Assembly (NCBI GenBank): GCA_013204395.1
Contig: JABMNZ010000003.1
Location: 13,570-77,569 of the forward strand
Source: Parcubacteria group bacterium
Lineage (GTDB): Bacteria > Patescibacteriota > Patescibacteriia > UBA9934 > GWF2-40-263
Reading direction: 5' to 3'
DNA: 64,000 bases
This document shows positions 1-64,000 of this stretch, piece by piece (positions within the stretch are counted from its first letter, which is position 1; each line of letters starts with the position of its first letter). The notes below the pieces were generated by a model. The model was given only the letters and a program-made list of their open reading frames with translations. It was not told the DNA's origin and made no database searches. The translations under genes were made by a program, and so were the position numbers.

Positions 1-724
1 CGAACGGATCCCCTACTCCACGACGCGACTTAAAAAGTTCGAACCCCTTGATAAGAGTAGTGATGTTCTTTTTTGCCTCAAGACGTCCTACGGTTAAAAA
101 AAAGTTTGCTCCCAGGCGGTAATGCTGAAGCGTTGCTCGAGCATCGGTCTGTTCCATTTTTATCGAAGGAGCCAAAGGCGTCACAACAACATGTTCTTTC
201 GATGTCCTATAAATCTGCAGAAGATCATCTGCTGTGGCTTGAGAAGGAACAATAACTTTCAGTGAATGCTTTAGAGCGTGACGAGTCACACTTTTTAATC
301 GTTTACGAACCTTTGGATCATAAAGATCTGGTCGACGAGCAAATGCCACATCATGAATAGTGGTCACAACCTTCACTTGTTTTGACACTCTTGGAATTGC
401 TTGCGCTGGCACAAACAGCACGGATGGTTTTTTCCTCATCACCTCCCACCTCACTCTCCCTGCCATCCAACCACGAGAAAACGGCCAGTTCAAAACAGAA
501 CTTGACCAACCTTCTGGTAACTCTCCGAGTGTCTCATCAAGAGGGGTGGGTGAATACAAAACCACCCGCTCTCCCTCAATGAGTGGGTGGCTCTTCATGG
601 CCTGAATCAAATCGCGTGCGTAATTCTCTACTCCCGTGCGTCTTTGCTTGTTCGCAGAGCTCGCGTCAATCGCATACATCACTAGACCTTTTGTGTTTGA
701 AAGAAGATTCAATTCAGCATCCAT
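1..724 (-). CDS. Glycosyltransferase family 4 (GT1 group), N-terminal part; the C-terminus lies beyond the left edge of the window
   Basis: Hand reverse-complement translation of 1-724 gives an uninterrupted frame. It reads MDAELNLLSNTKGLVMYAIDASSANKQRRTGVENYARDLIQAM...FLTVGRLEAKKNI, the typical GT4 N-terminal and Rossmann signature. It is absent from the ORF track because no stop codon falls inside the window. Confidence 0.7.
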   Translation of the reverse strand, partial: MDAELNLLSNTKGLVMYAIDASSANKQRRTGVENYARDLIQAMKSHPLIEGERVVLYSPTPLDETLGELPEGWSSSVLNWPFSRGWMAGRVRWEVMRKKPSVLFVPAQAIPRVSKQVKVVTTIHDVAFARRPDLYDPKVRKRLKSVTRHALKHSLKVIVPSQATADDLLQIYRTSKEHVVVTPLAPSIKMEQTDARATLQHYRLGANFFLTVGRLEAKKNITTLIKGFELFKSRRGVGDPF

Positions 725-726
725 AG

Positions 727-1731
727 CTACGCGGTAAAAATAGATCTCTTGTAAGCCTCAAGGTTCTCAAGGGCGATCCCCGTCCCCTTTGCCACACACT
801 GCTGGGGATCTTCTGCCAAGAAGGTTGGAACACCTGTAGCCTCTGCAATAAGTGTATCAAGGTTCCGAAGCTGAGACGAGCCTCCTGAAAGTACAATCCC
901 CTTATCCATCACGTCAGCACTCAATTCCGGAGGAGTTTTATGAAGCACTTCTTTTACGGTGTTGATAATGCCCTCTAGCTCATCTTGAATCGCCGCGGTG
1001 ACATCATCAGAAGTTACTTCAATAAGTTTTGGTAATCCCGTAACCATGTCCCTACCCTTCACCTCCATGGTGAGTTTGTCTGGAAGATACATCGCTGCCC
1101 CGATCTCAATTTTAATATTTTCAGACGTTCTCTCTCCAATCGCCAAACTGTATTTACGTCGAATGTAATCACTAATGGAAGCATCAAACTTCACCCCACC
1201 AATACGGACGGACTCAGAGGCCACAATTCCACCAAGGGAAATGACGGCCATCTCTGATGTTCCTCCCCCGATATCAATGATCATGTGCCCTGACGGAGAT
1301 CCAATCGGGATGTTCGCGCCAATAGCCGCCACAATAGGCTCCTTAATGATATAAGCCGCCTTAGCCCCAGCGGCAAGCGTCGCATCGATCACCGCACGTC
1401 TTTCTGTAGATGTGATTCCCCCAGGCACGGCAACCATAACTTCAGGACGGAACAATCGCACACCCCCAAGAGCCTTGTTAATAAAATAACGAAGCATCGC
1501 TTCGGTTGTCCGATAATCCGCGATCACTCCGTCTTTCAATGGTCGTCTTGCCACAATAGTATCTGGCGTACGACCAAGCATGTCCTTTGCTTCTTTACCC
1601 ACAGCCAACACCTTCTTGTCTGTATAGCTCACTGCCACCACAGATGGCTCATGAATAATAATACCTCGCTTAGGGACATAAACGAGGACAGTGGTTGTAC
1701 CCAAATCAATTCCGATCTTTTTCTGAAACAT
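727..1731 (-). CDS. mreB: Rod-shape-determining actin homologue MreB
   Basis: 334 aa. IGIDLGTTTVLVY, DGVIADY and IIDIGGGTSE actin-fold phosphate-binding motifs are present, and the protein aligns well with bacterial MreB over its full length. Confidence 0.9.
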   Translation of the reverse strand: MFQKKIGIDLGTTTVLVYVPKRGIIIHEPSVVAVSYTDKKVLAVGKEAKDMLGRTPDTIVARRPLKDGVIADYRTTEAMLRYFINKALGGVRLFRPEVMVAVPGGITSTERRAVIDATLAAGAKAAYIIKEPIVAAIGANIPIGSPSGHMIIDIGGGTSEMAVISLGGIVASESVRIGGVKFDASISDYIRRKYSLAIGERTSENIKIEIGAAMYLPDKLTMEVKGRDMVTGLPKLIEVTSDDVTAAIQDELEGIINTVKEVLHKTPPELSADVMDKGIVLSGGSSQLRNLDTLIAEATGVPTFLAEDPQQCVAKGTGIALENLEAYKRSIFTA

Positions 1732-1733
1732 AT

Positions 1734-3707
1734 CTAAAGTTCAACGCGTACCTCCAAGTCTTGATCTAAAATGGTGTTCAACCTATACAGGTCATCTCCC
1801 CACTCACTTCCAGCCTCAGCAGGATCTGCGTGCGTCACATTCTTATCAAAATCGAAGTCCAAAGTCAACGCGTGAGCTGCCGTTCCGCTTTGTTTTATAA
1901 CATCCAGTTCATAGTCACCTCTAGCAATAGAGCTAGTAACCTCACCTGCGAGTCTAAAACTGAACGTGAGAGTTTTTTGTTGTCCTGGTTCTATTGAAAT
2001 GAACCCTCCAAAGGACGTTAAACCAAGATCGCTGAGTGTTTGTGTTTCAACACTTCCCTCAATCAACTCAGAACCCTTTGGAACATAGACTCTTGTGTAG
2101 GTTCGGTATCGAGTGGTCTTAAAATCGAAGATTCCCGTGTGATCATACGTCACAGACACGGTTCCCATAAAACGACCGCGATCATCTTTATTGATGGTGT
2201 ACTTGATGGTTCTATTTACCGCTGGGTCTGACTTCAAACTTGCTAGGTTGGCGTCTACCACCATGAGGGTATCAACGTCTCCAGGTGTTACAGATCCTCC
2301 CCAACCAGATCGCTCAATAACTTCTTGAACTTGATCGTCTGTTGAGAACAAAAGAATCTGCTTGCTAACAAGCGCACTACGAACATCTATGAAAACCTGT
2401 TCCCACTCATCAAAGGAAAGTTGGTAAAGCCGAGACTTCATTTCATCTACCAAGTCGCCTAATATTTCTTTTCTTTGTGACACTGGAATCCCCTGAGACT
2501 TAAAACCGAACTGTACCTGGTATTCAATGGCATCAGGAATATTCTCAGCAGTAAATACCTGTCCTCCAATTTCAATCCCCCCGGTTATTTCTAGAAGCTT
2601 GGATGCAAATGTTGGAGTCAAAGCAATTACATTATCTATGTGATCTGTAGTCGGAACCTTAGATTCCGTACCAATATAACCAGCTTCTTGTAAGAAAAGC
2701 TCAATGCCTTTAGCTGTAGACGTTGGAAAATCTGGCGACCAGTTGCTATCTCGGAAAAACCACTGAGTTGCTGCATTGTATTCTTTCAACGGTGAAGGTG
2801 GCTCAGTAGTAACGTGACTGGCAGCAGAATTGTCCAGAGCATACACGTCAGCAGTCTCAAGATGAGATATGTCTCCACCGAATGTTTCGAGTATTCCGTA
2901 AGAGCCAATAAAGCCCCCACCAGGACGCATCTCACTATTGTTTAAAAACAGCAAAAGGTTTGTTGATGGTTCCTTCAAGCCGGCATAGGCAGGAAGCAGA
3001 CGTGCAGCGATCGAAAGTAAATTCAATTGATTTTCAAGCAGAGCGAGCTGCACCGCTACAGGATCAAGTAGGGTTAGCATCGGACCGACCCGAACATCTC
3101 CGGACAACAATTTAATCTCTTGCTGAGCGATGTGCACCTGTGCCGTGAGCAGATCAATTTCATCTGCCGAAGCCGCTAGCCTTGAGAGAACGGCGCGCTT
3201 GGTTTCTGTTGAAAGATCATCAAAAGTTATGTCGGCAGAAAATCCATCTTGTATCTCGTCAAGATAGTCTTGAGAAACTCCAGCCAGTTGCATCATGTCC
3301 TCACCAAGATCGAACAGTGGATCTAGAGCAGAGGCAATACTCGAACTGGCACGAATTAAATCTGATACAGACGTCACATATCTGCCAATGGCTGGCACCC
3401 AAGAAATAGATGACAGGATCGGCAAGCGTCCCTCAGCAACACTCAAGTCCTCCTGAGCTCCCGCAAGAATCTCTCGCGCGCGCTCAAAAGAGAGTGACTG
3501 CGCCTCAACCTTGGCCTCAAGTAGTTGATCGCGCGCATCTGACACATGGGCATACACCTGACCAGCGACAACAACCAGAGTAATCGACCACGCTACAACA
3601 AGAATAATGCTGGATACCAAAAGTGTTCGCACAAGACGTCTGCGTCGATATCGTTTGTTCTCTATCTCAGGCTCAACCTGATGTAAAAAGTTTGCGCTGT
3701 GACTCAT
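1734..3707 (-). CDS. Membrane-anchored hypothetical protein (DUF4012-like, polysaccharide-locus associated)
   Basis: 657 aa with an N-terminal basic segment followed by a single TM helix and a long extracytoplasmic domain. It sits in an operon with GT2 glycosyltransferases. The family assignment is from memory only. Confidence 0.4.
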   Translation of the reverse strand: MSHSANFLHQVEPEIENKRYRRRRLVRTLLVSSIILVVAWSITLVVVAGQVYAHVSDARDQLLEAKVEAQSLSFERAREILAGAQEDLSVAEGRLPILSSISWVPAIGRYVTSVSDLIRASSSIASALDPLFDLGEDMMQLAGVSQDYLDEIQDGFSADITFDDLSTETKRAVLSRLAASADEIDLLTAQVHIAQQEIKLLSGDVRVGPMLTLLDPVAVQLALLENQLNLLSIAARLLPAYAGLKEPSTNLLLFLNNSEMRPGGGFIGSYGILETFGGDISHLETADVYALDNSAASHVTTEPPSPLKEYNAATQWFFRDSNWSPDFPTSTAKGIELFLQEAGYIGTESKVPTTDHIDNVIALTPTFASKLLEITGGIEIGGQVFTAENIPDAIEYQVQFGFKSQGIPVSQRKEILGDLVDEMKSRLYQLSFDEWEQVFIDVRSALVSKQILLFSTDDQVQEVIERSGWGGSVTPGDVDTLMVVDANLASLKSDPAVNRTIKYTINKDDRGRFMGTVSVTYDHTGIFDFKTTRYRTYTRVYVPKGSELIEGSVETQTLSDLGLTSFGGFISIEPGQQKTLTFSFRLAGEVTSSIARGDYELDVIKQSGTAAHALTLDFDFDKNVTHADPAEAGSEWGDDLYRLNTILDQDLEVRVEL

Positions 3708-4510
3708 GTTTGATCCTTATACTTTTTATAGTAGTATAGCGCACTTTTTATCTGAATACGTGTAAGAGGATTCAACACCTGTTTGAAAAATCCCCCCTCA
3801 GCTGTTTCACGTCTATGATAATGAATGAGTTCCACTTGAGGGTGATAGACAACTCGCCAATCATTGAGCCAAAAACGTCGGCACCAATCTTGATCTTCAA
3901 AATAAACAAAAAAGTTTGGATCGAATCCCCCAACGTCTTCATAAGCCTTTCTCCGAACAAACATAGCTGCTCCGAGAATATAATCAACATTCTGAGTCCG
4001 AGTAAGATCCTCTCCTTTCAACATGTAGGCATCAACAGCTGTCTGAGCAAATTCAAATCGACGCAACATTGGCAGGCGTCTGTAAAATATCACCTCTGGA
4101 GCCATAAACTTATATGCACTGAATTGCCGTGAGCCGTCAGGGTTCGAAAGTCGTGGACCCACCATGCCAACGTCTGGGTGTGTCTCCATGAATCCGATGA
4201 GTTGTTCAAGTGAGCCTTCTGTCAAAATCATGTCCGGATTGAAAACAAATAAAAAACGCCCTGAAGCGTGTTCCATTGCCAAATTCATACCGCGGCCAAA
4301 ACCGATATTTTCTTCCGTTGTTAAAACAATAACATCCTGGAACTCATCAAGCACCTTATCGGCCACTCGCATTTGAGGGTTATTATCGACCACAATGATT
4401 TCAATCGAACAACTAGGATTAGCTCGATAAATACCCTTAAGCGTCTGCCTGAGCAAACCAGGGGTGTTGTAGTGCACGATAAGTACAGAAACATCTATCA
4501 TACAAACCAT
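3704..4510 (-). CDS. Glycosyltransferase family 2
   Basis: VLIVHYNTPGLLRQTLKGI...IIVVDNNPQ, DxD-type GT-A fold N-terminus. The start overlaps the upstream gene by 4 bp (operon). Confidence 0.75.
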   Translation of the reverse strand: MVCMIDVSVLIVHYNTPGLLRQTLKGIYRANPSCSIEIIVVDNNPQMRVADKVLDEFQDVIVLTTEENIGFGRGMNLAMEHASGRFLFVFNPDMILTEGSLEQLIGFMETHPDVGMVGPRLSNPDGSRQFSAYKFMAPEVIFYRRLPMLRRFEFAQTAVDAYMLKGEDLTRTQNVDYILGAAMFVRRKAYEDVGGFDPNFFVYFEDQDWCRRFWLNDWRVVYHPQVELIHYHRRETAEGGFFKQVLNPLTRIQIKSALYYYKKYKDQT

Positions 4511-5583
4511 TTCCGTATCTCTCGAGCTCGAACACGACTCCCATTAAGAACTGCACGGCGTTTAGCCCACATAGATGGCAAAAACTTCATCGCATCAAAC
4601 ATTGCCCTGATTCCTTTTTCAAAAAGAATGACATACACCAAGCGAGAGAGCTCATAAGTAAAGATCCATGGAAGAGCCAAAAGCATGCTTGAAATCCTTA
4701 GGTTTTTTACAAGCATCAACCAATGGTTACGTGTGGAGTAATAATTCCGAAGAGATGACTTAGCTCGCCTGTTGGTTATACGTTGCCACAACCCCATCTT
4801 CTCTGGTCCATACATTCCACGGTAGTGATAAGCAACAGCACCTGGAATATAGAGCGATCCCCACCCAGCCTGTTGCAATCGCCATGCCATATCCACATCT
4901 TCCTTGTAAGCAAAAAAATCTTGATCAAAAAACTCATCTCCATAGCGTGTATCTTCCAACGCACTACCTCGATAGAGACATAACGCTCCACTGATACCGA
5001 ACACAAGCTCCATCTCATCAAATTGCCCGCGATCCATTTCGCCAGCCCCACGATCTGTCACCGTTCGATTCTTATGAGGATTCAATCCAACTGAATCAAA
5101 TCGATCTGAACGAATTGTCTCGCGCATCACCTCGTCAGCAAGATTTTCTCCAAATGCTCTCAGAAGCTTTCCGCCAAAGCTTCCCACTTCCGGATAATCC
5201 CTTGGGACCGCCATCAGCCTTTCTAAATAATCGTCGGAGAAAATAATATCTGGGTTTGTGACCAGGATAAACTTCTCTTGATCAGGACTTGCGTGATCCA
5301 AGGCGTAGCGGATCCCTTGGTTGTGAGCCACGGAGAAGCCGAGATTTCTTGGATTTCGGATAACCATGACTTCTGGATACTCATCACGAAGAAAAACACC
5401 CACTCCATCGGAGGAAGCATTATCAATTACAAGCACATTGAAATCCCGGAAGGTCTGGCCCATAATGGATTTCAGAAGGTCAGGAAGGAACTCCATAGAG
5501 TTCCAAACCACTATATGTATGCTAACAGAAGGATCTGACATAACAGGCCTATGATAGAGAATAGCCAAGAACAAGACAACCAT
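4498..5583 (-). CDS. Glycosyltransferase family 2
   Basis: IHIVVWNSMEFLPDLLKSIMGQTFRDFNVLVIDNASSDG, canonical GT2 N-terminal motif. Confidence 0.75.
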   Translation of the reverse strand: MVVLFLAILYHRPVMSDPSVSIHIVVWNSMEFLPDLLKSIMGQTFRDFNVLVIDNASSDGVGVFLRDEYPEVMVIRNPRNLGFSVAHNQGIRYALDHASPDQEKFILVTNPDIIFSDDYLERLMAVPRDYPEVGSFGGKLLRAFGENLADEVMRETIRSDRFDSVGLNPHKNRTVTDRGAGEMDRGQFDEMELVFGISGALCLYRGSALEDTRYGDEFFDQDFFAYKEDVDMAWRLQQAGWGSLYIPGAVAYHYRGMYGPEKMGLWQRITNRRAKSSLRNYYSTRNHWLMLVKNLRISSMLLALPWIFTYELSRLVYVILFEKGIRAMFDAMKFLPSMWAKRRAVLNGSRVRAREIRKWFV

Positions 5584-6297
5584 TTAACCAAACAGCGGCC
5601 AAAAGTTGGCATTGGTGTACTTGTTGTAAAAGACGGAAAAGTTTTGCTTGGCAAACGAAAGGCTTTAAACGGCGCTGGCACATGGAGTCCTCCTGGTGGG
5701 CACTTAGAGTTTGGTGAGTCATGGGAAATGTGTGCGGCAAGAGAAACGCTTGAGGAAGCTGGAATATCAATCAAGAACTTAAAGTTTTTTACGTCGACCA
5801 ATGATATAAGACTTGATAAGGGCACTCACTACACCACGATTTGGATCTTGGCAGAGTACGCAGCAGGAGAAGTGTGTAATCGGGAACCAGAAAAATGCGA
5901 AGGCTGGGATTGGTTTGTGTGGGAGCAAATGCCTCGACCATTGTTTCAACCAACCGAAACTATTGTCCGACAAGGCTATCACCCTCTCTCTGTCTGTCAC
6001 GATAAGTTAGTTCGCGACAAACTCCCAGAAATAATCGAATCTCATGGAGACGTGGCTATTACCCATGTGGCTGACACTGGTGAGTATCGAGACCGACTTC
6101 GGGCAAAACTGATAGAGGAAGTTAGGGAATATATTGAATCCGGAGAAACTGAGGAGCTCGCTGACATCATTGAGGTCATCCACTCACTCACGGCCCTAGA
6201 CGGAACACACCGAGAACAGCTCCAACTCATACAAACAAAAAAACACGACGAGCGCGGAGGTTTTGAAAAGAGAATAGTTTTAGATCAGACGAGATGA
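5551..6297 (+). CDS. NUDIX hydrolase fused to a MazG/HisE-like NTP pyrophosphohydrolase domain
   Basis: Nudix box GGHLEFGESWEMCAARETLEEAGI (GX5EX7REUXEEXGU) in the N-terminal half. The C-terminal half (LVRDKLPEIIESHGD...EELADIIEVIHSLT) resembles MazG/phosphoribosyl-ATP pyrophosphatase helices. Confidence 0.65.
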   Translation: MIENSQEQDNHLTKQRPKVGIGVLVVKDGKVLLGKRKALNGAGTWSPPGGHLEFGESWEMCAARETLEEAGISIKNLKFFTSTNDIRLDKGTHYTTIWILAEYAAGEVCNREPEKCEGWDWFVWEQMPRPLFQPTETIVRQGYHPLSVCHDKLVRDKLPEIIESHGDVAITHVADTGEYRDRLRAKLIEEVREYIESGETEELADIIEVIHSLTALDGTHREQLQLIQTKKHDERGGFEKRIVLDQTR

Positions 6298-7782
6298 TCA
6301 CCTCACTTTCTTGGTCACATCAAACCCTAGGTATTTGCCCATCATAAGTCTTGTCTGGGCATCGATAGCTGGAAATGAACCGAAGACAATAAACGTAATA
6401 GGAAGCAGGGCCCATTGGAAAAGCATCACCACCCAGGTGTGCTTTTTTATTTTCTCTGGACGCCTCGGCAAAAGTGTAAGTGAAACAAGCGCTGAGACAA
6501 GAATACCGATCATGGCAAGTTGCATGAGGGACTGTAGAGTAAAAGGCGCCGCCTGAATCAAAGCCTCACCACGCCCTACTGCAACCCACAATGGCAACCA
6601 CCCAAGAACAAACATAATGATCGGGGCTGTGGCCCATGTCCACATGCCCTCAATGTGATTGAATACGTATTTTATCTTCTTTGCTCGTGGAATATTTGGA
6701 TGGCGCCTAAACCCATCGATGATGTATGGCAGGTGTTCAACTCCCCATGCCCATCGTCGCATTTGCTTGTAGAGCGCGCCGAGAGATTCCTTATAGGTCT
6801 TACCAGACACAGCGTCCATAGATACTGGTAAGAACATCGGGATCACCCTGTAATCACCTTCATAATGCAAAAAGGCTTGCATGAAAATTCGCGAATCCTC
6901 ACTCACAATATCTTTCTGCCAAAACCCAACATCCTTCAGCATCTTCCACGGCATCGAATGTGATGAGAATGTCCAAAGTCTGTCAGGACGCGTCAGCTCC
7001 CCAAATAACCAAAAGGTTGTTCCAAAGGCACCTATGCGCACTGGTGCAGATGATGTCCAAATATTATTTGAGAACAATGCGATCGGTTGAAAGGAGCTGC
7101 GAGTTGGATTCTCCACAGTAGAATAGAGATATGTCAGGTAAGAGAAATATTGCTTGTGTGCGATCGTGTCGACGTCAAAAGCAGAAACCACCAGATCTTC
7201 ATCATTAAGATCTGGAAATTCTTTTGTTATCATCTCTTCTGTACGGGACCCCATCCAATTCAAGTTAGACCCCTTTCCAGGTATCTCTCCTTCAATATCT
7301 TTTGGGTGCACCGTTGTAAATAAACGAAGAAACTCAATGCCAAATTCTTTTTGTGCTCTTATCACATGTCTACCAAAAGCCTGTTCATCACCCTGTTCTC
7401 CTCCCAAAACAACAATCATCTTTCTGCTTGGGAAAGGACTTTCACGCAGACTTCGAAGTGTTCCGCGGATGATGTCGTATCCCTCCTTGTACGTTGGCAG
7501 AAAAATTAAGTGATGAATCTTTTCTGCACCATCTAAGCCAGTGAGTTTAGCCTGCCAGTCTACGAGATCTGCTTTTTTATATCTTCGCCATGAAATTAAA
7601 ACAAAAATATTGAAATACAAAACTCGAAACAGCCACAAAAGATCGAAGACGATGATAAAAACTATCACCCATAGCGGCTTATAAAAAGAGAAAGATAATG
7701 CAAGTAGAAAAGTTCCCCAAACCGTTAGGCCGGGGAACATTTCCCAAAAACGCATTTTACCGTAAGTGTAAGGTTCCGACAT
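6298..7782 (-). CDS. Processive family-2 glycosyltransferase (cellulose/PNAG synthase-like), membrane-embedded
   Basis: 494 aa with multiple TM helices and a QxxRW motif (YKQMRRWAWG). The GT-A domain lies between TM segments. Confidence 0.7.
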   Translation of the reverse strand: MSEPYTYGKMRFWEMFPGLTVWGTFLLALSFSFYKPLWVIVFIIVFDLLWLFRVLYFNIFVLISWRRYKKADLVDWQAKLTGLDGAEKIHHLIFLPTYKEGYDIIRGTLRSLRESPFPSRKMIVVLGGEQGDEQAFGRHVIRAQKEFGIEFLRLFTTVHPKDIEGEIPGKGSNLNWMGSRTEEMITKEFPDLNDEDLVVSAFDVDTIAHKQYFSYLTYLYSTVENPTRSSFQPIALFSNNIWTSSAPVRIGAFGTTFWLFGELTRPDRLWTFSSHSMPWKMLKDVGFWQKDIVSEDSRIFMQAFLHYEGDYRVIPMFLPVSMDAVSGKTYKESLGALYKQMRRWAWGVEHLPYIIDGFRRHPNIPRAKKIKYVFNHIEGMWTWATAPIIMFVLGWLPLWVAVGRGEALIQAAPFTLQSLMQLAMIGILVSALVSLTLLPRRPEKIKKHTWVVMLFQWALLPITFIVFGSFPAIDAQTRLMMGKYLGFDVTKKVR

Positions 7783-8462
7783 TATTTTTCTGAAGAGATG
7801 TCCTTTTGAAGACGATTCAAGAACTTATGAGCATGATCTTTTCCACCAAGGCCAAATGCTAGCCCACCTGAAAGTGAAAGCATGGCAACCAATCCTGTAA
7901 AGAGAACTCTGATCAATTCAGGTGCAATCTGTAGTTGAACTAATGCAGCCATTAAAGTGAACACTAAAATGGCCCACTTTGCCACTCCGGAAAGAAAATC
8001 AGCTGATTCAAGCTTTGCAGCTTCTACAGAAGTCTTAACGACGTTCTGAACAAAGTTTCCAAGCAAGATTCCAGCGAGCAGGATAATTACAGCAATGATT
8101 ACGTTAGGGATAAATGTGACCACCTGACTCAAATAGTCAGTAACTTGATCCCAACCTAAAATATCTGTTGCTGCGATGAGAGCAATGATGATGAAAAACC
8201 ACTTAACAATCCAACCAAGAAGACCTCCGATGTGTAGACGAAGTCCTGCTCGTTCAAACTGTGATGTTATCTCCAGCTTCTTTGCAAGATCATCTACACG
8301 TAAGAGTGCAACAACCTTTACAACGACTGTGCGTAAAATATGGGCGATAATGACGCCGACCAGAAAAACGAGGACCGCTCCCAATAAATTTGGAAGGTAT
8401 GCGATCAACGTATCCCATAGCTCTAGAAGTGGTCCCTGCAGTACATCTTGCGTAAGATACAT
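7782..8462 (-). CDS. Membrane protein with internal 'conserved TM helix' repeats (MscS-associated TM_helix family)
   Basis: 226 aa. Repeated L..LLGAVLVFLVG..IA / GILLGNFVQN modules are typical of TM_helix repeat proteins. Confidence 0.45.
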   Translation of the reverse strand: MYLTQDVLQGPLLELWDTLIAYLPNLLGAVLVFLVGVIIAHILRTVVVKVVALLRVDDLAKKLEITSQFERAGLRLHIGGLLGWIVKWFFIIIALIAATDILGWDQVTDYLSQVVTFIPNVIIAVIILLAGILLGNFVQNVVKTSVEAAKLESADFLSGVAKWAILVFTLMAALVQLQIAPELIRVLFTGLVAMLSLSGGLAFGLGGKDHAHKFLNRLQKDISSEK

Positions 8463-8533
8463 AGCGTTAGATTAGTGAAAAATAATAATTATTACACTAA
8501 GAGTAGCATTTTCCATTTTTTGCATCCAACTCG

Positions 8534-8938
8534 TTATCCCCACGTTTTTTTTGAAAGAGTGATGTGTGGCTCCTTATTGTAATCTGGTAGGACAAAAGTC
8601 CCCTGAGGGGTTTTGCTAAGATCAAGACTACCAACAAGATCCTTAACGGAAATATTTTGAGGGTTTGTGATCCCCCATATGGGGATATCTTGAGTCATGG
8701 CAATACTGTTAGCAAGAGTTACACTCACCCGACTTGCGGTGAATGAACCTGGACCAGTAACAACAATTACCCCCTTTAGGGTATTAATTGGCATCTTCCA
8801 CTTATGAAGAGTCTCATCAATTGAAACCAAGTGCTTTTCTGGAGGAACAAAAAAGTCCTCGCTTTGAACCAGATCTCCTCCATCCAGCAAAGCGAGGGTT
8901 AAATTTGAAATATCTTGCGAAGCAATCACTAAGTACAT
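8534..8938 (-). CDS. tsaB: tRNA t6A37 biosynthesis protein TsaB (short form)
   Basis: GVIVVTGPGSFTASRVSVTLANSIAMTQDIPIWGI matches the TsaB/YeaZ GPGSFTGLRIG signature. The protein is only 134 aa. Confidence 0.65.
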   Translation of the reverse strand: MYLVIASQDISNLTLALLDGGDLVQSEDFFVPPEKHLVSIDETLHKWKMPINTLKGVIVVTGPGSFTASRVSVTLANSIAMTQDIPIWGITNPQNISVKDLVGSLDLSKTPQGTFVLPDYNKEPHITLSKKTWG

Positions 8939-8940
8939 AG

Positions 8941-9546
8941 TTAGACAGTTAAATTGTCTATCATCACAACTTTTTCCCCATTTAAGATGGAGAGTAAGAA
9001 TCGATCCGCCACCTGACGTCTGTCAAGAAACTCATCTTTTGGCATTAATGTGTAGTTTATCTCGTAAGGAATCTCTTCTTCAAACTGCGTAATCATCTTT
9101 TCAAGATCAGCCTGCTTCAGGCTTCCTACAATCAGAATATCTGTTTCAATATCAATGGCGTCAACAAAACGACCAGTAAACGCAAAGTAGTCAACAGTCC
9201 CCTTTTCCTGAATAACTTGGACAAAATTCTTCTTCAGTAAAATCTGCACCTTCTGAAAAAGAGAACGTAGATCATCAAAAAGGATAAACTCTGTGTTCAC
9301 CTGATAGTATTTCTTCTTTTCTGATAACCTGGTAGATTCCTTTGTTTTGCTCTTTTTTTCAGTAATTAAACCCAATTCAATAAGATTCGCGAGTTCTCGT
9401 CTCACGGAATTAAGCTGCGCATCGATCCTACGAGTAAGTTCCCGAACAAAAAAAGATTCATCCGGATGCTGAAGAAACAGTGCCATCAGGCGAGCACGAG
9501 TCTTCGAGCCAAACATCTGCTCAATTTTAAATGTATTTTTGATCAT
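8941..9546 (-). CDS. Winged-helix (ArsR-like) transcriptional regulator with an uncharacterized C-terminal domain
   Basis: RARLMALFLQHPDESFFVRELTRRIDAQLNSVRRELANLIELGLI is a winged HTH. The likely start is the internal MIKNTF, because the longer ORF (to 9726) overlaps the divergent gene. Confidence 0.5.
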   Translation of the reverse strand: MIKNTFKIEQMFGSKTRARLMALFLQHPDESFFVRELTRRIDAQLNSVRRELANLIELGLITEKKSKTKESTRLSEKKKYYQVNTEFILFDDLRSLFQKVQILLKKNFVQVIQEKGTVDYFAFTGRFVDAIDIETDILIVGSLKQADLEKMITQFEEEIPYEINYTLMPKDEFLDRRQVADRFLLSILNGEKVVMIDNLTV

Positions 9547-11815
9547 ATGCCTATCGGTTGCACCTCCACCCTTTCCGGGTATAATGTACACAAATGGTAA
9601 ATGGAGGGCAAATGAATACCACATGAATATCAAAGCATCGAGATACGAACCCACGAGCCCAGAAGAAAAGATTCGTGGCACATCAGTCCTACTTCCGGTC
9701 TCTGATCGGGGAGGTTTTGTGTTCATGGTGGCCTACACAAAAAAGGAAAACGACGACACAGAGCTTCTGCTGGAAACTCTTATTGATCAAACACATCGCC
9801 TGGCAAGCTCATTTGGGAAAGAGTCAAATCCTCAACATCGCTTTGAACAATTTCTTGGCGCGTTGAATGAGACTCTTTCAGAAAATGTACGTGAGGGGCG
9901 TTGGTCTGTTCCGATTGATCAATTGCACGCAATGGTTGGCATTATATCAGGTGGCCAAATGTTCCTCTCAGGAACAGGAGAGCTCACGGCTCTTTTTCTT
10001 CACAAGAAACCCTCACAAAGATATCAGATTTTTAATCTCTTTCGTGGAATACAAACAGAACAATCTTTACCAACATGGGAAAAGCCGTTTGCTGTAGTCC
10101 TTGACGGAGATTTACATAACGGAGATGTCTTCTGTGTTTCAGACAAAGATCTTCAAACAACCATCGAACCAGACGAGCTTAATGGAATCCTCTCATCTCT
10201 CCCCCCTGTAAGTGCCGTTGAAAAAATTCGACAATACTTTTCTCATAAGGAAGCATTGCTTCTAGTGGTCATTAAAATGGATGATCAAACAAACAACAGC
10301 TACGCCGCATCCACACATGCTGTTACTAGAGCAGACAAATCTGTTGATGAACTCATGGACACACAGGCAACAACAGACAGGTTTCTTGAAGATCAAAGTC
10401 CAAGCATCTCAACCGCCATACGCCGTGTAACACAATGGATCAAGGTTAAAACACAATCAAAATCAAGAGTTCTCAGAGACATAAACACCAACGGATCATT
10501 TGCAACAACCCTGCGTAGAATTGGTCGTTCTGCACTCCGTGTGCTTCTATTTTTGGCAAAACGCTCAATGAAACATGCAAAACAGGCATTTCATGCTCTC
10601 AGAAAAAAGGAGACTCGTGATCACATAAAACGACAGGTTCTCTCAGGAGGTGGCGCAAAAAACCGCGTTCAATCAATTCTTCATTCAACAAAACAAATTC
10701 CACGATCAACACAGTTTCTTGTTATTGGAATAATTGCCGCAGTGATCATTCTCGCCTTTGGTGTCACAACCATATCCAAATCTCAGGCACGTTCTGCCGA
10801 GGAAGATCTTTACCAAAAAAGTCTTGCCACCATCGAAGACACCATCGAGCGCGCATCAAGTGCAGTTATCTATAAGGATGAAGATCAGGCGCGCACACTC
10901 TTTCTCAATGCCCAAACCCTTATAGAAAATCTCCCAATCAACACACCTGAACGTGCGGAAAAATCGGTTGAGCTTATTACAGACATTCAATCAGCCATGG
11001 ATGACATTAGACATCTTGTCACGATCCCAAACCCTCCACTGCTCGCAGACTTGGCCACAGTGACAGATGGCGTATTTGGAAATGCCATTGTTCAAACCTC
11101 AAACTCACTTTACACATTCGCTTCCGATGGACGCGTCTACACACTAAACAGATCACAAAAAACTTTCGAGGCGATCTCTGAGACGACAGAATCAGGAAGT
11201 GTTGCGAGGGAAGTCACGCAAGAAGATGATAAAATTTATCTCTTGGACACCATTGGTGAAATCTATAGTGTCACCTCCGGTGAGGTAAACAGTGCGGGGC
11301 TTATTGATACTAGCTGGGTAGACTTACAAGCTTACGCCGACCGACTCTATCTTCTGCGACCATCCTTAAACGGCCAAGAGGGTCAGGTAGTAAGATACAC
11401 TCGAAATGGTAGCGACTTTACATCTGAAAGCAACTGGATCACTTCTCGCACAGTCTCATTTGATAACGCCGTTTCCTTGACTATCGATGGAACGGTGTAC
11501 GTACTCATGAAAAATGGCTCTATTTCACGATTCACTAGCGGAAGTGAAGATGGTTGGAGTGCTGGAACCGTTGAGCCACGCATAACAAATGCGACCGATA
11601 TTTGGACAGGGCCTGATTCTTCCTACATCTATGTTCTTGAACCAGACTCTCAAAGACTCATCGTTTTTGATAAAGCGTCTGGAGAATTCCTGGTTCAATA
11701 CTCTTCAAGCGCTTTCACAAATCTTTCAGATTTCACCGTCGACGAATCTGACTACACCATTTATCTTCTATCTGGCTCAAAGCTCTACAGCATTGCCACC
11801 TCACATATACAATAA
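9539..11815 (+). CDS. Large membrane-anchored hypothetical protein with a C-terminal beta-propeller-like repeat region
   Basis: 758 aa with a single TM segment (FLVIGIIAAVIILAFGV) in the middle. The C-terminal third has recurrent YLL/YVL strands (DKIYLLDTIGEIYSV, DRLYLLRPS, YIYVLEP, YTIYLLSG). The true start may lie downstream of 9539. Confidence 0.5.
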   Translation: MIICLSVAPPPFPGIMYTNGKWRANEYHMNIKASRYEPTSPEEKIRGTSVLLPVSDRGGFVFMVAYTKKENDDTELLLETLIDQTHRLASSFGKESNPQHRFEQFLGALNETLSENVREGRWSVPIDQLHAMVGIISGGQMFLSGTGELTALFLHKKPSQRYQIFNLFRGIQTEQSLPTWEKPFAVVLDGDLHNGDVFCVSDKDLQTTIEPDELNGILSSLPPVSAVEKIRQYFSHKEALLLVVIKMDDQTNNSYAASTHAVTRADKSVDELMDTQATTDRFLEDQSPSISTAIRRVTQWIKVKTQSKSRVLRDINTNGSFATTLRRIGRSALRVLLFLAKRSMKHAKQAFHALRKKETRDHIKRQVLSGGGAKNRVQSILHSTKQIPRSTQFLVIGIIAAVIILAFGVTTISKSQARSAEEDLYQKSLATIEDTIERASSAVIYKDEDQARTLFLNAQTLIENLPINTPERAEKSVELITDIQSAMDDIRHLVTIPNPPLLADLATVTDGVFGNAIVQTSNSLYTFASDGRVYTLNRSQKTFEAISETTESGSVAREVTQEDDKIYLLDTIGEIYSVTSGEVNSAGLIDTSWVDLQAYADRLYLLRPSLNGQEGQVVRYTRNGSDFTSESNWITSRTVSFDNAVSLTIDGTVYVLMKNGSISRFTSGSEDGWSAGTVEPRITNATDIWTGPDSSYIYVLEPDSQRLIVFDKASGEFLVQYSSSAFTNLSDFTVDESDYTIYLLSGSKLYSIATSHIQ

Positions 11816-12212
11816 TATGAAGACAAGAACTCATCATTTACTAGCCATAGGTATTGCTGTGGTTGTCGTAGCACTACTTGTAATCCTTCCAAGAGGCTCC
11901 CAACCTAATTCCACAACTCAAACCAGTAGCCTAGACGGAACATGGTATATCCAATGGGTTGGCAATGAAGGAGAGATAGTCTGGATGCAGTACGACATTC
12001 TAACCCCAAACTACACCGTCACGGCCTCTCATGGATACCTAGAGGAAGGAACCTATGTCTTGATCAAAGGAGCCATCGACAGATCGATGGTGATCGAAAA
12101 AACTTGGACCAATGCTCTTGGCGAGCAAACCTACGAGCTCACAATTGTGCCAAATGAAGATTTTACGACTATCACGTTTGACGGCGTGACTCTCACAAAA
12201 ATCGAGAAGTAA
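11816..12212 (+). CDS. Small secreted or membrane-anchored hypothetical protein
   Basis: The ORF was trimmed to MKTRTHHLLAIGIAVVVVALLVILP (signal/anchor), because the longer ORF (11589..) overlaps the upstream gene. It is followed by a bidirectional terminator. Confidence 0.5.
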
Positions 12213-12250
12213 AAAACAAAACACCCTCGACATTCGCCGAGGGTGTTTTA
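12211..12250. terminator. Bidirectional rho-independent terminator between convergent genes
   Basis: caccctcg-acattcgcc-gagggtg hairpin flanked by an A-run upstream and a T-run downstream. Confidence 0.7.
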
Positions 12251-12260
12251 GTTGCTTTGC

Positions 12261-12710
12261 TTATTTTAGGTTCACTGCGCCACCGGCGTCCTCGATATCC
12301 TTCTTCATCTGTTCTGCTTCAGCCTTTGGTACTGCTTCTTTTACCATTGTCGGAGCAGCGTCAACGATAGCCTTTGCCTCCTTAAGACCCTCACCAGTAA
12401 TGGTTCGAACAGCCTTGATTACAGCAATCTTGTTGTCTCCAGAACTTGCTAGCTCAACATCAAACTCAGTCTTCTCTTCTACTTCAGCACCGGCAGCAGC
12501 TGGTCCAGCAGCCATCATCATGGCTGGAGCTGAAGCACTGACACCAAACTTTTCTTCTAGCACCTTAACGAGCTCTGCAAGGTCCAATACTGACATCTGC
12601 TCAACTGACTCAACAAGAGCCTTGAACTTTGATGGAACCTCTGCGGACTTTTCCTCAGCAGCAGGAGCGTCTACGACAGTCTCCTCAGCTACAGTTGTTT
12701 CTTCTGACAT
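12261..12710 (-). CDS. rplL: 50S ribosomal protein L7/L12
   Basis: [31 protein letters not shown]...[24 protein letters not shown] is the canonical L7/L12 sequence. The ORF has a roughly 25-aa acidic N-terminal extension, so the true start may be internal. Confidence 0.9.
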
Positions 12711-12731
12711 AATTGTATCGATTAGAACGAA

Positions 12732-13253
12732 TTAACTCTTTGCCTCCTTAACGGCACTTAGTACGTAGACCAGAGCTCGCAAATTACCCGCAAGGACATT
12801 TACGAATCCGGAGATTGGAGCATTGATTGTACCCACCAACTTGGCAAGCAACTCATCTCTGCTAGGCAAGGTTGAGAGCTGCATAACAGCAGCTGAATCT
12901 ACAAACTTTCCTTCCAAAATACCTCCGACAAGACTAATCCCATCTCGGTCCTTAGCGTACTCAGCCATCATCTTCGCAGCAGAGACTTCATCATTGAATC
13001 CGAAGCTGGTTAGAATAGATCCTTGTAAGTCGTCTTTACCGACCTTGAATCCATTTTCTTCCAGAGCGCGGACCAAGAGAGTCTTCTTGGCAACAATCAG
13101 CTCAACTCCTTGTTCACGACCCTTTGCACGAAGATCATTAGCGTCATCCATTGTGTAACCTGACACAGATGTAAACACCGCAGATTTCATGCTAGAGAGC
13201 CTCTTGGAAAGATCAGCAATGATCTCTTCCTTCTCATTACGTGTTTTTGGCAT
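12732..13253 (-). CDS. rplJ: 50S ribosomal protein L10
   Basis: MPKTRNEKEEIIADLSKRL...LVGGILEGKFVDSAAVMQLSTLPSRDELLAKLVG is typical L10, lying upstream of rplL. The ORF was trimmed from 13475 to the Met at 13253. The 13254-13420 region is probably the rplJL leader. Confidence 0.9.
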   Translation of the reverse strand: MPKTRNEKEEIIADLSKRLSSMKSAVFTSVSGYTMDDANDLRAKGREQGVELIVAKKTLLVRALEENGFKVGKDDLQGSILTSFGFNDEVSAAKMMAEYAKDRDGISLVGGILEGKFVDSAAVMQLSTLPSRDELLAKLVGTINAPISGFVNVLAGNLRALVYVLSAVKEAKS

Positions 13254-13421
13254 AAAAAATATTCGACCTTTAATTAAAAACTGCAGACTCGCGCCGCAGT
13301 AGAAAAAAGGTCGAAACCTTTTACCTCGACGGGACTTATGCTCGGAAGCAACCCGTTGTCTACGGCAAATCTTTAGTTCGATGAGATAATAAAGGATCCG
13401 ACGGGGCATGTCAAGATAAGA

Positions 13422-13459
13422 AAAAGCAGCCTGCGTCAAGGCTGCGCGTTGAGAGCTAA
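13422..13459 (-). terminator. Stop codon plus rho-independent terminator (copy 1 of a perfect 38-bp direct repeat)
   Basis: On the minus strand it reads TAGctctcaacgcgcagcc-ttgacgca-ggctgcttttt. It is identical to 14056-14093 and terminates ORF 13456..14046. Confidence 0.7.
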
Positions 13460-14046
13460 CTCTCCTGGCGATCAACGTTGGACACCGTCACAATCTCACC
13501 AGACAGAAAGCATTGCGCGGCGGCCGTACCTCCTCTGAATGGGCTACGAACACCATTCCCGACCCAGTGACCAGCGAAGAAGCTTCCACTTGGACAGCAC
13601 TCCGACCCCATGCAACCGACGAAACCCTGCTGCACCTGCGTAACCATCCCCATGTCGAAGTCCTTAGGGAGCTGGCCCGGAATGTAGCAACTCACGGGGT
13701 CTCCCGGGAAGATGGCATCGCCGCAGTAGGAGCAGACAATCGCCTCCTTGAAGTACTCTGAATGAGCACACAAGATGCACTCCTTCCGCAAAAAACGATG
13801 AACCCAGAGTGGCAGCCACGCCTGCCACAACTTGAACGTGGGCCTACTCTCGTTCAACTTCCGATCGCCCAACATCAGATTCTCGAGCTGGTGCACCCTG
13901 TGGTTACATCCTGCCGTGAGAAACGGTTGCTCACCGTCCTTGGCCACCACCCTGAATGAAAGTGGTGGCGGGCGCCTCACTACCGGAATCAATGAAACCT
14001 GTTCTTCTGCCATGGGTACTCTCCTAGATAAACGAGTGCCAAACAA
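13456..14046 (-). CDS. GC-rich Cys-rich hypothetical protein (inserted cassette)
   Basis: 196 aa. It is the longest ORF spanning the whole insert, and its TAG stop is the first 3 nt of the duplicated terminator. It uses CTG/GCC/CGC-type codons, unlike its neighbours, and has many Cys (CILCAH, CSYCGD, CMGSECC). No homologue was recognised. Confidence 0.45.
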   Translation of the reverse strand: MFGTRLSRRVPMAEEQVSLIPVVRRPPPLSFRVVAKDGEQPFLTAGCNHRVHQLENLMLGDRKLNESRPTFKLWQAWLPLWVHRFLRKECILCAHSEYFKEAIVCSYCGDAIFPGDPVSCYIPGQLPKDFDMGMVTQVQQGFVGCMGSECCPSGSFFAGHWVGNGVRSPFRGGTAAAQCFLSGEIVTVSNVDRQES

Positions 14047-14055
14047 TCATGAAAT

Positions 14056-14093
14056 AAAAAGCAGCCTGCGTCAAGGCTGCGCGTTGAGAGCTA
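14056..14093 (-). terminator. Stop codon plus rho-independent terminator (copy 2 of the 38-bp direct repeat), terminating the 14091..14720 gene
   Basis: Same 38-mer as 13422-13459, followed on the minus strand by ttttatttc. Confidence 0.7.
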
Positions 14094-14720
14094 GATGTTG
14101 CTCAGACTTCCCCGGCCGGCTTCTTGCCTCTTGGTACGCACCTCGTAGTACGTCATGAAGGCGAGTGTCAGCGAGATGGAGATGATCCCGCGAATCACGT
14201 AGATGGTCGCGAGAAGATTCCCTTCGTGTAGCGATGGAACGAGTCCAACACCGTGAGCTGCCAGGACCAGCAGCCAAGCGGTGAACGATTCGGTGTTCCG
14301 CTTTTCTTTGATCATGGTGTGGTACATGGGGATGGTTCCCGCCTCTATGAGCACCTGTGCGAACAGGCTTGAATGCCAGAGATCACCAGAGATGACCGCG
14401 TAGGCCACCCCAAGCCCTGCCGCCAGCAGGTAGTACTTTTCCCAGGGACGAAATCGCAGTGTGCGATCTCCCCACACCAGGATCGAGATGATCACGATCA
14501 GCACCACGAGCAGGTCAACCACGTTGTTGACCCCACTGGTGATGTCCCAGTCTTCCTGAAGCAGGTAGCTCAGCAAGCTCCCGCCAACGCCGACCAGGAA
14601 CAGAATCCACATCGATAGCGTTGGAGTGATCTCCTTACGCCAGATCTGATAGACATACCGCAGGGCAAAGATGAGCATGATGCCCACCACAACCCAGGCA
14701 CAGATCTCTTTTAGATGCAT
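14091..14720 (-). CDS. Polytopic membrane protein, hypothetical
   Basis: 209 aa with about 6 predicted TM helices. No family recognised. Confidence 0.5.
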   Translation of the reverse strand: MHLKEICAWVVVGIMLIFALRYVYQIWRKEITPTLSMWILFLVGVGGSLLSYLLQEDWDITSGVNNVVDLLVVLIVIISILVWGDRTLRFRPWEKYYLLAAGLGVAYAVISGDLWHSSLFAQVLIEAGTIPMYHTMIKEKRNTESFTAWLLVLAAHGVGLVPSLHEGNLLATIYVIRGIISISLTLAFMTYYEVRTKRQEAGRGSLSNI

Positions 14721-14812
14721 GACACCTTTTCCTTTCGAGCTTGTCCTAGATTACCCAGGAACAACAAAACATGCCCTATAAAGGGCATGTTGTCAATGTT
14801 CTATCATCCTTC

Positions 14813-15520
14813 TTAAGCAATAACGGTTCCTATAAATCGCTCTCCTTTCAGCAAAGCATCAAGGTTCTCCATGTTCTTTCCGTTCAAGATGGCCACTTTG
14901 ATTCCACCGGTATGTGCCAGCCTCGATGCCACAGGATCAAACGGTGCGCTCATACCAGGATCCCACTCATTGCCAACCATCTTTCGGAAATCCTTCCAGG
15001 TTATGTCGCAGATTTGCTTTGCATTTTTATGCTTGTTTGGATCCTTGTCGTAAACGTAATCAATATTAGACAGATTGATGACCACCTTAGCCTTGAGCCT
15101 CTTGGCAATGCGTGTAGCCACGTAATCCGTTGACCAACCAGGCTTCCAACCCGCAGCCACCATGACGGGCTGCTTCCATCCTCGGATCGGTCTACTTGGA
15201 TCCTTGAGCATAACCGGATGGGCAACGTCACGCAGAACTGTCCTGACCAAGTGCCCATTCAATCGGGTTGCGTGAATCCCCAACCAGTCCAAGTCATCCC
15301 GAGTGAGCTTCCCCACCTTACGAGCGGCCTCCTGATAATGGCGAGCCGTTCCTCCACCACCGACCACAATCACAAACCTCCAATCTCGTTTAATGTGTTT
15401 GACGATCAACTTTTTTAAATCTTTAAGGAACTGATGATCAATTCCCCCATTGGGAACAACTAATGATCCCCCCACGGAAACGACAAGTGTCGATGGTGTC
15501 AGTGAATTGGTATGCGTCAT
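14813..15520 (-). CDS. pyrH: Uridylate (UMP) kinase, amino-acid-kinase fold
   Basis: LVVSVGGSLV...FVIVVGGGGTARHYQ...KVVINLSNIDYVYDKDP...GGIKVAILNG fits archaeal/short-type UMP kinases. The start was trimmed to MTHTNS. Confidence 0.65.
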   Translation of the reverse strand: MTHTNSLTPSTLVVSVGGSLVVPNGGIDHQFLKDLKKLIVKHIKRDWRFVIVVGGGGTARHYQEAARKVGKLTRDDLDWLGIHATRLNGHLVRTVLRDVAHPVMLKDPSRPIRGWKQPVMVAAGWKPGWSTDYVATRIAKRLKAKVVINLSNIDYVYDKDPNKHKNAKQICDITWKDFRKMVGNEWDPGMSAPFDPVASRLAHTGGIKVAILNGKNMENLDALLKGERFIGTVIA

Positions 15521-15549
15521 AAAAAGAGCGCCCATGAGGCGCTAATTGA

Positions 15550-15903
15550 TTACGAATTTTTTGATTGTTTAATAAGCCAGTTCGTTGCAAGTGAGATCAC
15601 CCACAACATAAGCGCCGCCAGCAGTGCGGGGACAAACCCATCAACCACAAACCCTTCTACAATCGTGGCAACCAGCCAAATCATTAAAGCATTAATGACA
15701 AATGTGAACAGACCCAAGGTTACAATAGTGACAGGAAGCGTGAGAATGAAGAACAGTGGACGCACCAAAGCGTTTACAAGTCCGAGAACCAATGCGGCGA
15801 TGAGCGCGTTATAAAACGTCGCAACACCAAAACCAGGCACTACATTTGCAACAACCAGGAGGGCTATAGCATTTATGATCCATCTAAAAAGTATGTATGG
15901 CAT
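15550..15903 (-). CDS. Small 4-TM membrane protein of the phage-holin-IV / YvlD-like family
   Basis: MPYILFRWIINAIALLVVANVVPGFGV...LFFILTLPVTIVTLGLFTFVINALMIWL, typical of the PF04020-like superfamily. Confidence 0.55.
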   Translation of the reverse strand: MPYILFRWIINAIALLVVANVVPGFGVATFYNALIAALVLGLVNALVRPLFFILTLPVTIVTLGLFTFVINALMIWLVATIVEGFVVDGFVPALLAALMLWVISLATNWLIKQSKNS

Positions 15904-15906
15904 AAC

Positions 15907-16113
15907 TTAGACGGCAAACTTTTCTTTAATGTCATTCACTTTGTTCTCAACCTCAGAGAGCTTCTCCTTCAATTCTCCGGCCAACTCCAATCCACGCTCA
16001 AACTGCTTAAGTCCTTTATCTAGATCTAGATTTTCCTCAGAATCAAACCACTGCGTGATTTGCTCAAGTTCTTCAAAGGCTTTTGCAAAATTTACTTCTT
16101 TCTTTTTCGTCAT
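15907..16113 (-). CDS. xseB: Exodeoxyribonuclease VII small subunit
   Basis: 68 aa. FEELEQITQWFDSEENLDLDKGLKQFERGLELAGELKEKL is the XseB helical signature. It overlaps xseA by 4 bp. Confidence 0.85.
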   Translation of the reverse strand: MTKKKEVNFAKAFEELEQITQWFDSEENLDLDKGLKQFERGLELAGELKEKLSEVENKVNDIKEKFAV

Positions 16114-17318
16114 ACCAATTTCTGTTGTCCCTTTCCATTTACGCTTTTTACTTCTGCTTCAAATGATCCTGCGGCCAATTGTACACCAACGTGTGTGCCC
16201 ACACCAACCTTTGATGCATCGGTCAAAACAGCCCCATCAACCGTCACGAGGCTGTATCCACGTGCAAGAACCCGCTTTGGATCCACTTGCCTAAGCACGC
16301 GCGCCACCCCCTCAAGTTCTGACCTGATAAGAGGTAACCAGTCCTCCCCCGCAACCATAAGCCTCTCTTGAATAGCCCTAAATCTTTCCTTCTGACGCTC
16401 TAAAATAAATGAAATTGACCCGGTGGCACGTTCAATAACCCGTCCATGGGCCTGGACAACATCAGTGATCCTCTCTTCCATGTGACGTTCCATGGTCTCT
16501 ATTTCGTACTGAACATCAGATCTAGATGGAACGACTCTCTCAGCGGCGTTTGATGGCGTTGACGCACGCACATCAGCCACAAAGTCAGCTAATGATTCGT
16601 CACGCTCATGCCCAACCGCGCACACCACGGGGATGGTCGAAGAAAATACCGCCCTGGCGACCTGTTCATCATTGAATGCATGTAAATCCTCCAAACCACC
16701 TCCACCACGCGTAAGAACAAGAACGTCTGGGCGATCCAACTCAGGCAGTGCGTTAAAGTACGCAAAGGCTCCCACAATATCCTTCACAGCCTCACGACCT
16801 TGAACATGCACATGAGTATGAGAGACCGTCACTCCACCCCACCGATTATTCAGAATTTGTAAAAAGTCCCCAAAGGCAGCGGCGTCTCGTGACGTGATAA
16901 GACCAATGCGCTCAACAAACCTTGGTAGACCACGCTTACGTGATGGATCAAAAAGCCCCTCAGTTTCCAGCTTCTTTTTCAAAAGTTGATAAGCTTGTTG
17001 CAGGGCACCCTCACCCACCGGAGCCACCTCTTGCACGTTCATCTTAAAGGTTCCAAACCGCTCATACACTTTTGGCGATCCAATCACTTGTACCCTCATG
17101 CCGCTTTCAATCTCCACCTTTAACTGCCACTTCGTCATGAAACACTTGAGTACGGCCTCCTCCTGTTCATCCTTTAAATCAAAACTCACCCATTTCCCCT
17201 GGGCGATTCTAAAGTCGGACACCTCCCCTTCAACAACAACTTGCGCAGATGGAATCTGCCCAAGAGCCTGATTTACCAGACCTAGATATTGGCCAACCGA
17301 AAAAACCTGAGCTTCCAT
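16110..17318 (-). CDS. xseA: Exodeoxyribonuclease VII large subunit
   Basis: N-terminal OB-fold (VEGEVSDFRIAQGKWVSFDLKDEQ) and catalytic core (GVVTSRDAAAFGDFLQILNNRW...VLVLTRGGGGLEDL). Confidence 0.85.
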   Translation of the reverse strand: MEAQVFSVGQYLGLVNQALGQIPSAQVVVEGEVSDFRIAQGKWVSFDLKDEQEEAVLKCFMTKWQLKVEIESGMRVQVIGSPKVYERFGTFKMNVQEVAPVGEGALQQAYQLLKKKLETEGLFDPSRKRGLPRFVERIGLITSRDAAAFGDFLQILNNRWGGVTVSHTHVHVQGREAVKDIVGAFAYFNALPELDRPDVLVLTRGGGGLEDLHAFNDEQVARAVFSSTIPVVCAVGHERDESLADFVADVRASTPSNAAERVVPSRSDVQYEIETMERHMEERITDVVQAHGRVIERATGSISFILERQKERFRAIQERLMVAGEDWLPLIRSELEGVARVLRQVDPKRVLARGYSLVTVDGAVLTDASKVGVGTHVGVQLAAGSFEAEVKSVNGKGQQKLV

Positions 17319-17794
17319 TACAGTGGGAGGTTAAAAAATTGAGGTTGATAATACTGAACAAGTAACCACAAACTAACTCCTAGTATGAGATGAGACACGA
17401 GCATCTCCACCCACACATTCTTCCCCTCCTTAACACCAAAGACTCCCATGCCGAGCAAGGGATACAAAACGAATCCCGCCACCACCCAACTCAACACAGC
17501 GTAAACTAATAGGGAATAAATTGTATAAGGAGCATCGGTCACAAAAAGCCACCCCTGAGTCACAAAAACTACATAGATAAAACCAAACAAGAAACCTAGA
17601 ATCAGATGAAGCAACAAGCCAATAAAGAAGACTTCATGCTTATGCTTTATCTTGATACCAAAAATAGTCTTGATATCAACAAGGAGTGGAACATTCTTTA
17701 CTTTTCCACGCTCAACAATCTCAAGCACAATCGCTGGCAACGAAAAAAAGAATGCTACCAACCCTCCCAATGCTCCGCCAAGTAAGTAGTCCAT
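17318..17794 (-). CDS. Membrane protein, hypothetical
   Basis: 158 aa with 4-5 TM helices. It is in an operon with the downstream C39-like peptidase and Cys-rich lipoprotein genes. Confidence 0.45.
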   Translation of the reverse strand: MDYLLGGALGGLVAFFFSLPAIVLEIVERGKVKNVPLLVDIKTIFGIKIKHKHEVFFIGLLLHLILGFLFGFIYVVFVTQGWLFVTDAPYTIYSLLVYAVLSWVVAGFVLYPLLGMGVFGVKEGKNVWVEMLVSHLILGVSLWLLVQYYQPQFFNLPL

Positions 17795-17795
17795 A

Positions 17796-18728
17796 TTACG
17801 GATAAATAACTAAAGCAACTTTTCTTCCATCAGTAATCTCCTCTCCACCATTCCAATCGTGCATGGCATAGAGGATCGTGTCAAAGTCATAGAGGAACGC
17901 TTCCCCCCTATAGGTACCTGGATCGTTCACTATAAACTGCCCAGCTTCTGTGTATCCACGAATCACCAACATATGATAAATCGGGCCTGGCGCTGTGAAA
18001 TATGGATTGTTCAAGAGTCTGCCGCCAGCTGGAATGATCACAGGGCGACCTGCCGCCAAGTGAGTTTTAATCTGATCTACCGTTGGATCAACCATTAGCT
18101 CATATGTACGTCCAAACATAAGTTCGGCGAACATCCCAGTCTGCAGTGCGGTTGTGTCTTCGTAAAAACCAAAAAGCTCGTTTTCAAAATCAACAATAGA
18201 AAGAATGGCTTCATCGGCCTTACTTGCTTCAATCAAACCCTCAGGCTCACCCTCGAAGTATCGCTCAACCATGTACACACTCGCCTCTTCACATCCCTCC
18301 TGATACGGCTCTCCCCATGTTCCGTTTGGAGCCTGAGGGGTAAATGGAACCGCAAGATTAATTGAAAGTGGTAATAGATCTTCCTTTTCCTCTTCAACAA
18401 CAATCTCTTCTTCGATTACTCCAGACGCATCGATCAGTTCACCATCAACTTCATCAATAACAATCACCTCTGTTACATCTACCTCAACGGCATCAACAAC
18501 ATCTTCTTCAAGAACTGCAAGATCTTCAACTACTTCTACCTCAGTCTGATCCTCTTCTTCGATCAAAGATTCATTCTCAACAACTTGTTCAAATGTAACT
18601 GACACTGGCAGCTCAGGAAGACTCGCCGTCGCCCACCAATCCATCACCGCCACCCTATTCAAATATAGCGCTGCTCCCAGCGCTATCATCACAATAAGAA
18701 ATTCTACAAATAGTTTTATACCCCTCAT
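17796..18728 (-). CDS. Secreted C39-like (papain-fold) peptidase domain protein with an acidic linker
   Basis: Signal/TM segment at the N-terminus, a long E/D/V-rich linker, and a C-terminal domain with candidate Cys (QEGCEEASVYM), His (YHMLVIRGY) and Asp (NDPGT) consistent with the Peptidase_C39_2/BtrH-like fold. Confidence 0.45.
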   Translation of the reverse strand: MRGIKLFVEFLIVMIALGAALYLNRVAVMDWWATASLPELPVSVTFEQVVENESLIEEEDQTEVEVVEDLAVLEEDVVDAVEVDVTEVIVIDEVDGELIDASGVIEEEIVVEEEKEDLLPLSINLAVPFTPQAPNGTWGEPYQEGCEEASVYMVERYFEGEPEGLIEASKADEAILSIVDFENELFGFYEDTTALQTGMFAELMFGRTYELMVDPTVDQIKTHLAAGRPVIIPAGGRLLNNPYFTAPGPIYHMLVIRGYTEAGQFIVNDPGTYRGEAFLYDFDTILYAMHDWNGGEEITDGRKVALVIYP

Positions 18729-19051
18729 ACCGGCTCACAAATGCCAACCTCTTCAATAAAATCAGTACAGACATGCTCTGCGGGACACTCTTCATCTGAT
18801 ACACACTCGCAATATTCTGCACAAACCGTCACGCACACATCCGCGTCCTGACCGCGACAAGCACTTCCACAATCATTCCAGGCCCCACCAGCATCCTGGC
18901 ACGAACCAGAAGTGAGTGCCCCAGCTTCAATAGGCCGCTCTTCAAGCAGGACTTCTTCGTCGACAACTATCTCAGCTGTAACAGGTGTCTCCGTGGCTGT
19001 ACAACCAGCGCCCAACAAAACCATCGCTAATATTAATCCTGACCACTTCAT
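18725..19051 (-). CDS. Small Cys-rich lipoprotein
   Basis: Lipobox LLGAGC followed by 11 Cys in about 80 aa (CQDAGGAWNDCGSACRGQDADVCVTVCAEYCECVSDEECPAEHVC). Confidence 0.5.
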   Translation of the reverse strand: MKWSGLILAMVLLGAGCTATETPVTAEIVVDEEVLLEERPIEAGALTSGSCQDAGGAWNDCGSACRGQDADVCVTVCAEYCECVSDEECPAEHVCTDFIEEVGICEPV

Positions 19052-20532
19052 AAGGAAGCATTTTCACGCATCCATCTCTGAAGCCTGTAAGTAGCAATCA
19101 CGTCATCTTCGTTATACTCCATAATCTTTTGGAGGATTTTAGGCTTCTTTGTCTTCAACCACTCCTCAAACCACATGACAGAGTTTGCCCCTGACGCATC
19201 CGAAGACCGCCAGGTGAAACCAATGTAATTGGCAATATCTTTCAAGGCGTAAAATGAGAGCGGAAAAATCACGGCTGGACGCACCACATTTAAGATATCA
19301 ATCATATTACGCTCAAGGGCTTCACGAGCAATCTCGCTAATGCCATAGCGTAAGGCAAACCGTTGAACCACTTCATGCTCAAACCATCCGTAGTGATAAA
19401 TAGGTGCATCAAGATGTCTTTCAACAAACTCCACAAATTCCGCCCACATCTCCCCTTCTTGCTCGGGACTCTCTGCAAAAAATGAATGATAAGTCTGCTG
19501 TCCCTTTTCAACAACCAAAACTCCAAATAAATAATCAAAATCACGCAACGGATCAGACTCGATGTCAAAAAAGACTTCAATGGACGCTTCGGGTAACTCC
19601 ACATTGGAACGAATCATGTGACGATTCTCCACAATAGAGATCGCCTGGTCCCGCATCGTCTCTAGTCTGCCAGTGCTAACATCTGGAACAATCAATTCAA
19701 GTTCCGATATGGTTTTCACCGCAAGCTGGCGAATGGTTTCAATACCGGCCGCTGAAAGGCGGCGCACTTCCTCGCGCCACACTCGATTCAAAAGCGACAG
19801 ATCATCACATCCCTCAGACTCATCGCGACATTCAGAAAACCACGGCGACTGCTTACATCCTGATGTCACAAAATGTGCCGGGCGCTTCCCCGCAATAATT
19901 TTTTCTATTTCCGTCAGAGTAAGTTCGTATTGACCCTCGAACTGCTCTATGTGATAAGGCATAACCTTATTCTCAGGATTTATCACATATCCCATCACCG
20001 GCTTTGTGTTTTGAATGCGCTCAAGCAGCTCAGCATAAAAACACCCTTGAAACTTATGATCATCGCGCAACTGACGCGTGCGTTTAATATCAGCAGCAAT
20101 ATAATAATAATCTCCAAAGCGAGAACGCCCCTCTACTTTCTCCAACATGTCAGGGTGCCCAACCCAATGCTTATCTACAAGTACCCCGTGATAGATCGAC
20201 TGGCGACCCTCTGCCATAAACGCGAGCGTCTGATTAAACGCCTCCTCTGGATCCTCTGCCGTCACCTCGACCAAATCCTCCCGATCAGAAATCAGATCTC
20301 GTTCCTTACCTTCAATCATTCCATCATTCTGAAGCTTGTGCATAAGCGCCTGATGCGGACGTGCCTCATCTACATGCACATCAAAATAGACCCAGTTTGG
20401 GCACTTAAGATATTGATAAAACGTTCGCTCTGTAATTTGTCCTTTCATGAACTTATTATAACAAAGGCTACCAGCAAGGCCCAGGCCAAGGTGCAAAAAA
20501 CCTAGGCGGGTCGGAAGCTTAGCTTCCGACAT
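19048..20532 (-). CDS. Putative RecB-family nuclease (TM0106-like): Cas4-like nuclease N-domain plus DnaQ-like exonuclease C-domain
   Basis: 494 aa. The C-terminal domain has an FDIESDP Exo-I-like motif and YHYGWFEHEV. The N-terminal region has Cys and acidic residues consistent with a PD-(D/E)xK / Cas4-like fold. Confidence 0.45.
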   Translation of the reverse strand: MSEAKLPTRLGFLHLGLGLAGSLCYNKFMKGQITERTFYQYLKCPNWVYFDVHVDEARPHQALMHKLQNDGMIEGKERDLISDREDLVEVTAEDPEEAFNQTLAFMAEGRQSIYHGVLVDKHWVGHPDMLEKVEGRSRFGDYYYIAADIKRTRQLRDDHKFQGCFYAELLERIQNTKPVMGYVINPENKVMPYHIEQFEGQYELTLTEIEKIIAGKRPAHFVTSGCKQSPWFSECRDESEGCDDLSLLNRVWREEVRRLSAAGIETIRQLAVKTISELELIVPDVSTGRLETMRDQAISIVENRHMIRSNVELPEASIEVFFDIESDPLRDFDYLFGVLVVEKGQQTYHSFFAESPEQEGEMWAEFVEFVERHLDAPIYHYGWFEHEVVQRFALRYGISEIAREALERNMIDILNVVRPAVIFPLSFYALKDIANYIGFTWRSSDASGANSVMWFEEWLKTKKPKILQKIMEYNEDDVIATYRLQRWMRENASL

Positions 20533-20573
20533 TGCGACTTTATTTCAAATAATCAGCTTAAAACAAAAATCAT

Positions 20574-20640
20574 GCATTCAATGCACGATTCGTGACTCAA
20601 CCCAGTATCAATTGTTGCATTCAATGCACAGGTTGGTCAG
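20574..20640. promoter_or_regulatory. Pair of 13-bp palindromes tgcattcaatgca (20574-20586 and 20628-20640) in a divergent intergenic region, plus TTGACA -35 at 20676
   Basis: Two identical perfect palindromes 54 bp apart, upstream of the GC-rich ORF and divergent from the RecB-like gene. A gtttcattgaca box at 20670-20681 is shared with the 42466-42477 promoter. Confidence 0.45.
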
Positions 20641-20722
20641 CAGGTTTGTACAGATTTTTGCGACGTTGTTTCATTGACATGACCTCTCTCCTATGGCTTA
20701 CTTCCCTCGGAATGGAGAAAAG

Positions 20723-22162
20723 ATGAAACCCAACCCAAGAGACCGAGCCTTCCTCATGGCCCTGGATTCGATGAATGATCCCCACCTCCCGTGGGGACTG
20801 CGATTCTCCATTTTGCAGGACGATATTCCGGAAGGATACTTCGTCCGAAATGGTCACAGCGAATTCATGCGCCATTTCTGGGCAACGCTCTCACTCGCAC
20901 TCCCTGGCTCTGCACTGGAAATGCGTCTATTTGAGAAGCTCTCGCTGCCAAACATGGGTGCAGTTCCAACCTGGATCTCCGTGTGCGGACCCACGAGCTG
21001 GCCGGTGTTCTGGGTACACGTCATCCTGCGCAGCGATGCGCGGGGAGGAATTCACACCCTGGCCGTGCAGCGTCTACGCACCGTGACCGGAGGTACCGCC
21101 GAGCTTTGCACCGCCGCAACAGAACTCGCCAGACAAGACGGCAACGAGCAGCTCGTCGCACGACTGCGCACTGAGGCCATAGAAGTCGCAACAGACTGGT
21201 GGGAATGGAAGTTGATCATCGGCATGGAAACGGACGTGAGCGCGGATGCCCGCGTCAAAGCCCTCCAGCAACTTCGAGAGCTTCCAGTGGAGCGTGACGG
21301 GCTCGAACCATCCCTCAGCACAGCCGATCCAGAAGTCAGGCTGATCGTGATCGATCGTCTGCTCGAGACCTTCCCCGAGCGACCGGACCTCTGGCGGAGG
21401 CGATTCCTGACGGTTAGTCCGCCTGATGAACGCTACCAATGCTGGATCAAGTTCCTGTCGGTGACCCCCCCAGCCCATGAGCTGACAACCGTTCTGTTCC
21501 ACGTCTGGAACAACAAGCCAGAGCGCGCACGGTGCCTGGAGGCCATCGAACACCTCGATGCACAATGCCCTGCGTGGATCTATGCGCACTCTGCCAGCTA
21601 CGGAGCGCCCCACGATGACCCCAAGCTTCACTCCATCAGAGAGGTGATCTGGCAACGGATCTTCGCCACGGCACAGTCCTGCCATGACTGGTGCCAGTTG
21701 ACCAGGTTCATGAGAAGGCGCCACGAACAAGGCCACCCTCTCGTGAACGAAGCTTTCGAGAAGGCCCTAGATCTGGCCGAAAACTTCGAAGAGCTCTCGG
21801 ACGTGTACAGCCTCTGCCTGCATGAAGTGGCAGATGGCCATCATCGGCGAACCGAACACGACCCAGCGCGCGCACAGGTCATCCAAGGACTCCTTGTTCG
21901 GATGGAAGAGATTGGAGCCTTTTGGGACTACTGGAACGGACATCATCTACTGATGTCCGACAGGCTCTCCAGGATCGTTTGCTTGGCCAGCACCCCGTCA
22001 CAGATGGGGTTGGTCTACAACAGGCACTTCCAACTGCCTTACCAACGTGATGACAATCGAGAGCTCTACGACGAGCTTCTGCGACGCATGCACGCTGCTG
22101 GGCCCTCGTTGGTCACCAGCTTCCTTCCCAAACCAGCAACCGAGGCTCAACCCCGAACCTAA
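20723..22162 (+). CDS. GC-rich hypothetical protein
   Basis: The start was trimmed to MKPNPRDRAF with a ggagaaaag RBS. It is about 480 aa, helical, and rich in Arg/Leu/Trp with Leu-rich repeat-like segments. Codon usage is distinct from its neighbours. No family recognised. Confidence 0.5.
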   Translation: MKPNPRDRAFLMALDSMNDPHLPWGLRFSILQDDIPEGYFVRNGHSEFMRHFWATLSLALPGSALEMRLFEKLSLPNMGAVPTWISVCGPTSWPVFWVHVILRSDARGGIHTLAVQRLRTVTGGTAELCTAATELARQDGNEQLVARLRTEAIEVATDWWEWKLIIGMETDVSADARVKALQQLRELPVERDGLEPSLSTADPEVRLIVIDRLLETFPERPDLWRRRFLTVSPPDERYQCWIKFLSVTPPAHELTTVLFHVWNNKPERARCLEAIEHLDAQCPAWIYAHSASYGAPHDDPKLHSIREVIWQRIFATAQSCHDWCQLTRFMRRRHEQGHPLVNEAFEKALDLAENFEELSDVYSLCLHEVADGHHRRTEHDPARAQVIQGLLVRMEEIGAFWDYWNGHHLLMSDRLSRIVCLASTPSQMGLVYNRHFQLPYQRDDNRELYDELLRRMHAAGPSLVTSFLPKPATEAQPRT

Positions 22163-22185
22163 CGCCGACCTCTCCTTAGAGGTCT

Positions 22186-22212
22186 CCCCGCCAACGCAGG
22201 CGGGTTTTTTCT
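22186..22212 (+). terminator. Rho-independent terminator
   Basis: cccgcc-aacgca-ggcggg followed by ttttttctt. Confidence 0.75.
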
Positions 22213-22280
22213 TACAAAAAAATCACGGGCTCGATGCCCATGATTTTTCCTTCACCACCCCCACCTCCCTGGGTCCACCC

Positions 22281-22360
22281 CGGCGACTCAGACAGCGGAA
22301 CAACTTTGAGTCGGCAATATGCGACCGATCTCACAAGTTCGTTCCGATGGCTGAGGTCGC
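22281..22360. repeat. Palindromic MITE/REP-like element, copy A
   Basis: ggcgactcagacagcGGAACAACTTTGAGTCGGCAATATGCGACCGATCTCACAAGTTCGTTCCgatggctgaggtcgcc. The core is 85-95% identical to copies at 28086, 29268, 31476 and 37928, and it folds as a long imperfect hairpin. Confidence 0.8.
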
Positions 22361-22384
22361 CCAATCATAGAGAGAAAGTCAGTC

Positions 22385-23512
22385 TCATCGATAATCAGCC
22401 GGCTCATAAACATTACGAGCATTCCAAAGAATCCACCCACCAGCACCTGCGTCACGAGCCGCCCTAATTTGCGACTCGATCAACTCCGCCGTGTAGTACG
22501 CTCCGATATCAAAGTCCTGTAACCAAGGCCGTGATTTTGCACGCAAATCTTCTTCCGTTCCAGACCAAACTCCTGCGATAAGATCGGCTCCTTCATCTAG
22601 CGACATTTTCACAATCTCATAAGGGTTCTCTGCTGGATTTGCGTACCCCTTGAATCCATTTGGATAATGACTTGGATACACCATAGGTGAAATCCAATCT
22701 GCGTACGGCAGGGCGTCCACAAACCGCTGACCAATATTAAAATCATCGTAAGACCAATACGTCATCCCAAATAAATCGAATGACACGGGTACCTGTTGAT
22801 CACGTAACGTTCCCCCTACTTTTTTGAAAAACTCCTGCATGACTTCCTCCTTACTCCTTACCCCGTCATACACGGGGTAAACAATCGCATGGACGGCCCC
22901 ATCAGAAGCAAAACGAACGTAATCAAACTGAATCTCATCGAATCCGGCTGCGTACAGTTCTAATCCTAAATCGATTGCGTAGTCAGCCACCTCTGGTGCT
23001 GCCGGGTCCACCCAAACAGACCCAATGCTGTCGAGCCAAAATGCACCCGAAGCTGTTCGCATGGCAATCTCAGGATGGGCATAAGCAAAAGCCCCGTCAC
23101 GCATAACAGCCACACGAGCAATACGATACACGTCCGCCTCATATAACTTATCAAGTACATCTTCAAATTTTTCTATATCAATTAACTCGCCGTCATCCAT
23201 CTTTACATCGATAACCACTGAGTTAAGTCCTGTTTCCAACATATAAGCCAGCAGTTGGTCTGCACGATGTGATCTGGCGGTATATGCCGTCCAATATATC
23301 CCCCGAACCTCATCTGGAGTGCTTATATGAATATCCTCCTCTTGTTCAACCTCATCGAGACCGAGCTCAGGGATTTCCACCTCGCCACTTTGCACAGGAA
23401 CATCCTCAGAAAATTCTTCAACATCGACATAGAATCCAACAACAAACGGAATCGCTACAAGTGCAACTAAAAACACAGGCACCCCTACGGCAATCCTGTG
23501 TTTTCTTTCCAT
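22385..23512 (-). CDS. Membrane-anchored TIM-barrel glycoside-hydrolase-like protein (DUF4015-like)
   Basis: N-terminal TM segment, then IYWTAYTARS...NSVVIDVKMDDGEL..., typical of putative GH-like DUF4015 proteins. The assignment is from memory. Confidence 0.4.
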   Translation of the reverse strand: MERKHRIAVGVPVFLVALVAIPFVVGFYVDVEEFSEDVPVQSGEVEIPELGLDEVEQEEDIHISTPDEVRGIYWTAYTARSHRADQLLAYMLETGLNSVVIDVKMDDGELIDIEKFEDVLDKLYEADVYRIARVAVMRDGAFAYAHPEIAMRTASGAFWLDSIGSVWVDPAAPEVADYAIDLGLELYAAGFDEIQFDYVRFASDGAVHAIVYPVYDGVRSKEEVMQEFFKKVGGTLRDQQVPVSFDLFGMTYWSYDDFNIGQRFVDALPYADWISPMVYPSHYPNGFKGYANPAENPYEIVKMSLDEGADLIAGVWSGTEEDLRAKSRPWLQDFDIGAYYTAELIESQIRAARDAGAGGWILWNARNVYEPADYR

Positions 23513-23513
23513 A

Positions 23514-24119
23514 TTATTGTTTGTCTTCCACCGCGACAGTTGTCATGGTGTCTCCAATGGCGATTGCGTCCACAACTTCCAATCCTTCTGTCACGCGTCC
23601 AAAGATTGTATAGGCCTTTGGCAATGGCACATCGCCCAACATAATGAAGAACTGAGAACCATTGGTATTAGGACCAGCATTGGCCATAGCCACTATCCCG
23701 CGCTCGTATTGATAATTATCTTTCAGCTCGTCTTCAAACCTGTATCCAGGACCACCTGATCCTGTTCCATTTGGATCCCCTCCCTGAATCACGAAACCTT
23801 CTTCGCGACGATGAAAGGTTAGACCATTGTAGTATCCACCTTCTGTGAGATACACAAAGTTGGAGACGGTTAATGGCGCTGTATCAGCAAAGAGCTCAAA
23901 AACAATGTCGCCCTTTTCTGTACTTAGCCGAATCTGCTTGTTTTCTATTTTCTCCCCCTCGAGCGCTCCTTGGAACGCCCATGCCTCTGACACGGTTTCT
24001 TCTACCACAACTTCTTGATCATTAATGATTATTACTTCCGCTTCCTCCGGAACTGATGTACACCCTCCACCCGCTAGCACCACAACGGCAGCCAGCGACA
24101 CAAGAACAAATCGTTTCAT
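23514..24119 (-). CDS. ppiB: Cyclophilin-type peptidyl-prolyl cis-trans isomerase, lipoprotein
   Basis: FHRREEGFVIQGGDP...GPNTNGSQFFIMLGDVPLPKAYTIFGRV cyclophilin motifs, with an N-terminal LAGGGC lipobox. Confidence 0.85.
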   Translation of the reverse strand: MKRFVLVSLAAVVVLAGGGCTSVPEEAEVIIINDQEVVVEETVSEAWAFQGALEGEKIENKQIRLSTEKGDIVFELFADTAPLTVSNFVYLTEGGYYNGLTFHRREEGFVIQGGDPNGTGSGGPGYRFEDELKDNYQYERGIVAMANAGPNTNGSQFFIMLGDVPLPKAYTIFGRVTEGLEVVDAIAIGDTMTTVAVEDKQ

Positions 24120-24133
24120 ACTTAGCGTCTAAG

Positions 24134-24724
24134 TTAATTCAGATAAGAGCGCCCAGCTTGGATAATATCAGCTAAACCAAGTTGAGCAATTGCTGTATCC
24201 AAGGACGGCCCCCCGAAGATTACGACCACAGATAGGATAGCGATCACGAATGACAGCACGCCTACAAGCTTTCCAACTTTCATTGGCATGTGGTCACAGT
24301 TGCGACAAGTTCCAATGTAAACGATCTTTCGTAATACTTCAACTGGCTTGTCGTTGGAGGTTAATTTTGTTTCGCTAACCGCCATGACTGGCATATTGTT
24401 CTCCAATGCCTCTTCAATAACCTGATCGACAACAGCCTCTACATCAATTTTTTCTTTTGCAATTGACTTTGATACAACAGCCTTCTTTTTAGCTACTGTC
24501 TTTTTCTTTGCCGGAGCCTTCTTCTTGGCAACAGTCTTTTTAACAACCACCTTCTTTTTAGGTGCAGCTTTTCCGGCGGAGCCGGATCCCGCTGTGCGGG
24601 GCTTTTTTGCTACGGCTGGTTTTTTAGCCGAGCGCTTTTTTGCAGCTGGCTTTCCGGCGGAGCCGGACCTGGCTACGCCTGGCTTTTTTGCCGCCGCTTT
24701 GGGAGCCTTCTTTTTTGTAGGCAT
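24134..24724 (-). CDS. Lysine/alanine-rich histone-H1-like protein with a C-terminal TM anchor
   Basis: AKKPGVARSGSAGKPAAKKRSAKKPAVAKKPRTAGSGSAGKAAPKKKVVVKKTVAKKKAPAKKK, then a hydrophobic C-terminus (LVGVLSFVIAILSVVVIFG). It contains two copies of the ccggcggagccgga motif, each encoding GSGSAG. Confidence 0.5.
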   Translation of the reverse strand: MPTKKKAPKAAAKKPGVARSGSAGKPAAKKRSAKKPAVAKKPRTAGSGSAGKAAPKKKVVVKKTVAKKKAPAKKKTVAKKKAVVSKSIAKEKIDVEAVVDQVIEEALENNMPVMAVSETKLTSNDKPVEVLRKIVYIGTCRNCDHMPMKVGKLVGVLSFVIAILSVVVIFGGPSLDTAIAQLGLADIIQAGRSYLN

Positions 24725-24783
24725 AAGAGTGCTCTCTCGAGTTACCCCGAGAAATAATGAACGATTAAAAAATATTATTTCCA

Positions 24784-25239
24784 TTATAGCACACGGCTCA
24801 CCGGCACCACTAATGTTGAGCCGGAAAACTCGATCTGTGCGCTCACAGATCCACTCGTGAGATCAAAGTTCGTTGCCAGTGGCAGCCATGTAAGTGTGTT
24901 TCGATTGAATTGATACAGCACCACTTCTGTTACATCCACACTCTCATCAATAAAAAATGTAAGTTCACCCCGCTCAAGTTGACCACTATCAAGTATGAGT
25001 TCATATGCCGGTCCAATCACACCATCTACGCCAACTTGCACATCCTTAAGTCGTTCGATTGTCACGTCAGCGGCACTACGAGTAAGTCCAGTGACCTGAA
25101 CCACCCCATCAGATGACCCAGCAACAAGTTGCTCGGGTGCTGATGACAAGAAAAAGAAAATGCTACCAAACAAAACCATCGCGACGACAATCGCGATGGA
25201 AGCCTGACCCTCTTTTTTCTTCCTCCCTACCATACCCAC
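24784..25239 (-). CDS. Small secreted or anchored hypothetical protein
   Basis: 151 aa with an N-terminal TM/signal segment (IAIVVAMVLFGSIFFFL). No family recognised. Confidence 0.4.
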   Translation of the reverse strand: MGMVGRKKKEGQASIAIVVAMVLFGSIFFFLSSAPEQLVAGSSDGVVQVTGLTRSAADVTIERLKDVQVGVDGVIGPAYELILDSGQLERGELTFFIDESVDVTEVVLYQFNRNTLTWLPLATNFDLTSGSVSAQIEFSGSTLVVPVSRVL

Positions 25240-25248
25240 CTATTATAC

Positions 25249-26316
25249 CTACTCTTCCCAAGGAAGTCCCGTTCGTCCAAAATGTCCGTATGTTGCTGTC
25301 GATTGATACACTGGTTTAAGAAGATCGAGCCTCTCAACAATCGCCTCGGGCCTAAAATCAAATTGCTGAGTAATCAGTTTAGTGAGATCTCCGGCGGAGC
25401 CGGACCCGGCTCCGCCGGGCATTTTTGCCCCCTTAGACTTCACACCAATACCAGAGGCATGGATATGCACGGGCTCAGCACGCCCCATGGAATACACCAA
25501 GTTAACCATGGCGGCTGATGCCAACTCTTGATCCACTATATAACGCGCTGCATAGCGAGCCATGTAAGCCCCTGCGCGATCCACCTTCCCAGGATTTTTT
25601 CCTGAAAATGAGCTGCCACCATGAGGAATTAACCCCCCATAAGTATCTACATTCGACTTGCGTCCATTCGCTCCTGAGTCCGCCTTGAATCCCGCCTCAG
25701 TAAATGAACCAATTGGATTGATAAGTAATTGAGTTCCATCTTCTCCCACAACAGGAATAAGCAAACGTTCCAAAAGTGCAGTCTGCACATCTTTTTCTGC
25801 AACACTCACTTGATGACTGGCACACACCGTGACCCCAGTAACTTTCTCACGCTCCATCACCACCTGAACTTTGCCATCTGGTTTGAGCCAAGAGAACATA
25901 GGATCTCCGCGACGCAGATCATCGAGTCTTCGCGCCAAAGCGTGTGCGTACACCACAGCGCGTGGCAAACGCTCGCGCGTTTCACTCGTAGCGTAACCAT
26001 TAATGATCATGTTGTCCGTTGCGCCGTTTTTCACGCGCTTCATTTCTTCGGACTGAGTCTCAATGTTTACGAAGACTTCTATGTCATCGTTGTAACCAAT
26101 GTCTTTGTAAATCTTCTGAGCAAGAGCTCCAAGATCAAAATCCGCTGTAGACGTCACCTCCCCACCTATCATCATCATGCCATGGCTTCCCATCACATTG
26201 AGATCCACCTGCGCCTGAGGGTCTCGACGCAAATACTCGTCCACAATGGCATCAGCGATTTGATCGCAAACTTTGTCTGGATGTCCCTGTGTAACTGATT
26301 CAACGGTCTTTTTCAT
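25249..26316 (-). CDS. metK: S-adenosylmethionine synthetase (bacterial type)
   Basis: ESVTQGHPDKVCDQIAD, GGGAFSGK-like GGSSFSGKNPGKVDRAGAYMARY, and ATYGHFGR C-terminal signatures. It carries an extra roughly 10-aa GGAGSGSAG insertion encoded by the 28-bp palindrome at 25391-25418. Confidence 0.9.
   Translation of the reverse strand: MKKTVESVTQGHPDKVCDQIADAIVDEYLRRDPQAQVDLNVMGSHGMMMIGGEVTSTADFDLGALAQKIYKDIGYNDDIEVFVNIETQSEEMKRVKNGATDNMIINGYATSETRERLPRAVVYAHALARRLDDLRRGDPMFSWLKPDGKVQVVMEREKVTGVTVCASHQVSVAEKDVQTALLERLLIPVVGEDGTQLLINPIGSFTEAGFKADSGANGRKSNVDTYGGLIPHGGSSFSGKNPGKVDRAGAYMARYAARYIVDQELASAAMVNLVYSMGRAEPVHIHASGIGVKSKGAKMPGGAGSGSAGDLTKLITQQFDFRPEAIVERLDLLKPVYQSTATYGHFGRTGLPWEE
25391..25418. 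repeat. Perfect 13-bp inverted repeat with a 2-bp spacer (ccggcggagccgg ac ccggctccgccgg) inside metK
   Basis: Exact palindrome. Its 14-nt half-site recurs at 24573-24586 and 24654-24667. Confidence 0.75.
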
Positions 26317-26410
26317 AGCGACCGCAGGTTATCAAAATCAGGCCTCTGAATCAACGGATAAGCTGTGCGGGACATGTTGACAAGTAATAAACAAAGGAGT
26401 CAAATATCGA

Positions 26411-27007
26411 TTGCATTCCTCCTGCGACATGGAAAGGCCATTGAACGTGACGAATTCCGAAGCTGCTCCCCCATTCCTGACTAGAACCGAAGCCTTCGAC
26501 CGCTCGGAGTACGAACCCTTCTACCTGGTGATTGGCATCATCTGCTTTACCATGGGCATCGCAGCCTTGCTGCAAGTTGGACTATTCACAGGTACAACCA
26601 ACCTGATCAAGTGGGCAACAGGTATCAGTGCACTTGTGAGCGCGGTTCTCCTGCTGAGCAAGGCTGTCTGGTCCTGGTACACCGGCAAACACCTGGCTTA
26701 CAAGATCTTCGTCTTACTCTGCCAAGAGAAAGATCTGCTTGGACAGGGCAACATCCTCCAAGCGTCACTCGATCAAATCGTGATGCTTCGAAAGGTACTG
26801 AGCAAGCACCAAACGAACATGACATACGAACAGAACATGCACTTGCTCGGCGAAGTCACTCTCTTCGAGGTTGAGTGCCAAGTCATCAGGGCAAAGCTCC
26901 ACGCAGAGCAAGCCGCCCGGCTACAACAGGCATTCAAGGCAAGTAGACACGACCCACCTTGGGTGAACTTCACTGACACGGCCAAACAGGCATCTGTGAG
27001 CGTCTAG
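26411..27007 (+). CDS. GC-rich small membrane protein, paralogue 1 of 3
   Basis: 2-3 TM helices followed by a helical C-terminus LLGQGNILQASLDQIVMLRKVL...AKLHAEQAARLQQAFKA. It is similar to the 27108 ORF (LLKRGDALLMQQRSLVAQERVL...AQLEAQMARH...LLRQAFKAAG). The start may be the MERPLN at 26429. Confidence 0.5.
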   Translation: MHSSCDMERPLNVTNSEAAPPFLTRTEAFDRSEYEPFYLVIGIICFTMGIAALLQVGLFTGTTNLIKWATGISALVSAVLLLSKAVWSWYTGKHLAYKIFVLLCQEKDLLGQGNILQASLDQIVMLRKVLSKHQTNMTYEQNMHLLGEVTLFEVECQVIRAKLHAEQAARLQQAFKASRHDPPWVNFTDTAKQASVSV

Positions 27008-27013
27008 CTCACC

Positions 27014-27042
27014 ACGACCCCGACACGGAGGGTCTTTTTTCT
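27014..27042 (+). terminator. Rho-independent terminator
   Basis: gaccc-cgacacgga-gggtc followed by ttttttc. Confidence 0.7.
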
Positions 27043-27107
27043 TTGACAAATTAAGCCCATGAGAGTGAAGTGCCCGCGACGCACCTAAACGCGGCAGAAA
27101 GGCCACT

Positions 27108-27647
27108 ATGTCTGAGAGTCTCCCCCTGCAGTCCTTCACCACCTTCACCTCCGAAACAGAGATGAAGGCCCGTTACAACTGGGACTTCTTGATGTTTGCC
27201 GCGCTCATGCCACTGCTCTCAGGTCTGTTCTACGCGACAGCCAGAGACACTGGAAGCTTCAACTCGGAGATCCTCCTCATCTCCATTCCGTTGATGGCCA
27301 TCCCGTTCTTCTTGGCGGCAGCGCTGTGGGTTTTCTTGCGAGGAGACCATCATCAGTACAGCACGTTCGTCGAACTGTGCCAGCCTGACAATCTCCTGAA
27401 AAGAGGTGATGCACTGCTCATGCAGCAGAGAAGTCTCGTGGCACAAGAGAGGGTCTTGACCCTGCTGGAAGAAGGCTACGGCCCCAGTCAAGAGTTGACT
27501 GAAGCACGTGCTCAACTGGAAGCACAGATGGCCCGCCACGCAACTCGCGTCACGGAACTCGCTCGTCAGCAGGACTATCTCCTGCGACAAGCGTTCAAAG
27601 CAGCTGGCAAGAACCCACGGTTCCTGAGAGAGCCAACGCCAACGTGA
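27108..27647 (+). CDS. GC-rich small membrane protein, paralogue 2
   Basis: 179 aa with TM helices in the N-terminal half. The C-terminal helical domain is homologous to the 26411 ORF. It is preceded by a TTGACA box at 27043 and ggcagaaagg 8 nt before the ATG. Confidence 0.5.
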   Translation: MSESLPLQSFTTFTSETEMKARYNWDFLMFAALMPLLSGLFYATARDTGSFNSEILLISIPLMAIPFFLAAALWVFLRGDHHQYSTFVELCQPDNLLKRGDALLMQQRSLVAQERVLTLLEEGYGPSQELTEARAQLEAQMARHATRVTELARQQDYLLRQAFKAAGKNPRFLREPTPT

Positions 27648-27704
27648 ACACCTGGTCACAAGCCTGACCAACACTGACCCCGAACAGACACAGAAAGGCA
27701 CCCC

Positions 27705-27971
27705 ATGTCCGAACAGGTAATAGACGCAGCCACACTCCGCACCGCCTTCATGAAGTCCCTCAGGAACTCCCTGGTGGTAGCGCTGATCATCGCTGCGGGA
27801 ATGGTCTACCTGAAACTCACCTACTCGCCCACAGAGAACCAGGAGGCCTATGGAATCACCATGGGCTCCGGAGGCTTGTTCCTGACCATCGTCACTCTTC
27901 ACGCGCTCGGAAACTGCTTCTTGTACTGGACTCACCCAGTACGAAAGGGATCCATCCCGTCTTCTGAGTGA
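27705..27971 (+). CDS. GC-rich small 2-TM membrane protein, paralogue 3 (short)
   Basis: 88 aa with two TM helices. It has the same acagaaagg...ATG upstream context and terminator type as its neighbours. Confidence 0.4.
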   Translation: MSEQVIDAATLRTAFMKSLRNSLVVALIIAAGMVYLKLTYSPTENQEAYGITMGSGGLFLTIVTLHALGNCFLYWTHPVRKGSIPSSE

Positions 27972-27996
27972 GACGAACTCCTCGCTCAACACACCT

Positions 27997-28022
27997 GACC
28001 CCCATACGGAGGGTCTTTTTTC
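27997..28022 (+). terminator. Rho-independent terminator
   Basis: gaccccc-atacgga-gggtc followed by tttttttc, nearly the same hairpin as at 27016. Confidence 0.7.
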
Positions 28023-28085
28023 TTATATAGAACATCTACAACCCCAACCCACCAAACAAAACGTCGACCCACCACGGGCCACCCA

Positions 28086-28146
28086 AGAGGAATGAGCGTC
28101 GACACAACTTTGAGTCGGCAACACGCGACCGATCTCACAAGTTCGT
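28086..28146. repeat. Palindromic MITE/REP-like element, copy B
   Basis: gcgtcgacACAACTTTGAGTCGGCAACACGCGACCGATCTCACAAGTTCGTGCCgacgatc. Confidence 0.75.
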
Positions 28147-28204
28147 GCCGACGATCAGTTCCTCCAAAGCCTTCACATCGACTTATCCCCACCACACCCC
28201 TTGC

Positions 28205-28246
28205 GTTCGGTTTTTGTTCGGTTCATAATACGAACATAAAGCGAAC
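28205..28246. promoter_or_regulatory. Candidate LexA operator: phased GTTC/GAAC tetrads with 11-bp periodicity forming an imperfect 42-bp palindrome, 10 bp upstream of the lexA start
   Basis: GTTCggtttttGTTCgGTTCataatacGAACataaagcGAAC. It contains GTTC-N7-GTTC (alphaproteobacterial-type SOS box architecture) and its inverse, centred on a dyad axis. Confidence 0.5.
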
Positions 28247-28255
28247 AGGAAATTT

Positions 28256-28870
28256 ATGTCGAACATAACCAAAAAACAAGCAGAGGTGCTCGCGATCATC
28301 CGCACGCACCTTGAAGACGAGGGCTATGCCCCATCCTACCGAGAGATAGCAGACGCCCTAGGCCTCTCCTCCCCAGCCACTGTCCACGCGCATGTGCAAG
28401 CGCTGGCAGAAAAAGGTCTCATCGCCACCGGTGATGATGGGAGAGCGCGCTCAATCGAGCTAGTCGATGAAGAAGTTAAACAGCCATCAGTAATGCTACC
28501 CCTCATGGGTATCATCACAGCAGGAGAACCTATCGAGGCCGTGGAAGATAATGAAGCCATGGCTGTGCCTTCAGACTTTGTTCTAGACAGCGCCAACTCA
28601 TTTGTCCTTAGAGTAAAAGGACGCTCCATGATAGAAGATGGAATACTAGATGGCGACTACGTTGTCATCGAGAGAAATCCATCACCTCGTGACGGAGAGG
28701 TAGTGGTAGCCTTACTAGATAATGCCTTTGCCACGCTGAAACGATTTTACAGAGAACGCAATCGTATCAGACTTCAACCTGCAAACAGCTCCATGGAACC
28801 AATCTTCGTCCAAGACTGCATTATCCAAGGAGTTGTCCGAGCTGTCATAAGAAAATTTCAACCTGTGTAG
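28256..28870 (+). CDS. lexA: LexA repressor
   Basis: N-terminal wHTH (YREIADALGLSSPATVHAHVQALAEKGLI), an Ala-Gly cleavage site (ITAGEP), and the S24 Ser/Lys dyad region (VKGRSMIEDGI...VVALLDNAFATLKRF). Confidence 0.9.
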   Translation: MSNITKKQAEVLAIIRTHLEDEGYAPSYREIADALGLSSPATVHAHVQALAEKGLIATGDDGRARSIELVDEEVKQPSVMLPLMGIITAGEPIEAVEDNEAMAVPSDFVLDSANSFVLRVKGRSMIEDGILDGDYVVIERNPSPRDGEVVVALLDNAFATLKRFYRERNRIRLQPANSSMEPIFVQDCIIQGVVRAVIRKFQPV

Positions 28871-29089
28871 ACCGATCAAGAAGTTGCGGAGGGATCACGT
28901 AACATCTCGATAAAAAAAGATACTGAGCGTCCGGCAAGACAATTCTCAGTATCTACTCAAGGCACTACCTTGTTACGCCGAGGACGAATCCTCATTCGTA
29001 TGGCAGCTTTTGTATTGTAATGAAGGTGGGCGTGGAGAGCAAACCCGTCGGAGCTTGCTCTCTACACCTCACCTCTTAAAAAAGACCTC

Positions 29090-29190
29090 TAGGCCAAGGG
29101 TTCCGCTGCAAGCACGGGGACAGGAAAGACCATGCTCTGCCTGGGTGCCAGAGCCGTCACATCCAAGATCCTTCTTGCGGCCGAACCCTT
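29090..29190 (+). other. Candidate small structured RNA or regulatory element (long-range 18-bp stem enclosing internal hairpins)
   Basis: ccaagggttccgctgcaag (29093-29111) pairs with cttgcggccgaacccttg (29172-29189). An internal ctctg-cctgggtgc-cagag hairpin is present. Strand and function are unknown. Confidence 0.3.
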
Positions 29191-29267
29191 GATCTCGACC
29201 ATTATTCTTAACCCCAAGCATCTTCTTCACCCCTATCCCCCTCCACCACCAACATGGGTGTAACACC

Positions 29268-29347
29268 TCGACTCAGACATTGGGACAACTTTGAGTCGGC
29301 AATATGCGCCCGATCTCACAAGTTCGTACCAATGGCTGCAGTCGCCG
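29268..29347. repeat. Palindromic MITE/REP-like element, copy C
   Basis: cgactcagacattGGGACAACTTTGAGTCGGCAATATGCGCCCGATCTCACAAGTTCGTACCaatggctgcagtcgccgac. It has the same outer arms as copy A. Confidence 0.8.
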
Positions 29348-29583
29348 ACTATCAACAAGCTCGCCCAACACTCAACTCACAAACCCACCCCCTTCACCTT
29401 TTACAAACCATAACCCCATTACCCCTATGTCATCCTCGACCCTACGTTACACAGCCATCACACTATCATTCCTCCCTTACAAGCGTGATCATCGTTTTAC
29501 AAAAAGTCTACGCTCACTTCGTCTACGCGCTTCCAGACGCCGCGCTAAACAAGCTCTGCGACAAATACTCTCTCACGTAACAA

Positions 29584-29841
29584 ATGATGGCTATGCACGA
29601 GCTTCTTAATGACCCTGTGGACGTGGAGGTATCGTTTTCAAATAACCGTGTCGTTCCGCGTTCCATCAGGTGGAACCAAAAAGATTACAAAATTGAAACA
29701 GTAAACCTAGTTCACACGGCACGAGAGGGACACAAAAAAATGTTCTACTTCTCAGTCTCAGACCTAAATAACTATTTCAAACTAAAACTAGATCCAGAAA
29801 ATTTAGATTGGCGCCTAGTCGAGCTTTATACAGATGGATAA
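29584..29841 (+). CDS. Small AT-rich hypothetical protein in the lexA-dinB locus
   Basis: 85 aa (MMAMHELLNDPVDVEVSFSNNRVVPRSIRWNQKDYKIE...). It sits between lexA and dinB. A YolD/UmuD-accessory-like role is possible but not demonstrable from the sequence. Confidence 0.4.
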   Translation: MMAMHELLNDPVDVEVSFSNNRVVPRSIRWNQKDYKIETVNLVHTAREGHKKMFYFSVSDLNNYFKLKLDPENLDWRLVELYTDG

Positions 29842-29863
29842 AAGAAAAAGCACCTCATGGGTG

Positions 29864-30376
29864 CTAGTCGGCTTGTACCTTAAGTTCAAGGTACCTCACC
29901 AGGTCGAGTTCGTAGTGCCGATCAGATCCCTCAACGAGCTTGAAGCCGAGATTCTCGTACAGCGCGCGAGCTGCTTCGTGCCAGGGCTCAGAAACGAGCC
30001 GCACCACCTTGATGAGTGGGGACACTCCTACAGCCTGGTCGAGCAAATTCTCCATGAGTGCACGGCCAAGTCCTCGACCATCACCACGGAAGTCTTCGTC
30101 CACCAACACGTACTCAACATGACCAACACCCTTGCGCCAGTCGTAGGTGATGCAGAGCATGGCCACACCGACCACACGCCCTGTTTCCTGCTGACGGATC
30201 ACAGAGATGCGCGTGCGTGCGCGTTCCATAAGCCTACGCTGGTGCAAGACATCTTGGTACGGCAGAAGTCCTGATTGAAGTAGTTCATCGCCGCGCTCGT
30301 TTAGAAACGTAATGCAGTCACGGTAATCGTCCAGCCGAGCCAAATCGATCCTGAACAAGGTGCTGTTAAAGGGCAT
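29864..30376 (-). CDS. GNAT family N-acetyltransferase
   Basis: VAMLCITYDW...VLVDEDFRGDGRGLGRALMENLLDQA is the acetyl-CoA-binding Q/RxxGxG/A motif. Confidence 0.75.
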   Translation of the reverse strand: MPFNSTLFRIDLARLDDYRDCITFLNERGDELLQSGLLPYQDVLHQRRLMERARTRISVIRQQETGRVVGVAMLCITYDWRKGVGHVEYVLVDEDFRGDGRGLGRALMENLLDQAVGVSPLIKVVRLVSEPWHEAARALYENLGFKLVEGSDRHYELDLVRYLELKVQAD

Positions 30377-30427
30377 GTGTGCCTCCTAGAAAAAGACTCT
30401 ACCATAGAATCTATCATCGTCAAACTT

Positions 30428-31777
30428 ATGGAGCGCATCATTCTCCACATTGATTTTAATTCCTACTTCGCCTCTGTTGAACAGCAGGCGAATCCCTTTT
30501 TACGTGGCAAACCCATCGGCATCACAGGAAAAAGCCAGGAGCGCTCTGTTGTCGCCACAGCCTCAATTGAAGCCAAAGCCCTTGGTGTTAAAACAGCCAT
30601 GAGTACATGGGAGGCAAAGAAGGTATGCCCAACAATCATCCTCTGGCCTGGTGATCCAGAAAAGTATTCAGACATCACATCTAGATTTAATCGAATCTTA
30701 AGTGAGTTCACACCAAACGTCTCTCAGTTCAGTGTGGACGAGAGTTTTTTAGATATTACAGACGAGGCTGAAGATTATTTCGGCGCAACCTGCCTTGCTC
30801 AAGCTTTGCGCGAGCGACTCAGAGAGGAGTTTGGAGATCACATCACCGCTTCCATAGGCATCGCCCCAAACAAGCTCATGGCCAAACTCGCCTGCGAGTC
30901 AGTCAAACCTAATGGACTAACGGTCGTTCGCAAAGACGACTTAATCGATTTCATCGACACGCGTGAACTTGATGACCTATGTGGAATCGGACATCGTATA
31001 AAGCATCGCCTGAATGCTCTTGGCGTTGAAACTTTTAAACAACTCCGTGAATTCCCCATCAACGATCTCGTCGATGAATTCAAATCTTACGGCACTTGGC
31101 TACATGCAGCAGCTCATGGACACGACTCATCCGCGGTCGTCTCATCCACGCAAAAAGGCATTCGCACCATGCACTCGACTGGCGTGAAGTCTTATGGACA
31201 CTCATACACCCTCCCTCAAAACACTCACGACCTCCTTGTCATAAAACGATACCTACTAGGCCTGGCAGACAAAGTTGCATGGCGCATGCGCCGCGATAAA
31301 ACCCTAGCCCGTCGCGTAAGCGTCTTTGTTCGTTTTGGCGACTTCACTGGACACGGCGAGCAACGCACATTCAACGAACCAACAGCCAACGGACTAAAAC
31401 TATTCCAAATAGCCTGGCGCATCCTCTCCCCCCATCTCTCCCCTCACTCTCACCCCCAACCCACAGGCCGAGCACGCGACACAGACATTGGTACAACTTT
31501 GAGTCGGCCTACCAGTGACCGATCTCAAAGTTCGTACCAAGGGCTGGGGTCGCCCCCCAATGACCTAGTCCGCCTAGTAGGCCTATCTACATCCCTATTA
31601 TCCTCAGGTCCTGAACAACCACCTCTATTTAAAAAAGACCGAAAGATGATTTCCGTCTTCTCTTCACTCGACAAGCTTCAACATCGATATGGTCCCGGTG
31701 TCTGGCAACGCGCTTCAACCATGCCAATCGAATTCAAATCCCGATCTAGTGGATTCAATTATGACCACGAGGTTTAA
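30428..31777 (+). CDS. dinB: DNA polymerase IV (Y-family), with an in-frame palindromic-element insertion in the little-finger region
   Basis: ILHIDFNSYFASVEQ, SIDE-like VDESFLDIT, and the C-terminal LVRLVGLSTSLL...PPLF little-finger motifs. Residues around SPHLSPHSHPQPTGRARDTDIGTTLSRPTSDRSQSSYQGLGSP are encoded by repeat copy D, so the protein is roughly 80-100 aa longer than typical DinB. The start was trimmed to MERIIL. Confidence 0.8.
   Translation: MERIILHIDFNSYFASVEQQANPFLRGKPIGITGKSQERSVVATASIEAKALGVKTAMSTWEAKKVCPTIILWPGDPEKYSDITSRFNRILSEFTPNVSQFSVDESFLDITDEAEDYFGATCLAQALRERLREEFGDHITASIGIAPNKLMAKLACESVKPNGLTVVRKDDLIDFIDTRELDDLCGIGHRIKHRLNALGVETFKQLREFPINDLVDEFKSYGTWLHAAAHGHDSSAVVSSTQKGIRTMHSTGVKSYGHSYTLPQNTHDLLVIKRYLLGLADKVAWRMRRDKTLARRVSVFVRFGDFTGHGEQRTFNEPTANGLKLFQIAWRILSPHLSPHSHPQPTGRARDTDIGTTLSRPTSDRSQSSYQGLGSPPNDLVRLVGLSTSLLSSGPEQPPLFKKDRKMISVFSSLDKLQHRYGPGVWQRASTMPIEFKSRSSGFNYDHEV
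31476..31555. repeat. Palindromic MITE/REP-like element, copy D (inside the dinB coding sequence, frame preserved)
   Basis: gcgacacagacattGGTACAACTTTGAGTCGGCCTACCAGTGACCGATCTCAAAGTTCGTACCaagggctggggtcgcc. Confidence 0.8.
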
Positions 31778-32490
31778 AGCTTCTTAAAGATCAGCATCTG
31801 AGAAATAGATTGGTCTTTGAATTCTCTAAACCTTGGATACCCATTCATAAGACCTTCAGTGGGTACCATGGGTGTCTGTTCTACAAGTTCAAAGCCAGCT
31901 TGTTCAGCAGCTTTAATATATGTCTCAGTCGTTCTGTAGATATCATATGAAGTTCCAAACTCACGAGGTATGGCTGCCACAAACATATCATCGCCCATAC
32001 TCTCGACTTTTGCCTCACCAAGACGATTCTTCTTAACGTACTCAAAATCAGGAACAGTTATCACAAAGATTCCACCTTGCTTAATTACCCCAGCCAAACT
32101 TTCAAATGATTTTGTCAGGTCTTCGAGATGGTTAGCAACATAAAGCATAAAACCAATATCAAAGAACCCCTCATGCTCCATAGTGTCGACCGTTGCACAC
32201 TGAACAATCACGGATGGATGCTGCTCTCGCATAAACTTCGCACCCTTCTCAGATGGTTCAACTGCTGTAATCGATCCCGCTTCCAGCTCGACCAAGACTT
32301 TCACAAGCCACCCAGTACCAGCCCCAATGTCGATCACCCTCTTGCCTGTCACTTCTGAAAGGATGTCACGAATATACTCAAGAACAAACTTTCTAAACGG
32401 AGAATCAACAGTCGCCTCTGAAGTCCAATCAATACGATCATCATCGTACTGCTTTGGATCAATAGCCTTTTGAAAAAAATCAGATGTCAT
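31774..32490 (-). CDS. Class I SAM-dependent methyltransferase
   Basis: VIDIGAGTGWL is motif I, and the Rossmann fold continues through ...GIFVITVPD. Confidence 0.7.
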   Translation of the reverse strand: MTSDFFQKAIDPKQYDDDRIDWTSEATVDSPFRKFVLEYIRDILSEVTGKRVIDIGAGTGWLVKVLVELEAGSITAVEPSEKGAKFMREQHPSVIVQCATVDTMEHEGFFDIGFMLYVANHLEDLTKSFESLAGVIKQGGIFVITVPDFEYVKKNRLGEAKVESMGDDMFVAAIPREFGTSYDIYRTTETYIKAAEQAGFELVEQTPMVPTEGLMNGYPRFREFKDQSISQMLIFKKL

Positions 32491-32492
32491 AC

Positions 32493-33047
32493 CTATTCCC
32501 CAAACACACCTTCAACCAAGTGAGCTCCGGGGTCTGGGCTGCCATCAAACAAATTTACTGTGATCACTATATCTGTGTACGCAGAGTAGTCCTCTTTATC
32601 AGGAGCCACCCAGTCAATAACAAACTCACCGTCGTCATTTGTAATCATTGGTCCAAGAGAGAAAAAGTCGTATGGAATCTTCCTAATAATCCACGCCTGG
32701 TAGTAATGAATCTCTCGATCTATCTCTGGAAGCAACGTCTTTATTTCTATGTAGTACTCATCATCCTTCTGTCCTCGGCGTGCCTCACCAAGCTCTTCTC
32801 CTGTAGCCACCCATCGCAAGTTAGCCTCCTTTGCCTCGGTGTCCATGGCTCCGTTTATGATTGCCTGTGATATTGGGTCCGGTGTAAGCACGTTCACAAT
32901 AGAACCCACCTCAGACTCCTCAACCACAGGTTCAGCGCGGAACCACTTAACAGCAAAAACAAAAAGTAGAAACAGCGCAACTACAATCAGGCCACTGCCT
33001 ATCGTTGACCTCCAACGAATTCCTTTATTTTTTAGACCGTATTTCAT
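32493..33047 (-). CDS. Secreted or membrane-anchored hypothetical protein
   Basis: 184 aa with an N-terminal TM segment (LIVVALFLLFVFAV). No family recognised. Confidence 0.4.
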   Translation of the reverse strand: MKYGLKNKGIRWRSTIGSGLIVVALFLLFVFAVKWFRAEPVVEESEVGSIVNVLTPDPISQAIINGAMDTEAKEANLRWVATGEELGEARRGQKDDEYYIEIKTLLPEIDREIHYYQAWIIRKIPYDFFSLGPMITNDDGEFVIDWVAPDKEDYSAYTDIVITVNLFDGSPDPGAHLVEGVFGE

Positions 33048-34192
33048 ACGACAGCGGCTCGCTTTACAGCTTCAGCCACCACATCGGCCACACCAGGATC
33101 AAAGGGAGATGGAAGGATTTTGTGTGACGTTGGCTCTGGCACCATTTTAGACAATGCTGTTGCTGCGGCTACCAACATAGCTGGTGTGATTGTTTTTATA
33201 CGTGCTTCTAAGACTCCTTTAAAAATTCCAGGAAAAGCCAAAACATTATTTACTTGGTTAGGAAAATCAGATCTCCCGGTTGCAATAACGGCCACACCAG
33301 CTTTGTGTGCAACCTCAGGCATGATCTCAGGCACTGGATTTGCTAGAGCAAAAATAATCGGCTGTGCTGCCATGGACCGCGCCATCTCTTCGTCGACAAG
33401 CCCCGGCTGGCTGACACCAATAAAGACATCAGCACCATTAAGGGCCTGCGCCAATGTGCCTGTACGCCCATCGGGATTAATTTGCGCCGCCAACTCATCC
33501 TTATAAGGATTCATTCCATCGCGCCCAAGCGCAATCATTCCGCGAGAATCAATCATGTCCATATGTTTGAGTCCTGCATGAAAGAGAAGGTCAGCAACCC
33601 CCATCCCCCCGGAACCTGCACCGCATACAACCACCTTCACTTCGTCTATCTTTTTCCCAACAACCTTCAAAGCATTAATCAGTCCAGCCAAGACGACCAC
33701 AGCTGTTCCATGTTGATCGTCATGCATCACAGGAATATCCAACTCCTCGATAAGCCTGCGTTCTATCTCAAAACAACGTGGCGCTGATATGTCTTCCAAA
33801 TTGATTCCTCCAAACCCAGGGGCAATCCACTTCACCGCCTGAACAATCTCGTCTACATCTTGTGTATCTAAACAAATTGGATACGCGTCAATGTTGGCAA
33901 AGTGCTTAAACAAAATCGCCTTACCTTCCATGACCGGCAAACCAGCCTCTGGTCCAATGTTTCCCAAACCAAGCACAGCCGATCCATCTGTTATTACCGC
34001 CACTGAACGTCCTTTAATGGTCAGATCCCACGCTCGAGATTTATCTGCAGCAATAACTCGACACGGTTCAGCCACACCAGGAGTATAAGCAATGGAAAGA
34101 TCATCCGTGGTCTCCATTGGAAACGTAGACTGGATCTCCAACTTCCCCTGCTTTTTCTTATGAAGTTCCAGTGACTCTTTAGAATAGTTCAT
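33044..34192 (-). CDS. NAD(P)-dependent malic enzyme (short, about 380-aa type)
   Basis: LSIAYTPGVAEPC, GLGNIGPEAGLPVMEGKAILFK and VVCGAGSGGMGVA are the malic-enzyme and Rossmann signatures. Confidence 0.85.
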   Translation of the reverse strand: MNYSKESLELHKKKQGKLEIQSTFPMETTDDLSIAYTPGVAEPCRVIAADKSRAWDLTIKGRSVAVITDGSAVLGLGNIGPEAGLPVMEGKAILFKHFANIDAYPICLDTQDVDEIVQAVKWIAPGFGGINLEDISAPRCFEIERRLIEELDIPVMHDDQHGTAVVVLAGLINALKVVGKKIDEVKVVVCGAGSGGMGVADLLFHAGLKHMDMIDSRGMIALGRDGMNPYKDELAAQINPDGRTGTLAQALNGADVFIGVSQPGLVDEEMARSMAAQPIIFALANPVPEIMPEVAHKAGVAVIATGRSDFPNQVNNVLAFPGIFKGVLEARIKTITPAMLVAAATALSKMVPEPTSHKILPSPFDPGVADVVAEAVKRAAVV

Positions 34193-34209
34193 AAACGTTC
34201 GATTACCTT

Positions 34210-36300
34210 CTATAAATCATCAACATTTCTTAAAAAACTCATTGAACTCACATCCTTCTCTTCTCGCTCTCCAATGTCATTAAGCACGATAGTCGGACCC
34301 TCATCACCATCATTCCAGCGCGATCTGCTTGGCGCGGTGTATGCAGCCTTGAGTCTAACTTGTTCGAATAAATCATCTGGGAGCTCCTGCAAGAACTGTG
34401 ATGGCTGTCCTATCATGAGCGTATCATAGCCAGAAGTGATCGGGTATGTGTAAAAAAGTTGCTTGCGCGCACGTGTCGTTGCCACGTAAAACAATCGTCT
34501 CTCTTCCTCAAGACCACCTTTTTCTTCAAGCGCCCGACCAATGGGAAACTTTCCATCAATCAAATGCATCACAAACACAGCATCCCATTCAAGTCCCTTT
34601 GCTTGATGAATGGTAGACAGAACGATCTTCTCAGCATCATCATGCCCGCCTTGTTCCCTCACCGCCCCGTAGTCTGCACTGAGCGACACCTCATCAAGAA
34701 AAGTGGTCAGACTCTTATATCCCTCTGCAAATAATGCAAATTGTTCTAGATCGTCCAAACGATCCATAAAGTCCGGGTACTCAGCTTCGACATAATCTCG
34801 ATAGTCCCCACCGATTACAGCCCTAATCAAATCAGAGGGCATCTCTTCGGCGGCTAGCTTTGTAAGCGTTCTGAGCAAGGTGGCCCATCCAGCTTGTGCG
34901 CGCTTACCAAACTTCATTTCTACCTTGAGAATCTCCTCTAGGGATTCAACTCCCTTTATCAATGAAATAATTTTTTGTGCCGTCACCAATCCAACCCCAC
35001 TGAGAAGACCCAGAACTCTCATCCAAGCCACTTCATCTTTTGGATTCTGCTTGATTCGCAGATGCGTCACAATATCCTTCACGTGTGCTCTTTCAAAAAA
35101 CTTAAGCCCTCCACGATACTCGTAAGGGATATCTCGCTTCATGAGTTCAAACTCAAGTGTCTGTGAGTGATAAGCCGCACGAAACAAAACGGCAATTTCA
35201 CTGAGAGGAATACCCTCATCGCGTAGCACCAAAATTCGTTGGGCAATATATTGTGCTTCTTGGTTACTATTGGATGCTGGCACTAAATTAGGACGTTCCA
35301 ATCCGTCTCGTACGGTAGTGAGTTCTTTTTTAAACTGCTCTCTGTTTTTTATAATCGACTCGTTAGCCACAGCCAAAATCTCAGGTGACGATCGGTAGTT
35401 GATTGTGAGTCTAAACGTTTTTGTTTCGTTGTACGTCTGAGGAAACCCAAGAATATTCTTGATCTCAGCGGCGCGGAATGAATAAATGGATTGCGCGTCA
35501 TCCCCAACCACTAAAATATTTCCGTGCTCAGCTGCAAGCTGCCTAACAATCTCCGCCTGCACAACATTTGTATCCTGATACTCATCAACCAGAATATACT
35601 CAAACTGATGAGCGAGCTGCTGTCGAATATTCTCACGCGTATACAAAAGTTCTCGAAGTTTCAAAAGCAGGTCATCAAAGTCCATGGCGTCTGCCTCCCG
35701 CTTACGTATGTGATATAGCTCAGCTATTCTCTCGATGATCGGAATGATTTCCTTAAAGTTTGAATAACGGCCCTCGATCACTTCCCTCAGGGTGCCGCCA
35801 GAGTTCATGGAGTAACTAATCATCCCGTGCAACTTGGCAGGCGATGGAAAACGTCGCTCGGAAGTATCGACGTTCAATACTTTGATACAAACCTTTATGA
35901 GCGACTTGGCATCCTCTTGATCCAAAATCGTAAAACTTGATGTGTACCCAAGCTCACGCGCGTACTTTCGCAGGAGTCGGTTAGCTATGGAGTGAAACGT
36001 TCCACCCCAGAGACCAACTGGGTACCTCCCCAAAAGCCCTTCAACGCGTGACAACATCTCTTTGGCCGCCTTGTTCGTGAACGTCACGAGCAGAATATTG
36101 TCCGCACTGACCCCTCGTTCTAATAAATAGGCCACGCGGTACGTAATGGTCCTGGTTTTACCCGACCCAGCCCCTGCCAAAACAAGAGCGGGTCCATCTC
36201 CGTTAAGAACCACTTCCAGCTGCTGTGGATTCAATTCCTTTTTAAAATCAATCGTTGACTGCGATAGATCAAAATCATCTTGTAATACAAATTCCTTCAT
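34210..36300 (-). CDS. uvrD: ATP-dependent DNA helicase UvrD/PcrA
   Basis: Walker A AGAGSGKTRT, motif II ILVDEYQDTN, plus VGDDAQSIYSFRAA and TIHQAKGLEWDAVFV helicase motifs. Confidence 0.9.
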   Translation of the reverse strand: MKEFVLQDDFDLSQSTIDFKKELNPQQLEVVLNGDGPALVLAGAGSGKTRTITYRVAYLLERGVSADNILLVTFTNKAAKEMLSRVEGLLGRYPVGLWGGTFHSIANRLLRKYARELGYTSSFTILDQEDAKSLIKVCIKVLNVDTSERRFPSPAKLHGMISYSMNSGGTLREVIEGRYSNFKEIIPIIERIAELYHIRKREADAMDFDDLLLKLRELLYTRENIRQQLAHQFEYILVDEYQDTNVVQAEIVRQLAAEHGNILVVGDDAQSIYSFRAAEIKNILGFPQTYNETKTFRLTINYRSSPEILAVANESIIKNREQFKKELTTVRDGLERPNLVPASNSNQEAQYIAQRILVLRDEGIPLSEIAVLFRAAYHSQTLEFELMKRDIPYEYRGGLKFFERAHVKDIVTHLRIKQNPKDEVAWMRVLGLLSGVGLVTAQKIISLIKGVESLEEILKVEMKFGKRAQAGWATLLRTLTKLAAEEMPSDLIRAVIGGDYRDYVEAEYPDFMDRLDDLEQFALFAEGYKSLTTFLDEVSLSADYGAVREQGGHDDAEKIVLSTIHQAKGLEWDAVFVMHLIDGKFPIGRALEEKGGLEEERRLFYVATTRARKQLFYTYPITSGYDTLMIGQPSQFLQELPDDLFEQVRLKAAYTAPSRSRWNDGDEGPTIVLNDIGEREEKDVSSMSFLRNVDDL

Positions 36301-36374
36301 AACGGCCCCATTCTATCATAAAAAAAGACCCCTGACCCTCGACGTTATCGAGTTGGTCAAGGGGTCAAAGGGGG

Positions 36375-37760
36375 CTACAGAGGAGCACAAGCCTTGCGCA
36401 ACTCTGCGTCCACACTCTTGAGATCGGGCCCACCGTCTGTGAGCTGGCGCATGAGGTGAACGTTTGCCAGGTGTACGTGCGGGAACACACTGGCACGAAC
36501 CTGGCGACTGAACCCGTAGTCTAGCAACTGGCCCGTCATCGGATCTGGACGAGTAAGTCGTCGGTGTATGGACTTGAGCTCGTCGTCCCAAGCTCTACAG
36601 CAAGAGTCTGAGACGGTTTGGCTTCGGTCCATGAGAATCGCCGTCTGCAACAAGAGCTCCTCAAGCTGCCAGTGGAGTTCCCGAAGCTTCATGCTGTGAT
36701 AGACACGAATGAGCACGTCCCGCGCGCGCAACATCACGGCAGCGGCGGCATCAGGAATTTCGCTTCGTGCCACTTTGGCAGCCTCAGCCATGATGGCGGC
36801 AACCTCACGAAGGTCACGCACGGTGTGCTTGATGGAACGATCAAACGGCTTGGTGACGACGGCTTCGAGCTTTGTCGCCACCGCTCCCAGACGTCCCGCT
36901 TCCTTGATGACCGTCCCGGTAGAACGTTCTTCAGAGGAACCTGCTCGCCTTGCATCAAACGGCAGAAGTCGATCGTCACCAAACAGTTTCCTGGACTGCA
37001 GGCGATGCAACTGGGAGTCAGCGATCTGGCGACACATCAACCGATGACGATCGATGTAGACCTCCAGGACCGCCTCACGAAAACTCATTCTTCGTGAAAT
37101 GCCGCGCACCCCCTGAATCCGCTTGGCGAGCTGAGTTTGCCCCGCGAAGATGATCAGTGGGATACGACCAGGATTGAACCTCCCGATCGAGTCTTTCAGC
37201 TCTCCGGCCTGAAGCACGCGGCGCAGAGCCTCTACCTTACGTTCGTCAATGACACGACCATGCCTGTCCAGCAGAGCGGCCGCAACCAGGACGTACTCCT
37301 GTTTTTCACCCTCACCAACCAGGTGAAGGGTCCATGATGTCTTGACCATCCAGTTGAAGGTGTCGTCCCAGGTACGAAGATCGGGAATCTCGATGCTCTT
37401 GCCGCGCACCTCAGCGTGGGCCATCCCTCGTCGAGCCGTGTAGACGGTCTTGTACGAGATGAAACACTGTTGCCCATATTCCAGAGGATCCTCGCCATTG
37501 AGGCGCTCTGAGACACTCAGGTTTCTGGACAAGATACGACCTGGGGCAAGCTCCGGAACATCCGCAAGAACGTCGGTGCCGCGAGCCGGTACCATGTAAA
37601 GACAGTGTGGAACCAGCTCAATGAGAGCAAAGTTCAAGACATTGAGGGGAGACTGTTTGCCCTCACCCTTTCTCCTAGTACGCAGAAGCCTGAAGTCACG
37701 AGTAATGACAACGGGCTCCATCGGATCCGGCATTTCAAACCGGCCTGTGGAATGAGCCAC
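36375..37760 (-). CDS. GC-rich hypothetical protein
   Basis: 461 aa, Arg/Leu-rich and predicted cytoplasmic. Codon usage is distinct from flanking genes. No family recognised. Its upstream region contains repeat copy E. Confidence 0.45.
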   Translation of the reverse strand: MAHSTGRFEMPDPMEPVVITRDFRLLRTRRKGEGKQSPLNVLNFALIELVPHCLYMVPARGTDVLADVPELAPGRILSRNLSVSERLNGEDPLEYGQQCFISYKTVYTARRGMAHAEVRGKSIEIPDLRTWDDTFNWMVKTSWTLHLVGEGEKQEYVLVAAALLDRHGRVIDERKVEALRRVLQAGELKDSIGRFNPGRIPLIIFAGQTQLAKRIQGVRGISRRMSFREAVLEVYIDRHRLMCRQIADSQLHRLQSRKLFGDDRLLPFDARRAGSSEERSTGTVIKEAGRLGAVATKLEAVVTKPFDRSIKHTVRDLREVAAIMAEAAKVARSEIPDAAAAVMLRARDVLIRVYHSMKLRELHWQLEELLLQTAILMDRSQTVSDSCCRAWDDELKSIHRRLTRPDPMTGQLLDYGFSRQVRASVFPHVHLANVHLMRQLTDGGPDLKSVDAELRKACAPL

Positions 37761-37927
37761 GATTCAGACCTCCTTTTCCAGTGCTTTTTCTCAATGAATC
37801 AGCCCTGCAAGATAATCAAATCCAACCACCTTGTCAACACTAATTTCCCCAAAAACAAAACAAAGGTCTCGACGACCTTTGTTTTGTTAACCCCCCCTCT
37901 CCACACCACCAGTCGTGGGTAAACCAC

Positions 37928-38006
37928 CGCGAACGAGCGTTGGGACAACTTTGAGTCGGCAATATGCGACCGATCTCACAAGTTTGTACCAGTGATCGGT
38001 TCGCCG
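37928..38006. repeat. Palindromic MITE/REP-like element, copy E
   Basis: cgcgaacgagcgttGGGACAACTTTGAGTCGGCAATATGCGACCGATCTCACAAGTTTGTACCagtgatcggttcgccg. Confidence 0.8.
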
Positions 38007-38056
38007 CTCACAAACAAACCCACCCCTTCGACTCCGCTCAGGGAGTAATCAATAGT

Positions 38057-39076
38057 TTATTTCAAATACTTATACTTGTTCGCAATATGCTGATCAAAAC
38101 TAGCCGCATAAATCACCTCCCCTTCTGGTGTCGTTAAAAAATACAAATACTCAGAATCCACAGGATCCAACACGGCAGCAATAGAGTTCATCCCAGGGTT
38201 ACTAATCGGCCCAGGTGGCAACCCAAGATTCTTGTACGTATTATATGGCGAGTTGATTCTCGAATCTTCCAAAGAGACTCCTGGATCGCTCTTGCCGGTA
38301 ATGTAATTCACGGTTGAATCTGCCTGCAGAGCCATTCCTATCTGTAATCTTGTGAAAAAGATTCCAGCAACAATTTTCATATCTTCAACTGACTGAACCT
38401 CTCGCTCAACTATGGATGCCAGTGTCATGACCTCGTGCACAGTCAGTCCGTTATTAAAAACCAAAGAGTCTGGAATCACTATTTCGCTTTCCGCCATTCG
38501 CCTCTTAAGTGTCAGCACCATGGTGTCTACAATCGTTTGTGCACTCACGTCTTCTCGGAAACGATAAGTGTCTGGAAAAAGATAACCTTCAAGACCCTGC
38601 CCCTGTGGAATGCCAGCCAGAATATTTGACGCTGTCACCATCCATTTCCCAGCCTCTCCAGAAACTTCATTCCAATCGTCTTCACTCACACTCTCAAAAG
38701 CATCGACAACAACCGCGCCCATCTGCGAACTGGTGAAGCCCTCAGGAAAAGTCACCTCGACTTCAGAAGCCTCAGCATAAGCAAGCTCAGAAACAATACT
38801 TCTGATACTAGAACCTGGTGTGATCTCAAAACTTCCCGCCTGGAGGATAACGTCATTTAACCTGACATACACCTTGAAAAAAAATGGACTTGTAATCATT
38901 TCAGCATCACTGAGGGCTTTGGCTATCGCCTCAACTGATGCACCTTGCTCTACATCAAAAGCTACTGACTCAGCGGCATCTGATGGACCAATGAGATACG
39001 CGTCATAGGCATAGGACCCGGCTAGAATAGTTCCAACGACGACCGCGATGCCAAAGAAAAGAAGAATTGCTCTCAT
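38057..39076 (-). CDS. mltG: Endolytic murein transglycosylase MltG (YceG-like)
   Basis: N-terminal TM segment, then the YceG domain (ILAGIPQGQGLEGYLFPDTY...ASIVEREV...GLPPGPISNPG). The start was trimmed to MRAILLFF. A bidirectional terminator lies at about 37850-37885. Confidence 0.8.
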   Translation of the reverse strand: MRAILLFFGIAVVVGTILAGSYAYDAYLIGPSDAAESVAFDVEQGASVEAIAKALSDAEMITSPFFFKVYVRLNDVILQAGSFEITPGSSIRSIVSELAYAEASEVEVTFPEGFTSSQMGAVVVDAFESVSEDDWNEVSGEAGKWMVTASNILAGIPQGQGLEGYLFPDTYRFREDVSAQTIVDTMVLTLKRRMAESEIVIPDSLVFNNGLTVHEVMTLASIVEREVQSVEDMKIVAGIFFTRLQIGMALQADSTVNYITGKSDPGVSLEDSRINSPYNTYKNLGLPPGPISNPGMNSIAAVLDPVDSEYLYFLTTPEGEVIYAASFDQHIANKYKYLK

Positions 39077-39080
39077 AGTA

Positions 39081-39566
39081 TTACGCTCCGTGGCAATCAA
39101 TGTATTTTTTATCTGCGCCGCAAAAACACTCTCGATCAGCACGATCCTCAGCAGTAAGCCAAGAGCTCGACTGAACCTTACCTCCTTGCCCTATATTGAA
39201 AACCGTTTCAATCCCAAGCTCTTTTGCTAGTACTGCCTCTGGAATATTATCTGCAAATCGATCCCCGCCATTTGCAAACACATGTGGTTGGATCTCTCGT
39301 AAAGCCTCGCAAACACTCATGTCCTCACAATCTACTTCGTGAGATGTAAGCAAGACTCGTGTTACACCTGCCATGGCTTCAATAATTTCCTTTCGCTGAT
39401 CCTGTGGCATAAACACGTAACCTTTTTTCTTTGTAAGCCAGTTATCGTTGTTAATAACAACCACCAGCTCATCCCCTAAAGCGGCAGCTTCTTGAATCAT
39501 CCGAACATGGCCAACATGAATCGGATCAAACCCCCCTGAGACTGTTACGATAATTTTATCGGACAT
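39081..39566 (-). CDS. Cytidylyltransferase-like nucleotidyltransferase (HxGH family)
   Basis: VSGGFDPIHVGHVRMIQEAA...VVVINNDNW is the HxGH motif of the TagD/FAD-synthetase-like fold. It is 161 aa. Confidence 0.65.
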   Translation of the reverse strand: MSDKIIVTVSGGFDPIHVGHVRMIQEAAALGDELVVVINNDNWLTKKKGYVFMPQDQRKEIIEAMAGVTRVLLTSHEVDCEDMSVCEALREIQPHVFANGGDRFADNIPEAVLAKELGIETVFNIGQGGKVQSSSWLTAEDRADRECFCGADKKYIDCHGA

Positions 39567-39580
39567 AACTCATCGAAGAA

Positions 39581-40126
39581 CTAAATAAACAAGTGATCAA
39601 AGCGCGTAAGAGTGACTAGATACATAATGATAGGAAATAACTTTCCACCTAGCAAGCCCACCAAAGCACCAGCAACAACATCAGAGAAATAATGGACTCC
39701 GACAGCGACTCTGCCCAAGGCTACTAGTACTGCAGCTACCAATACACATACGAACAAATCAGAATTTATTGACATAAAAGCTAGAGCAAACACGAACGTA
39801 GCATGTGATGATGGAAACGAGTGTGTCTCAATAAAAGGTTTAATGATCGGCTCGTACTTTTGTTTTGTATATGGCCTTGGTCTTTTAACAATGCGGGAAA
39901 TAACAGATGTAATAACCCAAGGCACGAACAGCCCAAGCCACAACATCAAAGCCACCAAAAGAAACCGCGACGCTGTATGTGGCACACCCCATAAAGCAAC
40001 TCCATATACCACACCGATCATCAACCAAATCAAATCATCAGCACAAAAGACAGCCAAGTGACGTAAGAGCCATGACTTCTTTGTAGCCTCATGTACTGAT
40101 CGAGAAAGTCGTGTGTCTAAATTCAT
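39581..40126 (-). CDS. PAP2-family phosphatase (undecaprenyl-pyrophosphate phosphatase-like)
   Basis: KRPRP...SFPSSHA...GVHYFSDV are the three PAP2 motifs. It is polytopic. Confidence 0.8.
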   Translation of the reverse strand: MNLDTRLSRSVHEATKKSWLLRHLAVFCADDLIWLMIGVVYGVALWGVPHTASRFLLVALMLWLGLFVPWVITSVISRIVKRPRPYTKQKYEPIIKPFIETHSFPSSHATFVFALAFMSINSDLFVCVLVAAVLVALGRVAVGVHYFSDVVAGALVGLLGGKLFPIIMYLVTLTRFDHLFI

Positions 40127-40830
40127 ACTGCCTTATCTCTTAATGTTTCGAGTTCCTCTTCTCTTCGTTTAATATCCTCGAGGATTGCCGCTGCGTCTTT
40201 GGGTGGAACTAGATTCTTATCTTTAAACGCGCACATATCAGCAACCGGACATGCCCAACAACGAGGCTTACTGATACACAGGTATCGTCCGTGCTTCACA
40301 AAGACATGGTTAACACTCTTCTTATTTTTGTCAGGAATGATTTTGAGCAAAGCCACTTCTGTCTTCTCTGGCGTCTTTGTCTTCACCCAACCGAGTCGAT
40401 TGGTTACACGATGTACATGTGTATCAACAGCTATGGCCGGTGTGTTGAACGATGCTACTAGCACAACAGAGGCTGTCTTGCGTCCCACGCCTGCCAAAGA
40501 TACAAGTTCGTCCATTGTCGACGGGACCCTCCCATCAAACATTTCAACAACCCTCATAGCCATCAATTTGAGATTCTTAGCCTTCTGTCGAAACATTCCA
40601 ATCGTGTTGATCTTTGATTCGATTTGTTTGACCGAAGCCTTAGCCAACTTCTCTGGTGTGGGAAACGCTCTAAAGAAACCTGGCATCAGCTTCAGCACCT
40701 GTTCATCTCTCGTACGAGCCGACAAAAGCACGCCAACTAGATTCTGATAAGGATTCCCAATCTCCATCGCCCCAGGGTTAGGCCAACGTTTCTTCAAAAC
40801 TTTCAATACTGGGATAATGTTTTTCTGCAT
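40123..40830 (-). CDS. nth: Endonuclease III
   Basis: HhH-GPD LVSLAGVGRKTASVVL, the catalytic VDTHVHRV, and a C-terminal 4Fe-4S cluster CISKPRCWACPVADMC. Confidence 0.9.
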   Translation of the reverse strand: MQKNIIPVLKVLKKRWPNPGAMEIGNPYQNLVGVLLSARTRDEQVLKLMPGFFRAFPTPEKLAKASVKQIESKINTIGMFRQKAKNLKLMAMRVVEMFDGRVPSTMDELVSLAGVGRKTASVVLVASFNTPAIAVDTHVHRVTNRLGWVKTKTPEKTEVALLKIIPDKNKKSVNHVFVKHGRYLCISKPRCWACPVADMCAFKDKNLVPPKDAAAILEDIKRREEELETLRDKAV

Positions 40831-40831
40831 G

Positions 40832-42421
40832 TCACATTAATGGTTGTCCTGTCATCTCTGGAGGCTGTGGAATCCCCATCGCCGCAAGAATTGTTGGTGC
40901 TACGTCAGCGAGCATCCCCACTGGAGGCATCAGCGATGGATCTCCCTCAGGAACCTCACCAGCGATAGATGGATGGCCTTCAAGTTGATTAGAAATGATT
41001 AAAAATGGAACTGGGTTTGTTGCGTGTTCTTTATTTATGTCTCCGGTACGCAGGTTTTTAAGTTCCTCAGCATTTCCGTGATCAGATGTGATGAACACCT
41101 GTCCGTCGCGAACAAGTGTTTCCTCAACAATTTTGCCAATAGCTGAGTCAACGGTCGACACAGCTTTTTTTGCTGCTTCGAAATCACCGGTGTGACCCAC
41201 CATATCTGGGTTAGCAAAGTTCATGACAATAAAATCATACTTGTTCTCACGCATTTCCTGAATCACCCTTTCAACAATCAGCTTCGCACTCATTTCTGGC
41301 GCCTCGTTGTATGAAGCAACCTTTGGAGATGGAATGATCACTCGCTCTTCGCCAGGAAAAGGATCTTCCTTGGTTCCATTTAAAAAGAAAGTAACGTGAG
41401 CATATTTTTCTGTTTCAGCAATATGAAGCTGCGTAAGACCTGCATCTGAGATAACTTCTGCCAAACACTTTTCAATTACCACTGGAGGAAAGGCAATTTC
41501 AACTGGCAATCCCTTTTCATAATCTGCCATGGTCACGGGGAACATGTTCTCAACTTTCTTCCGCTCAAAATTATCGAACTCTGGCATAACAAATGCCTTT
41601 GTAAGCTCACGCATTCTATCTGGTCTGAAGTTAAAAAAGATCACTGCATCATTGTCCTTAACATTTCCCACTGGCTTGTCACCATCCATAATGACAGTTG
41701 GTACAAACTCTTCGTCGTACACTTCTTTTTGATACGAAGCCTTAATTGCCTCAAGCGGATCGGTTGCCTGCTCCCCTTGGCCTAACACCATTGCGTTGTA
41801 AGCCTTCTCAACTCTATCCCATCGGTTATCTCGATCCATGGCAAAAAATCGCCCACTCAAAGAAGCGACCTTACCAATCCCAATTTCAGACATTTTAGTT
41901 TTCAATGTTGTGAAAAAATCTATACCAACATTGTAGACAGTATCTCTCCCATCCAAAATTCCATGAACGAACACTTCCTTTACCCCCTGGTCCTTAGCCA
42001 GCTGAAGCAACGCCTGGCAATGCAGATCAACTGAGTGCACACCACCGGCACTGACCATTCCTATTAGATGCAGGCGACTATTGTTCGTCTTTGTGTGTTG
42101 TATGGCGTTTGTAAATGCCTGGTTTGTATTAAATTCCCCCTCGTCAATTGCATGATTAATTCTTGGAAAAATCTGATAGTAAACGCGCCCTGCCCCAATG
42201 GCCAAGTGTCCAACCTGCGAATTTCCCATTTCCCCCCAAGACAAACCAACTTCCTCCCCCGCCGCTCGCAGGGTCATGGTCGGATAAGTTCTAATAAACC
42301 GATCGTAGTTTGGTGTCGGGGCCCTAAAGATGGCATTTCCCTCACTATCTGGTGCTACACCGAATCCATCAATAACGATCAAGACGGTAGGTTTTTTGAT
42401 ATCAGGCATAAGTAAAATCAT
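40832..42421 (-). CDS. gpmI: 2,3-bisphosphoglycerate-independent phosphoglycerate mutase
   Basis: 529 aa. VLIVIDGFGV, the catalytic Ser region and SDHGNAEE metal-binding motifs are present. Confidence 0.9.
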   Translation of the reverse strand: MILLMPDIKKPTVLIVIDGFGVAPDSEGNAIFRAPTPNYDRFIRTYPTMTLRAAGEEVGLSWGEMGNSQVGHLAIGAGRVYYQIFPRINHAIDEGEFNTNQAFTNAIQHTKTNNSRLHLIGMVSAGGVHSVDLHCQALLQLAKDQGVKEVFVHGILDGRDTVYNVGIDFFTTLKTKMSEIGIGKVASLSGRFFAMDRDNRWDRVEKAYNAMVLGQGEQATDPLEAIKASYQKEVYDEEFVPTVIMDGDKPVGNVKDNDAVIFFNFRPDRMRELTKAFVMPEFDNFERKKVENMFPVTMADYEKGLPVEIAFPPVVIEKCLAEVISDAGLTQLHIAETEKYAHVTFFLNGTKEDPFPGEERVIIPSPKVASYNEAPEMSAKLIVERVIQEMRENKYDFIVMNFANPDMVGHTGDFEAAKKAVSTVDSAIGKIVEETLVRDGQVFITSDHGNAEELKNLRTGDINKEHATNPVPFLIISNQLEGHPSIAGEVPEGDPSLMPPVGMLADVAPTILAAMGIPQPPEMTGQPLM

Positions 42422-42526
42422 TATACGTTGATCGCCCGTGCTTTTGAAGGAGGTCTTGTATTTCGGTCAGTGTTTCATTGACAAACAAAAAAGGGGCACA
42501 TAAGGTTTGGTCGCCTCGGCAGAAAG

Positions 42527-42970
42527 GTGGTCAGTACAGTGAGTGACCTCTCAGTTTTTCTCCTCAACCGACTCAAGGAAGATGACCGTCCGCAGACCAT
42601 CACCATGGAAGCAACTGCGGGCGAGAACGATGGTGTTCGTATCAGACTCCCGAATGACGACGAGCTCATCGAAGTGAAAGCCAGAACTGCAACACTGGAC
42701 GGAAGATCCGGAAGGCTCCCTTGGTACATCCTGGCCGACACCTATCTCAGAATGACTGGTGCACGTGTCGCCATGGAGCTCGCCAGAGCACGATCTGTCC
42801 AGCCCCCAATGCCATCAACCACCAGATCTTGGATCTTGCAAGACGGAACCACCACGGACTACAAGACCCCCAGCACCCACGAATGGTTCGCTGCTGACCA
42901 GAAGGTCGATCCGCCACCCAAAGGTGCTGTTCTGCGAATCACCTTCTCGTATCCAGGATACGGCAAGTAA
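42527..42970 (+). CDS. GC-rich small hypothetical protein
   Basis: 147 aa. It is preceded by gtttcattgaca (42466) and ggcagaaagg, and followed by a terminator at about 42990-43020. Codon usage is distinct from its neighbours. Confidence 0.4.
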   Translation: MVSTVSDLSVFLLNRLKEDDRPQTITMEATAGENDGVRIRLPNDDELIEVKARTATLDGRSGRLPWYILADTYLRMTGARVAMELARARSVQPPMPSTTRSWILQDGTTTDYKTPSTHEWFAADQKVDPPPKGAVLRITFSYPGYGK

Positions 42971-42989
42971 GCCCCACGCGACCAAACGC

Positions 42990-43020
42990 CGCCCGTCTCA
43001 TCACTGAGCCGGGTTTTTTC
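42990..43020 (+). terminator. Rho-independent terminator
   Basis: GC-rich hairpin followed by gggttttttc. Confidence 0.6.
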
Positions 43021-43069
43021 TTTACTCACATACCACGGTCCTGCAGTGAGTTAAAATTAAGTAACACAT

Positions 43070-43102
43070 CAAAAAACCACCGAGAAAACTTGGTGGTTTT
43101 TG
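43070..43102. terminator. Bidirectional terminator
   Basis: aaaaaaccaccgag-aaaac-ttggtggttttt. Confidence 0.65.
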
Positions 43103-43211
43103 GCAGGGGCTCGTGAGTCATGTTCGAACTATTTGTATGGTGTAGAGGCGGGTCACCCCATCTCGGGGCTCGATATTTACTTGCACAGGCAAGAGTTAAT
43201 CGTACCCTTAG

Positions 43212-43646
43212 CTACTGAGTGTCTTTGGTGATCAAGGCCTGTCTCCGTTCCTCCAAAAGACGTATGTATTCTCTCCAAGTATCCAGTATGGAGGTTTTGA
43301 AGAATGGAGGTTTCGCACGACTTAACTCATCGCCGTATTCCTCTCGACCTTCTTCAATATATCCTTTATATTGCAAAATTTCCTGATCTATTTCTTCGAC
43401 AAAAAATGCTTGCAACTCTGCTTCCGGCAGGTCTTTGAAGATGACATCAAGCTTTCCATCGTCCCTCAGCCTGGACAGAAAGTAGTTCAGATTCGAAACC
43501 TCTGCTTCCACAGGTGTTTGAAAGGCATCATCTTGATCGCCCTCGAGTGTCTCGCCTTTCAAGAAATCCTCAACTATGCTTTTGCTTCGCCGGATGGATT
43601 CGATAGGGCCCGGCAGTGATTCCCCTTCTCCATTTGGTCCAATCAC
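43212..43646 (-). CDS. Acidic hypothetical protein
   Basis: 144 aa. No family recognised. Confidence 0.4.
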   Translation of the reverse strand: MIGPNGEGESLPGPIESIRRSKSIVEDFLKGETLEGDQDDAFQTPVEAEVSNLNYFLSRLRDDGKLDVIFKDLPEAELQAFFVEEIDQEILQYKGYIEEGREEYGDELSRAKPPFFKTSILDTWREYIRLLEERRQALITKDTQ

Positions 43647-43689
43647 TCTATATGACCAAGTTGACCATAGCTGCTAGTATATATCATAG

Positions 43690-43716
43690 TGTTGTTATTA
43701 ATGTGTTGTTATTAAC
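43690..43716. promoter_or_regulatory. Tandem direct repeat gtgttgttattaa x2 in a divergent promoter region
   Basis: tagtgttgttattaatgtgttgttattaactaac lies between divergent hypothetical genes. Confidence 0.4.
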
Positions 43717-43721
43717 TAACA

Positions 43722-44165
43722 GTGTTTATGGACGTAAGAAAACACAGAGGGAGCAGCTTTGAGCGCCCCGATGAGAAGAAAGGCAAACTCAAGGAGGCTG
43801 TGACTATGACCCCTGATAAATTAGTAGGCGTAAAGGAGATTCTTCATCAGACCTTTACGCTTGACGGAAGCCGCGCTGTGGCCTTAGCTCTTAGAAACAG
43901 CATGTCGGGAGATGAGAATAATGAATTTAGTATTCGCTTCCAGGAAGCTGAGCTTGGCCCTGACGGAGAGATACAAACAGATCACAACGGAGCTGATCTC
44001 CGTGGGGATAAGCGTATGGCTGATATGATATATGCTGTTGCCCAGGATCGTTTCGGTAGTTTTCCAGACGTAAAAACGGCGAGCGAGTTCATTACAGCAT
44101 TTCAGATTGATTTGGAGACAGCACTTGGAGCAGTTGATGGTGGTCAGGGTGAGGAGACAAGCTAA
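43722..44165 (+). CDS. Hypothetical protein
   Basis: 147 aa. No family recognised. Confidence 0.4.
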   Translation: MFMDVRKHRGSSFERPDEKKGKLKEAVTMTPDKLVGVKEILHQTFTLDGSRAVALALRNSMSGDENNEFSIRFQEAELGPDGEIQTDHNGADLRGDKRMADMIYAVAQDRFGSFPDVKTASEFITAFQIDLETALGAVDGGQGEETS

Positions 44166-44311
44166 CCCCCAGAGCACAGGATCATTCAGAGCCTCGATCG
44201 AGGGGTCGTTAAGGGTGTGCAGTAGTCATTCTTGTGCGGGCAGCCTTCTTTGTCTAAACAAAAACCTCCACGACAATCGCGAAGGAAATTCGGCGGGGCT
44301 CGTGAGGTGGA

Positions 44312-44650
44312 CTAGAACTCTGCATCTAGTCTTATCCTCTTCTTTGATAATGCCCCCTCAAAAAGTCGATAACTTTTTCTTTTTTCCGGCTTGTACATAG
44401 CTGGCATCCCGATAAGCCTGCCACATTTTTTACAATCGAGAACCATTATGTCTTTTAGTGGGCGCGCCTGTAGTCCAACGTATTTTTTCGGTGCATGAAT
44501 TCGATCTAGATAAAGACGCAGTAAAGGCCCTGGACCATCTTTTTGATAATGAAAAAACTTCGTTCCGCATTTGGAACACGACAGTTCAAACATCTGGGCA
44601 CCACCACCACGATCTTCTCTTTTCTTATCTGACTTGAATTGCATATTCAT
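44312..44650 (-). CDS. Zinc-ribbon hypothetical protein
   Basis: Two CxxC pairs (CSKCGTKFF...CKKCGRLIG), with basic N- and C-termini. Confidence 0.45.
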   Translation of the reverse strand: MNMQFKSDKKREDRGGGAQMFELSCSKCGTKFFHYQKDGPGPLLRLYLDRIHAPKKYVGLQARPLKDIMVLDCKKCGRLIGMPAMYKPEKRKSYRLFEGALSKKRIRLDAEF

Positions 44651-44675
44651 AAGAACACCATCAATGTTACCGAGT

Positions 44676-45935
44676 CTATCTCACCGCAAGCTCCTCCTCG
44701 ATTTCCATTAACCTATTATATTTTGCCAAACGTTCTGAGCGAGATAACGATCCTGTTTTTATGAAGTCTGCGTTCACTGCCACGGCCAAGTCGGCAATGG
44801 TTGTGTCAGCAGTCTCTCCAGAGCGATGAGACACGCTGATCTTATAGTTGTATTGCTTGGCGAGCATGATGGCATCCACTGCTTCTGAAAGTGAGCCAAT
44901 CTGGTTTACTTTAATCAAGATGGCATTCGCAGCTTTAAGCTCGATGGATTTTCGCAATCGCTCCACATTAGTCACGAGGAAATCATCTCCAACCAAAGCA
45001 ACTTTTTTTCCAAGACGTTTGTTGAGCTCAATCCAACCATCCCAATCGTCTTGATCCAGACCATCCTCAAGAGAAATGATCGGGTACTTGGCAATCCACT
45101 TCTCCCACATGGCTATCATCTGAGTGCTCGTAAGATTCTTTCCATCCACTTTCAACTCGTACTTCTTTGTCTTGCTGTTATAGATCTCACTGACAGCTGG
45201 ATCCATAGCAAGGTGCACATCCTTCCCCGCTTTGTACCCTGCCTTTTTAATAGCTAGCATAATCAGTTTAAAAGCATCTTCATTTTTCTTGAGAGGAACG
45301 GCATACCCACCTTCATCCCCCTTAAGGGTAGAGAATCCTCTGCTGGCAAGAATATCTCCCAGAGCATGGAAAACTTCTGAACCGCATCGCACGCGCTCTT
45401 TAAACTTGCTTTGACGCGGGACAATCATGAATTCCTGAAAGTCTAAAATCCATCCGGCATGCGCTCCCCCGTTGAGAACATTCATGGTTGGAATGGGTAG
45501 CTTAAAGGTAGTGAGTGGGATATCGAATGTATGACGAAGATATGCATACAGTGGCATCTTCTTCACCTTGGCAGCTGCATGTGCACACGCAAGACTCACA
45601 CCCAAAATGGCATTTGCACCAAGGTTTGATTTGTTTGATGTGCCATCAAGTTCAATCATTGCAGCGTCAATATCACGCTGACGAGTCACGTTCATACCAG
45701 CAAGCACTGGTGCGATCTTTTTATGAACATTAGCAACGGCCTTGAGCACCCCATTTCCTCGATAGCGCTTCTTGTCTCCATCACGCAACTCCAAAGCTTC
45801 ATGTATGCCTGTTGATGCGCCAGATGGAACACTGGCAGATCCAGATAGACCGTTTTTTAAAAGAACGGTTACGTTCAGAGTCGGAGTTCCTCTTGAATCG
45901 AGAATCTCGTGTGCGTGGATGGATTCAATGTTCAT
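44676..45935 (-). CDS. eno: Enolase
   Basis: ILDSRGTPTLNV, SGASTGIHEALELRDGD and VSHRSGETADTTIADLAV signatures. It overlaps pgk by 4 bp. Confidence 0.95.
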   Translation of the reverse strand: MNIESIHAHEILDSRGTPTLNVTVLLKNGLSGSASVPSGASTGIHEALELRDGDKKRYRGNGVLKAVANVHKKIAPVLAGMNVTRQRDIDAAMIELDGTSNKSNLGANAILGVSLACAHAAAKVKKMPLYAYLRHTFDIPLTTFKLPIPTMNVLNGGAHAGWILDFQEFMIVPRQSKFKERVRCGSEVFHALGDILASRGFSTLKGDEGGYAVPLKKNEDAFKLIMLAIKKAGYKAGKDVHLAMDPAVSEIYNSKTKKYELKVDGKNLTSTQMIAMWEKWIAKYPIISLEDGLDQDDWDGWIELNKRLGKKVALVGDDFLVTNVERLRKSIELKAANAILIKVNQIGSLSEAVDAIMLAKQYNYKISVSHRSGETADTTIADLAVAVNADFIKTGSLSRSERLAKYNRLMEIEEELAVR

Positions 45936-47116
45936 AGTTTCAATGTCTCAACGCCTGGAAGTTTATCTCCGGCTAAAAATTGTAATAGGGCGCCACCGCC
46001 TGTTGATAAAAGAGTGAACTGATCAGCAAGTCCAAGATTCTCAATCGCTGGCATGGTATCTCCCCCACCAACTATAGTGGTTGCTTTGCCAGTCCTGTCG
46101 GCAATGGCTTTTGCAACTTGTCTTGTTGCCCCACAGAACGTTGGTATCTCACAATACCCAAGAGGGCCATTCCAGACGACGGTCTTAGCTTTTTCAATTT
46201 GTCCTACATACTCGGCAATCGTCTCTGGGCCAAGATCAACGATTCTATGAACGGCTTGAATCTGATCGACTGGCACTATTTCCTGCTTGGCATCTTTTCT
46301 CAATGCCCGCACAACAACCACGTCCGTTGGTAAAAAAATCTTTCCTTCCGCCACCTTCATAATTCGCTCTGCGCTTGCCACCGCCTTCTTCTCATAAACG
46401 GACTTTCCAACAGCAAGTCCTTGAGCTACAAAAAAAGCTGTCGATAAAGCCCCTCCTAAGAGCACCGCATCTATCTGTGAAGCGAAGTGTTCGATGATTG
46501 GAATCTTTGTTGTCATCTTTAACCCGCCCAAAGTTAGAACAAACGGACGTTTGCTATTTACCCCAAGCTTAGACAGTACCGATACTTCATTTGAAAGAAG
46601 TGGTCCTGCATAAGACGGTAATTCTGAAGTAATCGCGTCAATACTCGCGTGCTCTCTATGAGACACAGAGAAAGCGTCATTTACATAAAGATCCGCAAGC
46701 TTAGCAAGCGCACTGGCAAATGAGGCATCGTTTTCTTTCTCTCTTGAGTCAAAACGGAGGTTCTCCAGCAACAACACTTCCCCATCACCAAGAAGTTCAA
46801 CTTGTTTTTGAACATCTTTGCCAATAATTGATCTTGCAAGTTTCACTTTACAACCAAGCAAACTTGAAAGGCGTTTAGCAATTGGCTTCACGGAATAGGC
46901 GCTAACACGCCTGCCGTTTGGACGTCCCAAATGGGTCATGACAATAACTTTGGCCCCTCGTTGTAAAAGCCAATTAATGCCAACCGCACTTCTAGCAATT
47001 CTTCCGTGCGGACCATCAACAGCCTTGCCCATCTTAATGGGCACATTGGCATCAATCCGAACAAGCACACGCTTACTCTTAAGACTCATGTCATTTCGAA
47101 GTTTTTTCAAACGCAT
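45932..47116 (-). CDS. pgk: Phosphoglycerate kinase
   Basis: RIDANVPI, VMTHLGRPNG and GGGDTMPAIE motifs. Confidence 0.95.
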   Translation of the reverse strand: MRLKKLRNDMSLKSKRVLVRIDANVPIKMGKAVDGPHGRIARSAVGINWLLQRGAKVIVMTHLGRPNGRRVSAYSVKPIAKRLSSLLGCKVKLARSIIGKDVQKQVELLGDGEVLLLENLRFDSREKENDASFASALAKLADLYVNDAFSVSHREHASIDAITSELPSYAGPLLSNEVSVLSKLGVNSKRPFVLTLGGLKMTTKIPIIEHFASQIDAVLLGGALSTAFFVAQGLAVGKSVYEKKAVASAERIMKVAEGKIFLPTDVVVVRALRKDAKQEIVPVDQIQAVHRIVDLGPETIAEYVGQIEKAKTVVWNGPLGYCEIPTFCGATRQVAKAIADRTGKATTIVGGGDTMPAIENLGLADQFTLLSTGGGALLQFLAGDKLPGVETLKL

Positions 47117-47144
47117 ATCGCCCCCATCCTATCATGTACAAGTG

Positions 47145-47648
47145 CTACCCAAACAGCCACTTTGTCCACTTGCCCGCCTTTTCAAATCGGCGCTCAAGTA
47201 ACCCGTCCAATCCCAACACATGCCCGAAGCCCCCAGTGATGAATAGAACAAATACAAGTGAGTACATTATGTGTTCATCAATGATACCGTGGGCTGTATT
47301 GGATTCAAATCCAGCAAAGTAATACAGAAGCATGAGTAGGATTCCAGACAAAGCGGCCGGGCGCATGAACATCCCGAAAATCAAACCCAAACCAATTAAC
47401 ATCAAGCCCCAGATGTTCAGTTGATCAATGAATCCATTTCCTGCCATGGACTGAAAGAATTCAGCAAAAGGTCCAGTTGCTCCGGATAGATAGCCCGCTG
47501 CGCTCCAACCTCCCTCTGCTGTGAACTTCTCCCAACCTGCTGTAAAAAAAAGGACACCAATAGAAATGCGAAGTAGTAAGCCTGCCCACGCAAAACCCTC
47601 TGGCATCATAGCTCTTGAAAAACCAGAAAAAGATGTTGATTTACGCAT
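47145..47648 (-). CDS. DoxX-family membrane protein
   Basis: LLLRISIGVLFFTAGWEKF, typical of DoxX. It has 4 TM helices. Confidence 0.7.
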   Translation of the reverse strand: MRKSTSFSGFSRAMMPEGFAWAGLLLRISIGVLFFTAGWEKFTAEGGWSAAGYLSGATGPFAEFFQSMAGNGFIDQLNIWGLMLIGLGLIFGMFMRPAALSGILLMLLYYFAGFESNTAHGIIDEHIMYSLVFVLFITGGFGHVLGLDGLLERRFEKAGKWTKWLFG

Positions 47649-47649
47649 A

Positions 47650-48555
47650 TTAAAATTTAATGGTTAGTAAATTTATTTCAGGAGGATTAAACAAACGGGC
47701 TCTAGGACCAGTCTCACTCACACCAGAGGTAATAAAGAGTTGTTGATCTTCGTAATTAAACAGACCTTTATCATAATTGTTTCCGAGTTTTGTCGGCAGC
47801 CTAGCTATCGATCCGATCCATGGGAGTCTTATTTGCCCCCCATGGGTATGAGCGGCAACAACAAGATCGGCAAGACTGACACCTGAGTACAAAACAGCGT
47901 CAGGATTATGTGTGAGTAGAATCACTGTTTGCTCCTCTGTCAGACCTTGCATGGTCTGCTGAGGCTGGCCAGCAAACCAGAGATCTGAGACACCGGCGAG
48001 GACCACTTCTTTGTCGTCCACAAAAAGATTGATGGATTCGTTCTCCAGTACCGTGACCCCTAATCGTTCCAAGGTATCAATCACATACTGCTGGCCATTA
48101 TCTGTATAGTCATGATTCCCCGTTACAGCAAACACCCCTTGTGGCGCACTGAGCTGACCAAGTGGCTCAAGCATGTCTGCTTCAACGGCCTTTGAAAAAA
48201 TAAAATCTCCTGGAATGAGAATAATATCTGCCTGCAATTCCATGATCTTTGTAACCACCTTCTGCACCCACACCTCACCCTTATAAGGTCCTACATGTAT
48301 ATCTGAAACGAGAGCAACCGTGAGAGTGGACTCAGACTGATCAACTAAATCGATCACCTGTGGTCTCACCACGAGTGTCCGTGGCTCAATAAAGCTTCCA
48401 TAAAAAATGGTGATCCAACCAATCATGACAATAGAGACAAAAGACAACATAACCGATCGTCCACGAAATCTATTCCAAGATGTACCGACATTTATCAAAA
48501 AGGCACCAACGAATATCAAGTATCCAAAAATTATGAGATCGAAGAGCCACCACAT
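47650..48555 (-). CDS. Membrane-anchored calcineurin-like metallophosphoesterase
   Basis: N-terminal TM helices, then VSDIHVG, GDFIF, GNHDY and AHTHGGQ metallophosphatase motifs. Confidence 0.8.
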   Translation of the reverse strand: MWWLFDLIIFGYLIFVGAFLINVGTSWNRFRGRSVMLSFVSIVMIGWITIFYGSFIEPRTLVVRPQVIDLVDQSESTLTVALVSDIHVGPYKGEVWVQKVVTKIMELQADIILIPGDFIFSKAVEADMLEPLGQLSAPQGVFAVTGNHDYTDNGQQYVIDTLERLGVTVLENESINLFVDDKEVVLAGVSDLWFAGQPQQTMQGLTEEQTVILLTHNPDAVLYSGVSLADLVVAAHTHGGQIRLPWIGSIARLPTKLGNNYDKGLFNYEDQQLFITSGVSETGPRARLFNPPEINLLTIKF

Positions 48556-48558
48556 ACG

Positions 48559-49563
48559 TTAAAGATTTCCAACGTGAACAGCCATGTCAACAAGTCGTTG
48601 AGTGTAACCCCACTCATTATCATACCAAGCAAGAACTTTCAGCATGTCCCCATCAACCACTCGAGTCATACCAAGATCGACAACGGCCCCATAAGGAGAA
48701 CCAATAAAATCAGAGGAAACCAAAGGCTCGTTTGTTACACCAACGATCCCTTTCCATCGAGGACTCTTAGCCGCATCCATAAAAATCTTATTGATCTCCT
48801 CGACGCTCGTATTCTTCTTCAAAACAAAAGTGAAGTCCGTAAGAGACACATCAATAGAAGGAACGCGTACGGAGATTCCATCAAACTTATCTTTCAAAGA
48901 AGGAATAACTTTTGTCGTCGCCTTGGCTGCCCCTGTGCTTGTGGGAATCATATTGACAAGCGCAGAGCGGCCGATCCGAAGATCGGTTTTCTTATGAGAA
49001 AGACCATCTACAATATTCTCGCTGGCCGTCACCGAGTGAATGGTCGTAAGCATAGCCTTTTTCACCCCAACTGAATCAACAAGAATCTGTGCGACTGGTG
49101 CGGCTGAGTTTGTTGTGCAAGAGGCATTGTTAACGACATCCTGAGTTTTTTTACACACTTTGTGGTTTACCCCCATCAAAAATGTCGGGGCATCATCCGA
49201 CGGAGATGAGATCACCACCTTCTTTGCACCCGCCTCTATATGCTTACGTGCATCCGCTTCTTTTCTAAAAAATCCAGTTGATTCAATAACCACATCAACC
49301 TTGTGTTCTGCCCATGGTAATTGAGCAGGATCTTTCTGTGCGTACACAGGAATCTTGTCAGAACCAATCTTAATGAATCCTTTTCCAGACTTCACGGTTT
49401 TTCCCCACATCCGAAACACTGAATCATATTTGAGCATGTAAGCAAGCGTTGCGGGGTCCGTGAGATCGTTAATAGCAACAATCTTTATCCCCTTACGCTC
49501 ATACATAGCACGCAAGGTTGTCCGACCAATGCGGCCAAACCCGTTAATAGCAACTCTAATCAT
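48559..49563 (-). CDS. gap: Glyceraldehyde-3-phosphate dehydrogenase
   Basis: RVAINGFGRIGR, the active site ASCTTNS, and WYDNEWGYT. The start was trimmed to MIRVAING. Confidence 0.95.
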   Translation of the reverse strand: MIRVAINGFGRIGRTTLRAMYERKGIKIVAINDLTDPATLAYMLKYDSVFRMWGKTVKSGKGFIKIGSDKIPVYAQKDPAQLPWAEHKVDVVIESTGFFRKEADARKHIEAGAKKVVISSPSDDAPTFLMGVNHKVCKKTQDVVNNASCTTNSAAPVAQILVDSVGVKKAMLTTIHSVTASENIVDGLSHKKTDLRIGRSALVNMIPTSTGAAKATTKVIPSLKDKFDGISVRVPSIDVSLTDFTFVLKKNTSVEEINKIFMDAAKSPRWKGIVGVTNEPLVSSDFIGSPYGAVVDLGMTRVVDGDMLKVLAWYDNEWGYTQRLVDMAVHVGNL

Positions 49564-49680
49564 AAAAAGTGAGTGTAAAGAATATAAATCTTGAATCCAT
49601 TCTATCATTTATCACCGTTGACATCGAGGGTGATTACGTCTATATTGCCGGCGTCGTTACACACACGTGCGACATAAACA

Positions 49681-50103
49681 ATGTGTCGAGGGGTACTGAA
49701 GATGGATCCGGAACTGCTGATCGTGAAGCTCTGGCGTGAGTTCAAAGAAACCACGCTGGAGATGCTGAAGTTGCTGCTGCTGAAAGAACTCGTTGAGCGG
49801 GATGACGACTTCGTCGAAGTCACTGACCGCGCGAGTGCCATCCGTTGTGCCAAGGCCTACGACAGGGCCACAGCCAAGGTCGAAGCGATCCGCGCACGTC
49901 GTGGCTCCAAGACCCTGGTCATCCAGATCTTCGGCATCGCTGAGGAAATCGTCCACAGCGTTCTCTGCCACGAAGAGTTCTGCACCTGTCGTCCAGACGG
50001 CAAGCTGACATCCAGGAACAGCGAGGTGCGCGTCCGATTCGAACTCCCCTCACCTGGGCTCATCGCCGACTCCAGCTGCTTCAGCAGCTTCGTCATGGCC
50101 TAA
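49681..50103 (+). CDS. GC-rich small hypothetical protein
   Basis: About 130-140 aa, Cys-containing at the C-terminus (CHEEFCTCRPDGK). Its start may be MDPELL at 49702. It is followed by tandem terminators at 50160-50250. Confidence 0.4.
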   Translation: MCRGVLKMDPELLIVKLWREFKETTLEMLKLLLLKELVERDDDFVEVTDRASAIRCAKAYDRATAKVEAIRARRGSKTLVIQIFGIAEEIVHSVLCHEEFCTCRPDGKLTSRNSEVRVRFELPSPGLIADSSCFSSFVMA

Positions 50104-50159
50104 GAGCCACCACCACGCACGAATGCAGACTGTCTCCTTCGCTCCGCGAGCGCCGAACA

Positions 50160-50250
50160 GCTGCTCCCCCTCCCCCGTCGAAAGTGCGACTGGTGAGGGG
50201 GTTTTCTTTATAAACAACAGAACAGGGCCTTAGCCCTGTTCTTCTTTTTG
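50160..50250 (+). terminator. Two tandem rho-independent terminators
   Basis: ccccctc...gaggggg followed by ttttcttt, and cagggcc-tta-ggccctg followed by ttcttcttttt. Confidence 0.6.
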
Positions 50251-53200
50251 TTCTACTTCAGCTTCTGTTTTTGATTCTGGTTTTGGTTCTGGCCAATTGA
50301 TTTTTCCATCCTTTTTTGTCCAGACAACTACACAACCATGCCCCCCGTGCTTATCCCATACTTTGTAACCATTGAAGTTTGTGTCAGGCGTGTTCTCTAA
50401 GCTACGTTTTGGGTTCTGAAAAAAGAGATTGCCATAGACTTCTGTAACCCCACTTCGATTTGAAGATGACTGAGTGACACCATCAAGTGGGACAAGAACC
50501 TCATCTATCCCTCGACGCTTGGCTGTTTCGATCGCCTTTTCAAGCGACTGAAGGGTAAAAGAAACGTTATCAACGGACTGGATCAAATTCTCACGCGGAT
50601 TATTTGCCCGTACAATTAGCGCTGAATCATCTGTTCCCTGAACCTTACTCTCAACAAACAATGCCGATCCAGCAAAACGTTCCTGAGGAGTTCCACGCCC
50701 AAGCACATACGTAAATGCTTTCACGCCAGGATAATCTCCCCTGGCAAGTTCAGTGTGTCTTGAGGACGTACAAGCATCCCCTGTGTCACCACTCATAATT
50801 CTTGGGAGCCCTTGTCCCGGCACCATAGCAACGCTTATCGTATCGGTTTTTGAAACAGATTTCGGCCCACTTAGCTTTTCCATTGCCATAAGTGTGGAAA
50901 CGAAAGCATTTTTCTCAGCCCCCTTACCGACCCCCCAAGCCTTCTGCAGTGCCACAATAAGCTCCTTTGAAAATGGCTCATGTCCTGTCTGATGATCCGC
51001 TTGTTCTGGATGCAAATAATGCTCCAGTAGATACTGTTGAATAAAGTTAGCAGCCTTATTTACATACACCCCAGGGTCAAGCGACCTATCTGCAAGTTCA
51101 GCACCATAATCATAGTCAACTATTTGACGTACATGACGAGCACTCAGTCTCTGCATTAATCGATTGAACACCTCCCCTTTTCCTCCTGTGGCCGCAAGGT
51201 TCTCCATGATCTCTATTGAATCAGGTGAAGCACCTTGATTTTCAATTACCTCGGATAAAGTATCCAGCCCTTTGTTCATTGCATCAAGAACCTTAACCTT
51301 TGCCTCTATTCCCTTTACTTGACCAGCGACAATATTATGCTTTTTCTCAAGACCCTTTCGTTGCTCGTCAGCATTTTGACCATCAAGTTCCGCCATCTGA
51401 GAAGCCACCTCTTCAACAACAGCATTGAGCGTCGCCATTTTATCCTCAAGAAAAGATTGCTGTTCTCTTGAGGCAGATCCTAATTCCAATAAAAGTTTAC
51501 CTGATGGTTCATCAACAAATCCCTGATCCCCCTCATCCCATTGAAAGCTCTCTGTCATTCCAGAAAAAGCCTCTTTAAACAACTGTTTCCCGATCAGCTT
51601 TTCTATATCTCTTTTTTCTTTATCCAGCTTGTCTTCAGACCCTGGTTCCGTACGCTTCCGAACAGCAACCTCAATCACTTCTTCTTGATACCCCCCTGCA
51701 AGCTTAGCAAGCTCTGGTTTTTCCAAACGAGTTTTCTCCCAAACGCCTATCACGTACCCCAACTGACCCGTTGCCACAAATTGCCCTCCCCCCGTCGCTG
51801 CCGCAAAAATCTCTTGACCAAGTTCTGTTTTGAGTTGCCCCGGAACCTCATCCTTCAGGAACCCTTCAATAGAAGCTCTACGGACTTCCCGTAGCTCATG
51901 AAGGAGTTGTGCTGGTGTAAGCTGATCTGCACGAGCAAATTGATAAGCCTCTTTCACAAAATCTTGATCGTCTTCCCCAAGATCAGCAAAATCAACCTTC
52001 CCTCGAGGAGCAAATTGTTCCTCACCCACTTTCACCCCATCTGTTTCTCTCGGAGCAATAAGATCCATGGCTTTTTCTGGCACACCTTTTAGACCCCCAG
52101 TCCAAACGTTTCCAGATTTTGTCGCACGAGAAAATGCGCGTTTTAAAAGTTTATGCGATGGAAGCTGCTGATCAACACCCATAGCTTCAACAAGAATTTT
52201 CTGATGTTCGGTGGACAAATCTGCCAATCCACCACCTCGAGATAATCCAATAAAGATCTCGGCGAGATTTTGAGCATTGATCATTCCATATTCAGCAACA
52301 AACTTTGCAAGCAATTCACCATCCTCAGCAGATTCATAAGACAATAAACCTTCATTTTTCAATGTTTTAACTAACGGTTCTAGATCCGTTTTCCAGGGAT
52401 CATGTGCCTCATTGGCCGTGTGACCCTGCATCACTTCAAGTTTTTTCAATGCCCCACCCCATGGTATGTGCTCAGCCAATCGACCATCGGCACCCGCATA
52501 ACTTTCAAGTTCTAGTAACGTCGGGTTGTCTCTCGTCAATAATTTCCCAATAGACACCCAGTCAGGATCAACTTCTGTATATTCCCGAATTCTATCAATG
52601 TTACTCTTCTGTCGGTCGGACGGTTTTTTAAATGTTGAAGCGTATCCAAGTTGAACGGATTCATCACTAAAGTTTTTCTCAAACCCACCAACCGAGTCAG
52701 CAAAAACAATAACCTTGATCGGATTTACCTCTATCATCGTTTTCATCATCAACGAACTGACCGACTCAGCCAACTCAAGAGATCCTTCTTTACCGTTGTT
52801 TGCAAGAAAGGCAGAAAAGAACTTCTCAGGATTCAACAAGAGGAGCTTTTTCTGAAACTCATCCTTATCGACACTCTCTGACTCATAGAATTTAAAATCT
52901 GCTCTGAAGAACAAATCGAATGGTAATGAATCTTTACCAATCTTCTCCAAAACTTTTGACTGCTCAGCTTCCGTTAATTTCAAACCAGTCTCTGTGGCGA
53001 AAATAGCTGCATAGTGATCTTGCGAAATTACTTCAGCAACTAATTTTTCACGCTCATCAGGCTCAAGTTCTTCTGCCAAATCACCAAACCCAGGAAAGTT
53101 TCTATAAAAACTAATGTCTTCTGAGCGCCCTGGGGCATAGGTAAGAAGAGGTTTTCGATCCTTTTTCTGAACCATGAACAACGCTTGCCTAATCTGGTTG

Positions 53201-54618
53201 TACTCCTGTGAAGAGCGAAACTCATCATTGCTCGGGAGCTTTCCTAACTCAACCTGTTTCAATAAACCTGTTCGCAGCTCAGTCCGTGAAAGCATGGTCT
53301 TCACAAAATGCAATAGTTCCTCAGGGGTCTTCTCTACAACCCCATTATCATTCACCCATCTTAATTCCGGAACATCTACTAAAAGCAGTTCTCGAAAAGT
53401 TGTTTCCATGTTCGCAAACTCCTCTTGATTATATAAACCAGTTGGAACCTCGGGATGCAGCTGGCTATAGTAATCTGCTGCTCGCGATCCCGCTTCGCGA
53501 AAAAGGCTATGAGATAATCGAGAACAGACTTTTGAAAAACCTGGGATGTCATCTGGAAGAGATTTGATGTAATCTTTTGCCTTTTTATAATCAAGGACCT
53601 CTATCTTTTTCTCATCATAATCGCTTAGAGTCTCAGCTGCGTATTCTTCGAACAATGCCAATACTTTTTCCTCAAGCTCTTTCATTAACAACCCCTTTTC
53701 TTGTTTTCCTTTATGTTGCTCCTCAACATCCATGGACTTACTTGACTCAAACGCTGCCACAACATCTCCATCACGAACCAATTTTCTTGCACGTCCCACC
53801 TCAACACGGTTTGCAAACTGATCTCTAAAGTGCTTTCGGTAATTCACTTTTTCATAGTTCGACGCTAGAAATCTTTCATGTAATTGCAAGGCGGTTTCAG
53901 GATCAACGTTCAAAAACGCCTCTGAAGCACGTTCAAGAAAACTTTGTTTATCTCGGATCAAGTGATCATCCTCATGATCGCCGACCATTTCATCGATACG
54001 TGTCATGATATCCAAGGCCTTCACCGGATCTTTTTCCAAAAGCAAAAACCTTCTTGAATATGCATCTCGTGCAACAGCTACACCCTCACCCAACTCAGCA
54101 ACACTCTCTTCTGACACAACTCGCCTTCTGAGAAAATCTATCCCCTTCTCAGAATCATCAAGAAGCATTCTCGGAGCAATGTCCCTAGCCATCCACTGTA
54201 AAGCGGATGCCATATTCTCCTCTGGAGTATGTTGGTCCGTCCACCCACTCACATCCGTTTGCTCCTCATAGAATCTAAACGCCTCCTCTTCATCTTCAAC
54301 AGCAAGTTGTCCGATGGCTTCACACTTCACATTATGACGTAACCAGATTGGAAACTTTTCAAGATCTGAAAATGCTTCCCGAGGAAACTCTCGAATAAAG
54401 GTCCTCACTCCAGCTATGGCATTTTTTACATCCGATGAATCATACAAATCCGGATCCAAAGAATCATCATCTGGATAGTGTTCTGGGTCTCTATTTTTAA
54501 TGACATCTAAAGCAGAGAAGATTGCTCTGGATCTCAACTCAAACTTCTGAGCACGCTCAGCAGCCTTTTCTCTAGGTGATAATTCTTCGACTTGTGAACC
54601 TTCTCGACGCTCAACCAT
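50230..54618 (-). CDS. Giant (1462-aa) acidic cytoplasmic hypothetical protein
   Basis: One uninterrupted ORF with no TM segments. The N-terminus is highly acidic, and a coiled-coil-like segment lies near the C-terminus (LNAVVEEVASQMAELDGQNADEQRKGLEKKHN...). No recognisable enzymatic motif. It lies between gap and tsf. Confidence 0.6.
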   Translation of the reverse strand: MVERREGSQVEELSPREKAAERAQKFELRSRAIFSALDVIKNRDPEHYPDDDSLDPDLYDSSDVKNAIAGVRTFIREFPREAFSDLEKFPIWLRHNVKCEAIGQLAVEDEEEAFRFYEEQTDVSGWTDQHTPEENMASALQWMARDIAPRMLLDDSEKGIDFLRRRVVSEESVAELGEGVAVARDAYSRRFLLLEKDPVKALDIMTRIDEMVGDHEDDHLIRDKQSFLERASEAFLNVDPETALQLHERFLASNYEKVNYRKHFRDQFANRVEVGRARKLVRDGDVVAAFESSKSMDVEEQHKGKQEKGLLMKELEEKVLALFEEYAAETLSDYDEKKIEVLDYKKAKDYIKSLPDDIPGFSKVCSRLSHSLFREAGSRAADYYSQLHPEVPTGLYNQEEFANMETTFRELLLVDVPELRWVNDNGVVEKTPEELLHFVKTMLSRTELRTGLLKQVELGKLPSNDEFRSSQEYNQIRQALFMVQKKDRKPLLTYAPGRSEDISFYRNFPGFGDLAEELEPDEREKLVAEVISQDHYAAIFATETGLKLTEAEQSKVLEKIGKDSLPFDLFFRADFKFYESESVDKDEFQKKLLLLNPEKFFSAFLANNGKEGSLELAESVSSLMMKTMIEVNPIKVIVFADSVGGFEKNFSDESVQLGYASTFKKPSDRQKSNIDRIREYTEVDPDWVSIGKLLTRDNPTLLELESYAGADGRLAEHIPWGGALKKLEVMQGHTANEAHDPWKTDLEPLVKTLKNEGLLSYESAEDGELLAKFVAEYGMINAQNLAEIFIGLSRGGGLADLSTEHQKILVEAMGVDQQLPSHKLLKRAFSRATKSGNVWTGGLKGVPEKAMDLIAPRETDGVKVGEEQFAPRGKVDFADLGEDDQDFVKEAYQFARADQLTPAQLLHELREVRRASIEGFLKDEVPGQLKTELGQEIFAAATGGGQFVATGQLGYVIGVWEKTRLEKPELAKLAGGYQEEVIEVAVRKRTEPGSEDKLDKEKRDIEKLIGKQLFKEAFSGMTESFQWDEGDQGFVDEPSGKLLLELGSASREQQSFLEDKMATLNAVVEEVASQMAELDGQNADEQRKGLEKKHNIVAGQVKGIEAKVKVLDAMNKGLDTLSEVIENQGASPDSIEIMENLAATGGKGEVFNRLMQRLSARHVRQIVDYDYGAELADRSLDPGVYVNKAANFIQQYLLEHYLHPEQADHQTGHEPFSKELIVALQKAWGVGKGAEKNAFVSTLMAMEKLSGPKSVSKTDTISVAMVPGQGLPRIMSGDTGDACTSSRHTELARGDYPGVKAFTYVLGRGTPQERFAGSALFVESKVQGTDDSALIVRANNPRENLIQSVDNVSFTLQSLEKAIETAKRRGIDEVLVPLDGVTQSSSNRSGVTEVYGNLFFQNPKRSLENTPDTNFNGYKVWDKHGGHGCVVVWTKKDGKINWPEPKPESKTEAEVEQKEEQG

Positions 54619-54677
54619 ACGCGTCCAAGTATACCAAACAAAACAACCCCGCCGTAACGGGGTTGTTTATACTTTTT

Positions 54678-55265
54678 CTAGATGACGAAACGTGCGAAGC
54701 GCTTGAGCTGCATATTCTCCCCAAGGGAAGCAATTTTACTCTTCACAAACTCATCAATGGTGATGTCCTCGTCTTTGATATAAGCCTGCTCCATCAAAAC
54801 GATCTCAGAAAACCACTTGTTTAGTTTGCCTTCAGAAATCTTCTCAATCACCTCTGCTGGCTTTGCTTGTGCTTCCATTTCTCTTTTAAACATCTCTTTC
54901 TCTTTCTCGATCAAATCTACAGGGACATCAGCCCGAGTGAGGTAGACAGGATCAGCTGCCCCAACGTGCATGGCCAAGTCGTTACAAAACTCGATGAAGA
55001 CTTCGTTGCGGGCAACAAAGTCCGTCTCACACAACACCTCCACCATGGCACCCAACTTTCCATTTGAATGAATGTACGCATGGACACGACCTTCATTGGT
55101 CTCACGATCTGATTTCTTTGCGGCCTTAGCAAGCCCTTTCTCACGCAATAGTTCACCAGCTTTTACCAGGTCACCTTCTGCTTCCTCCAGAGCTTTCTTT
55201 GCGGCCATCATGCCGGCCCCGGTCTGTGAACGAAGCTCGGCAACTTGTGATGCAGTAATGCTCAT
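54678..55265 (-). CDS. tsf: Elongation factor Ts (short form)
   Basis: ITASQVAELRSQTGAGMMAAKKALEEAEGDLVKAGELLREKGLAKAAKK is the UBA-like N-terminal EF-Ts domain. It is downstream of rpsB. Confidence 0.9.
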   Translation of the reverse strand: MSITASQVAELRSQTGAGMMAAKKALEEAEGDLVKAGELLREKGLAKAAKKSDRETNEGRVHAYIHSNGKLGAMVEVLCETDFVARNEVFIEFCNDLAMHVGAADPVYLTRADVPVDLIEKEKEMFKREMEAQAKPAEVIEKISEGKLNKWFSEIVLMEQAYIKDEDITIDEFVKSKIASLGENMQLKRFARFVI

Positions 55266-55280
55266 AAAGAACGATTCAAT

Positions 55281-56027
55281 TTATTTTGATTCTTTTGTTT
55301 TTTGTACAACCTTTGCCCGAATGTTTGCCGCGTCCTTAATGGCATTGGCTCTTCCTTCCTTAATAGCGTCGCTCATCAATCTACAAACCAATTCAATGGA
55401 CTTCACAGCGTCGTCGTTTCCGGGAATGACACGACTCACACCAACAGGATTCACATTTGTGTCGCACAAGGCTATTACTGGAATACCTGTTACCACAGCC
55501 TCTTTAAGAGCCGTCTTTTCTGTTCGCACATCTATCAAGAACACAGCATCTGGAACCTTGGTAACGTTTTCTACACCACCAAGCTTGTGTTCCATGTCTT
55601 CTATCTCACGACTCAACATGAGCTGCTCTTTCTTTGTGTACTTCTTAAGCTCCCCCTTATCACGCTGATCCTTGAGCATCTTCATGCGCTTAAGGGTCTT
55701 CTTAATCTGATCGAAGTTTGTCAGTGTTCCACCGAGCCAACGGTGAATCACGTAAGGCATTCCACAAGCGTCTGCATACTTTTGCACGATTGCTTGTGCT
55801 TGTGGCTTGGTGCCGATAAACAAAATAACACCACCACGAGCGGTAATGCCTTTAGCTGTCTCAAGAGCCACTTCCAACAACTTAGAAGTTTCCTCAAGGT
55901 TAATGATGTGAACGCCATGACGAGCACCAAAGATGTATTCTTTCATCTTAGGATGCCATCGGGACGTCTTGTGACCGAAGTGCATGCCCGCTTTGAGCAT
56001 GTCGGTCAAGGACGGAAGATTTGGCAT
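55281..56027 (-). CDS. rpsB: 30S ribosomal protein S2
   Basis: MLKAGMHFGHKTSRWHPKM..., a canonical S2. Confidence 0.95.
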   Translation of the reverse strand: MPNLPSLTDMLKAGMHFGHKTSRWHPKMKEYIFGARHGVHIINLEETSKLLEVALETAKGITARGGVILFIGTKPQAQAIVQKYADACGMPYVIHRWLGGTLTNFDQIKKTLKRMKMLKDQRDKGELKKYTKKEQLMLSREIEDMEHKLGGVENVTKVPDAVFLIDVRTEKTALKEAVVTGIPVIALCDTNVNPVGVSRVIPGNDDAVKSIELVCRLMSDAIKEGRANAIKDAANIRAKVVQKTKESK

Positions 56028-56151
56028 AAGTTCCTTTTTACGTCGATGGTAGCGCCGGGCCCGTTATACGGGAGGATCCGGTCGACTAATTGATCCATCT
56101 GATGGATTAATTACGTGCGGGAGTATAGAAAAAATAGGCTTTTTCGTCAAC

Positions 56152-57174
56152 CTACTTAATAAACATCGCATCTCCAAAGGAGAAAAAGCGATACTTCTGC
56201 TCGACAGCCTGACGATACGCACTCAAGACATACTCTCGTCCAGCAAAGCTACTCACTAAAACAAGAAGTGTTGATTTTGGTAGATGAAAGTTTGTGATAA
56301 GTGCATCGATAATCTTGAAATCGAAACCTGGAGTGATAAATAAGTTCACATCGCCAGAGAACCCAGCTTCTGGAATCGATCCCCCATGTGCCGCTGCAAC
56401 ACCCTCGAGGGTACGCACTGTTGTTGTCCCAACAGCAATCACTCTATGTCCGTCTTTTTTCGCAACATTAATCCGCTGAGCAACCCCAGGTGCAATCGTC
56501 ACGTACTCGGCGTGCATCTTGTGTTCTTCTAATGTGTCAGTCTTTACAGGCCTGAACGTTCCTATTCCCACATGAAGGGTCACGTACTCTATCTCCACCC
56601 CATTAGCACGAATCTTTTTAAGCAACTCTTCAGTAAAATGGAAACCTGCTGTGGGCGCAGCAACGGAACCTGTCTCTTGGGCATAGACCGTCTGATACTG
56701 ATCGAGACTTTCCGGCACCTGATCAACATACGGTGGAATAGGAATCTCTCCGTGCTGGTTAGCAAAGTCAATAATTTCTTGATCAGACTTATCGAATCTT
56801 ACAGAAGCAACATCTGACTTACCTACCACCACCCCCTTAAGGACCTCAATCTCAATCGTGTCGCCAACATTCACATGACGCCCGGGTCGAATCAACACAT
56901 CCCAGAGACCGTCGCGTGGCCGCAAAAGAAACACTTCTATCTCCTTACTCCTAACAAGTCCTCGCAGGCGAGCTCTAAAGACTTTTGTGTTGTTCATCAC
57001 AAGCAGGTCTCCTTCTTTAATCTCATCGATTATCTGATCGAAACGTTTTTCCCCCAAAGATCCAGTCTCTCTGTCTAAAATCATTAGACGTGAATGGTCA
57101 CGTGGATGGGCCGAATACTGAGCTATTAGCTCCTGTGGCAGATTGTAGTCGAATAAATCAATTGAGTTGCTCAT
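56152..57174 (-). CDS. queA: S-adenosylmethionine:tRNA ribosyltransferase-isomerase
   Basis: FDYNLPQELIAQYSAHPRDHSRLMIL...VMNNTKVFRARL...TTTVRTLE. The start was trimmed to MSNSID. Confidence 0.9.
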   Translation of the reverse strand: MSNSIDLFDYNLPQELIAQYSAHPRDHSRLMILDRETGSLGEKRFDQIIDEIKEGDLLVMNNTKVFRARLRGLVRSKEIEVFLLRPRDGLWDVLIRPGRHVNVGDTIEIEVLKGVVVGKSDVASVRFDKSDQEIIDFANQHGEIPIPPYVDQVPESLDQYQTVYAQETGSVAAPTAGFHFTEELLKKIRANGVEIEYVTLHVGIGTFRPVKTDTLEEHKMHAEYVTIAPGVAQRINVAKKDGHRVIAVGTTTVRTLEGVAAAHGGSIPEAGFSGDVNLFITPGFDFKIIDALITNFHLPKSTLLVLVSSFAGREYVLSAYRQAVEQKYRFFSFGDAMFIK

Positions 57175-57294
57175 ATCTTTCCCATTCTGCCTGAGGCTTA
57201 AGTAATTGACAAAACACGGCCTCATTGCTATTCTCCCCGCGAATTAATTGTACGTATCGGAAGTCCCTTTAGGCGACCAGAGCGTGCTAAATCT

Positions 57295-57588
57295 ATGAAA
57301 AAAGCCATTCACCCAGACTATTACACAACATCCAAAATATCTTGCGCCTGCGGCAATAAGCTTGAAATCGGATCAACTCTAGAAGCGATCTCCATTGAGC
57401 TATGCTCTAAGTGTCATCCTTTCTATACAGGAAAGCAGAAGATCATCGATACCGCACGTCGTGTTGAGAAATTCGAAGCCCGAACTTCTAAGAAGGCTTC
57501 TGAAATCACAGGGAAGAAAGCCAAGAGTGCAAAACGTTCTGCACAAAAAGTTGCAAAACGCGAAGAGGCAGAGAAAGCCGACGCATAA
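57295..57588 (+). CDS. rpmE: 50S ribosomal protein L31 with a Lys-rich C-terminal extension
   Basis: [10 protein letters not shown]...CACGNK...[20 protein letters not shown]17-TATTCT promoter candidate lies at 57204-57232. Confidence 0.85.
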
Positions 57589-57626
57589 CTGGTATAATGA
57601 AAAGCGTTCTCACGAACGCTTTTTTG
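57589..57626 (+). terminator. rpmE terminator overlapping an extended -10 (TGgTATAAT) for prfA
   Basis: aaagcgttc-tcac-gaacgc followed by tttttt. tggtataat lies at 57589-57597. Confidence 0.6.
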
Positions 57627-57627
57627 T

Positions 57628-58701
57628 ATGAACCTACTTGAACAACTACAGGCCCATAAGGACCGCCTACAAGATCTTGAATCCAAACTGAATTCTTCAG
57701 ACGTTCTTTCTGATCCAAGAAAAATTCGAGAAGTGAACGAGCAGTACGCAGCCGAGCGAGACATCATAGAGGTGGGCAGTCGATATGAGAGTGTCGTAAA
57801 AAATCTAGACAGTGCCCGCACTACACTGAGTGAAACCTCTGAAGAGGAAATGAAAGAGCTCGCTCAAGGTGAAATAGATGAACTGGAAGTATCCCTGCCA
57901 ATTTTAGAACAAGAATTTACGGTCGCATTGATTCCACTGGATCCAATGGACAATAAAAGTATTATCGTTGAAATCCGTGCTGGTGCAGGTGGAGACGAGT
58001 CTTCCCTTTTTGCAGCAGAACTCATGCGCAGTTACAGTATTTACGCTGAAGTGCAGGGATGGAAAACAGAATTGATTTCAGCAAGTCGCACCGACGTTGG
58101 TGGATTCAAAGAAGTTATCTTCACAATAAAAGGAACCGGTGCGTACAGCGCACTTAAATACGAAAGTGGAGTCCATCGCGTGCAACGCGTTCCTGAAACT
58201 GAGAAACAAGGACGTGTCCACACTTCCACAGTTACTGTTGCCATCATGCCAGAGGTGGAAGAAGTTGACGTTCAGATAGATCCAAAAGATTTGATCATTG
58301 AAGCAACCACATCCACAGGTGCGGGTGGACAAAGTGTAAACACCACCTACAGCGCGGTGCGTATCACCCACACGCCAAGTGGCATCATGGTCTACTGCCA
58401 GGAAGAACGCTCACAGAAGCAAAATAAAGAGCGTGCCTTAGGTATTATTCGAGCGCGCGTGTACGCCATGGAGCAAGAAAAAGCACGTAAAGAAAGGGAA
58501 GATGAGCGCCGTGGCCAGATTGGTACCGGAGACAGATCTGAAAAGATACGGACCTATAACTTCCCTCAAGACCGAGTCACTGATCACAGAATCAACCAAA
58601 ACTTCCACAACCTCCCGGGGGTTATGAGTGGTAGTCTTGATGAAATAATTACCGCACTAAAGTCCGAGGAAATAGAACAAAGACTTAAGGAGCTTGGCTA
58701 A
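57628..58701 (+). CDS. prfA: Peptide chain release factor 1
   Basis: PxT-region and the GGQ motif (GAGGQSVNTTYSAVRITHTPSG). Confidence 0.95.
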   Translation: MNLLEQLQAHKDRLQDLESKLNSSDVLSDPRKIREVNEQYAAERDIIEVGSRYESVVKNLDSARTTLSETSEEEMKELAQGEIDELEVSLPILEQEFTVALIPLDPMDNKSIIVEIRAGAGGDESSLFAAELMRSYSIYAEVQGWKTELISASRTDVGGFKEVIFTIKGTGAYSALKYESGVHRVQRVPETEKQGRVHTSTVTVAIMPEVEEVDVQIDPKDLIIEATTSTGAGGQSVNTTYSAVRITHTPSGIMVYCQEERSQKQNKERALGIIRARVYAMEQEKARKEREDERRGQIGTGDRSEKIRTYNFPQDRVTDHRINQNFHNLPGVMSGSLDEIITALKSEEIEQRLKELG

Positions 58702-59374
58702 TATGCAGGCAGTCATACTCGCTGCGGGCAAAGGCGCACGCCTGCGTCCCGTTACATACACCACCCCCAAACCTCTCATTGATCTGTGTGGAAAGCCACT
58801 CATCGAGCATGTGCTCAGCGCACTGCCAAAAAGGATCGATGAGATTTTTGTTGTCGTAAACCACTTGCGAGATCAGATCATCGAGCGCTTGGGAGAAAAC
58901 TGGAACGGGGTGCCGATCAAGTACGTCGATCAAGAACCTCTCTCTGGTACAGCGGGTGCCGTGCATCTTCTCAAGAATCATCTGAGGGGGTCTTTCCTCG
59001 TCGTTAACTCTGACGACATTTACCAAGCTGAGGACCTTGCTCGTTTGGTAGAACACCCTATGGCCATGCTCTTCCAAAAGTCCGACTCTGAAAAAAAGTC
59101 CGGTGCGCTTGTTAGTAATGGTCGGTTCACAGGTCTTGGTTTAGGAAACAACGCTGTGTGCGGCGCGTACGTGCTGGACCAGAGCTTTTTTTCAATCGAG
59201 CCCGTTGAAATTCACGTGAGTGAGTTCATTGAACTTGGCTTACCACAAACACTTGCCGTGCTCGCCACAAGCGAAACAATCGCCGCTGAGCCCGCAACAT
59301 CCTGGATCCCTGTGGGGAATCCAGAGCAACTTGCGCAAGCTATCCACCGGATTTCTGGACAAGTCTGTGGATAA
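58694..59374 (+). CDS. Sugar-phosphate nucleotidyltransferase (NTP_transferase family)
   Basis: MQAVILAAGKGARLRPVTYTTPKPLIDLCGKPLIEHVL is the G-x-G-x-R signature. It overlaps the prfA end by 8 bp. Confidence 0.8.
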   Translation: MANMQAVILAAGKGARLRPVTYTTPKPLIDLCGKPLIEHVLSALPKRIDEIFVVVNHLRDQIIERLGENWNGVPIKYVDQEPLSGTAGAVHLLKNHLRGSFLVVNSDDIYQAEDLARLVEHPMAMLFQKSDSEKKSGALVSNGRFTGLGLGNNAVCGAYVLDQSFFSIEPVEIHVSEFIELGLPQTLAVLATSETIAAEPATSWIPVGNPEQLAQAIHRISGQVCG

Positions 59375-59424
59375 CATTGGGTCAAAAAGATAAAACCTAG
59401 AAAAAATGGGCGTGCGGTGGCCCT

Positions 59425-59455
59425 TGACACATTTTTTCTAGAGAGTATCGTAGTC
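59425..59455 (+). promoter_or_regulatory. Candidate sigma70-type promoter for the large ncRNA
   Basis: TTGACA (59425-59430), a 16-17-nt spacer, then tatcgt/tagagt -10-like hexamers. Confidence 0.35.
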
Positions 59456-60608
59456 GTTACCGCTGACTGAACGGAACACCTGATTTAAGAGAACGGGCTT
59501 GCCCGGTCCCTGACGTCGAGTGTGACAATCAGACAGAACAGCAGTGAACAGTTGGATGAGGAACCTCGGTTCCATTGATCCTCTGGAAGGCGCCGAGACC
59601 TCGGTTAGACGCGCTCTCCTCAACCACTTCGGTGGATCTGTAAACTGTGCACCCGTAGCAAAAGGACGTTGAAGTGAAGCTTGCTTCACAAAAACTCTGT
59701 TAAAAAGACTGCAAAGACTTCGGTCCCAAACAGACACTGTAACCAGTACAACCGCAAGGTTGGTCCAGTAGCTGCAAACCGTCACGGATGAAAGTATCGG
59801 CTTGCCGAGACTGGATGAAGTGACAGATCGATAGATCGTTGAGGCATGCTACGGCGTGCCAGATGGCCATCACAACTTCCAGAACAACGAACTGGTTAAC
59901 AGTACGGAAGTGAAAAAGGTATAGATCTCGAGGCCTCGGCCAATTGATCCAGCTCTGCCAGAGCATGAAAAAAACCTTTGAGATGGAGAGCCAAGCAAGT
60001 GAGTCCTTCTGGGCAAGCAAGCTATGGTGCAACGATCTATTGATCAGACGAGGAAGAACTGGGTAATACCAGAACTGAATCGTCACCCTCCCCTGTAGAT
60101 CCAGGAATACTGGCTGAGTCCAAAAGTCGGCGAAAGTCGGACTGAAACTCTTCTACAGGAACCTGTGAACAACTCGATGATTTGAAGTGACTAATGGGGA
60201 AACCTGGATGTCTAACCACTCAGACCAGACCTTCGGGAATGGAATGAAAGGTCAACTGATCTGAAATGAGTGTTGTGCCTACCACAATTGGCAAAGCAGT
60301 TCATGGGAGCGACGGAGTTGGTGAGGTGTTTGAAAACGAGAAGAGGCATCCTTCGGGAAGTCAGACACTCGCTACGAGCGCCTTGCCACTCCGGCGTTGA
60401 GGAGGAATCCTTCGGGGTTCCAAAACACCGAGACTATCCGCAAGGAGAAACCTCACCCAACCGGAAGAGGTTGCCACGCAACCCGATCCACGTCGCCGCT
60501 TCACAGCAGCGACAACGCTTAGTCCAAATCCCAAGTGCGACCCCCCCCGCACTCAAGACAAGGACAACGCCGGACCATCAGCTCATAGAGCCTGGTCCGT
60601 TTTCTTTT
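59455..60608 (+). ncRNA. Candidate large (about 1.15 kb) highly structured non-coding RNA of unknown class
   Basis: No credible ORF on either strand, only short overlapping frames. Five C(UUCG)G tetraloop hairpins are present (59624-59636 ccacttcggtgg, 59715-59726 gacttcggtc, 60227-60236, 60348-60358, 60407-60417). Additional hairpins include ggaacc-tcg-gttcc, ggcc-tc-ggcc, ggcatgc-tacg-gcgtgcc and gtgaagc-ttg-cttcac. It is GC-enriched relative to its neighbours and ends in an intrinsic terminator (ggacca...tggtcc followed by gttttctttt, 60573-60608). Confidence 0.55.
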
Positions 60609-60645
60609 AGACAACTTTTACTTTTGTCTGCTACTGTTCGTTTCA

Positions 60646-61556
60646 TGACAATCATGGAGGCTCTACAATGGGCCAATAACAAGTTAAAAAAGGCTGGTGT
60701 AGATTCTCCAATGCTGGACGCTGAGATACTGCTGGCACATACCCTGGGCGAAAGTAAAGCCTGGTTGTTTTCACATTTTAGCGACAAGTTAAAAATTCAT
60801 CACCGCGAACAGTTCCATGAACTTATAGACAGAAGGACCGCTCGAGAACCAGTGGCATACATCACCGGAAAAAAAGCCTTCTACGGCCGAGACTTTCAAG
60901 TAAACGCGATGGTGCTAATTCCCCGCCCTGAAACCGAAACGATGGTTGAGGTTTCTTTAAAAATACTCGAAGGCCATGACCCTGAAAGAACACTTGTGTG
61001 CGATATAGGGACAGGGTCAGGAGCGTTAGCGGTGACACTGGCGGCAGAAACATCCCTGTCCGTTATTGCTATCGACGTGGACAAGCAGGCCCTAAGTGTC
61101 GCTAGCCAGAACGCTACTCAACTGGGCGTCTCAGACAATATCGATTTTCAACATGGTTCTCTCGCAGAACCTCTCATTCGTATTTTTAAAACAATCCGCG
61201 GGCAGACAAAGGTAAAAACCTCATCGGTCTACCCTTTTAAACATCTTCTCATCACAGCAAACCTCCCCTACCTTCCAGATAGCCGATTAGAGTCCACACA
61301 GCCAGAAGTACACGCCTACGAGCCTCATTTAGCCCTTGTGGCGGGTCGTGATGGCCTGGACGCGTACTTTGATCTATTTAGACAACTAAGAACCAACAGG
61401 ACCATCCTCCCCCGCCGCGTGACCGTACTCATTGAAATAGACCCCGAACAACGCCGTGGCGCCGAGAGTCTAATAGAACATGCCTTCCCAACTGCAAAGA
61501 TGAATGTACACAAGGACCTACAGGGCCTAGACCGAGTGATCGAGGTTGAGGTGTAA
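60646..61556 (+). CDS. prmC: Release factor glutamine methyltransferase PrmC (HemK)
   Basis: MTIMEALQWANNKLKKAGVDSPMLDAEILLAHTLG, VCDIGTGSGALAV (SAM motif I) and TANLPYLP (NPPY-like). The ORF-track extension back to 60270 is an artefact of reading through the ncRNA. Confidence 0.85.
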
Positions 61557-61557
61557 A

Positions 61558-61590
61558 CAAAAAACCGTCCACGTGGACGGTTTTTTTATT
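61558..61590. terminator. Bidirectional rho-independent terminator
   Basis: aaaaaa ccgtccacgtggacgg ttttttt. Confidence 0.75.
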
Positions 61591-61596
61591 TTGTTT

Positions 61597-62685
61597 CTAT
61601 TCTATCTCAATAGATTCTTCACTAGGCACCACTTCGATCCATGTCACACCAGCATTCATAACAACCTCTTCTTCTCCCACATAGAACCGCAGTCGCTCTG
61701 ATGCGCTTGGTTTGCGCCACTCAACTTCTATCACCAACCCATCTTGTAGAACATATCCATCCCCCACTCCAGTCGTGCGGATCTTACGCCTACCAACGCC
61801 ATCAATAACAGATACGTCTGTTATTACAACGGCAACGTTATCAGCCTCAATGCGGGCAGCTTCATCCGTCACATGTGGTGAATCGAACTGCCATCTTTCA
61901 TACCGTCCACTTTCTGAGTTGTACTCCCAATCAACGGAATAGACCGGTGGGTTAAAATCGATACGAATATTTGATGTGGAATCAGTTGGCTCTGGATCTT
62001 TAAAGTTCCACAGTCCGTACAAACGCTCTGGAGCTACACCACTTTCTTCACGTAATGCAGAAAAGGTTGAAAGGCTCTCGGTGTCGACATAGACGTTATG
62101 TGGGGCATAACGGTCCGTTGAACGCCAGAAATAACTCCCCCACCAATATTGATTGAAATCAAACGTGCTCCCAGAGGCAATCAAGTCTAGCGCGGCATTT
62201 GAACCACCCACATGGGTATACAGAGCGTCTAGCTCATTGTTCCAATCCAAGTAATACGGACGAGCTGATCGCACAGGACCAATCTTCTCAATCTCTTGAC
62301 CTTCGTAAAAGAATGCAAGCATCCTTGAAATACCAGCCTCAACAGGAGCCTCTACAACCAAGAACGCCTCATCGACCCCAGACGGTGGCCACGCATCCTC
62401 GTGGTTGTCGATCATTACACCGTAGACACCCAAAAATCCTTCAACTTCTTCGTACACACTCACACCTGTAAGAGGATGCCTATAAGTAGTTTCTAAAACA
62501 TCTCCCCCATCAGCATCAGATGTTTTCTCAATAGCTCTGTAAACAAAATCTGGAAGCACTAATGCAACAAGTACACCCAACACAATTACAACCAGAAGAC
62601 CGACTGACATTTGCCAGTCGGTCTTCTTAAAGCGTTTTATAAAACGCTTTGTCTTTTTAATTTCCTCCTTATTTGATTGTGACAT
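61597..62685 (-). CDS. Membrane-anchored extracytoplasmic hypothetical protein (DUF3048-like?)
   Basis: 362 aa with an N-terminal basic segment and TM helix (VGLLVVIVLGVLVALV). No catalytic motif recognised. Confidence 0.4.
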   Translation of the reverse strand: MSQSNKEEIKKTKRFIKRFKKTDWQMSVGLLVVIVLGVLVALVLPDFVYRAIEKTSDADGGDVLETTYRHPLTGVSVYEEVEGFLGVYGVMIDNHEDAWPPSGVDEAFLVVEAPVEAGISRMLAFFYEGQEIEKIGPVRSARPYYLDWNNELDALYTHVGGSNAALDLIASGSTFDFNQYWWGSYFWRSTDRYAPHNVYVDTESLSTFSALREESGVAPERLYGLWNFKDPEPTDSTSNIRIDFNPPVYSVDWEYNSESGRYERWQFDSPHVTDEAARIEADNVAVVITDVSVIDGVGRRKIRTTGVGDGYVLQDGLVIEVEWRKPSASERLRFYVGEEEVVMNAGVTWIEVVPSEESIEIE

Positions 62686-62687
62686 GA

Positions 62688-63374
62688 CTATTCAGCTTTC
62701 TTCTCCTCACCTTCAGCTGGAGCCTCACCTTCAGCGGCAGCCTCACCTTCAGCTGGAGCCTCACCTTCCGTAGGTGCTTCTCCTTCAGCTTCGTCCAATG
62801 CAGCCATTTCAGCTACGGTCCGCGGCTTACTTACACTAACGATAGTTAGATTTGTGTCGCCAACTATCTCCATCCCTTCTGGCAAGTCTAGATTTACTAA
62901 ACGGATTACGTCATCAAATGTGGCAAGCTGTGTCAGATCCACATTAATAGATCGCACCAACTTTGATGGAAGTGCTCGTACCAATACCGTCTCTCGTGAA
63001 TTCATAAGAGTTCCACCGAGGGTCTTCACAGCAGCAGCTTCACCGACAAACTCAAGGGTAACAACAGCCTCAATAGGCTTGTTCATATCTACAGATCTAA
63101 AATCTATATGAATCACCTCATCACGAAGCGGATCAAGATCGTAGTCGTGGATCAGAACATTAAGAGGTTTTGCATCTGCGACCGAAAGCTCAATAATTGA
63201 ACTCTCACCAGCCGCTCGATAGACCTTAATAAATTCCTGGCGATTAACAGATATGCTCTGTGGATCAGTTCCATCACCATAAACCACAGCTGGGACAAGA
63301 CCTTCAGCACGAATAACATTCGTTTTTCGGCCCTTTTGAGTACGTGTTTGTGCTTGTAGAGTAATTTCAGACAT
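62688..63374 (-). CDS. rplY: 50S ribosomal protein L25 / general stress protein Ctc, with a Glu/Ala-rich repetitive tail
   Basis: MSEITLQAQTRTQKGRKTNVIRAEGLVPAVVYG is the L25 N-terminus, and the beta-barrel continues. The C-terminal EGEAPTEGEAPAEGEAAAEGEAPAEGEE is encoded by 18-bp tandem repeats at 62704-62790. Confidence 0.85.
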   Translation of the reverse strand: MSEITLQAQTRTQKGRKTNVIRAEGLVPAVVYGDGTDPQSISVNRQEFIKVYRAAGESSIIELSVADAKPLNVLIHDYDLDPLRDEVIHIDFRSVDMNKPIEAVVTLEFVGEAAAVKTLGGTLMNSRETVLVRALPSKLVRSINVDLTQLATFDDVIRLVNLDLPEGMEIVGDTNLTIVSVSKPRTVAEMAALDEAEGEAPTEGEAPAEGEAAAEGEAPAEGEEKKAE

Positions 63375-63468
63375 AAGTTTTATTCAGTAGTAGCGGCGCC
63401 ATTGTGCGTAAAATCAACAAAAACGTCAAGTGTATAGAGAGTCCCCTTGGGTTTGTCTGAAATAAACC

Positions 63469-63498
63469 TAAAGACGTGCCCTAGCACGTCTTTTTATT
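63469..63498. terminator. Bidirectional terminator
   Basis: aaagacgtgc-cctag-cacgtcttttt. Confidence 0.7.
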
Positions 63499-63891
63499 CT
63501 TCTTAGTTTCCCTCAAACGTTTCCTCATTACTTTTGAAAGTTGTTCCCGATAAACCCTTCCAAGTTCTTCTTCCCATCCAGATGATTCAATCCACCGGTG
63601 AACCTCAATGACATCATCGAGTTCAATGGCCTTTTCTGAACGGAATCTTAAAACATCCTCATATGATAGGTCGGTCAAAAGCCCAACGGAACTCGCACCA
63701 ACTTGATTAACAAGTACCAGAGCCAGAATGGAGCTCATGCATTTACGACACTTGACGTGTAACAATTGTGTCTGCCCTTGCTCACCAAGCATGCGCGCCT
63801 CCATTGAATTGTAGCGCGTTTCACACACCGGACAAAAAGAGACTAGCTTGAGACCTTCATTCCACCGATTAGAACCTTTTGTTGATGACAT
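63481..63891 (-). CDS. Zinc-ribbon hypothetical protein
   Basis: CPVCETRY...CRKCMSSIL form a CxxC...CxxC ribbon. It is 136 aa with a basic C-terminus. Confidence 0.4.
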   Translation of the reverse strand: MSSTKGSNRWNEGLKLVSFCPVCETRYNSMEARMLGEQGQTQLLHVKCRKCMSSILALVLVNQVGASSVGLLTDLSYEDVLRFRSEKAIELDDVIEVHRWIESSGWEEELGRVYREQLSKVMRKRLRETKKNKKTC

Positions 63892-64000
63892 ACGGTTGCA
63901 ATAGATTCATAAGAACAAGTCTCCATGAGAAAGACGACGAATCATCTTCACTCTACTGATACTCTACCATAGCTCATTTGACGTGACTACCACGCGTTCG

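What the first reader, a model, noticed from the sequence alone, without database searches (positions are those of the whole stretch)
31440..31570. A palindromic element is inserted in frame inside the dinB little-finger region without disrupting the ORF
Repeat copy D lies within the dinB ORF. The reading frame continues through it, and canonical Y-family C-terminal motifs (LVRLVGLSTSLL...PPLF) follow it. The DinB protein therefore carries an extra roughly 27-aa Pro/Ser/Thr/Arg-rich segment (SPHLSPHSHPQPTGRARDTDIGTTLSRPTSDRSQSSYQGLGSP) encoded by the element. This resembles the in-frame insertion of Rickettsia palindromic elements into protein-coding genes.
Basis: partly seen in the sequence, partly recalled or inferred. 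Interest (0 to 1): 0.7.

Follow-up and report, generated by a model that had tools for sequence, protein, structure and literature searches.

The report
Hairpin repeat inserted in-frame in dinB
A 117-base copy of a hairpin-forming repeat sits in frame inside the translesion DNA polymerase gene dinB of an uncultured ultra-small (CPR/Uhrbacteria-like) bacterium; it adds a floppy 39-residue loop without breaking the gene, as the palindromic elements of Rickettsia do, which makes this a new example of a known phenomenon.

Summary
dinB (30428-31777, +) holds one of five same-strand copies of a ~120-nt repeat: a C-rich leader followed by an ~80-nt imperfect hairpin. Against empty-site orthologues of 82-88% identity, the insert is exactly 117 nt (39 codons, not ~27). 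It lies between the last helix and last strand of the little-finger domain and is modelled as disordered. A relative from an independent assembly (88% identical) carries the same insert, so it is neither an artefact nor recent.

The flanking dinB codons differ mainly at third positions, so the gene is under purifying selection. Inside the insert, changes are spread evenly over codon positions. The hairpin arms are almost frozen (2/67 sites; third positions 1/23 against 152/404 in the flanks), whereas 8 of 11 loop bases differ. The constraint is therefore on the nucleic-acid hairpin, not on the peptide.

The hairpin core recurs in tight intergenic spacers of other CPR contigs with compensatory stem changes. 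It matches no Rfam family, and no transposase is encoded in the window. At least three other CPR DinBs carry unrelated palindromes in the same loop.

Verdict: an RPE-like in-frame insertion, a new member of a known kind. How the element moves, and whether the hairpin has a function, remain unresolved.

The parts
30428..31777 (+). dinB (DNA polymerase IV, Y-family), 449 aa plus stop; identical to database protein P0001
   Evidence: ORF and start codon. Pfam IMS 1.2e-42, IMS_C 5.2e-18, IMS_HHH_1. Foldseek top hits are DinB/Dpo4-DNA complexes.
31441..31563 (+). Repeat copy inside dinB. The net insertion relative to empty-site orthologues is 117 nt (39 codons) and lies within 31433-31567. It encodes ...SPHSHPQPTGRARDTDIGTTLSRPTSDRSQSSYQGLGSPPNDL.
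   Evidence: nhmmer E=1.3e-28; CM 81.3 bits; DNA alignment with L018 and L020; protein alignments.
31433..31475 (+). C-rich, non-palindromic leader of the inserted unit; it gives the Pro/Ser/His-rich part of the peptide
   Evidence: The leader is shared with the other window copies (107-nt family D1; alignment). 12 of 43 sites differ from L017.
31476..31507 (+). 5' arm of the hairpin, including the core ACAACTTTGAGTCGG
   Evidence: Fold; covariation; 2 of 32 sites differ from L017.
31508..31518 (+). Apical loop (CCTACCAGTGA)
   Evidence: 8 of 11 sites differ from L017.
31519..31553 (+). 3' arm of the hairpin, including the core CCGATCTCAAAGTTCG
   Evidence: 0 of 35 sites differ from L017, although third-position divergence in the flanking gene is 0.38.
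31568..31777 (+). Last little-finger strand (VRLVGLSTSLL), a QPPLF motif (probable beta-clamp-binding motif, inferred) and the conserved C-terminal extension, all in frame after the insert
   Evidence: Alignments; differences by codon position [9,2,30].
22249..22370 (+). Intergenic copy, between convergent ORFs 20693-22162 (+) and 22385-23512 (-)
   Evidence: nhmmer 1.4e-33; fold z = -4.35.
28057..28173 (+). Intergenic copy about 85 nt upstream of lexA. Orthologous copies are present in L017, L020 and L021.
   Evidence: lexA Pfam.
29234..29354 (+). Intergenic copy in the lexA-orf85 spacer. An orthologous copy in L017 (1264-1384) shows compensatory stem changes; no copy was detected in L020.
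37894..38014 (+). Intergenic copy between two minus-strand genes (36375-37760 and the YceG-family gene 38057-39142)
28256..28870 (+). lexA, part of the conserved lexA-orf85-GNAT-dinB neighbourhood that holds three of the five copies
   Evidence: Pfam LexA_DNA_bind and Peptidase_S24; synteny in L017, L020 and L021.

Best explanation
A ~120-nt non-autonomous dispersed repeat of a CPR (Uhrbacteria-like) lineage, made of a C-rich leader and an ~80-nt imperfect hairpin, was inserted once into dinB. The insertion happened in the common ancestor of this genome and the one behind L017, in the loop between the last helix and the last beta-strand of the little-finger domain.

The unit is 117 nt long and landed in one of its two stop-free forward frames. 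The ribosome therefore reads straight through it, and DinB gains a 39-residue Pro/Ser/Thr/Arg-rich, probably disordered, surface loop. That loop position tolerates insertions, so the polymerase remained under purifying selection.

The peptide appears to be a passenger. What is conserved inside the insert is the base-paired hairpin, whether because hairpins of this family have some nucleic-acid-level role or because quasi-palindromes correct themselves.

Shown: the repeat family, the exact in-frame insertion, the empty sites in orthologues, the loop position, selection on the flanking codons, and nucleotide-level conservation of the arms. Inferred: translation of the insert, its neutrality for DinB function, and the mobility of the element and its mechanism.
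For: - Five copies in the window and none beyond them.
- Exactly 117 nt are absent from L018 and L020 and from about 60 orthologues.
- The same insert occurs in an independent ENA assembly with conserved synteny (L017).
- Differences by codon position are [16,15,122] and [9,2,30] in the flanks, against [8,7,10] with 13 non-synonymous and 4 synonymous codons in the insert.
- Arms differ at 2/67 sites and the loop at 8/11. Third positions in the arms differ at 1/23 sites against 152/404 in the flanks, Fisher p=5e-4.
- The AlphaFold model has a disordered insert between H321-336 and E380-392. The homologous loop in PDB 7yll is about 7 residues.
- Unrelated palindromes occupy the same loop in other CPR DinBs: L022 has 40-nt arms (z=-8.3); L023 has a CCCCCCCCTTTTCAAGGGGG-type ~20-nt palindrome three times (75-100% alike), two of them inside dinB; L024 also carries an insert.
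- The element is present or absent at orthologous sites and sits in unrelated operon spacers in other CPR contigs.
- Two of the three forward frames of the consensus element are open.
- In-frame palindromic insertions have a precedent in Rickettsia RPEs (PMC10969869).
Against: - There are no RNA or protein data, so translation of the insert is inferred.
- No target-site duplication, terminal inverted repeats, transposase or RAYT was found. Mobility rests only on the presence/absence pattern.
- Orthologous copies keep the hairpin through compensatory changes. The element also occupies the same mreB-glycosyltransferase spacer in two genomes whose synonymous sites are near saturation. Both fit a selected function better than junk DNA.
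- No other protein carrying this family in frame was found. Unlike RPEs, this family does not visibly favour genes.
Confidence: 0.7

Rival explanations
1. The hairpin is a functional cis-acting element, either a structured RNA or an ssDNA/cruciform site bound by a conserved CPR protein. On this reading the copy in dinB is retained because it regulates the gene: it would affect transcription, mRNA stability or translation of dinB within the lexA-dinB SOS neighbourhood. The peptide would be a by-product.
For: - The arms are conserved at the nucleotide level within coding sequence, while the loop and the peptide drift.
- Covariation is strong: 92% of cells paired, score 0.321 against 0.109 in shuffles (0/500) and at most 0.133 for slid pairings.
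- The core has fixed bulges and is shared by diverged CPR lineages.
- The element sits in the same spacer in L003 and L014 although third-position divergence is 0.52-0.64.
- Several copies lie next to DNA-repair genes: lexA (two copies), dinB, upstream of the uvrD operon, uvrB-uvrA, and next to xseA.
Against: - Other copies lie in unrelated contexts: grpE-dnaK, frr-glyS, metG, a P-type ATPase, NifU, PAP2.
- Orientation relative to the flanking genes is mixed, about 4 sense and 6 antisense outside the window.
- G-U and A-C cells are about equally frequent (my tally of roughly 10 each from the pair-type lists, which show a few A-C cells fewer in the second listing), so no one strand looks like the RNA.
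- It matches no Rfam family.
- The closest DinB orthologues do without it.
- The candidate LexA boxes upstream of lexA are separate from the hairpin.
- The invariance of the core is partly built in, because most outside copies were retrieved with an exact core pattern.
- Quasi-palindrome template switching can produce compensatory changes without selection (established knowledge).
Confidence: 0.2
2. The insert is not part of the mature protein. It would be removed from the mRNA like an intron, or skipped by translational bypassing at the hairpin, as in T4 gene 60 or the mitochondrial 'byp' elements.
For: The insert forms a stable hairpin (-41 kcal/mol). Its peptide is unconstrained, as expected if it is never made.
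Against: - The insert is a multiple of three and free of stop codons in two lineages that differ at 25 of 135 sites. Neither property would be needed if it were removed.
- An ~80-nt hairpin has none of the features of a group I or II intron, and Rfam finds nothing.
- A take-off codon followed by a stop, as required for bypassing, is not present: the frame stays open.
- Unconstrained disordered loops are common in proteins.
Confidence: 0.04
3. The feature is an assembly artefact, or dinB is a decaying pseudogene in which the open frame is fortuitous.
For: The sequence is a metagenome-assembled contig, and repeats can cause mis-joins.
Against: - The same insertion at the same site occurs in an independent assembly from another sample (L017, ENA ERZ4200961) with the same gene order.
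- Synonymous changes dominate on both sides of the insert.
- All catalytic and little-finger motifs are intact.
Confidence: 0.02

Closest known systems
Rickettsia palindromic elements (RPEs; Ogata et al. 2000, as summarised in PMC10969869)
   Same: Both are palindromic repeats of 100-150 nt without a transposase of their own. Both are inserted in frame in a housekeeping gene, keep the frame open, and add a peptide at a position compatible with the fold. Both occur in a reduced genome.
   Different: The host phylum is different (CPR, not Rickettsia), and no sequence relationship was tested or expected. Only one of the five window copies is intragenic, and no second protein host was found. The unit is asymmetric, with a C-rich leader ahead of the hairpin. 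For RPEs the conserved feature reported is an encoded peptide, whereas here the peptide drifts and the stem is conserved.
REP/BIME elements and REPINs of proteobacteria
   Same: Both are imperfect hairpins that fill short spacers between co-directional genes, occur in either orientation, have a conserved core and no coding capacity.
   Different: REPs are 20-40 nt, extragenic by definition, usually very numerous, and tied to a RAYT (Y1 transposase) gene and a 5' GTAG-type tetranucleotide. Here the hairpin is about 80 nt, one copy is inside a gene, no RAYT is encoded in the 64 kb, and no conserved 5' tetranucleotide was recognised.
Bacterial MITEs found inside genes (ERIC, Correia/NEMIS, BOX and cyanobacterial MITEs; Delihas 2007, cited in PMC10969869)
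   Same: They are small non-autonomous repeats that sometimes create in-frame fusions with host ORFs.
   Different: MITEs are defined by terminal inverted repeats, target-site duplications and a parent IS element. None of these was found here. The 5' leader has no inverted partner at the 3' end.
Lineage-specific loop insertions in Y-family polymerase little-finger domains
   Same: The extra sequence is confined to a loop between secondary-structure elements of the little finger.
   Different: Here the origin of the insertion is identifiable: it is homologous to intergenic repeats in the same genome.

Membership tests
Y-family DNA polymerase IV (DinB) | IMS catalytic core, thumb HhH and little-finger (IMS_C) domains | tested here: met
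   Pfam IMS 1.2e-42, IMS_HHH_1 4.2e-07, IMS_C 5.2e-18. PDB Pol IV hits down to 2.8e-46. Foldseek TM about 0.70 to E. coli DinB-DNA complexes.
Y-family DNA polymerase IV (DinB) | Intact gene under purifying selection | tested here: met
   Against L017, 152 of 194 differences in the flanks are at third codon positions; amino-acid identity is 0.92 and 0.87.
Rickettsia palindromic elements (RPE) | Sequence homology to one of the RPE families of Rickettsia | not tested
   No RPE consensus sequences were available in the tools. The host is a CPR bacterium, so homology is not expected.
Rickettsia palindromic elements (RPE) | Palindromic repeat of about 100-150 nt present in several copies per genome | tested here: met
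   Five copies of about 120 nt, each with a hairpin of about 80 nt.
Rickettsia palindromic elements (RPE) | Frequent in-frame insertion into many unrelated ORFs | tested here: not met
   One of five copies is intragenic. A profile of the encoded peptide found no other host among 1.84 billion representatives. That search cannot see variants within 50% identity clusters.
Rickettsia palindromic elements (RPE) | Insert is transcribed and translated with the host gene | not testable with these tools
   Only indirect support: the frame is open in two lineages and the codons downstream are under selection.
MITE | Terminal inverted repeats and target-site duplication | tested here: not met
   The 5' leader has no inverted partner. 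No consistent flanking direct repeat was seen on inspecting the five copies and the filled and empty sites. The C-rich flanks make short matches uninformative.
MITE | A related autonomous IS element with a transposase | tested here: inconclusive
   None among about 60 ORFs of the window. The rest of the genome was not available.
REP / REPIN | Associated RAYT (Y1 transposase) gene | tested here: inconclusive
   No Y1_Tnp hit in the window ORFs. A genome-wide test was not possible.
REP / REPIN | Strictly extragenic, short (20-40 nt) palindrome | tested here: not met
   The hairpin is about 80 nt and one copy lies within dinB.
Described structured RNA family (Rfam 15) | Match to a curated covariance model | tested here: not met
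   No hit on any copy at the gathering threshold or at E<=10.

The most novel reading that the evidence does not exclude
The hairpin could be a previously undescribed, protein-recognised nucleic-acid element conserved across CPR lineages, with an invariant 13-bp core, two fixed bulges and covarying outer stems. It would be maintained by selection at fixed genomic positions. In dinB it would then be a functional structured element embedded in, and co-evolving with, a coding sequence. One example of such a role is a brake on translation or transcription, or an RNA-processing site, controlling an error-prone polymerase.
Probability: 0.15. Interest if true: 0.75.

Novelty: new member of a known kind. 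Interest (0 to 1): 0.45.

Why it matters
The finding extends the RPE phenomenon, in which selfish or structured palindromes become part of proteins, from Rickettsia to the Candidate Phyla Radiation, another group with reduced genomes. One loop of the DinB little finger has accepted at least four unrelated palindromic insertions, which gives a natural map of where this polymerase tolerates extra sequence.

The contrast between frozen stems and a drifting peptide is a clean case of a nucleic-acid constraint overriding the codon-position pattern inside an ORF. It also makes testable the question of whether such hairpins do anything in CPR genomes.

For annotation, it warns that Pro/Ser-rich 'linkers' in CPR proteins may be repeat insertions.

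Tried and rejected
- **Rfam.** One scan at the gathering threshold and two at E<=10 found nothing on any copy.
- **Other in-frame hosts.**
  - A concatenated peptide query covering four frames returned nothing.
  - The insert peptide alone also returned nothing. Neither search recovered P0001, which contains the peptide, so the word index does not cover this segment and both results are uninformative.
  - The exhaustive profile search gave only two unrelated tandem-repeat proteins.
- **Longer parent element.** I looked for a longer element upstream of each copy, in the higher-GC blocks that lack Pfam hits. blastn and tblastx show no similarity beyond the ~120-nt unit.
- **LexA operator.** The hairpin is not the LexA operator. 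The lexA upstream region has separate GTTC-N7-GTTC and GAAC-N7-GAAC repeats, and most outside copies are not near SOS genes.
- **Orientation and replication.** All five window copies are on the strand with negative GC skew, as are most outside copies. Three loci are opposite, and in short loci skew is confounded with gene direction. This is only a hint.
- **attC, CRISPR repeat, terminator.** By inspection there is no R''/R' consensus and no array. The terminator scan of 27900-31900 calls no terminator on the + strand of the three copies it covers.
- **L008.** This core-only match inside an SDR gene has no outer stem and is probably a chance hit to the 21-nt pattern.
- **Literature.** No paper linking CPR with MITE, REP or in-frame palindromes was found in the held library.

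Full report
**What is at the coordinates**

The ORF that spans the finding starts at ATG 30428 and ends with the stop at 31775-31777, giving 449 aa. It is a Y-family DNA polymerase IV. Pfam finds IMS (1.2e-42), IMS_HHH_1 and IMS_C (5.2e-18), and the IMS_C match stops at residue 335 of the 448-aa query, which starts one codon after the ATG. PDB Pol IV chains match down to 2.8e-46. An AlphaFold model superposes on DinB/Dpo4-DNA complexes with TM about 0.7. The database copy of the protein (P0001) is labelled Parcubacteria, and its closest named relatives are Candidatus Uhrbacteria, so the window comes from a CPR/Patescibacteria contig.

**The repeat is real**

- blastn with the region finds four further + strand matches in the window.
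- An nhmmer profile gives 22249-22370, 28057-28173, 29234-29354, 31441-31563 and 37894-38014, with E-values from 1e-28 to 1e-33.
- A covariance model finds no sixth copy.
- Each copy has a C-rich leader of about 40 nt followed by an imperfect hairpin of about 80 nt. Four of the five hairpins fold clearly better than shuffled sequence (z -3.0 to -4.6; the dinB copy -41 kcal/mol, z -3.0). The fifth, at 37892-38017, does not (z -1.5).
- The other four copies are intergenic.

**The insertion is exact and in frame**

The closest orthologues that lack the insert are P0003, P0004 and P0005 (82-88% identity over their aligned residues; 75-81% by BLASTP over the query). About 60 further CPR DinBs also lack it. 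All of them go from the helix ...FQIAW(R/N)I(I/L)x through about 7 residues to the strand VRLVGL. The window protein has 46 residues there.

At the DNA level the window and L017 have 168 nt between the FQIAW and RLVGLS codons, whereas L018 and L020 have 51.

P0002 is 88% identical and comes from an independent ENA assembly with the same lexA-orf84-GNAT-dinB-methyltransferase order (L017). It carries the same insert at the same place. This excludes an assembly artefact and dates the insertion to before the two lineages split.

**Where it sits in the protein**

The model gives the little finger as E255-265, H268-288, E291-302, E307-318, H321-336 and E380-392. Residues 343-375 have pLDDT below 50. 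In the solved Pol IV 7yll the equivalent loop runs from about residue 318 to 324.

The insert is therefore a long, probably disordered loop between the last helix and the last strand of the little finger. It lies just upstream of a conserved Q-x-x-L-F segment, which I take to be the beta-clamp-binding motif; that is an inference from the known bacterial consensus.

**What selection acts on**

I compared the window with L017 codon by codon.

| Region | Differences | Notes |
|---|---|---|
| 335 codons before the insert | [16,15,122] by codon position | purifying selection on a translated frame |
| 69 codons after the insert | [9,2,30] by codon position | same signature |
| 45 codons around the insert | [8,7,10] by codon position | 13 non-synonymous, 4 synonymous codons |
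| Hairpin arms | 2 of 67 sites | the 3' arm, 31519-31553, has none |
| Apical loop | 8 of 11 sites | |
| C-rich leader | 12 of 43 sites | |
| Third positions in the arms | 1 of 23 | against 152 of 404 in the flanking gene, Fisher p = 5e-4 |

The loop and leader have diverged at least as much as synonymous sites, so the insert is as old as the split. The arms are held constant at the nucleotide level. The peptide is not what is being conserved.

**The hairpin family outside the window**

Exact-pattern scans for the core recovered one Uhrbacteria MAG contig (L001) and 15 metagenome loci (L002-L016).

- In these loci the element fills very tight spacers between co-directional genes. Examples are grpE-dnaK, uvrB-uvrA, mreB-glycosyltransferase, frr-glyS, next to xseA, metG-cvpA-like, DsbD-P-type ATPase, NifU-oxidoreductase and cytidylyltransferase-PAP2. 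It occurs in either orientation relative to the genes.
- An alignment of 20 copies gives a consensus hairpin of 22 pairs, 9 of them with compensatory changes.
- 92% of cells are paired. The covariation score is 0.321, against 0.109 in shuffles (0 of 500 reach it) and at most 0.133 when partners are slid.
- The 13-bp core (AACTT-TGAG-TCGG / CCGA-T-CTCA-N-AAGTT), with two bulges on the 3' arm, is invariant in most copies. This is partly by construction, because the outside copies were fetched with that pattern. The copies found by profile instead (L017 1264-1384, L020 3594-3705) do vary there, and they do so compensatorily (ACTT/AAGT to ATTT/AAAT).
- L003 and L014 carry the element in the same mreB-glycosyltransferase spacer although their third-position divergence is 0.52-0.64. 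Their outer stems differ entirely in sequence yet are fully paired.
- No Rfam family matches any copy.
- By my tally of the pair-type lists, G-U and A-C cells are about equally frequent (roughly 10 each in the first listing, a few A-C cells fewer in the second), so neither strand stands out as the RNA.

**Mobility**

The evidence for mobility is the presence/absence pattern. The dinB site is filled in two lineages and empty in all others. The lexA-orf85 spacer is filled in the window and L017, with no copy detected in L020. The site upstream of lexA is filled in the window, L017, L020 and L021.

I found no target-site duplication and no terminal inverted repeats, and the leader makes the unit asymmetric. 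Among about 60 ORFs of the window none has a transposase, integrase or Y1/RAYT domain. The mechanism of spread is unknown.

**A tolerant loop**

Among 67 aligned CPR DinBs, the same helix-strand loop is lengthened by 21 residues or more in five proteins of four kinds: the window and P0002, P0068, P0086, and P0032.

- The P0068 insert (L022 1145-1247) is a separate palindrome with 40-nt arms (z = -8.3).
- P0086 (L023) holds a CCCCCCCCTTTTCAAGGGGG-type palindrome of about 20 nt in this loop. A 95%-identical copy lies elsewhere in dinB, and a 75%-identical one lies in the spacer just upstream.
- P0032 (L024) has short GC hairpins in its insert.
- None of these matches the covariance model of the present family.

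In-frame capture of palindromic repeats is therefore recurrent in CPR dinB, and this loop is its preferred landing place.

**Interpretation**

The best-supported account is an RPE-like event. A non-autonomous hairpin repeat landed in frame in a permissive loop of DinB, is read through, and adds a neutral, drifting, disordered peptide while the polymerase stays functional (confidence about 0.7).

The main rival, at about 0.2, is that the hairpin is itself a selected cis-element and that the dinB copy regulates the gene. The frozen arms, the compensatory evolution at orthologous sites and the L003/L014 case favour this. The heterogeneous genomic contexts, the mixed orientation, the absence of the insert from the nearest orthologues, and the known ability of quasi-palindromes to self-correct by template switching weigh against it.

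Removal from the mRNA or translational bypass (about 0.04) is unnecessary given the open frame. An artefact or pseudogene (about 0.02) is contradicted by the independent assembly and the codon-position pattern.

**Comparison with known systems**

In-frame palindromic insertions are established for Rickettsia RPEs and occur occasionally for ERIC, BOX and cyanobacterial MITEs (PMC10969869). The present case works like an RPE but is not a member of that family.

- The phylum is different.
- Only one of five copies is intragenic, and no other protein host was found.
- The stem rather than a peptide is conserved.

It also fails the defining features of a MITE (TIR, TSD, parent IS) and of REP/REPIN elements (short, extragenic, RAYT-linked), as far as these could be tested. 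I found no paper describing such elements in CPR bacteria in the held library.

**Verdict**

This is a new member of a known kind and of moderate interest. What raises it above routine is the recurrent use of one DinB loop and the nucleotide-level constraint on a hairpin inside an ORF.

Noticed in passing
window 28871-29175 (lexA-orf85 spacer); also L017 935-1240 and L020 4536-5190: The first ~170 nt after lexA are nearly identical in three genomes and include the hairpin GATACTGAGCGTCCGGCAAGACAATTCTCAGTATC. A block of about 90 nt (ggttccgctgcaagcacggggacaggaaagaccatgctctgcctgggtgccagagccgtcacatccaagatccttcttgcggccgaaccc) is also conserved, and is shifted in L020. This is a candidate structured non-coding RNA with no Rfam match.
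   Followed up: partly
window 28205-28246: Just upstream of lexA there is a GTTC-N7-GTTC direct repeat and, 13 nt later, GAAC-N7-GAAC. This resembles the direct-repeat SOS boxes of alphaproteobacteria and is a candidate LexA operator for this CPR lineage. No similar motif is obvious in the 51-nt GNAT-dinB spacer.
   Followed up: partly
window 20774-21381 (-): ARAGORN calls a 608-nt permuted tmRNA inside ORF 20693-22162. Rfam gives no tmRNA hit, so this is probably a false positive.
   Followed up: partly
window 20000-22000, 26000-28000, 36000-38000: Three blocks of higher GC (0.53-0.54, against about 0.46 elsewhere) hold ORFs without Pfam hits: one of 489 aa, two paralogous ~180-200-aa ORFs, and one of 461 aa. 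Each block ends next to a repeat copy. No sequence similarity between the blocks was found beyond the repeat.
   Followed up: partly
L017 50-240 (upstream of lexA): The orthologue of the window copy at 28057-28173 is broken after its 5' arm and is followed by a second, more divergent full hairpin copy. This looks like a nested or tandem insertion of the same family.
   Followed up: no
DinB orthologues P0024, P0032, P0009 (alignment A2): Other CPR DinBs carry lineage-specific insertions at other loops: P0024 has about 26 extra residues in all (2 + 24) in the stretch before the little finger, P0032 has +17 aa and P0024 +12 aa after GITGK near the N-terminus, and P0009 has +8 aa in a little-finger hairpin. 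Their DNA was not examined for palindromes.
   Followed up: no
window 24456-25432 and 62705-62794: Short GC-rich hairpin-like repeats (TCCGGCGGAGCCGGA...GGC(T)TTTTTGC) recur in and next to the Lys/Ala-rich HC2-like ORF 24134-24784. Separately, an 18-nt tandem repeat lies within the ribosomal protein L25/TL5 gene 62688-63374.
   Followed up: no
window 13266-13383 (-): The ribosomal protein L10 leader (RF00557, 49.1 bits) lies at the 5' end of the ORF 12732-13475 that holds the L10 domain (Pfam match from residue 77). It is the only Rfam hit in the window at the gathering threshold.
   Followed up: no
window 50230-54618 (-) and 9539-11815 (+): Two very large ORFs (1462 aa and 758 aa) have no Pfam match at E<=1e-5.
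   Followed up: no

What the first reader, a model, noticed from the sequence alone, without database searches (positions are those of the whole stretch)
59400..60645. A roughly 1.15-kb ORF-free, UUCG-tetraloop-rich structured RNA candidate sits between the nucleotidyltransferase gene and prmC
prfA and prmC are normally adjacent or close. Here a 1.27-kb gap separates the nucleotidyltransferase stop (59374) from the true PrmC start (about 60646). The gap has no credible coding frame on either strand. It contains at least five cUUCGg hairpins (about 0.3 expected by chance in 1.1 kb) plus UACG and other stable stem-loops. It is GC-enriched relative to the AT-rich flanks, as structured RNAs in low-GC genomes usually are. 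It starts just after a TTGACA/-10-like promoter and ends in a clean intrinsic terminator (60573-60608) immediately before the prmC RBS. I could not recognise RNase P (no GGAAAGUCCGG P4 region), tmRNA (no tRNA-like 3' end), SRP, 6S, or group I/II intron hallmarks (no domain V GAGC...GUAYG...GAAA hairpin). It may therefore be an undescribed large ncRNA class, comparable in size to OLE/GOLLD/ROOL-type RNAs.
Basis: partly seen in the sequence, partly recalled or inferred. Interest (0 to 1): 0.85.

Follow-up and report, generated by a model that had tools for sequence, protein, structure and literature searches.

The report
New large structured RNA gene
Between two translation-termination genes of an uncultivated ultra-small bacterium (Candidatus Uhrbacteria) lies a gene for a highly folded RNA of about 1,150 bases that matches no known RNA family, keeps its base pairs through compensating mutations in relatives, and always carries a binding site for the replication initiator DnaA next to its promoter.

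Summary
Window 59375-60644 is a 1,270-nt gap between the NTase gene and prmC. It holds 5 of the window's 12 CUUCGG and none of its 15 CCGAAG. Substitutions show no codon periodicity, and 17 of 18 indels break the reading frame.

Rfam 15 gives no family, in the window or in nine relatives. The same gap holds a homologous element of about 0.5-1.3 kb in about 25 Uhrbacteria loci. About 15 close relatives lack it; in some, the NTase stop overlaps the prmC start.

Two independent lineages show strong covariation:
- 68 pairs with double-sided changes against 32±4 in shuffles.
- 26 against 10.6±2.3.

The promoter (TTGACA-16-TATCGT) and the terminator are conserved. prmC has its own extended -10 promoter 6-8 nt before its ATG. 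The RNA is therefore its own transcription unit.

One finding is new. A perfect DnaA box (TTATCCACA) occurs once in every element-bearing locus (one locus has one mismatch) and nowhere else in the window or the flanks. It lies 8, 16-17, 27-29, 38 or 48-49 bp upstream of the -35, which is helical phasing.

Verdict: this is a real, previously undescribed large structured ncRNA gene, probably controlled by DnaA. Its function is unknown.

The parts
59366..59374 (-). Perfect DnaA box (TTATCCACA on the - strand, TGTGGATAA on +). It overlaps the last codons and the TAA stop of the NTase gene and lies 49 bp upstream of the -35.
   Evidence: It is the only perfect match in the 64-kb window. One perfect box sits at the same relative place in 24 element-bearing loci, and L032 has one mismatch. 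There is none in element-less loci or in about 440 kb of flanks. Box-to--35 spacing falls in classes of 8, 16-17, 27-29, 38 and 48-49 bp.
59397..59441 (+). A 12-nt perfect inverted repeat (CTAGAAAAAATG / CATTTTTTCTAG) encloses a GGGC...GCCC hairpin and the -35. It is the likely terminator of the prfA-NTase operon, overlapping the RNA promoter.
   Evidence: Inverted repeat I3. In relatives the -35 TTGAC sits in or next to a GC hairpin followed by a T-run, e.g. L027 GGCCTTGACGGCCTTTTTT.
59424..59451 (+). Sigma-70-type promoter of the RNA: -35 TTGACA (59424-59429), 16-nt spacer, -10 TATCGT (59446-59451).
   Evidence: Promoter scan, 10 of 12 consensus positions. CCTTGAC and a TAnnnT -10 at 16-19 nt are conserved in all element-bearing loci.
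59458..60608 (+). Predicted RNA of about 1,150 nt. The start is inferred about 7 nt after the -10, at the conserved GUUACCG; the end is the terminator U-run.
   Evidence: The 5-sequence alignment A3 gives 252 consensus pairs, 91% paired. 68 pairs change on both sides, against 32±4 in shuffles (0 of 500) and 5-12 with slid partners. Non-coding signature. Strand-specific UUCG.
59458..59650 (+). 5' domains D1 and D2. They include the near-invariant 5' motif GUUACCG and nested hairpins, with a CUUG-loop hairpin at 59494-59505.
   Evidence: Helices 3-9, with compensatory changes (e.g. CG to UA and UA to CG at columns 24/98 and 25/97; GGGC/GCCC to GAGC/GCUC). GUUACCG or a close variant follows the -10 in most loci.
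59651..59778 (+). Lineage-specific insertion (hairpins including GACUUCGGUC and CCGCAAGG). It is absent from L002 and L052.
   Evidence: Alignment gaps in A2 and A3.
59779..60045 (+). Domains D3 and D4. D4 is closed by a 16-bp long-range helix (59826-59841 with 60030-60045). Its inner motif CAYCAGAAYU...GUGAAAGAAGGUAU...AAAAACCUUCG is shared with another sequence group.
   Evidence: Inverted repeat I2, 94% complementary. Helices 10-21, with helix 12 having 5 pairs changed on both sides. The nhmmer profile hits L008 and L027 at this motif.
60046..60159 (+). Variable region. L049 has about 150 extra nt here and L050 lacks most of it.
   Evidence: Alignments A2 and A3.
60160..60309 (+). Domain D5, a multi-branch domain closed by CCUGUGAAC / GUUCAUGGG. 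It contains the CC-UUCG-GG hairpin at 60230-60237.
   Evidence: Helices 25-31. Model R1 matches here at 248 bits; that is self-recovery of a seed sequence and shows nothing independent.
60308..60398 (+). Domain D6, a long hairpin. Its base (A)NCG..GGAG.UGGUG ... CACCA.CUCC..CGUU is the family-wide core.
   Evidence: Helix 32 has 23 pairs. The same architecture occurs in 15 sequences of 5 sequence groups with different inner-helix sequences. L017 and L018 carry a weaker variant, GGCG/CGCC. Z-scores run from -2.9 to -8.1 in 12 sequences. R1 gives weak but correctly placed hits in L024, L007 and L027.
60399..60569 (+). Domains D7 and D8: hairpins GGAAUCC-UUCG-GGGUUCC (60404-60421), GGUUGC..GCAACC, GUCGC..GCGAC and GUCC..GGAC.
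   Evidence: Helices 35-42. Helix 36 has 5 of 7 pairs changed on both sides.
60570..60608 (+). Intrinsic terminator: CGGACCA / UGGUCCG with an inner AGCUC-AUA-GAGC hairpin, then UUUUCUUUU.
   Evidence: Sequence. Helices 43-44. A hairpin plus T-run occupies the same place in most element-bearing loci; the automated end call failed for L027 and L020.
60629..60637 (+). Extended -10 promoter of prmC (TG-C-TACTGT), 7 nt before the ATG at 60645. This predicts a leaderless prmC mRNA.
   Evidence: TGnTAnnnT lies 6-8 nt before the ATG in the window, L002, L003, L024 and L032. The same motif follows the terminator T-run in L007, L017, L019, L020 and L054.

Best explanation
The gap holds an independent gene for a large, highly structured, non-coding RNA of a family not described before. 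It is about 1,150 nt here and about 0.5-1.3 kb in relatives, and so far it is found only in Candidatus Uhrbacteria (CPR/Patescibacteria).

Shown:
- It has its own sigma-70-type promoter and intrinsic terminator.
- The upstream prfA-NTase operon ends in a hairpin plus T-run that overlaps this promoter.
- prmC downstream has its own extended -10 promoter at leaderless distance.
- The transcript folds into about eight domains whose helices are kept by compensatory substitutions.
- The conserved core is the 5' GUUACCG, the D4 inner motif, the long D6 hairpin and the 3' hairpins. It is decorated by lineage-specific helices capped with UUCG and GNRA tetraloops.
- One high-affinity DnaA box always accompanies the promoter, on the same face of the helix.

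Inferred:
- DnaA binding modulates (probably activates) transcription, so that the amount of RNA follows replication or cell-cycle status.
- The RNA acts in trans as a structural or scaffold RNA, either as an RNP or as an RNA-only assembly like other large ornate RNAs. It does not act as an mRNA leader.
- It is accessory, because many close relatives lack it at this locus.
For: No known family:
- Rfam 15 gives nothing.

Non-coding:
-.

Strand-specific tetraloop enrichment:
-.

Homologous element in the same gap of relatives:
-.

Covariation in two independent lineages, with controls:
- Group A: 68 pairs against 32±4 in shuffles, 0 of 500 shuffles reaching it; 5-12 pairs with slid partners.
- Group B: 26 against 10.6±2.3, 0 of 500; 1-6 with slid partners.

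Family-wide D6 hairpin:
-.

Conserved promoter and terminator:
-.

DnaA box:
- It is present exactly where the element is present, is absent elsewhere, and is phased by about 10 bp.
- Three loci fetched afterwards confirmed this prospectively.

Single copy:
- There is no other copy in the window or the flanks.
- No similarity to the phage or plasmid collections.
Against: - There is no expression data. The transcript, its ends and its abundance are predictions.
- Function is not indicated by anything beyond context.
- The RNA always sits directly upstream of prmC, so a cis role is not excluded.
- The element is missing from many close relatives, so it is not essential, or it may lie elsewhere in those genomes (untested).
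- Cross-group homology outside D6 and the 5' and 3' ends rests on weak sequence links.
- MFE z-scores in arbitrary 160-nt windows are only moderately lower than in the flanks (-1.70 against -0.68).
- The DnaA-box consensus of Uhrbacteria DnaA has not been determined. That TTATCCACA is their box rests on general knowledge of bacterial DnaA.
Confidence: 0.72

Rival explanations
1. It is a giant cis-regulatory leader (attenuator) of prmC. Transcription starts at the strong upstream promoter. The structured RNA senses a signal and decides whether the terminator at 60570-60608 forms or is read through into prmC.
For: - The element always lies immediately upstream of prmC and ends in a terminator 37 nt before the ATG.
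- A 10-nt perfect complement joins the 3' strand of the D6 base (UCCGGCGUUG, 60390-60399) to CAACGCCGGA (60565-60574). The latter overlaps the 5' arm of the terminator, so this could be an antiterminator (I4).
- The terminator region is unusually conserved in sequence between groups A and C.
Against: - A conserved extended -10 lies 6-8 nt before the prmC ATG, so prmC has its own promoter.
- One 10-nt complement in 1.4 kb is about what chance gives (my estimate).
- The one variable position in that pairing changes without compensation: C in the window, A in L049, U in L050.
- The complement is reduced to 6 bp or is absent in group B.
- Leaders of 0.5-1.3 kb are unprecedented.
- Relatives without the element couple prmC translationally to the NTase gene, so prmC needs no such control.
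Confidence: 0.12
2. It is a mobile or selfish element, or its remnant, that inserts at the NTase-prmC junction. Examples would be a degenerate ORF-less intron or an integrated small replicon with an RNA-primed, DnaA-box-containing origin.
For: - Presence and absence are patchy among sister lineages, and the junction is clean when the element is absent, with the ATGA overlap of the NTase stop and prmC start.
- A DnaA box next to a long structured transcript recalls plasmid origins with RNA primers (general knowledge of ColE1 RNA II).
Against: - It is single copy and always at the same locus. There is no second copy in 64 kb or in the flanks.
- It has no terminal direct or inverted repeats and no associated transposase, reverse transcriptase or Rep gene.
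- Element sequences cluster as their hosts do, which fits vertical descent with losses.
- Rfam intron models do not match.
- It has no similarity to the phage or plasmid collections.
- GC skew does not change sign at the element, and it has one DnaA box, not a cluster.
Confidence: 0.06
3. It is a very divergent or expanded member of a known RNA family: RNase P RNA, tmRNA, 6S, group I or II intron, OLE, GOLLD, ROOL, HEARO or raiA.
For: Its size is in the range of OLE, GOLLD and ROOL. CPR bacteria are known for insertions in structural RNAs (general knowledge).
Against: - No Rfam 15 model reaches even E<=1 in the window gap (best hits are chance matches to a CRISPR repeat, an L2 leader and a human lncRNA).
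- The same holds for nine relatives' loci.
- The element is absent from close relatives, which an essential RNA such as RNase P or tmRNA could not be, unless it has moved elsewhere in those genomes.
Confidence: 0.03
4. It is a chromosomal DnaA-related DNA element (a secondary origin or a DnaA-titrating or reactivating site), and the transcript is incidental.
For: A perfect, phased DnaA box is conserved in every copy. Group C has a second half-box 11 bp away, and L055 has an inverted pair.
Against: - There are only one or two boxes and no AT-rich unwinding region (51% GC), and GC skew is monotonic across the locus.
- Selection clearly acts on RNA base pairing over more than 1 kb. A DNA-level element would not need that.
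Confidence: 0.04
5. It is a protein-coding gene or a pseudogene, possibly read with an alternative genetic code.
For: - A 125-codon open frame runs from 60270 into prmC. ORFs of 115 and 128 aa lie on the minus strand.
- With TGA read as sense, one frame stays open for 236 codons.
Against: - There is no Pfam match.
- These ORFs are not conserved in relatives.
- Substitutions are flat over codon positions, and 17 of 18 indels break the frame.
Confidence: 0.01

Closest known systems
OLE RNA (ornate, large, extremophilic; Rfam RF01071, accession from memory)
   Same: It is a large (about 600 nt), multi-domain, highly conserved bacterial ncRNA restricted to one lineage. It is non-coding, is embedded among housekeeping genes, and its biochemical function was long unknown.
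   Different: - There is no match to the covariance model.
- OLE is found in anaerobic extremophilic Firmicutes and is co-transcribed with the gene of its partner protein OapA.
- This RNA has its own promoter and terminator and a DnaA box, is twice as long here, and varies about 2.5-fold in length.
GOLLD and ROOL RNAs (Rfam RF02032 and RF03087, accessions from memory)
   Same: They are very large (about 580-800 nt) ornate RNAs of unknown function with many tetraloop-capped helices and a patchy distribution. Cryo-EM shows they form RNA-only multimeric assemblies (PMC12286853, abstract listed).
   Different: - There is no model match.
- GOLLD and ROOL are typically in prophages or next to tRNA genes.
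- This RNA is chromosomal, is syntenic between prfA/NTase and prmC, has no tRNA within 64 kb and has no phage or plasmid similarity.
- Multimer formation is untested here.
DnaA-regulated promoters (e.g. dnaA, nrdAB and mioC in E. coli; the DnaA regulon of B. subtilis)
   Same: One or two consensus DnaA boxes (TTATCCACA) lie close to a sigma-70 promoter. The position relative to the promoter is constrained.
   Different: The known targets I am aware of are protein-coding genes. Here the target is a large ncRNA, and regulation is inferred from sequence only.
ColE1-type RNA II (plasmid replication primer)
   Same: It is a long (about 550 nt), highly structured transcript with its own promoter, associated with replication functions, and has a DnaA box in the origin region.
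   Different: - There is no plasmid context, no sequence similarity to the plasmid collection and no origin signature.
- The DnaA box is upstream of the promoter, not downstream of the RNA 3' end.
- The RNA ends in a strong terminator.

Membership tests
Any Rfam 15 family (4,227 models, which should include OLE, GOLLD, ROOL, HEARO, raiA, RNase P, tmRNA, 6S, SRP and group I/II introns) | Match to the family covariance model at or above its gathering score | tested here: not met
   The only gathering-level hit in the window is the L10 leader at 13266-13383. In the gap the best hits have E=0.28-6, lie far below gathering and are to unrelated families. Nine relatives' loci give nothing relevant at E<=1.
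RNase P RNA / tmRNA (essential housekeeping RNAs) | Universal presence in related genomes | tested here: inconclusive
   The element is absent from this locus in about 15 related loci. Whole genomes could not be scanned, so a copy elsewhere is not excluded.
Group II intron | Domain V/VI core and interruption of a host gene, usually with an RT ORF or multiple copies | tested here: not met
   There is no Intron_gpII or D1-D4 model hit. The element is intergenic with its own promoter and terminator. It has no RT ORF and is single copy.
GOLLD/ROOL-type phage-associated ornate RNAs | Prophage or tRNA-adjacent context | tested here: not met
   The neighbours are rpmE, prfA, the NTase gene, prmC, rplY, ftsW and gyrB. 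There is no tRNA in 64 kb and no phage similarity.
GOLLD/ROOL/OLE-type ornate RNAs | Formation of homo-oligomeric RNA assemblies | not testable with these tools
   This needs native gels or cryo-EM of the transcript.
Riboswitch / transcription attenuator | Mutually exclusive terminator and antiterminator pairing that is conserved and covaries | tested here: inconclusive
   A 10-nt candidate antiterminator exists in the window (I4). It is imperfect or absent in other lineages and lacks compensatory change. prmC has its own promoter.
Structured ncRNA gene (generic) | Conserved secondary structure supported by covariation above controls | tested here: met
   Group A: 68 pairs against 32±4 in shuffles, 0 of 500. 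Group B: 26 against 10.6±2.3, 0 of 500. Slid-partner controls give 1-12 pairs.
Structured ncRNA gene (generic) | Absence of protein-coding signal | tested here: met
   Codon-position mismatch counts are 67/65/64. 17 of 18 indels are not multiples of 3. The flanking genes are strongly third-position biased.
Structured ncRNA gene (generic) | A discrete, abundant transcript | not testable with these tools
   No transcriptome data are available. Only the promoter and terminator are predicted.
DnaA-regulated promoter | Consensus DnaA box at a constrained position near the promoter | tested here: met
   A perfect TTATCCACA occurs in 24 loci and with one mismatch in L032. Spacing classes of 8, 16-17, 27-29, 38 and 48-49 bp are seen.
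DnaA-regulated promoter | DnaA binding and an effect on transcription | not testable with these tools
   This needs EMSA or ChIP and reporter assays.
oriC | A cluster of DnaA boxes, an AT-rich unwinding element and a GC-skew switch | tested here: not met
   There is one perfect box and no 1-mismatch box inside the gap. The gap is 51% GC. GC skew is negative on both sides.

The most novel reading that the evidence does not exclude
This is a new class of very large (0.5-1.3 kb) ornate RNA specific to the candidate phylum Uhrbacteria. Its synthesis is wired to the replication initiator DnaA through a phased high-affinity DnaA box. It would then be a cell-cycle-coupled structural RNA (an RNP scaffold or an RNA-only assembly) in ultra-small bacteria. 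As far as I know, it would be the first large ncRNA in a DnaA regulon.
Probability: 0.5. Interest if true: 0.88.

Novelty: categorically new. Interest (0 to 1): 0.8.

Why it matters
- Apart from rRNA, RNase P, tmRNA and self-splicing introns, fewer than about ten bacterial RNA classes exceed 500 nt. Each of them (OLE, GOLLD, ROOL, HEARO and others) has opened new biology.
- An RNA of 1.15 kb is a large investment for CPR bacteria, whose genomes are about 1 Mb, so it should do something important for those that keep it.
- It comes with an unusually clear handle for experiments. A single phased DnaA box at its promoter links it to replication or cell-cycle control. Natural presence/absence variants among close relatives allow comparative tests.
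- The alignment and domain map obtained here are enough to seed a covariance model. They would also support a search of metatranscriptomes, synthesis of the RNA for structure probing or cryo-EM, and a test of DnaA binding.

Tried and rejected
- **Known families.** Rfam at gathering and at permissive E-values, on the window and on relatives, gave nothing.
- **tmRNA.** ARAGORN calls a permuted tmRNA at 20774-21381(-). It lies inside a 489-aa ORF and has no Rfam support, so it is a false positive and unrelated.
- **Coding.** ORF listing, Pfam, alternative stop-codon readings and codon-position tests all argue against coding.
- **Homology search.** Single-sequence nhmmer and blastn reach only the closest relatives. 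Profile nhmmer adds one motif in group C. A group-A covariance model of D5+D6 (R1) gives only weak hits in other groups, and one unfiltered search failed. The family is too divergent for a one-lineage model.
- **Cross-group alignment.** MAFFT plus RNAalifold on cross-group D6 hairpins, full or trimmed, gave no consensus because bulges shift the register. Cross-group support for D6 therefore rests on per-sequence folds, z-scores and shared end motifs, not on a covariation count.
- **Folding energy.** Two scripts for whole-RNA and dense sliding-window z-scores timed out. A sparser version gave only a moderate signal.
- **oriC.** Rejected on GC skew and box count.
- **Mobile element.** No second copy, no terminal repeats, and no phage or plasmid similarity.
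- **Literature.** Five full-text searches found no description of such an RNA.
- **5'-3' closing helix.** The search for a helix involving GUUACCG gave only 2-3 unconvincing pairs.
Full report
**Where the window comes from.** The NTase protein encoded at 58703-59374 is found identically on a 140-kb JGI metagenome contig. The closest PrmC relatives are all from MAGs labelled Candidatus Uhrbacteria, Parcubacteria or Patescibacteria. Gene order is rpmE, prfA, an NTP-transferase gene (NTase), the gap, then prmC.

**Check of the observation.**
- The gap runs from 59375 to 60644, which is 1,270 nt.
- It holds 5 of the window's 12 CTTCGG and none of its 15 CCGAAG. The enrichment is therefore about 35-fold and strand-specific. 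My own Poisson arithmetic from those counts gives about 4e-7.
- All five motifs sit between complementary flanks.
- The promoter scan finds one site, TTGACA-16-TATCGT at 59424-59451.
- The terminator (60571-60599 plus a U-run to 60608) is visible in the sequence. The simple scanner missed it because its loop is an inner hairpin.
- GC is 51% in the gap against 47% for the window.

**It is not coding.**
- The ORFs in the gap have no Pfam family and are not conserved in relatives.
- Against the closest relative (L049, 83% identity) mismatches fall 67/65/64 on the three codon positions, and 17 of 18 indels are not multiples of three.
- prfA, the NTase gene and prmC give 15/8/117, 17/10/75 and 27/15/115 with no indels.
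- Two further pairs behave the same way.

**It is not a known RNA.**
- Rfam 15 at gathering thresholds finds only an L10 leader elsewhere in the window.
- At E<=10 the gap gives three chance hits.
- Nine relatives' loci give nothing relevant at E<=1.
- There is no blastn similarity to the phage or plasmid collections.
- Five literature searches found nothing.

**Relatives.** I scanned genomes and metagenomes with PrmC and looked up PrmC homologues.
- About 25 loci carry a gene-free spacer of 0.5-1.4 kb between the NTase gene (or prfA, where the NTase gene is missing) and prmC.
- About 15 loci have no spacer. In some the NTase stop overlaps the prmC start (ATGA), or prfA abuts prmC.
- Spacer sequences are linked in a chain by blastn, so they are homologous but fast-evolving.
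- On a PrfA+PrmC neighbour-joining tree, presence is patchy even among sister taxa: L008 has the element and L021 does not.
- No second copy exists in the window or in any flank.

**Conserved structure.**
- Five distinct sequences of the window's own lineage (window, L049, L050, L052, L002; 68-89% pairwise identity) align with conserved blocks interrupted by lineage-specific hairpins.
- RNAalifold predicts 252 pairs, of which 91.2% of cells are paired.
- 68 pairs change on both sides. Shuffles give 32.2±4.0, with none of 500 reaching the observed value. Sliding the 3' partners by 1-3 columns gives 5-12.
- A second, independent lineage (L003, L005, L007, L054) gives 141 pairs, 95.6% paired, and 26 double-sided changes. 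Shuffles give 10.6±2.3 (0 of 500), and slid partners give 1-6.
- Tetraloops swap between the UUCG and GNRA types at the same hairpin. At 60349-60358 the loop is UUCG in the window, GAAA in L049 and GCAA in L050. This is typical of structural RNAs.
- MFE z-scores in arbitrary 160-nt windows are only moderately lower than in the flanks, so covariation is the main evidence.

**Architecture (window coordinates).**

| Region | Coordinates |
|---|---|
| D1-D2 | 59458-59650 |
| Insertion | 59651-59778 |
| D3 | 59779-59825 |
| D4 (closed by a 16-bp long-range helix, I2) | 59826-60045 |
| Variable region | 60046-60159 |
| D5 | 60160-60309 |
| D6 | 60308-60398 |
| D7-D8 | 60399-60569 |
| Terminator | 60570-60608 |

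Across all sequence groups the following recur:
- the 5' GUUACCG right after the -10;
- an A-rich CAAAAGC...GUYC stretch;
- the long D6 hairpin with the base (A)NCG..GGAGG.UGGUG / CACCA.CCUCC..CGUUGGA and differing but complementary inner helices, with z from -2.9 to -8.1 in 12 sequences;
- the terminator.

A covariance model built from group A alone detects other groups only weakly. MAFFT cannot align D6 across groups. The cross-group claim is therefore weaker than the within-group one.

**It is its own transcription unit.**
- Upstream, the -35 lies within or next to a GC hairpin followed by a T-run. In the window this is a 12-nt perfect inverted repeat around it (I3). In L027 it is GGCCTTGACGGCCTTTTTT. 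This looks like the terminator of the prfA-NTase operon overlapping the RNA promoter.
- Downstream, the terminator T-run is followed by an extended -10. It is TGCTACTGT in the window and TGCTATACT in L003, L007, L032 and L054. It lies 6-8 nt before the prmC ATG, which predicts a leaderless prmC mRNA. That is inference from sequence.

**New finding: the DnaA box.**
- The perfect 9-mer TTATCCACA/TGTGGATAA occurs once in the 64-kb window, at 59366-59374, overlapping the NTase stop codon.
- It occurs once in every element-bearing locus, just upstream of the RNA promoter. L032 has one mismatch.
- It never occurs in element-less loci or elsewhere in about 440 kb of fetched sequence. I calculate that about 3 matches would be expected there by chance.
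- Three loci fetched afterwards as a prospective test (L053, L054, L055) each have exactly one, in the same place.
- The box occurs in either orientation.
- The distance to the -35 takes the values 8, 16-17, 27-29, 38 and 48-49 bp, a period of about 10.2 bp. This places the box on one face of the helix relative to RNA polymerase.
- Group C has a second half-box 11 bp away, and L055 has an inverted pair.
- One or two boxes, 51% GC and a GC skew that stays negative on both sides argue against an origin.
- By general knowledge of bacterial DnaA as a transcription factor, this looks like a DnaA-modulated promoter. Binding and its effect are untested.

**Interpretation.** The best-supported reading is an independent gene for a new, lineage-restricted, large structured ncRNA whose expression is tied to DnaA. 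Its molecular function is unknown. I favour a trans-acting structural or scaffold role by analogy with other large ornate RNAs, and because prmC has its own promoter. That step is inference.

The main rival is a giant prmC attenuator. It draws on the invariable position upstream of prmC and on a 10-nt complement between the D6 base and the terminator's 5' arm (I4). That complement is at chance level, does not covary and is not kept in group B.

The mobile-element, known-family, origin and coding readings are each contradicted by specific tests, as listed under the rival explanations.

**Novelty and interest.** No Rfam family, phage or plasmid sequence, or paper in the searched library corresponds to this RNA. 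It is among the longest candidate bacterial ncRNAs outside rRNA. It comes from a poorly understood phylum and has an unusual and testable regulatory link. The limits are the lack of expression data, the unknown function, a narrow and patchy distribution, and uncultivated hosts.

Noticed in passing
window 60629-60647, and the same place in L002, L003, L007, L024, L032, L054: prmC is preceded by a conserved extended -10 (TGnTAnnnT) only 6-8 nt before its ATG, and there is no Shine-Dalgarno sequence. prmC is therefore probably a leaderless mRNA in element-bearing Uhrbacteria. In element-less relatives its ATG overlaps the NTase stop (ATGA).
   Followed up: partly
window 20774-21381 (-): ARAGORN reports a permuted tmRNA with the tag AFPVQSQGVRVRALPRNGA. 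It lies inside a 489-aa ORF (20693-22162 +), and Rfam finds no tmRNA even at E<=1. It is almost certainly a false positive.
   Followed up: yes
window 1-64000: ARAGORN detects no tRNA gene anywhere in the 64-kb window.
   Followed up: no
window 13266-13383 (-): Ribosomal protein L10 leader (RF00557), 49.1 bits against a gathering score of 44. It is the only Rfam family found in the window.
   Followed up: no
window 60390-60399 and 60565-60574: A perfect 10-nt complement joins the 3' strand of the D6 base (UCCGGCGUUG) to CAACGCCGGA, which overlaps the terminator's 5' arm. It could be an antiterminator or a tertiary pairing. It is imperfect in relatives and shows no compensatory change.
   Followed up: partly
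window 62580-62739: This stretch folds far better than shuffles on both strands (z -6.7 and -5.6). It lies at the junction of the DUF3048 gene and the repetitive 3' end of rplY (the EGEAPAEGEA repeats).
   Followed up: no
L022 4697-5926 (also L045): In this more distant Uhrbacteria lineage the NTase-prmC spacer holds a 409-aa ORF with an N-terminal signal-like sequence, instead of the RNA and the DnaA box.
   Followed up: no
L006 5836-6000, L038 about 2400-2476, L054 3452-3584, L018 5908-6000: Between the RNA terminator and prmC, some relatives carry low-complexity or repeated inserts. L006 has a C/T-rich 165 nt. L038 has CTACTAT repeats. L054 has a palindromic AAGGTGG.../...CCACCTT. L018 has GGCCGCGAGG repeats.
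   Followed up: no
L044 2260-2748: A 486-nt GC-rich NTase-prmC spacer with a terminator-like end but no DnaA box and no detectable similarity to the element. It is either a very divergent member or something else.
   Followed up: no
D6 in L008, L027, L032 (e.g. L008 about 5845-5975): The 3' strand of the conserved D6 helix reads CACCUCC. From memory, that matches the anti-Shine-Dalgarno sequence at the 3' end of 16S rRNA (AUCACCUCC in L008). It pairs with AAGGAGGU on the 5' strand. The window has the weaker version GGAG/CUCC. This may be coincidence or a mimic of the SD/anti-SD helix.
   Followed up: no
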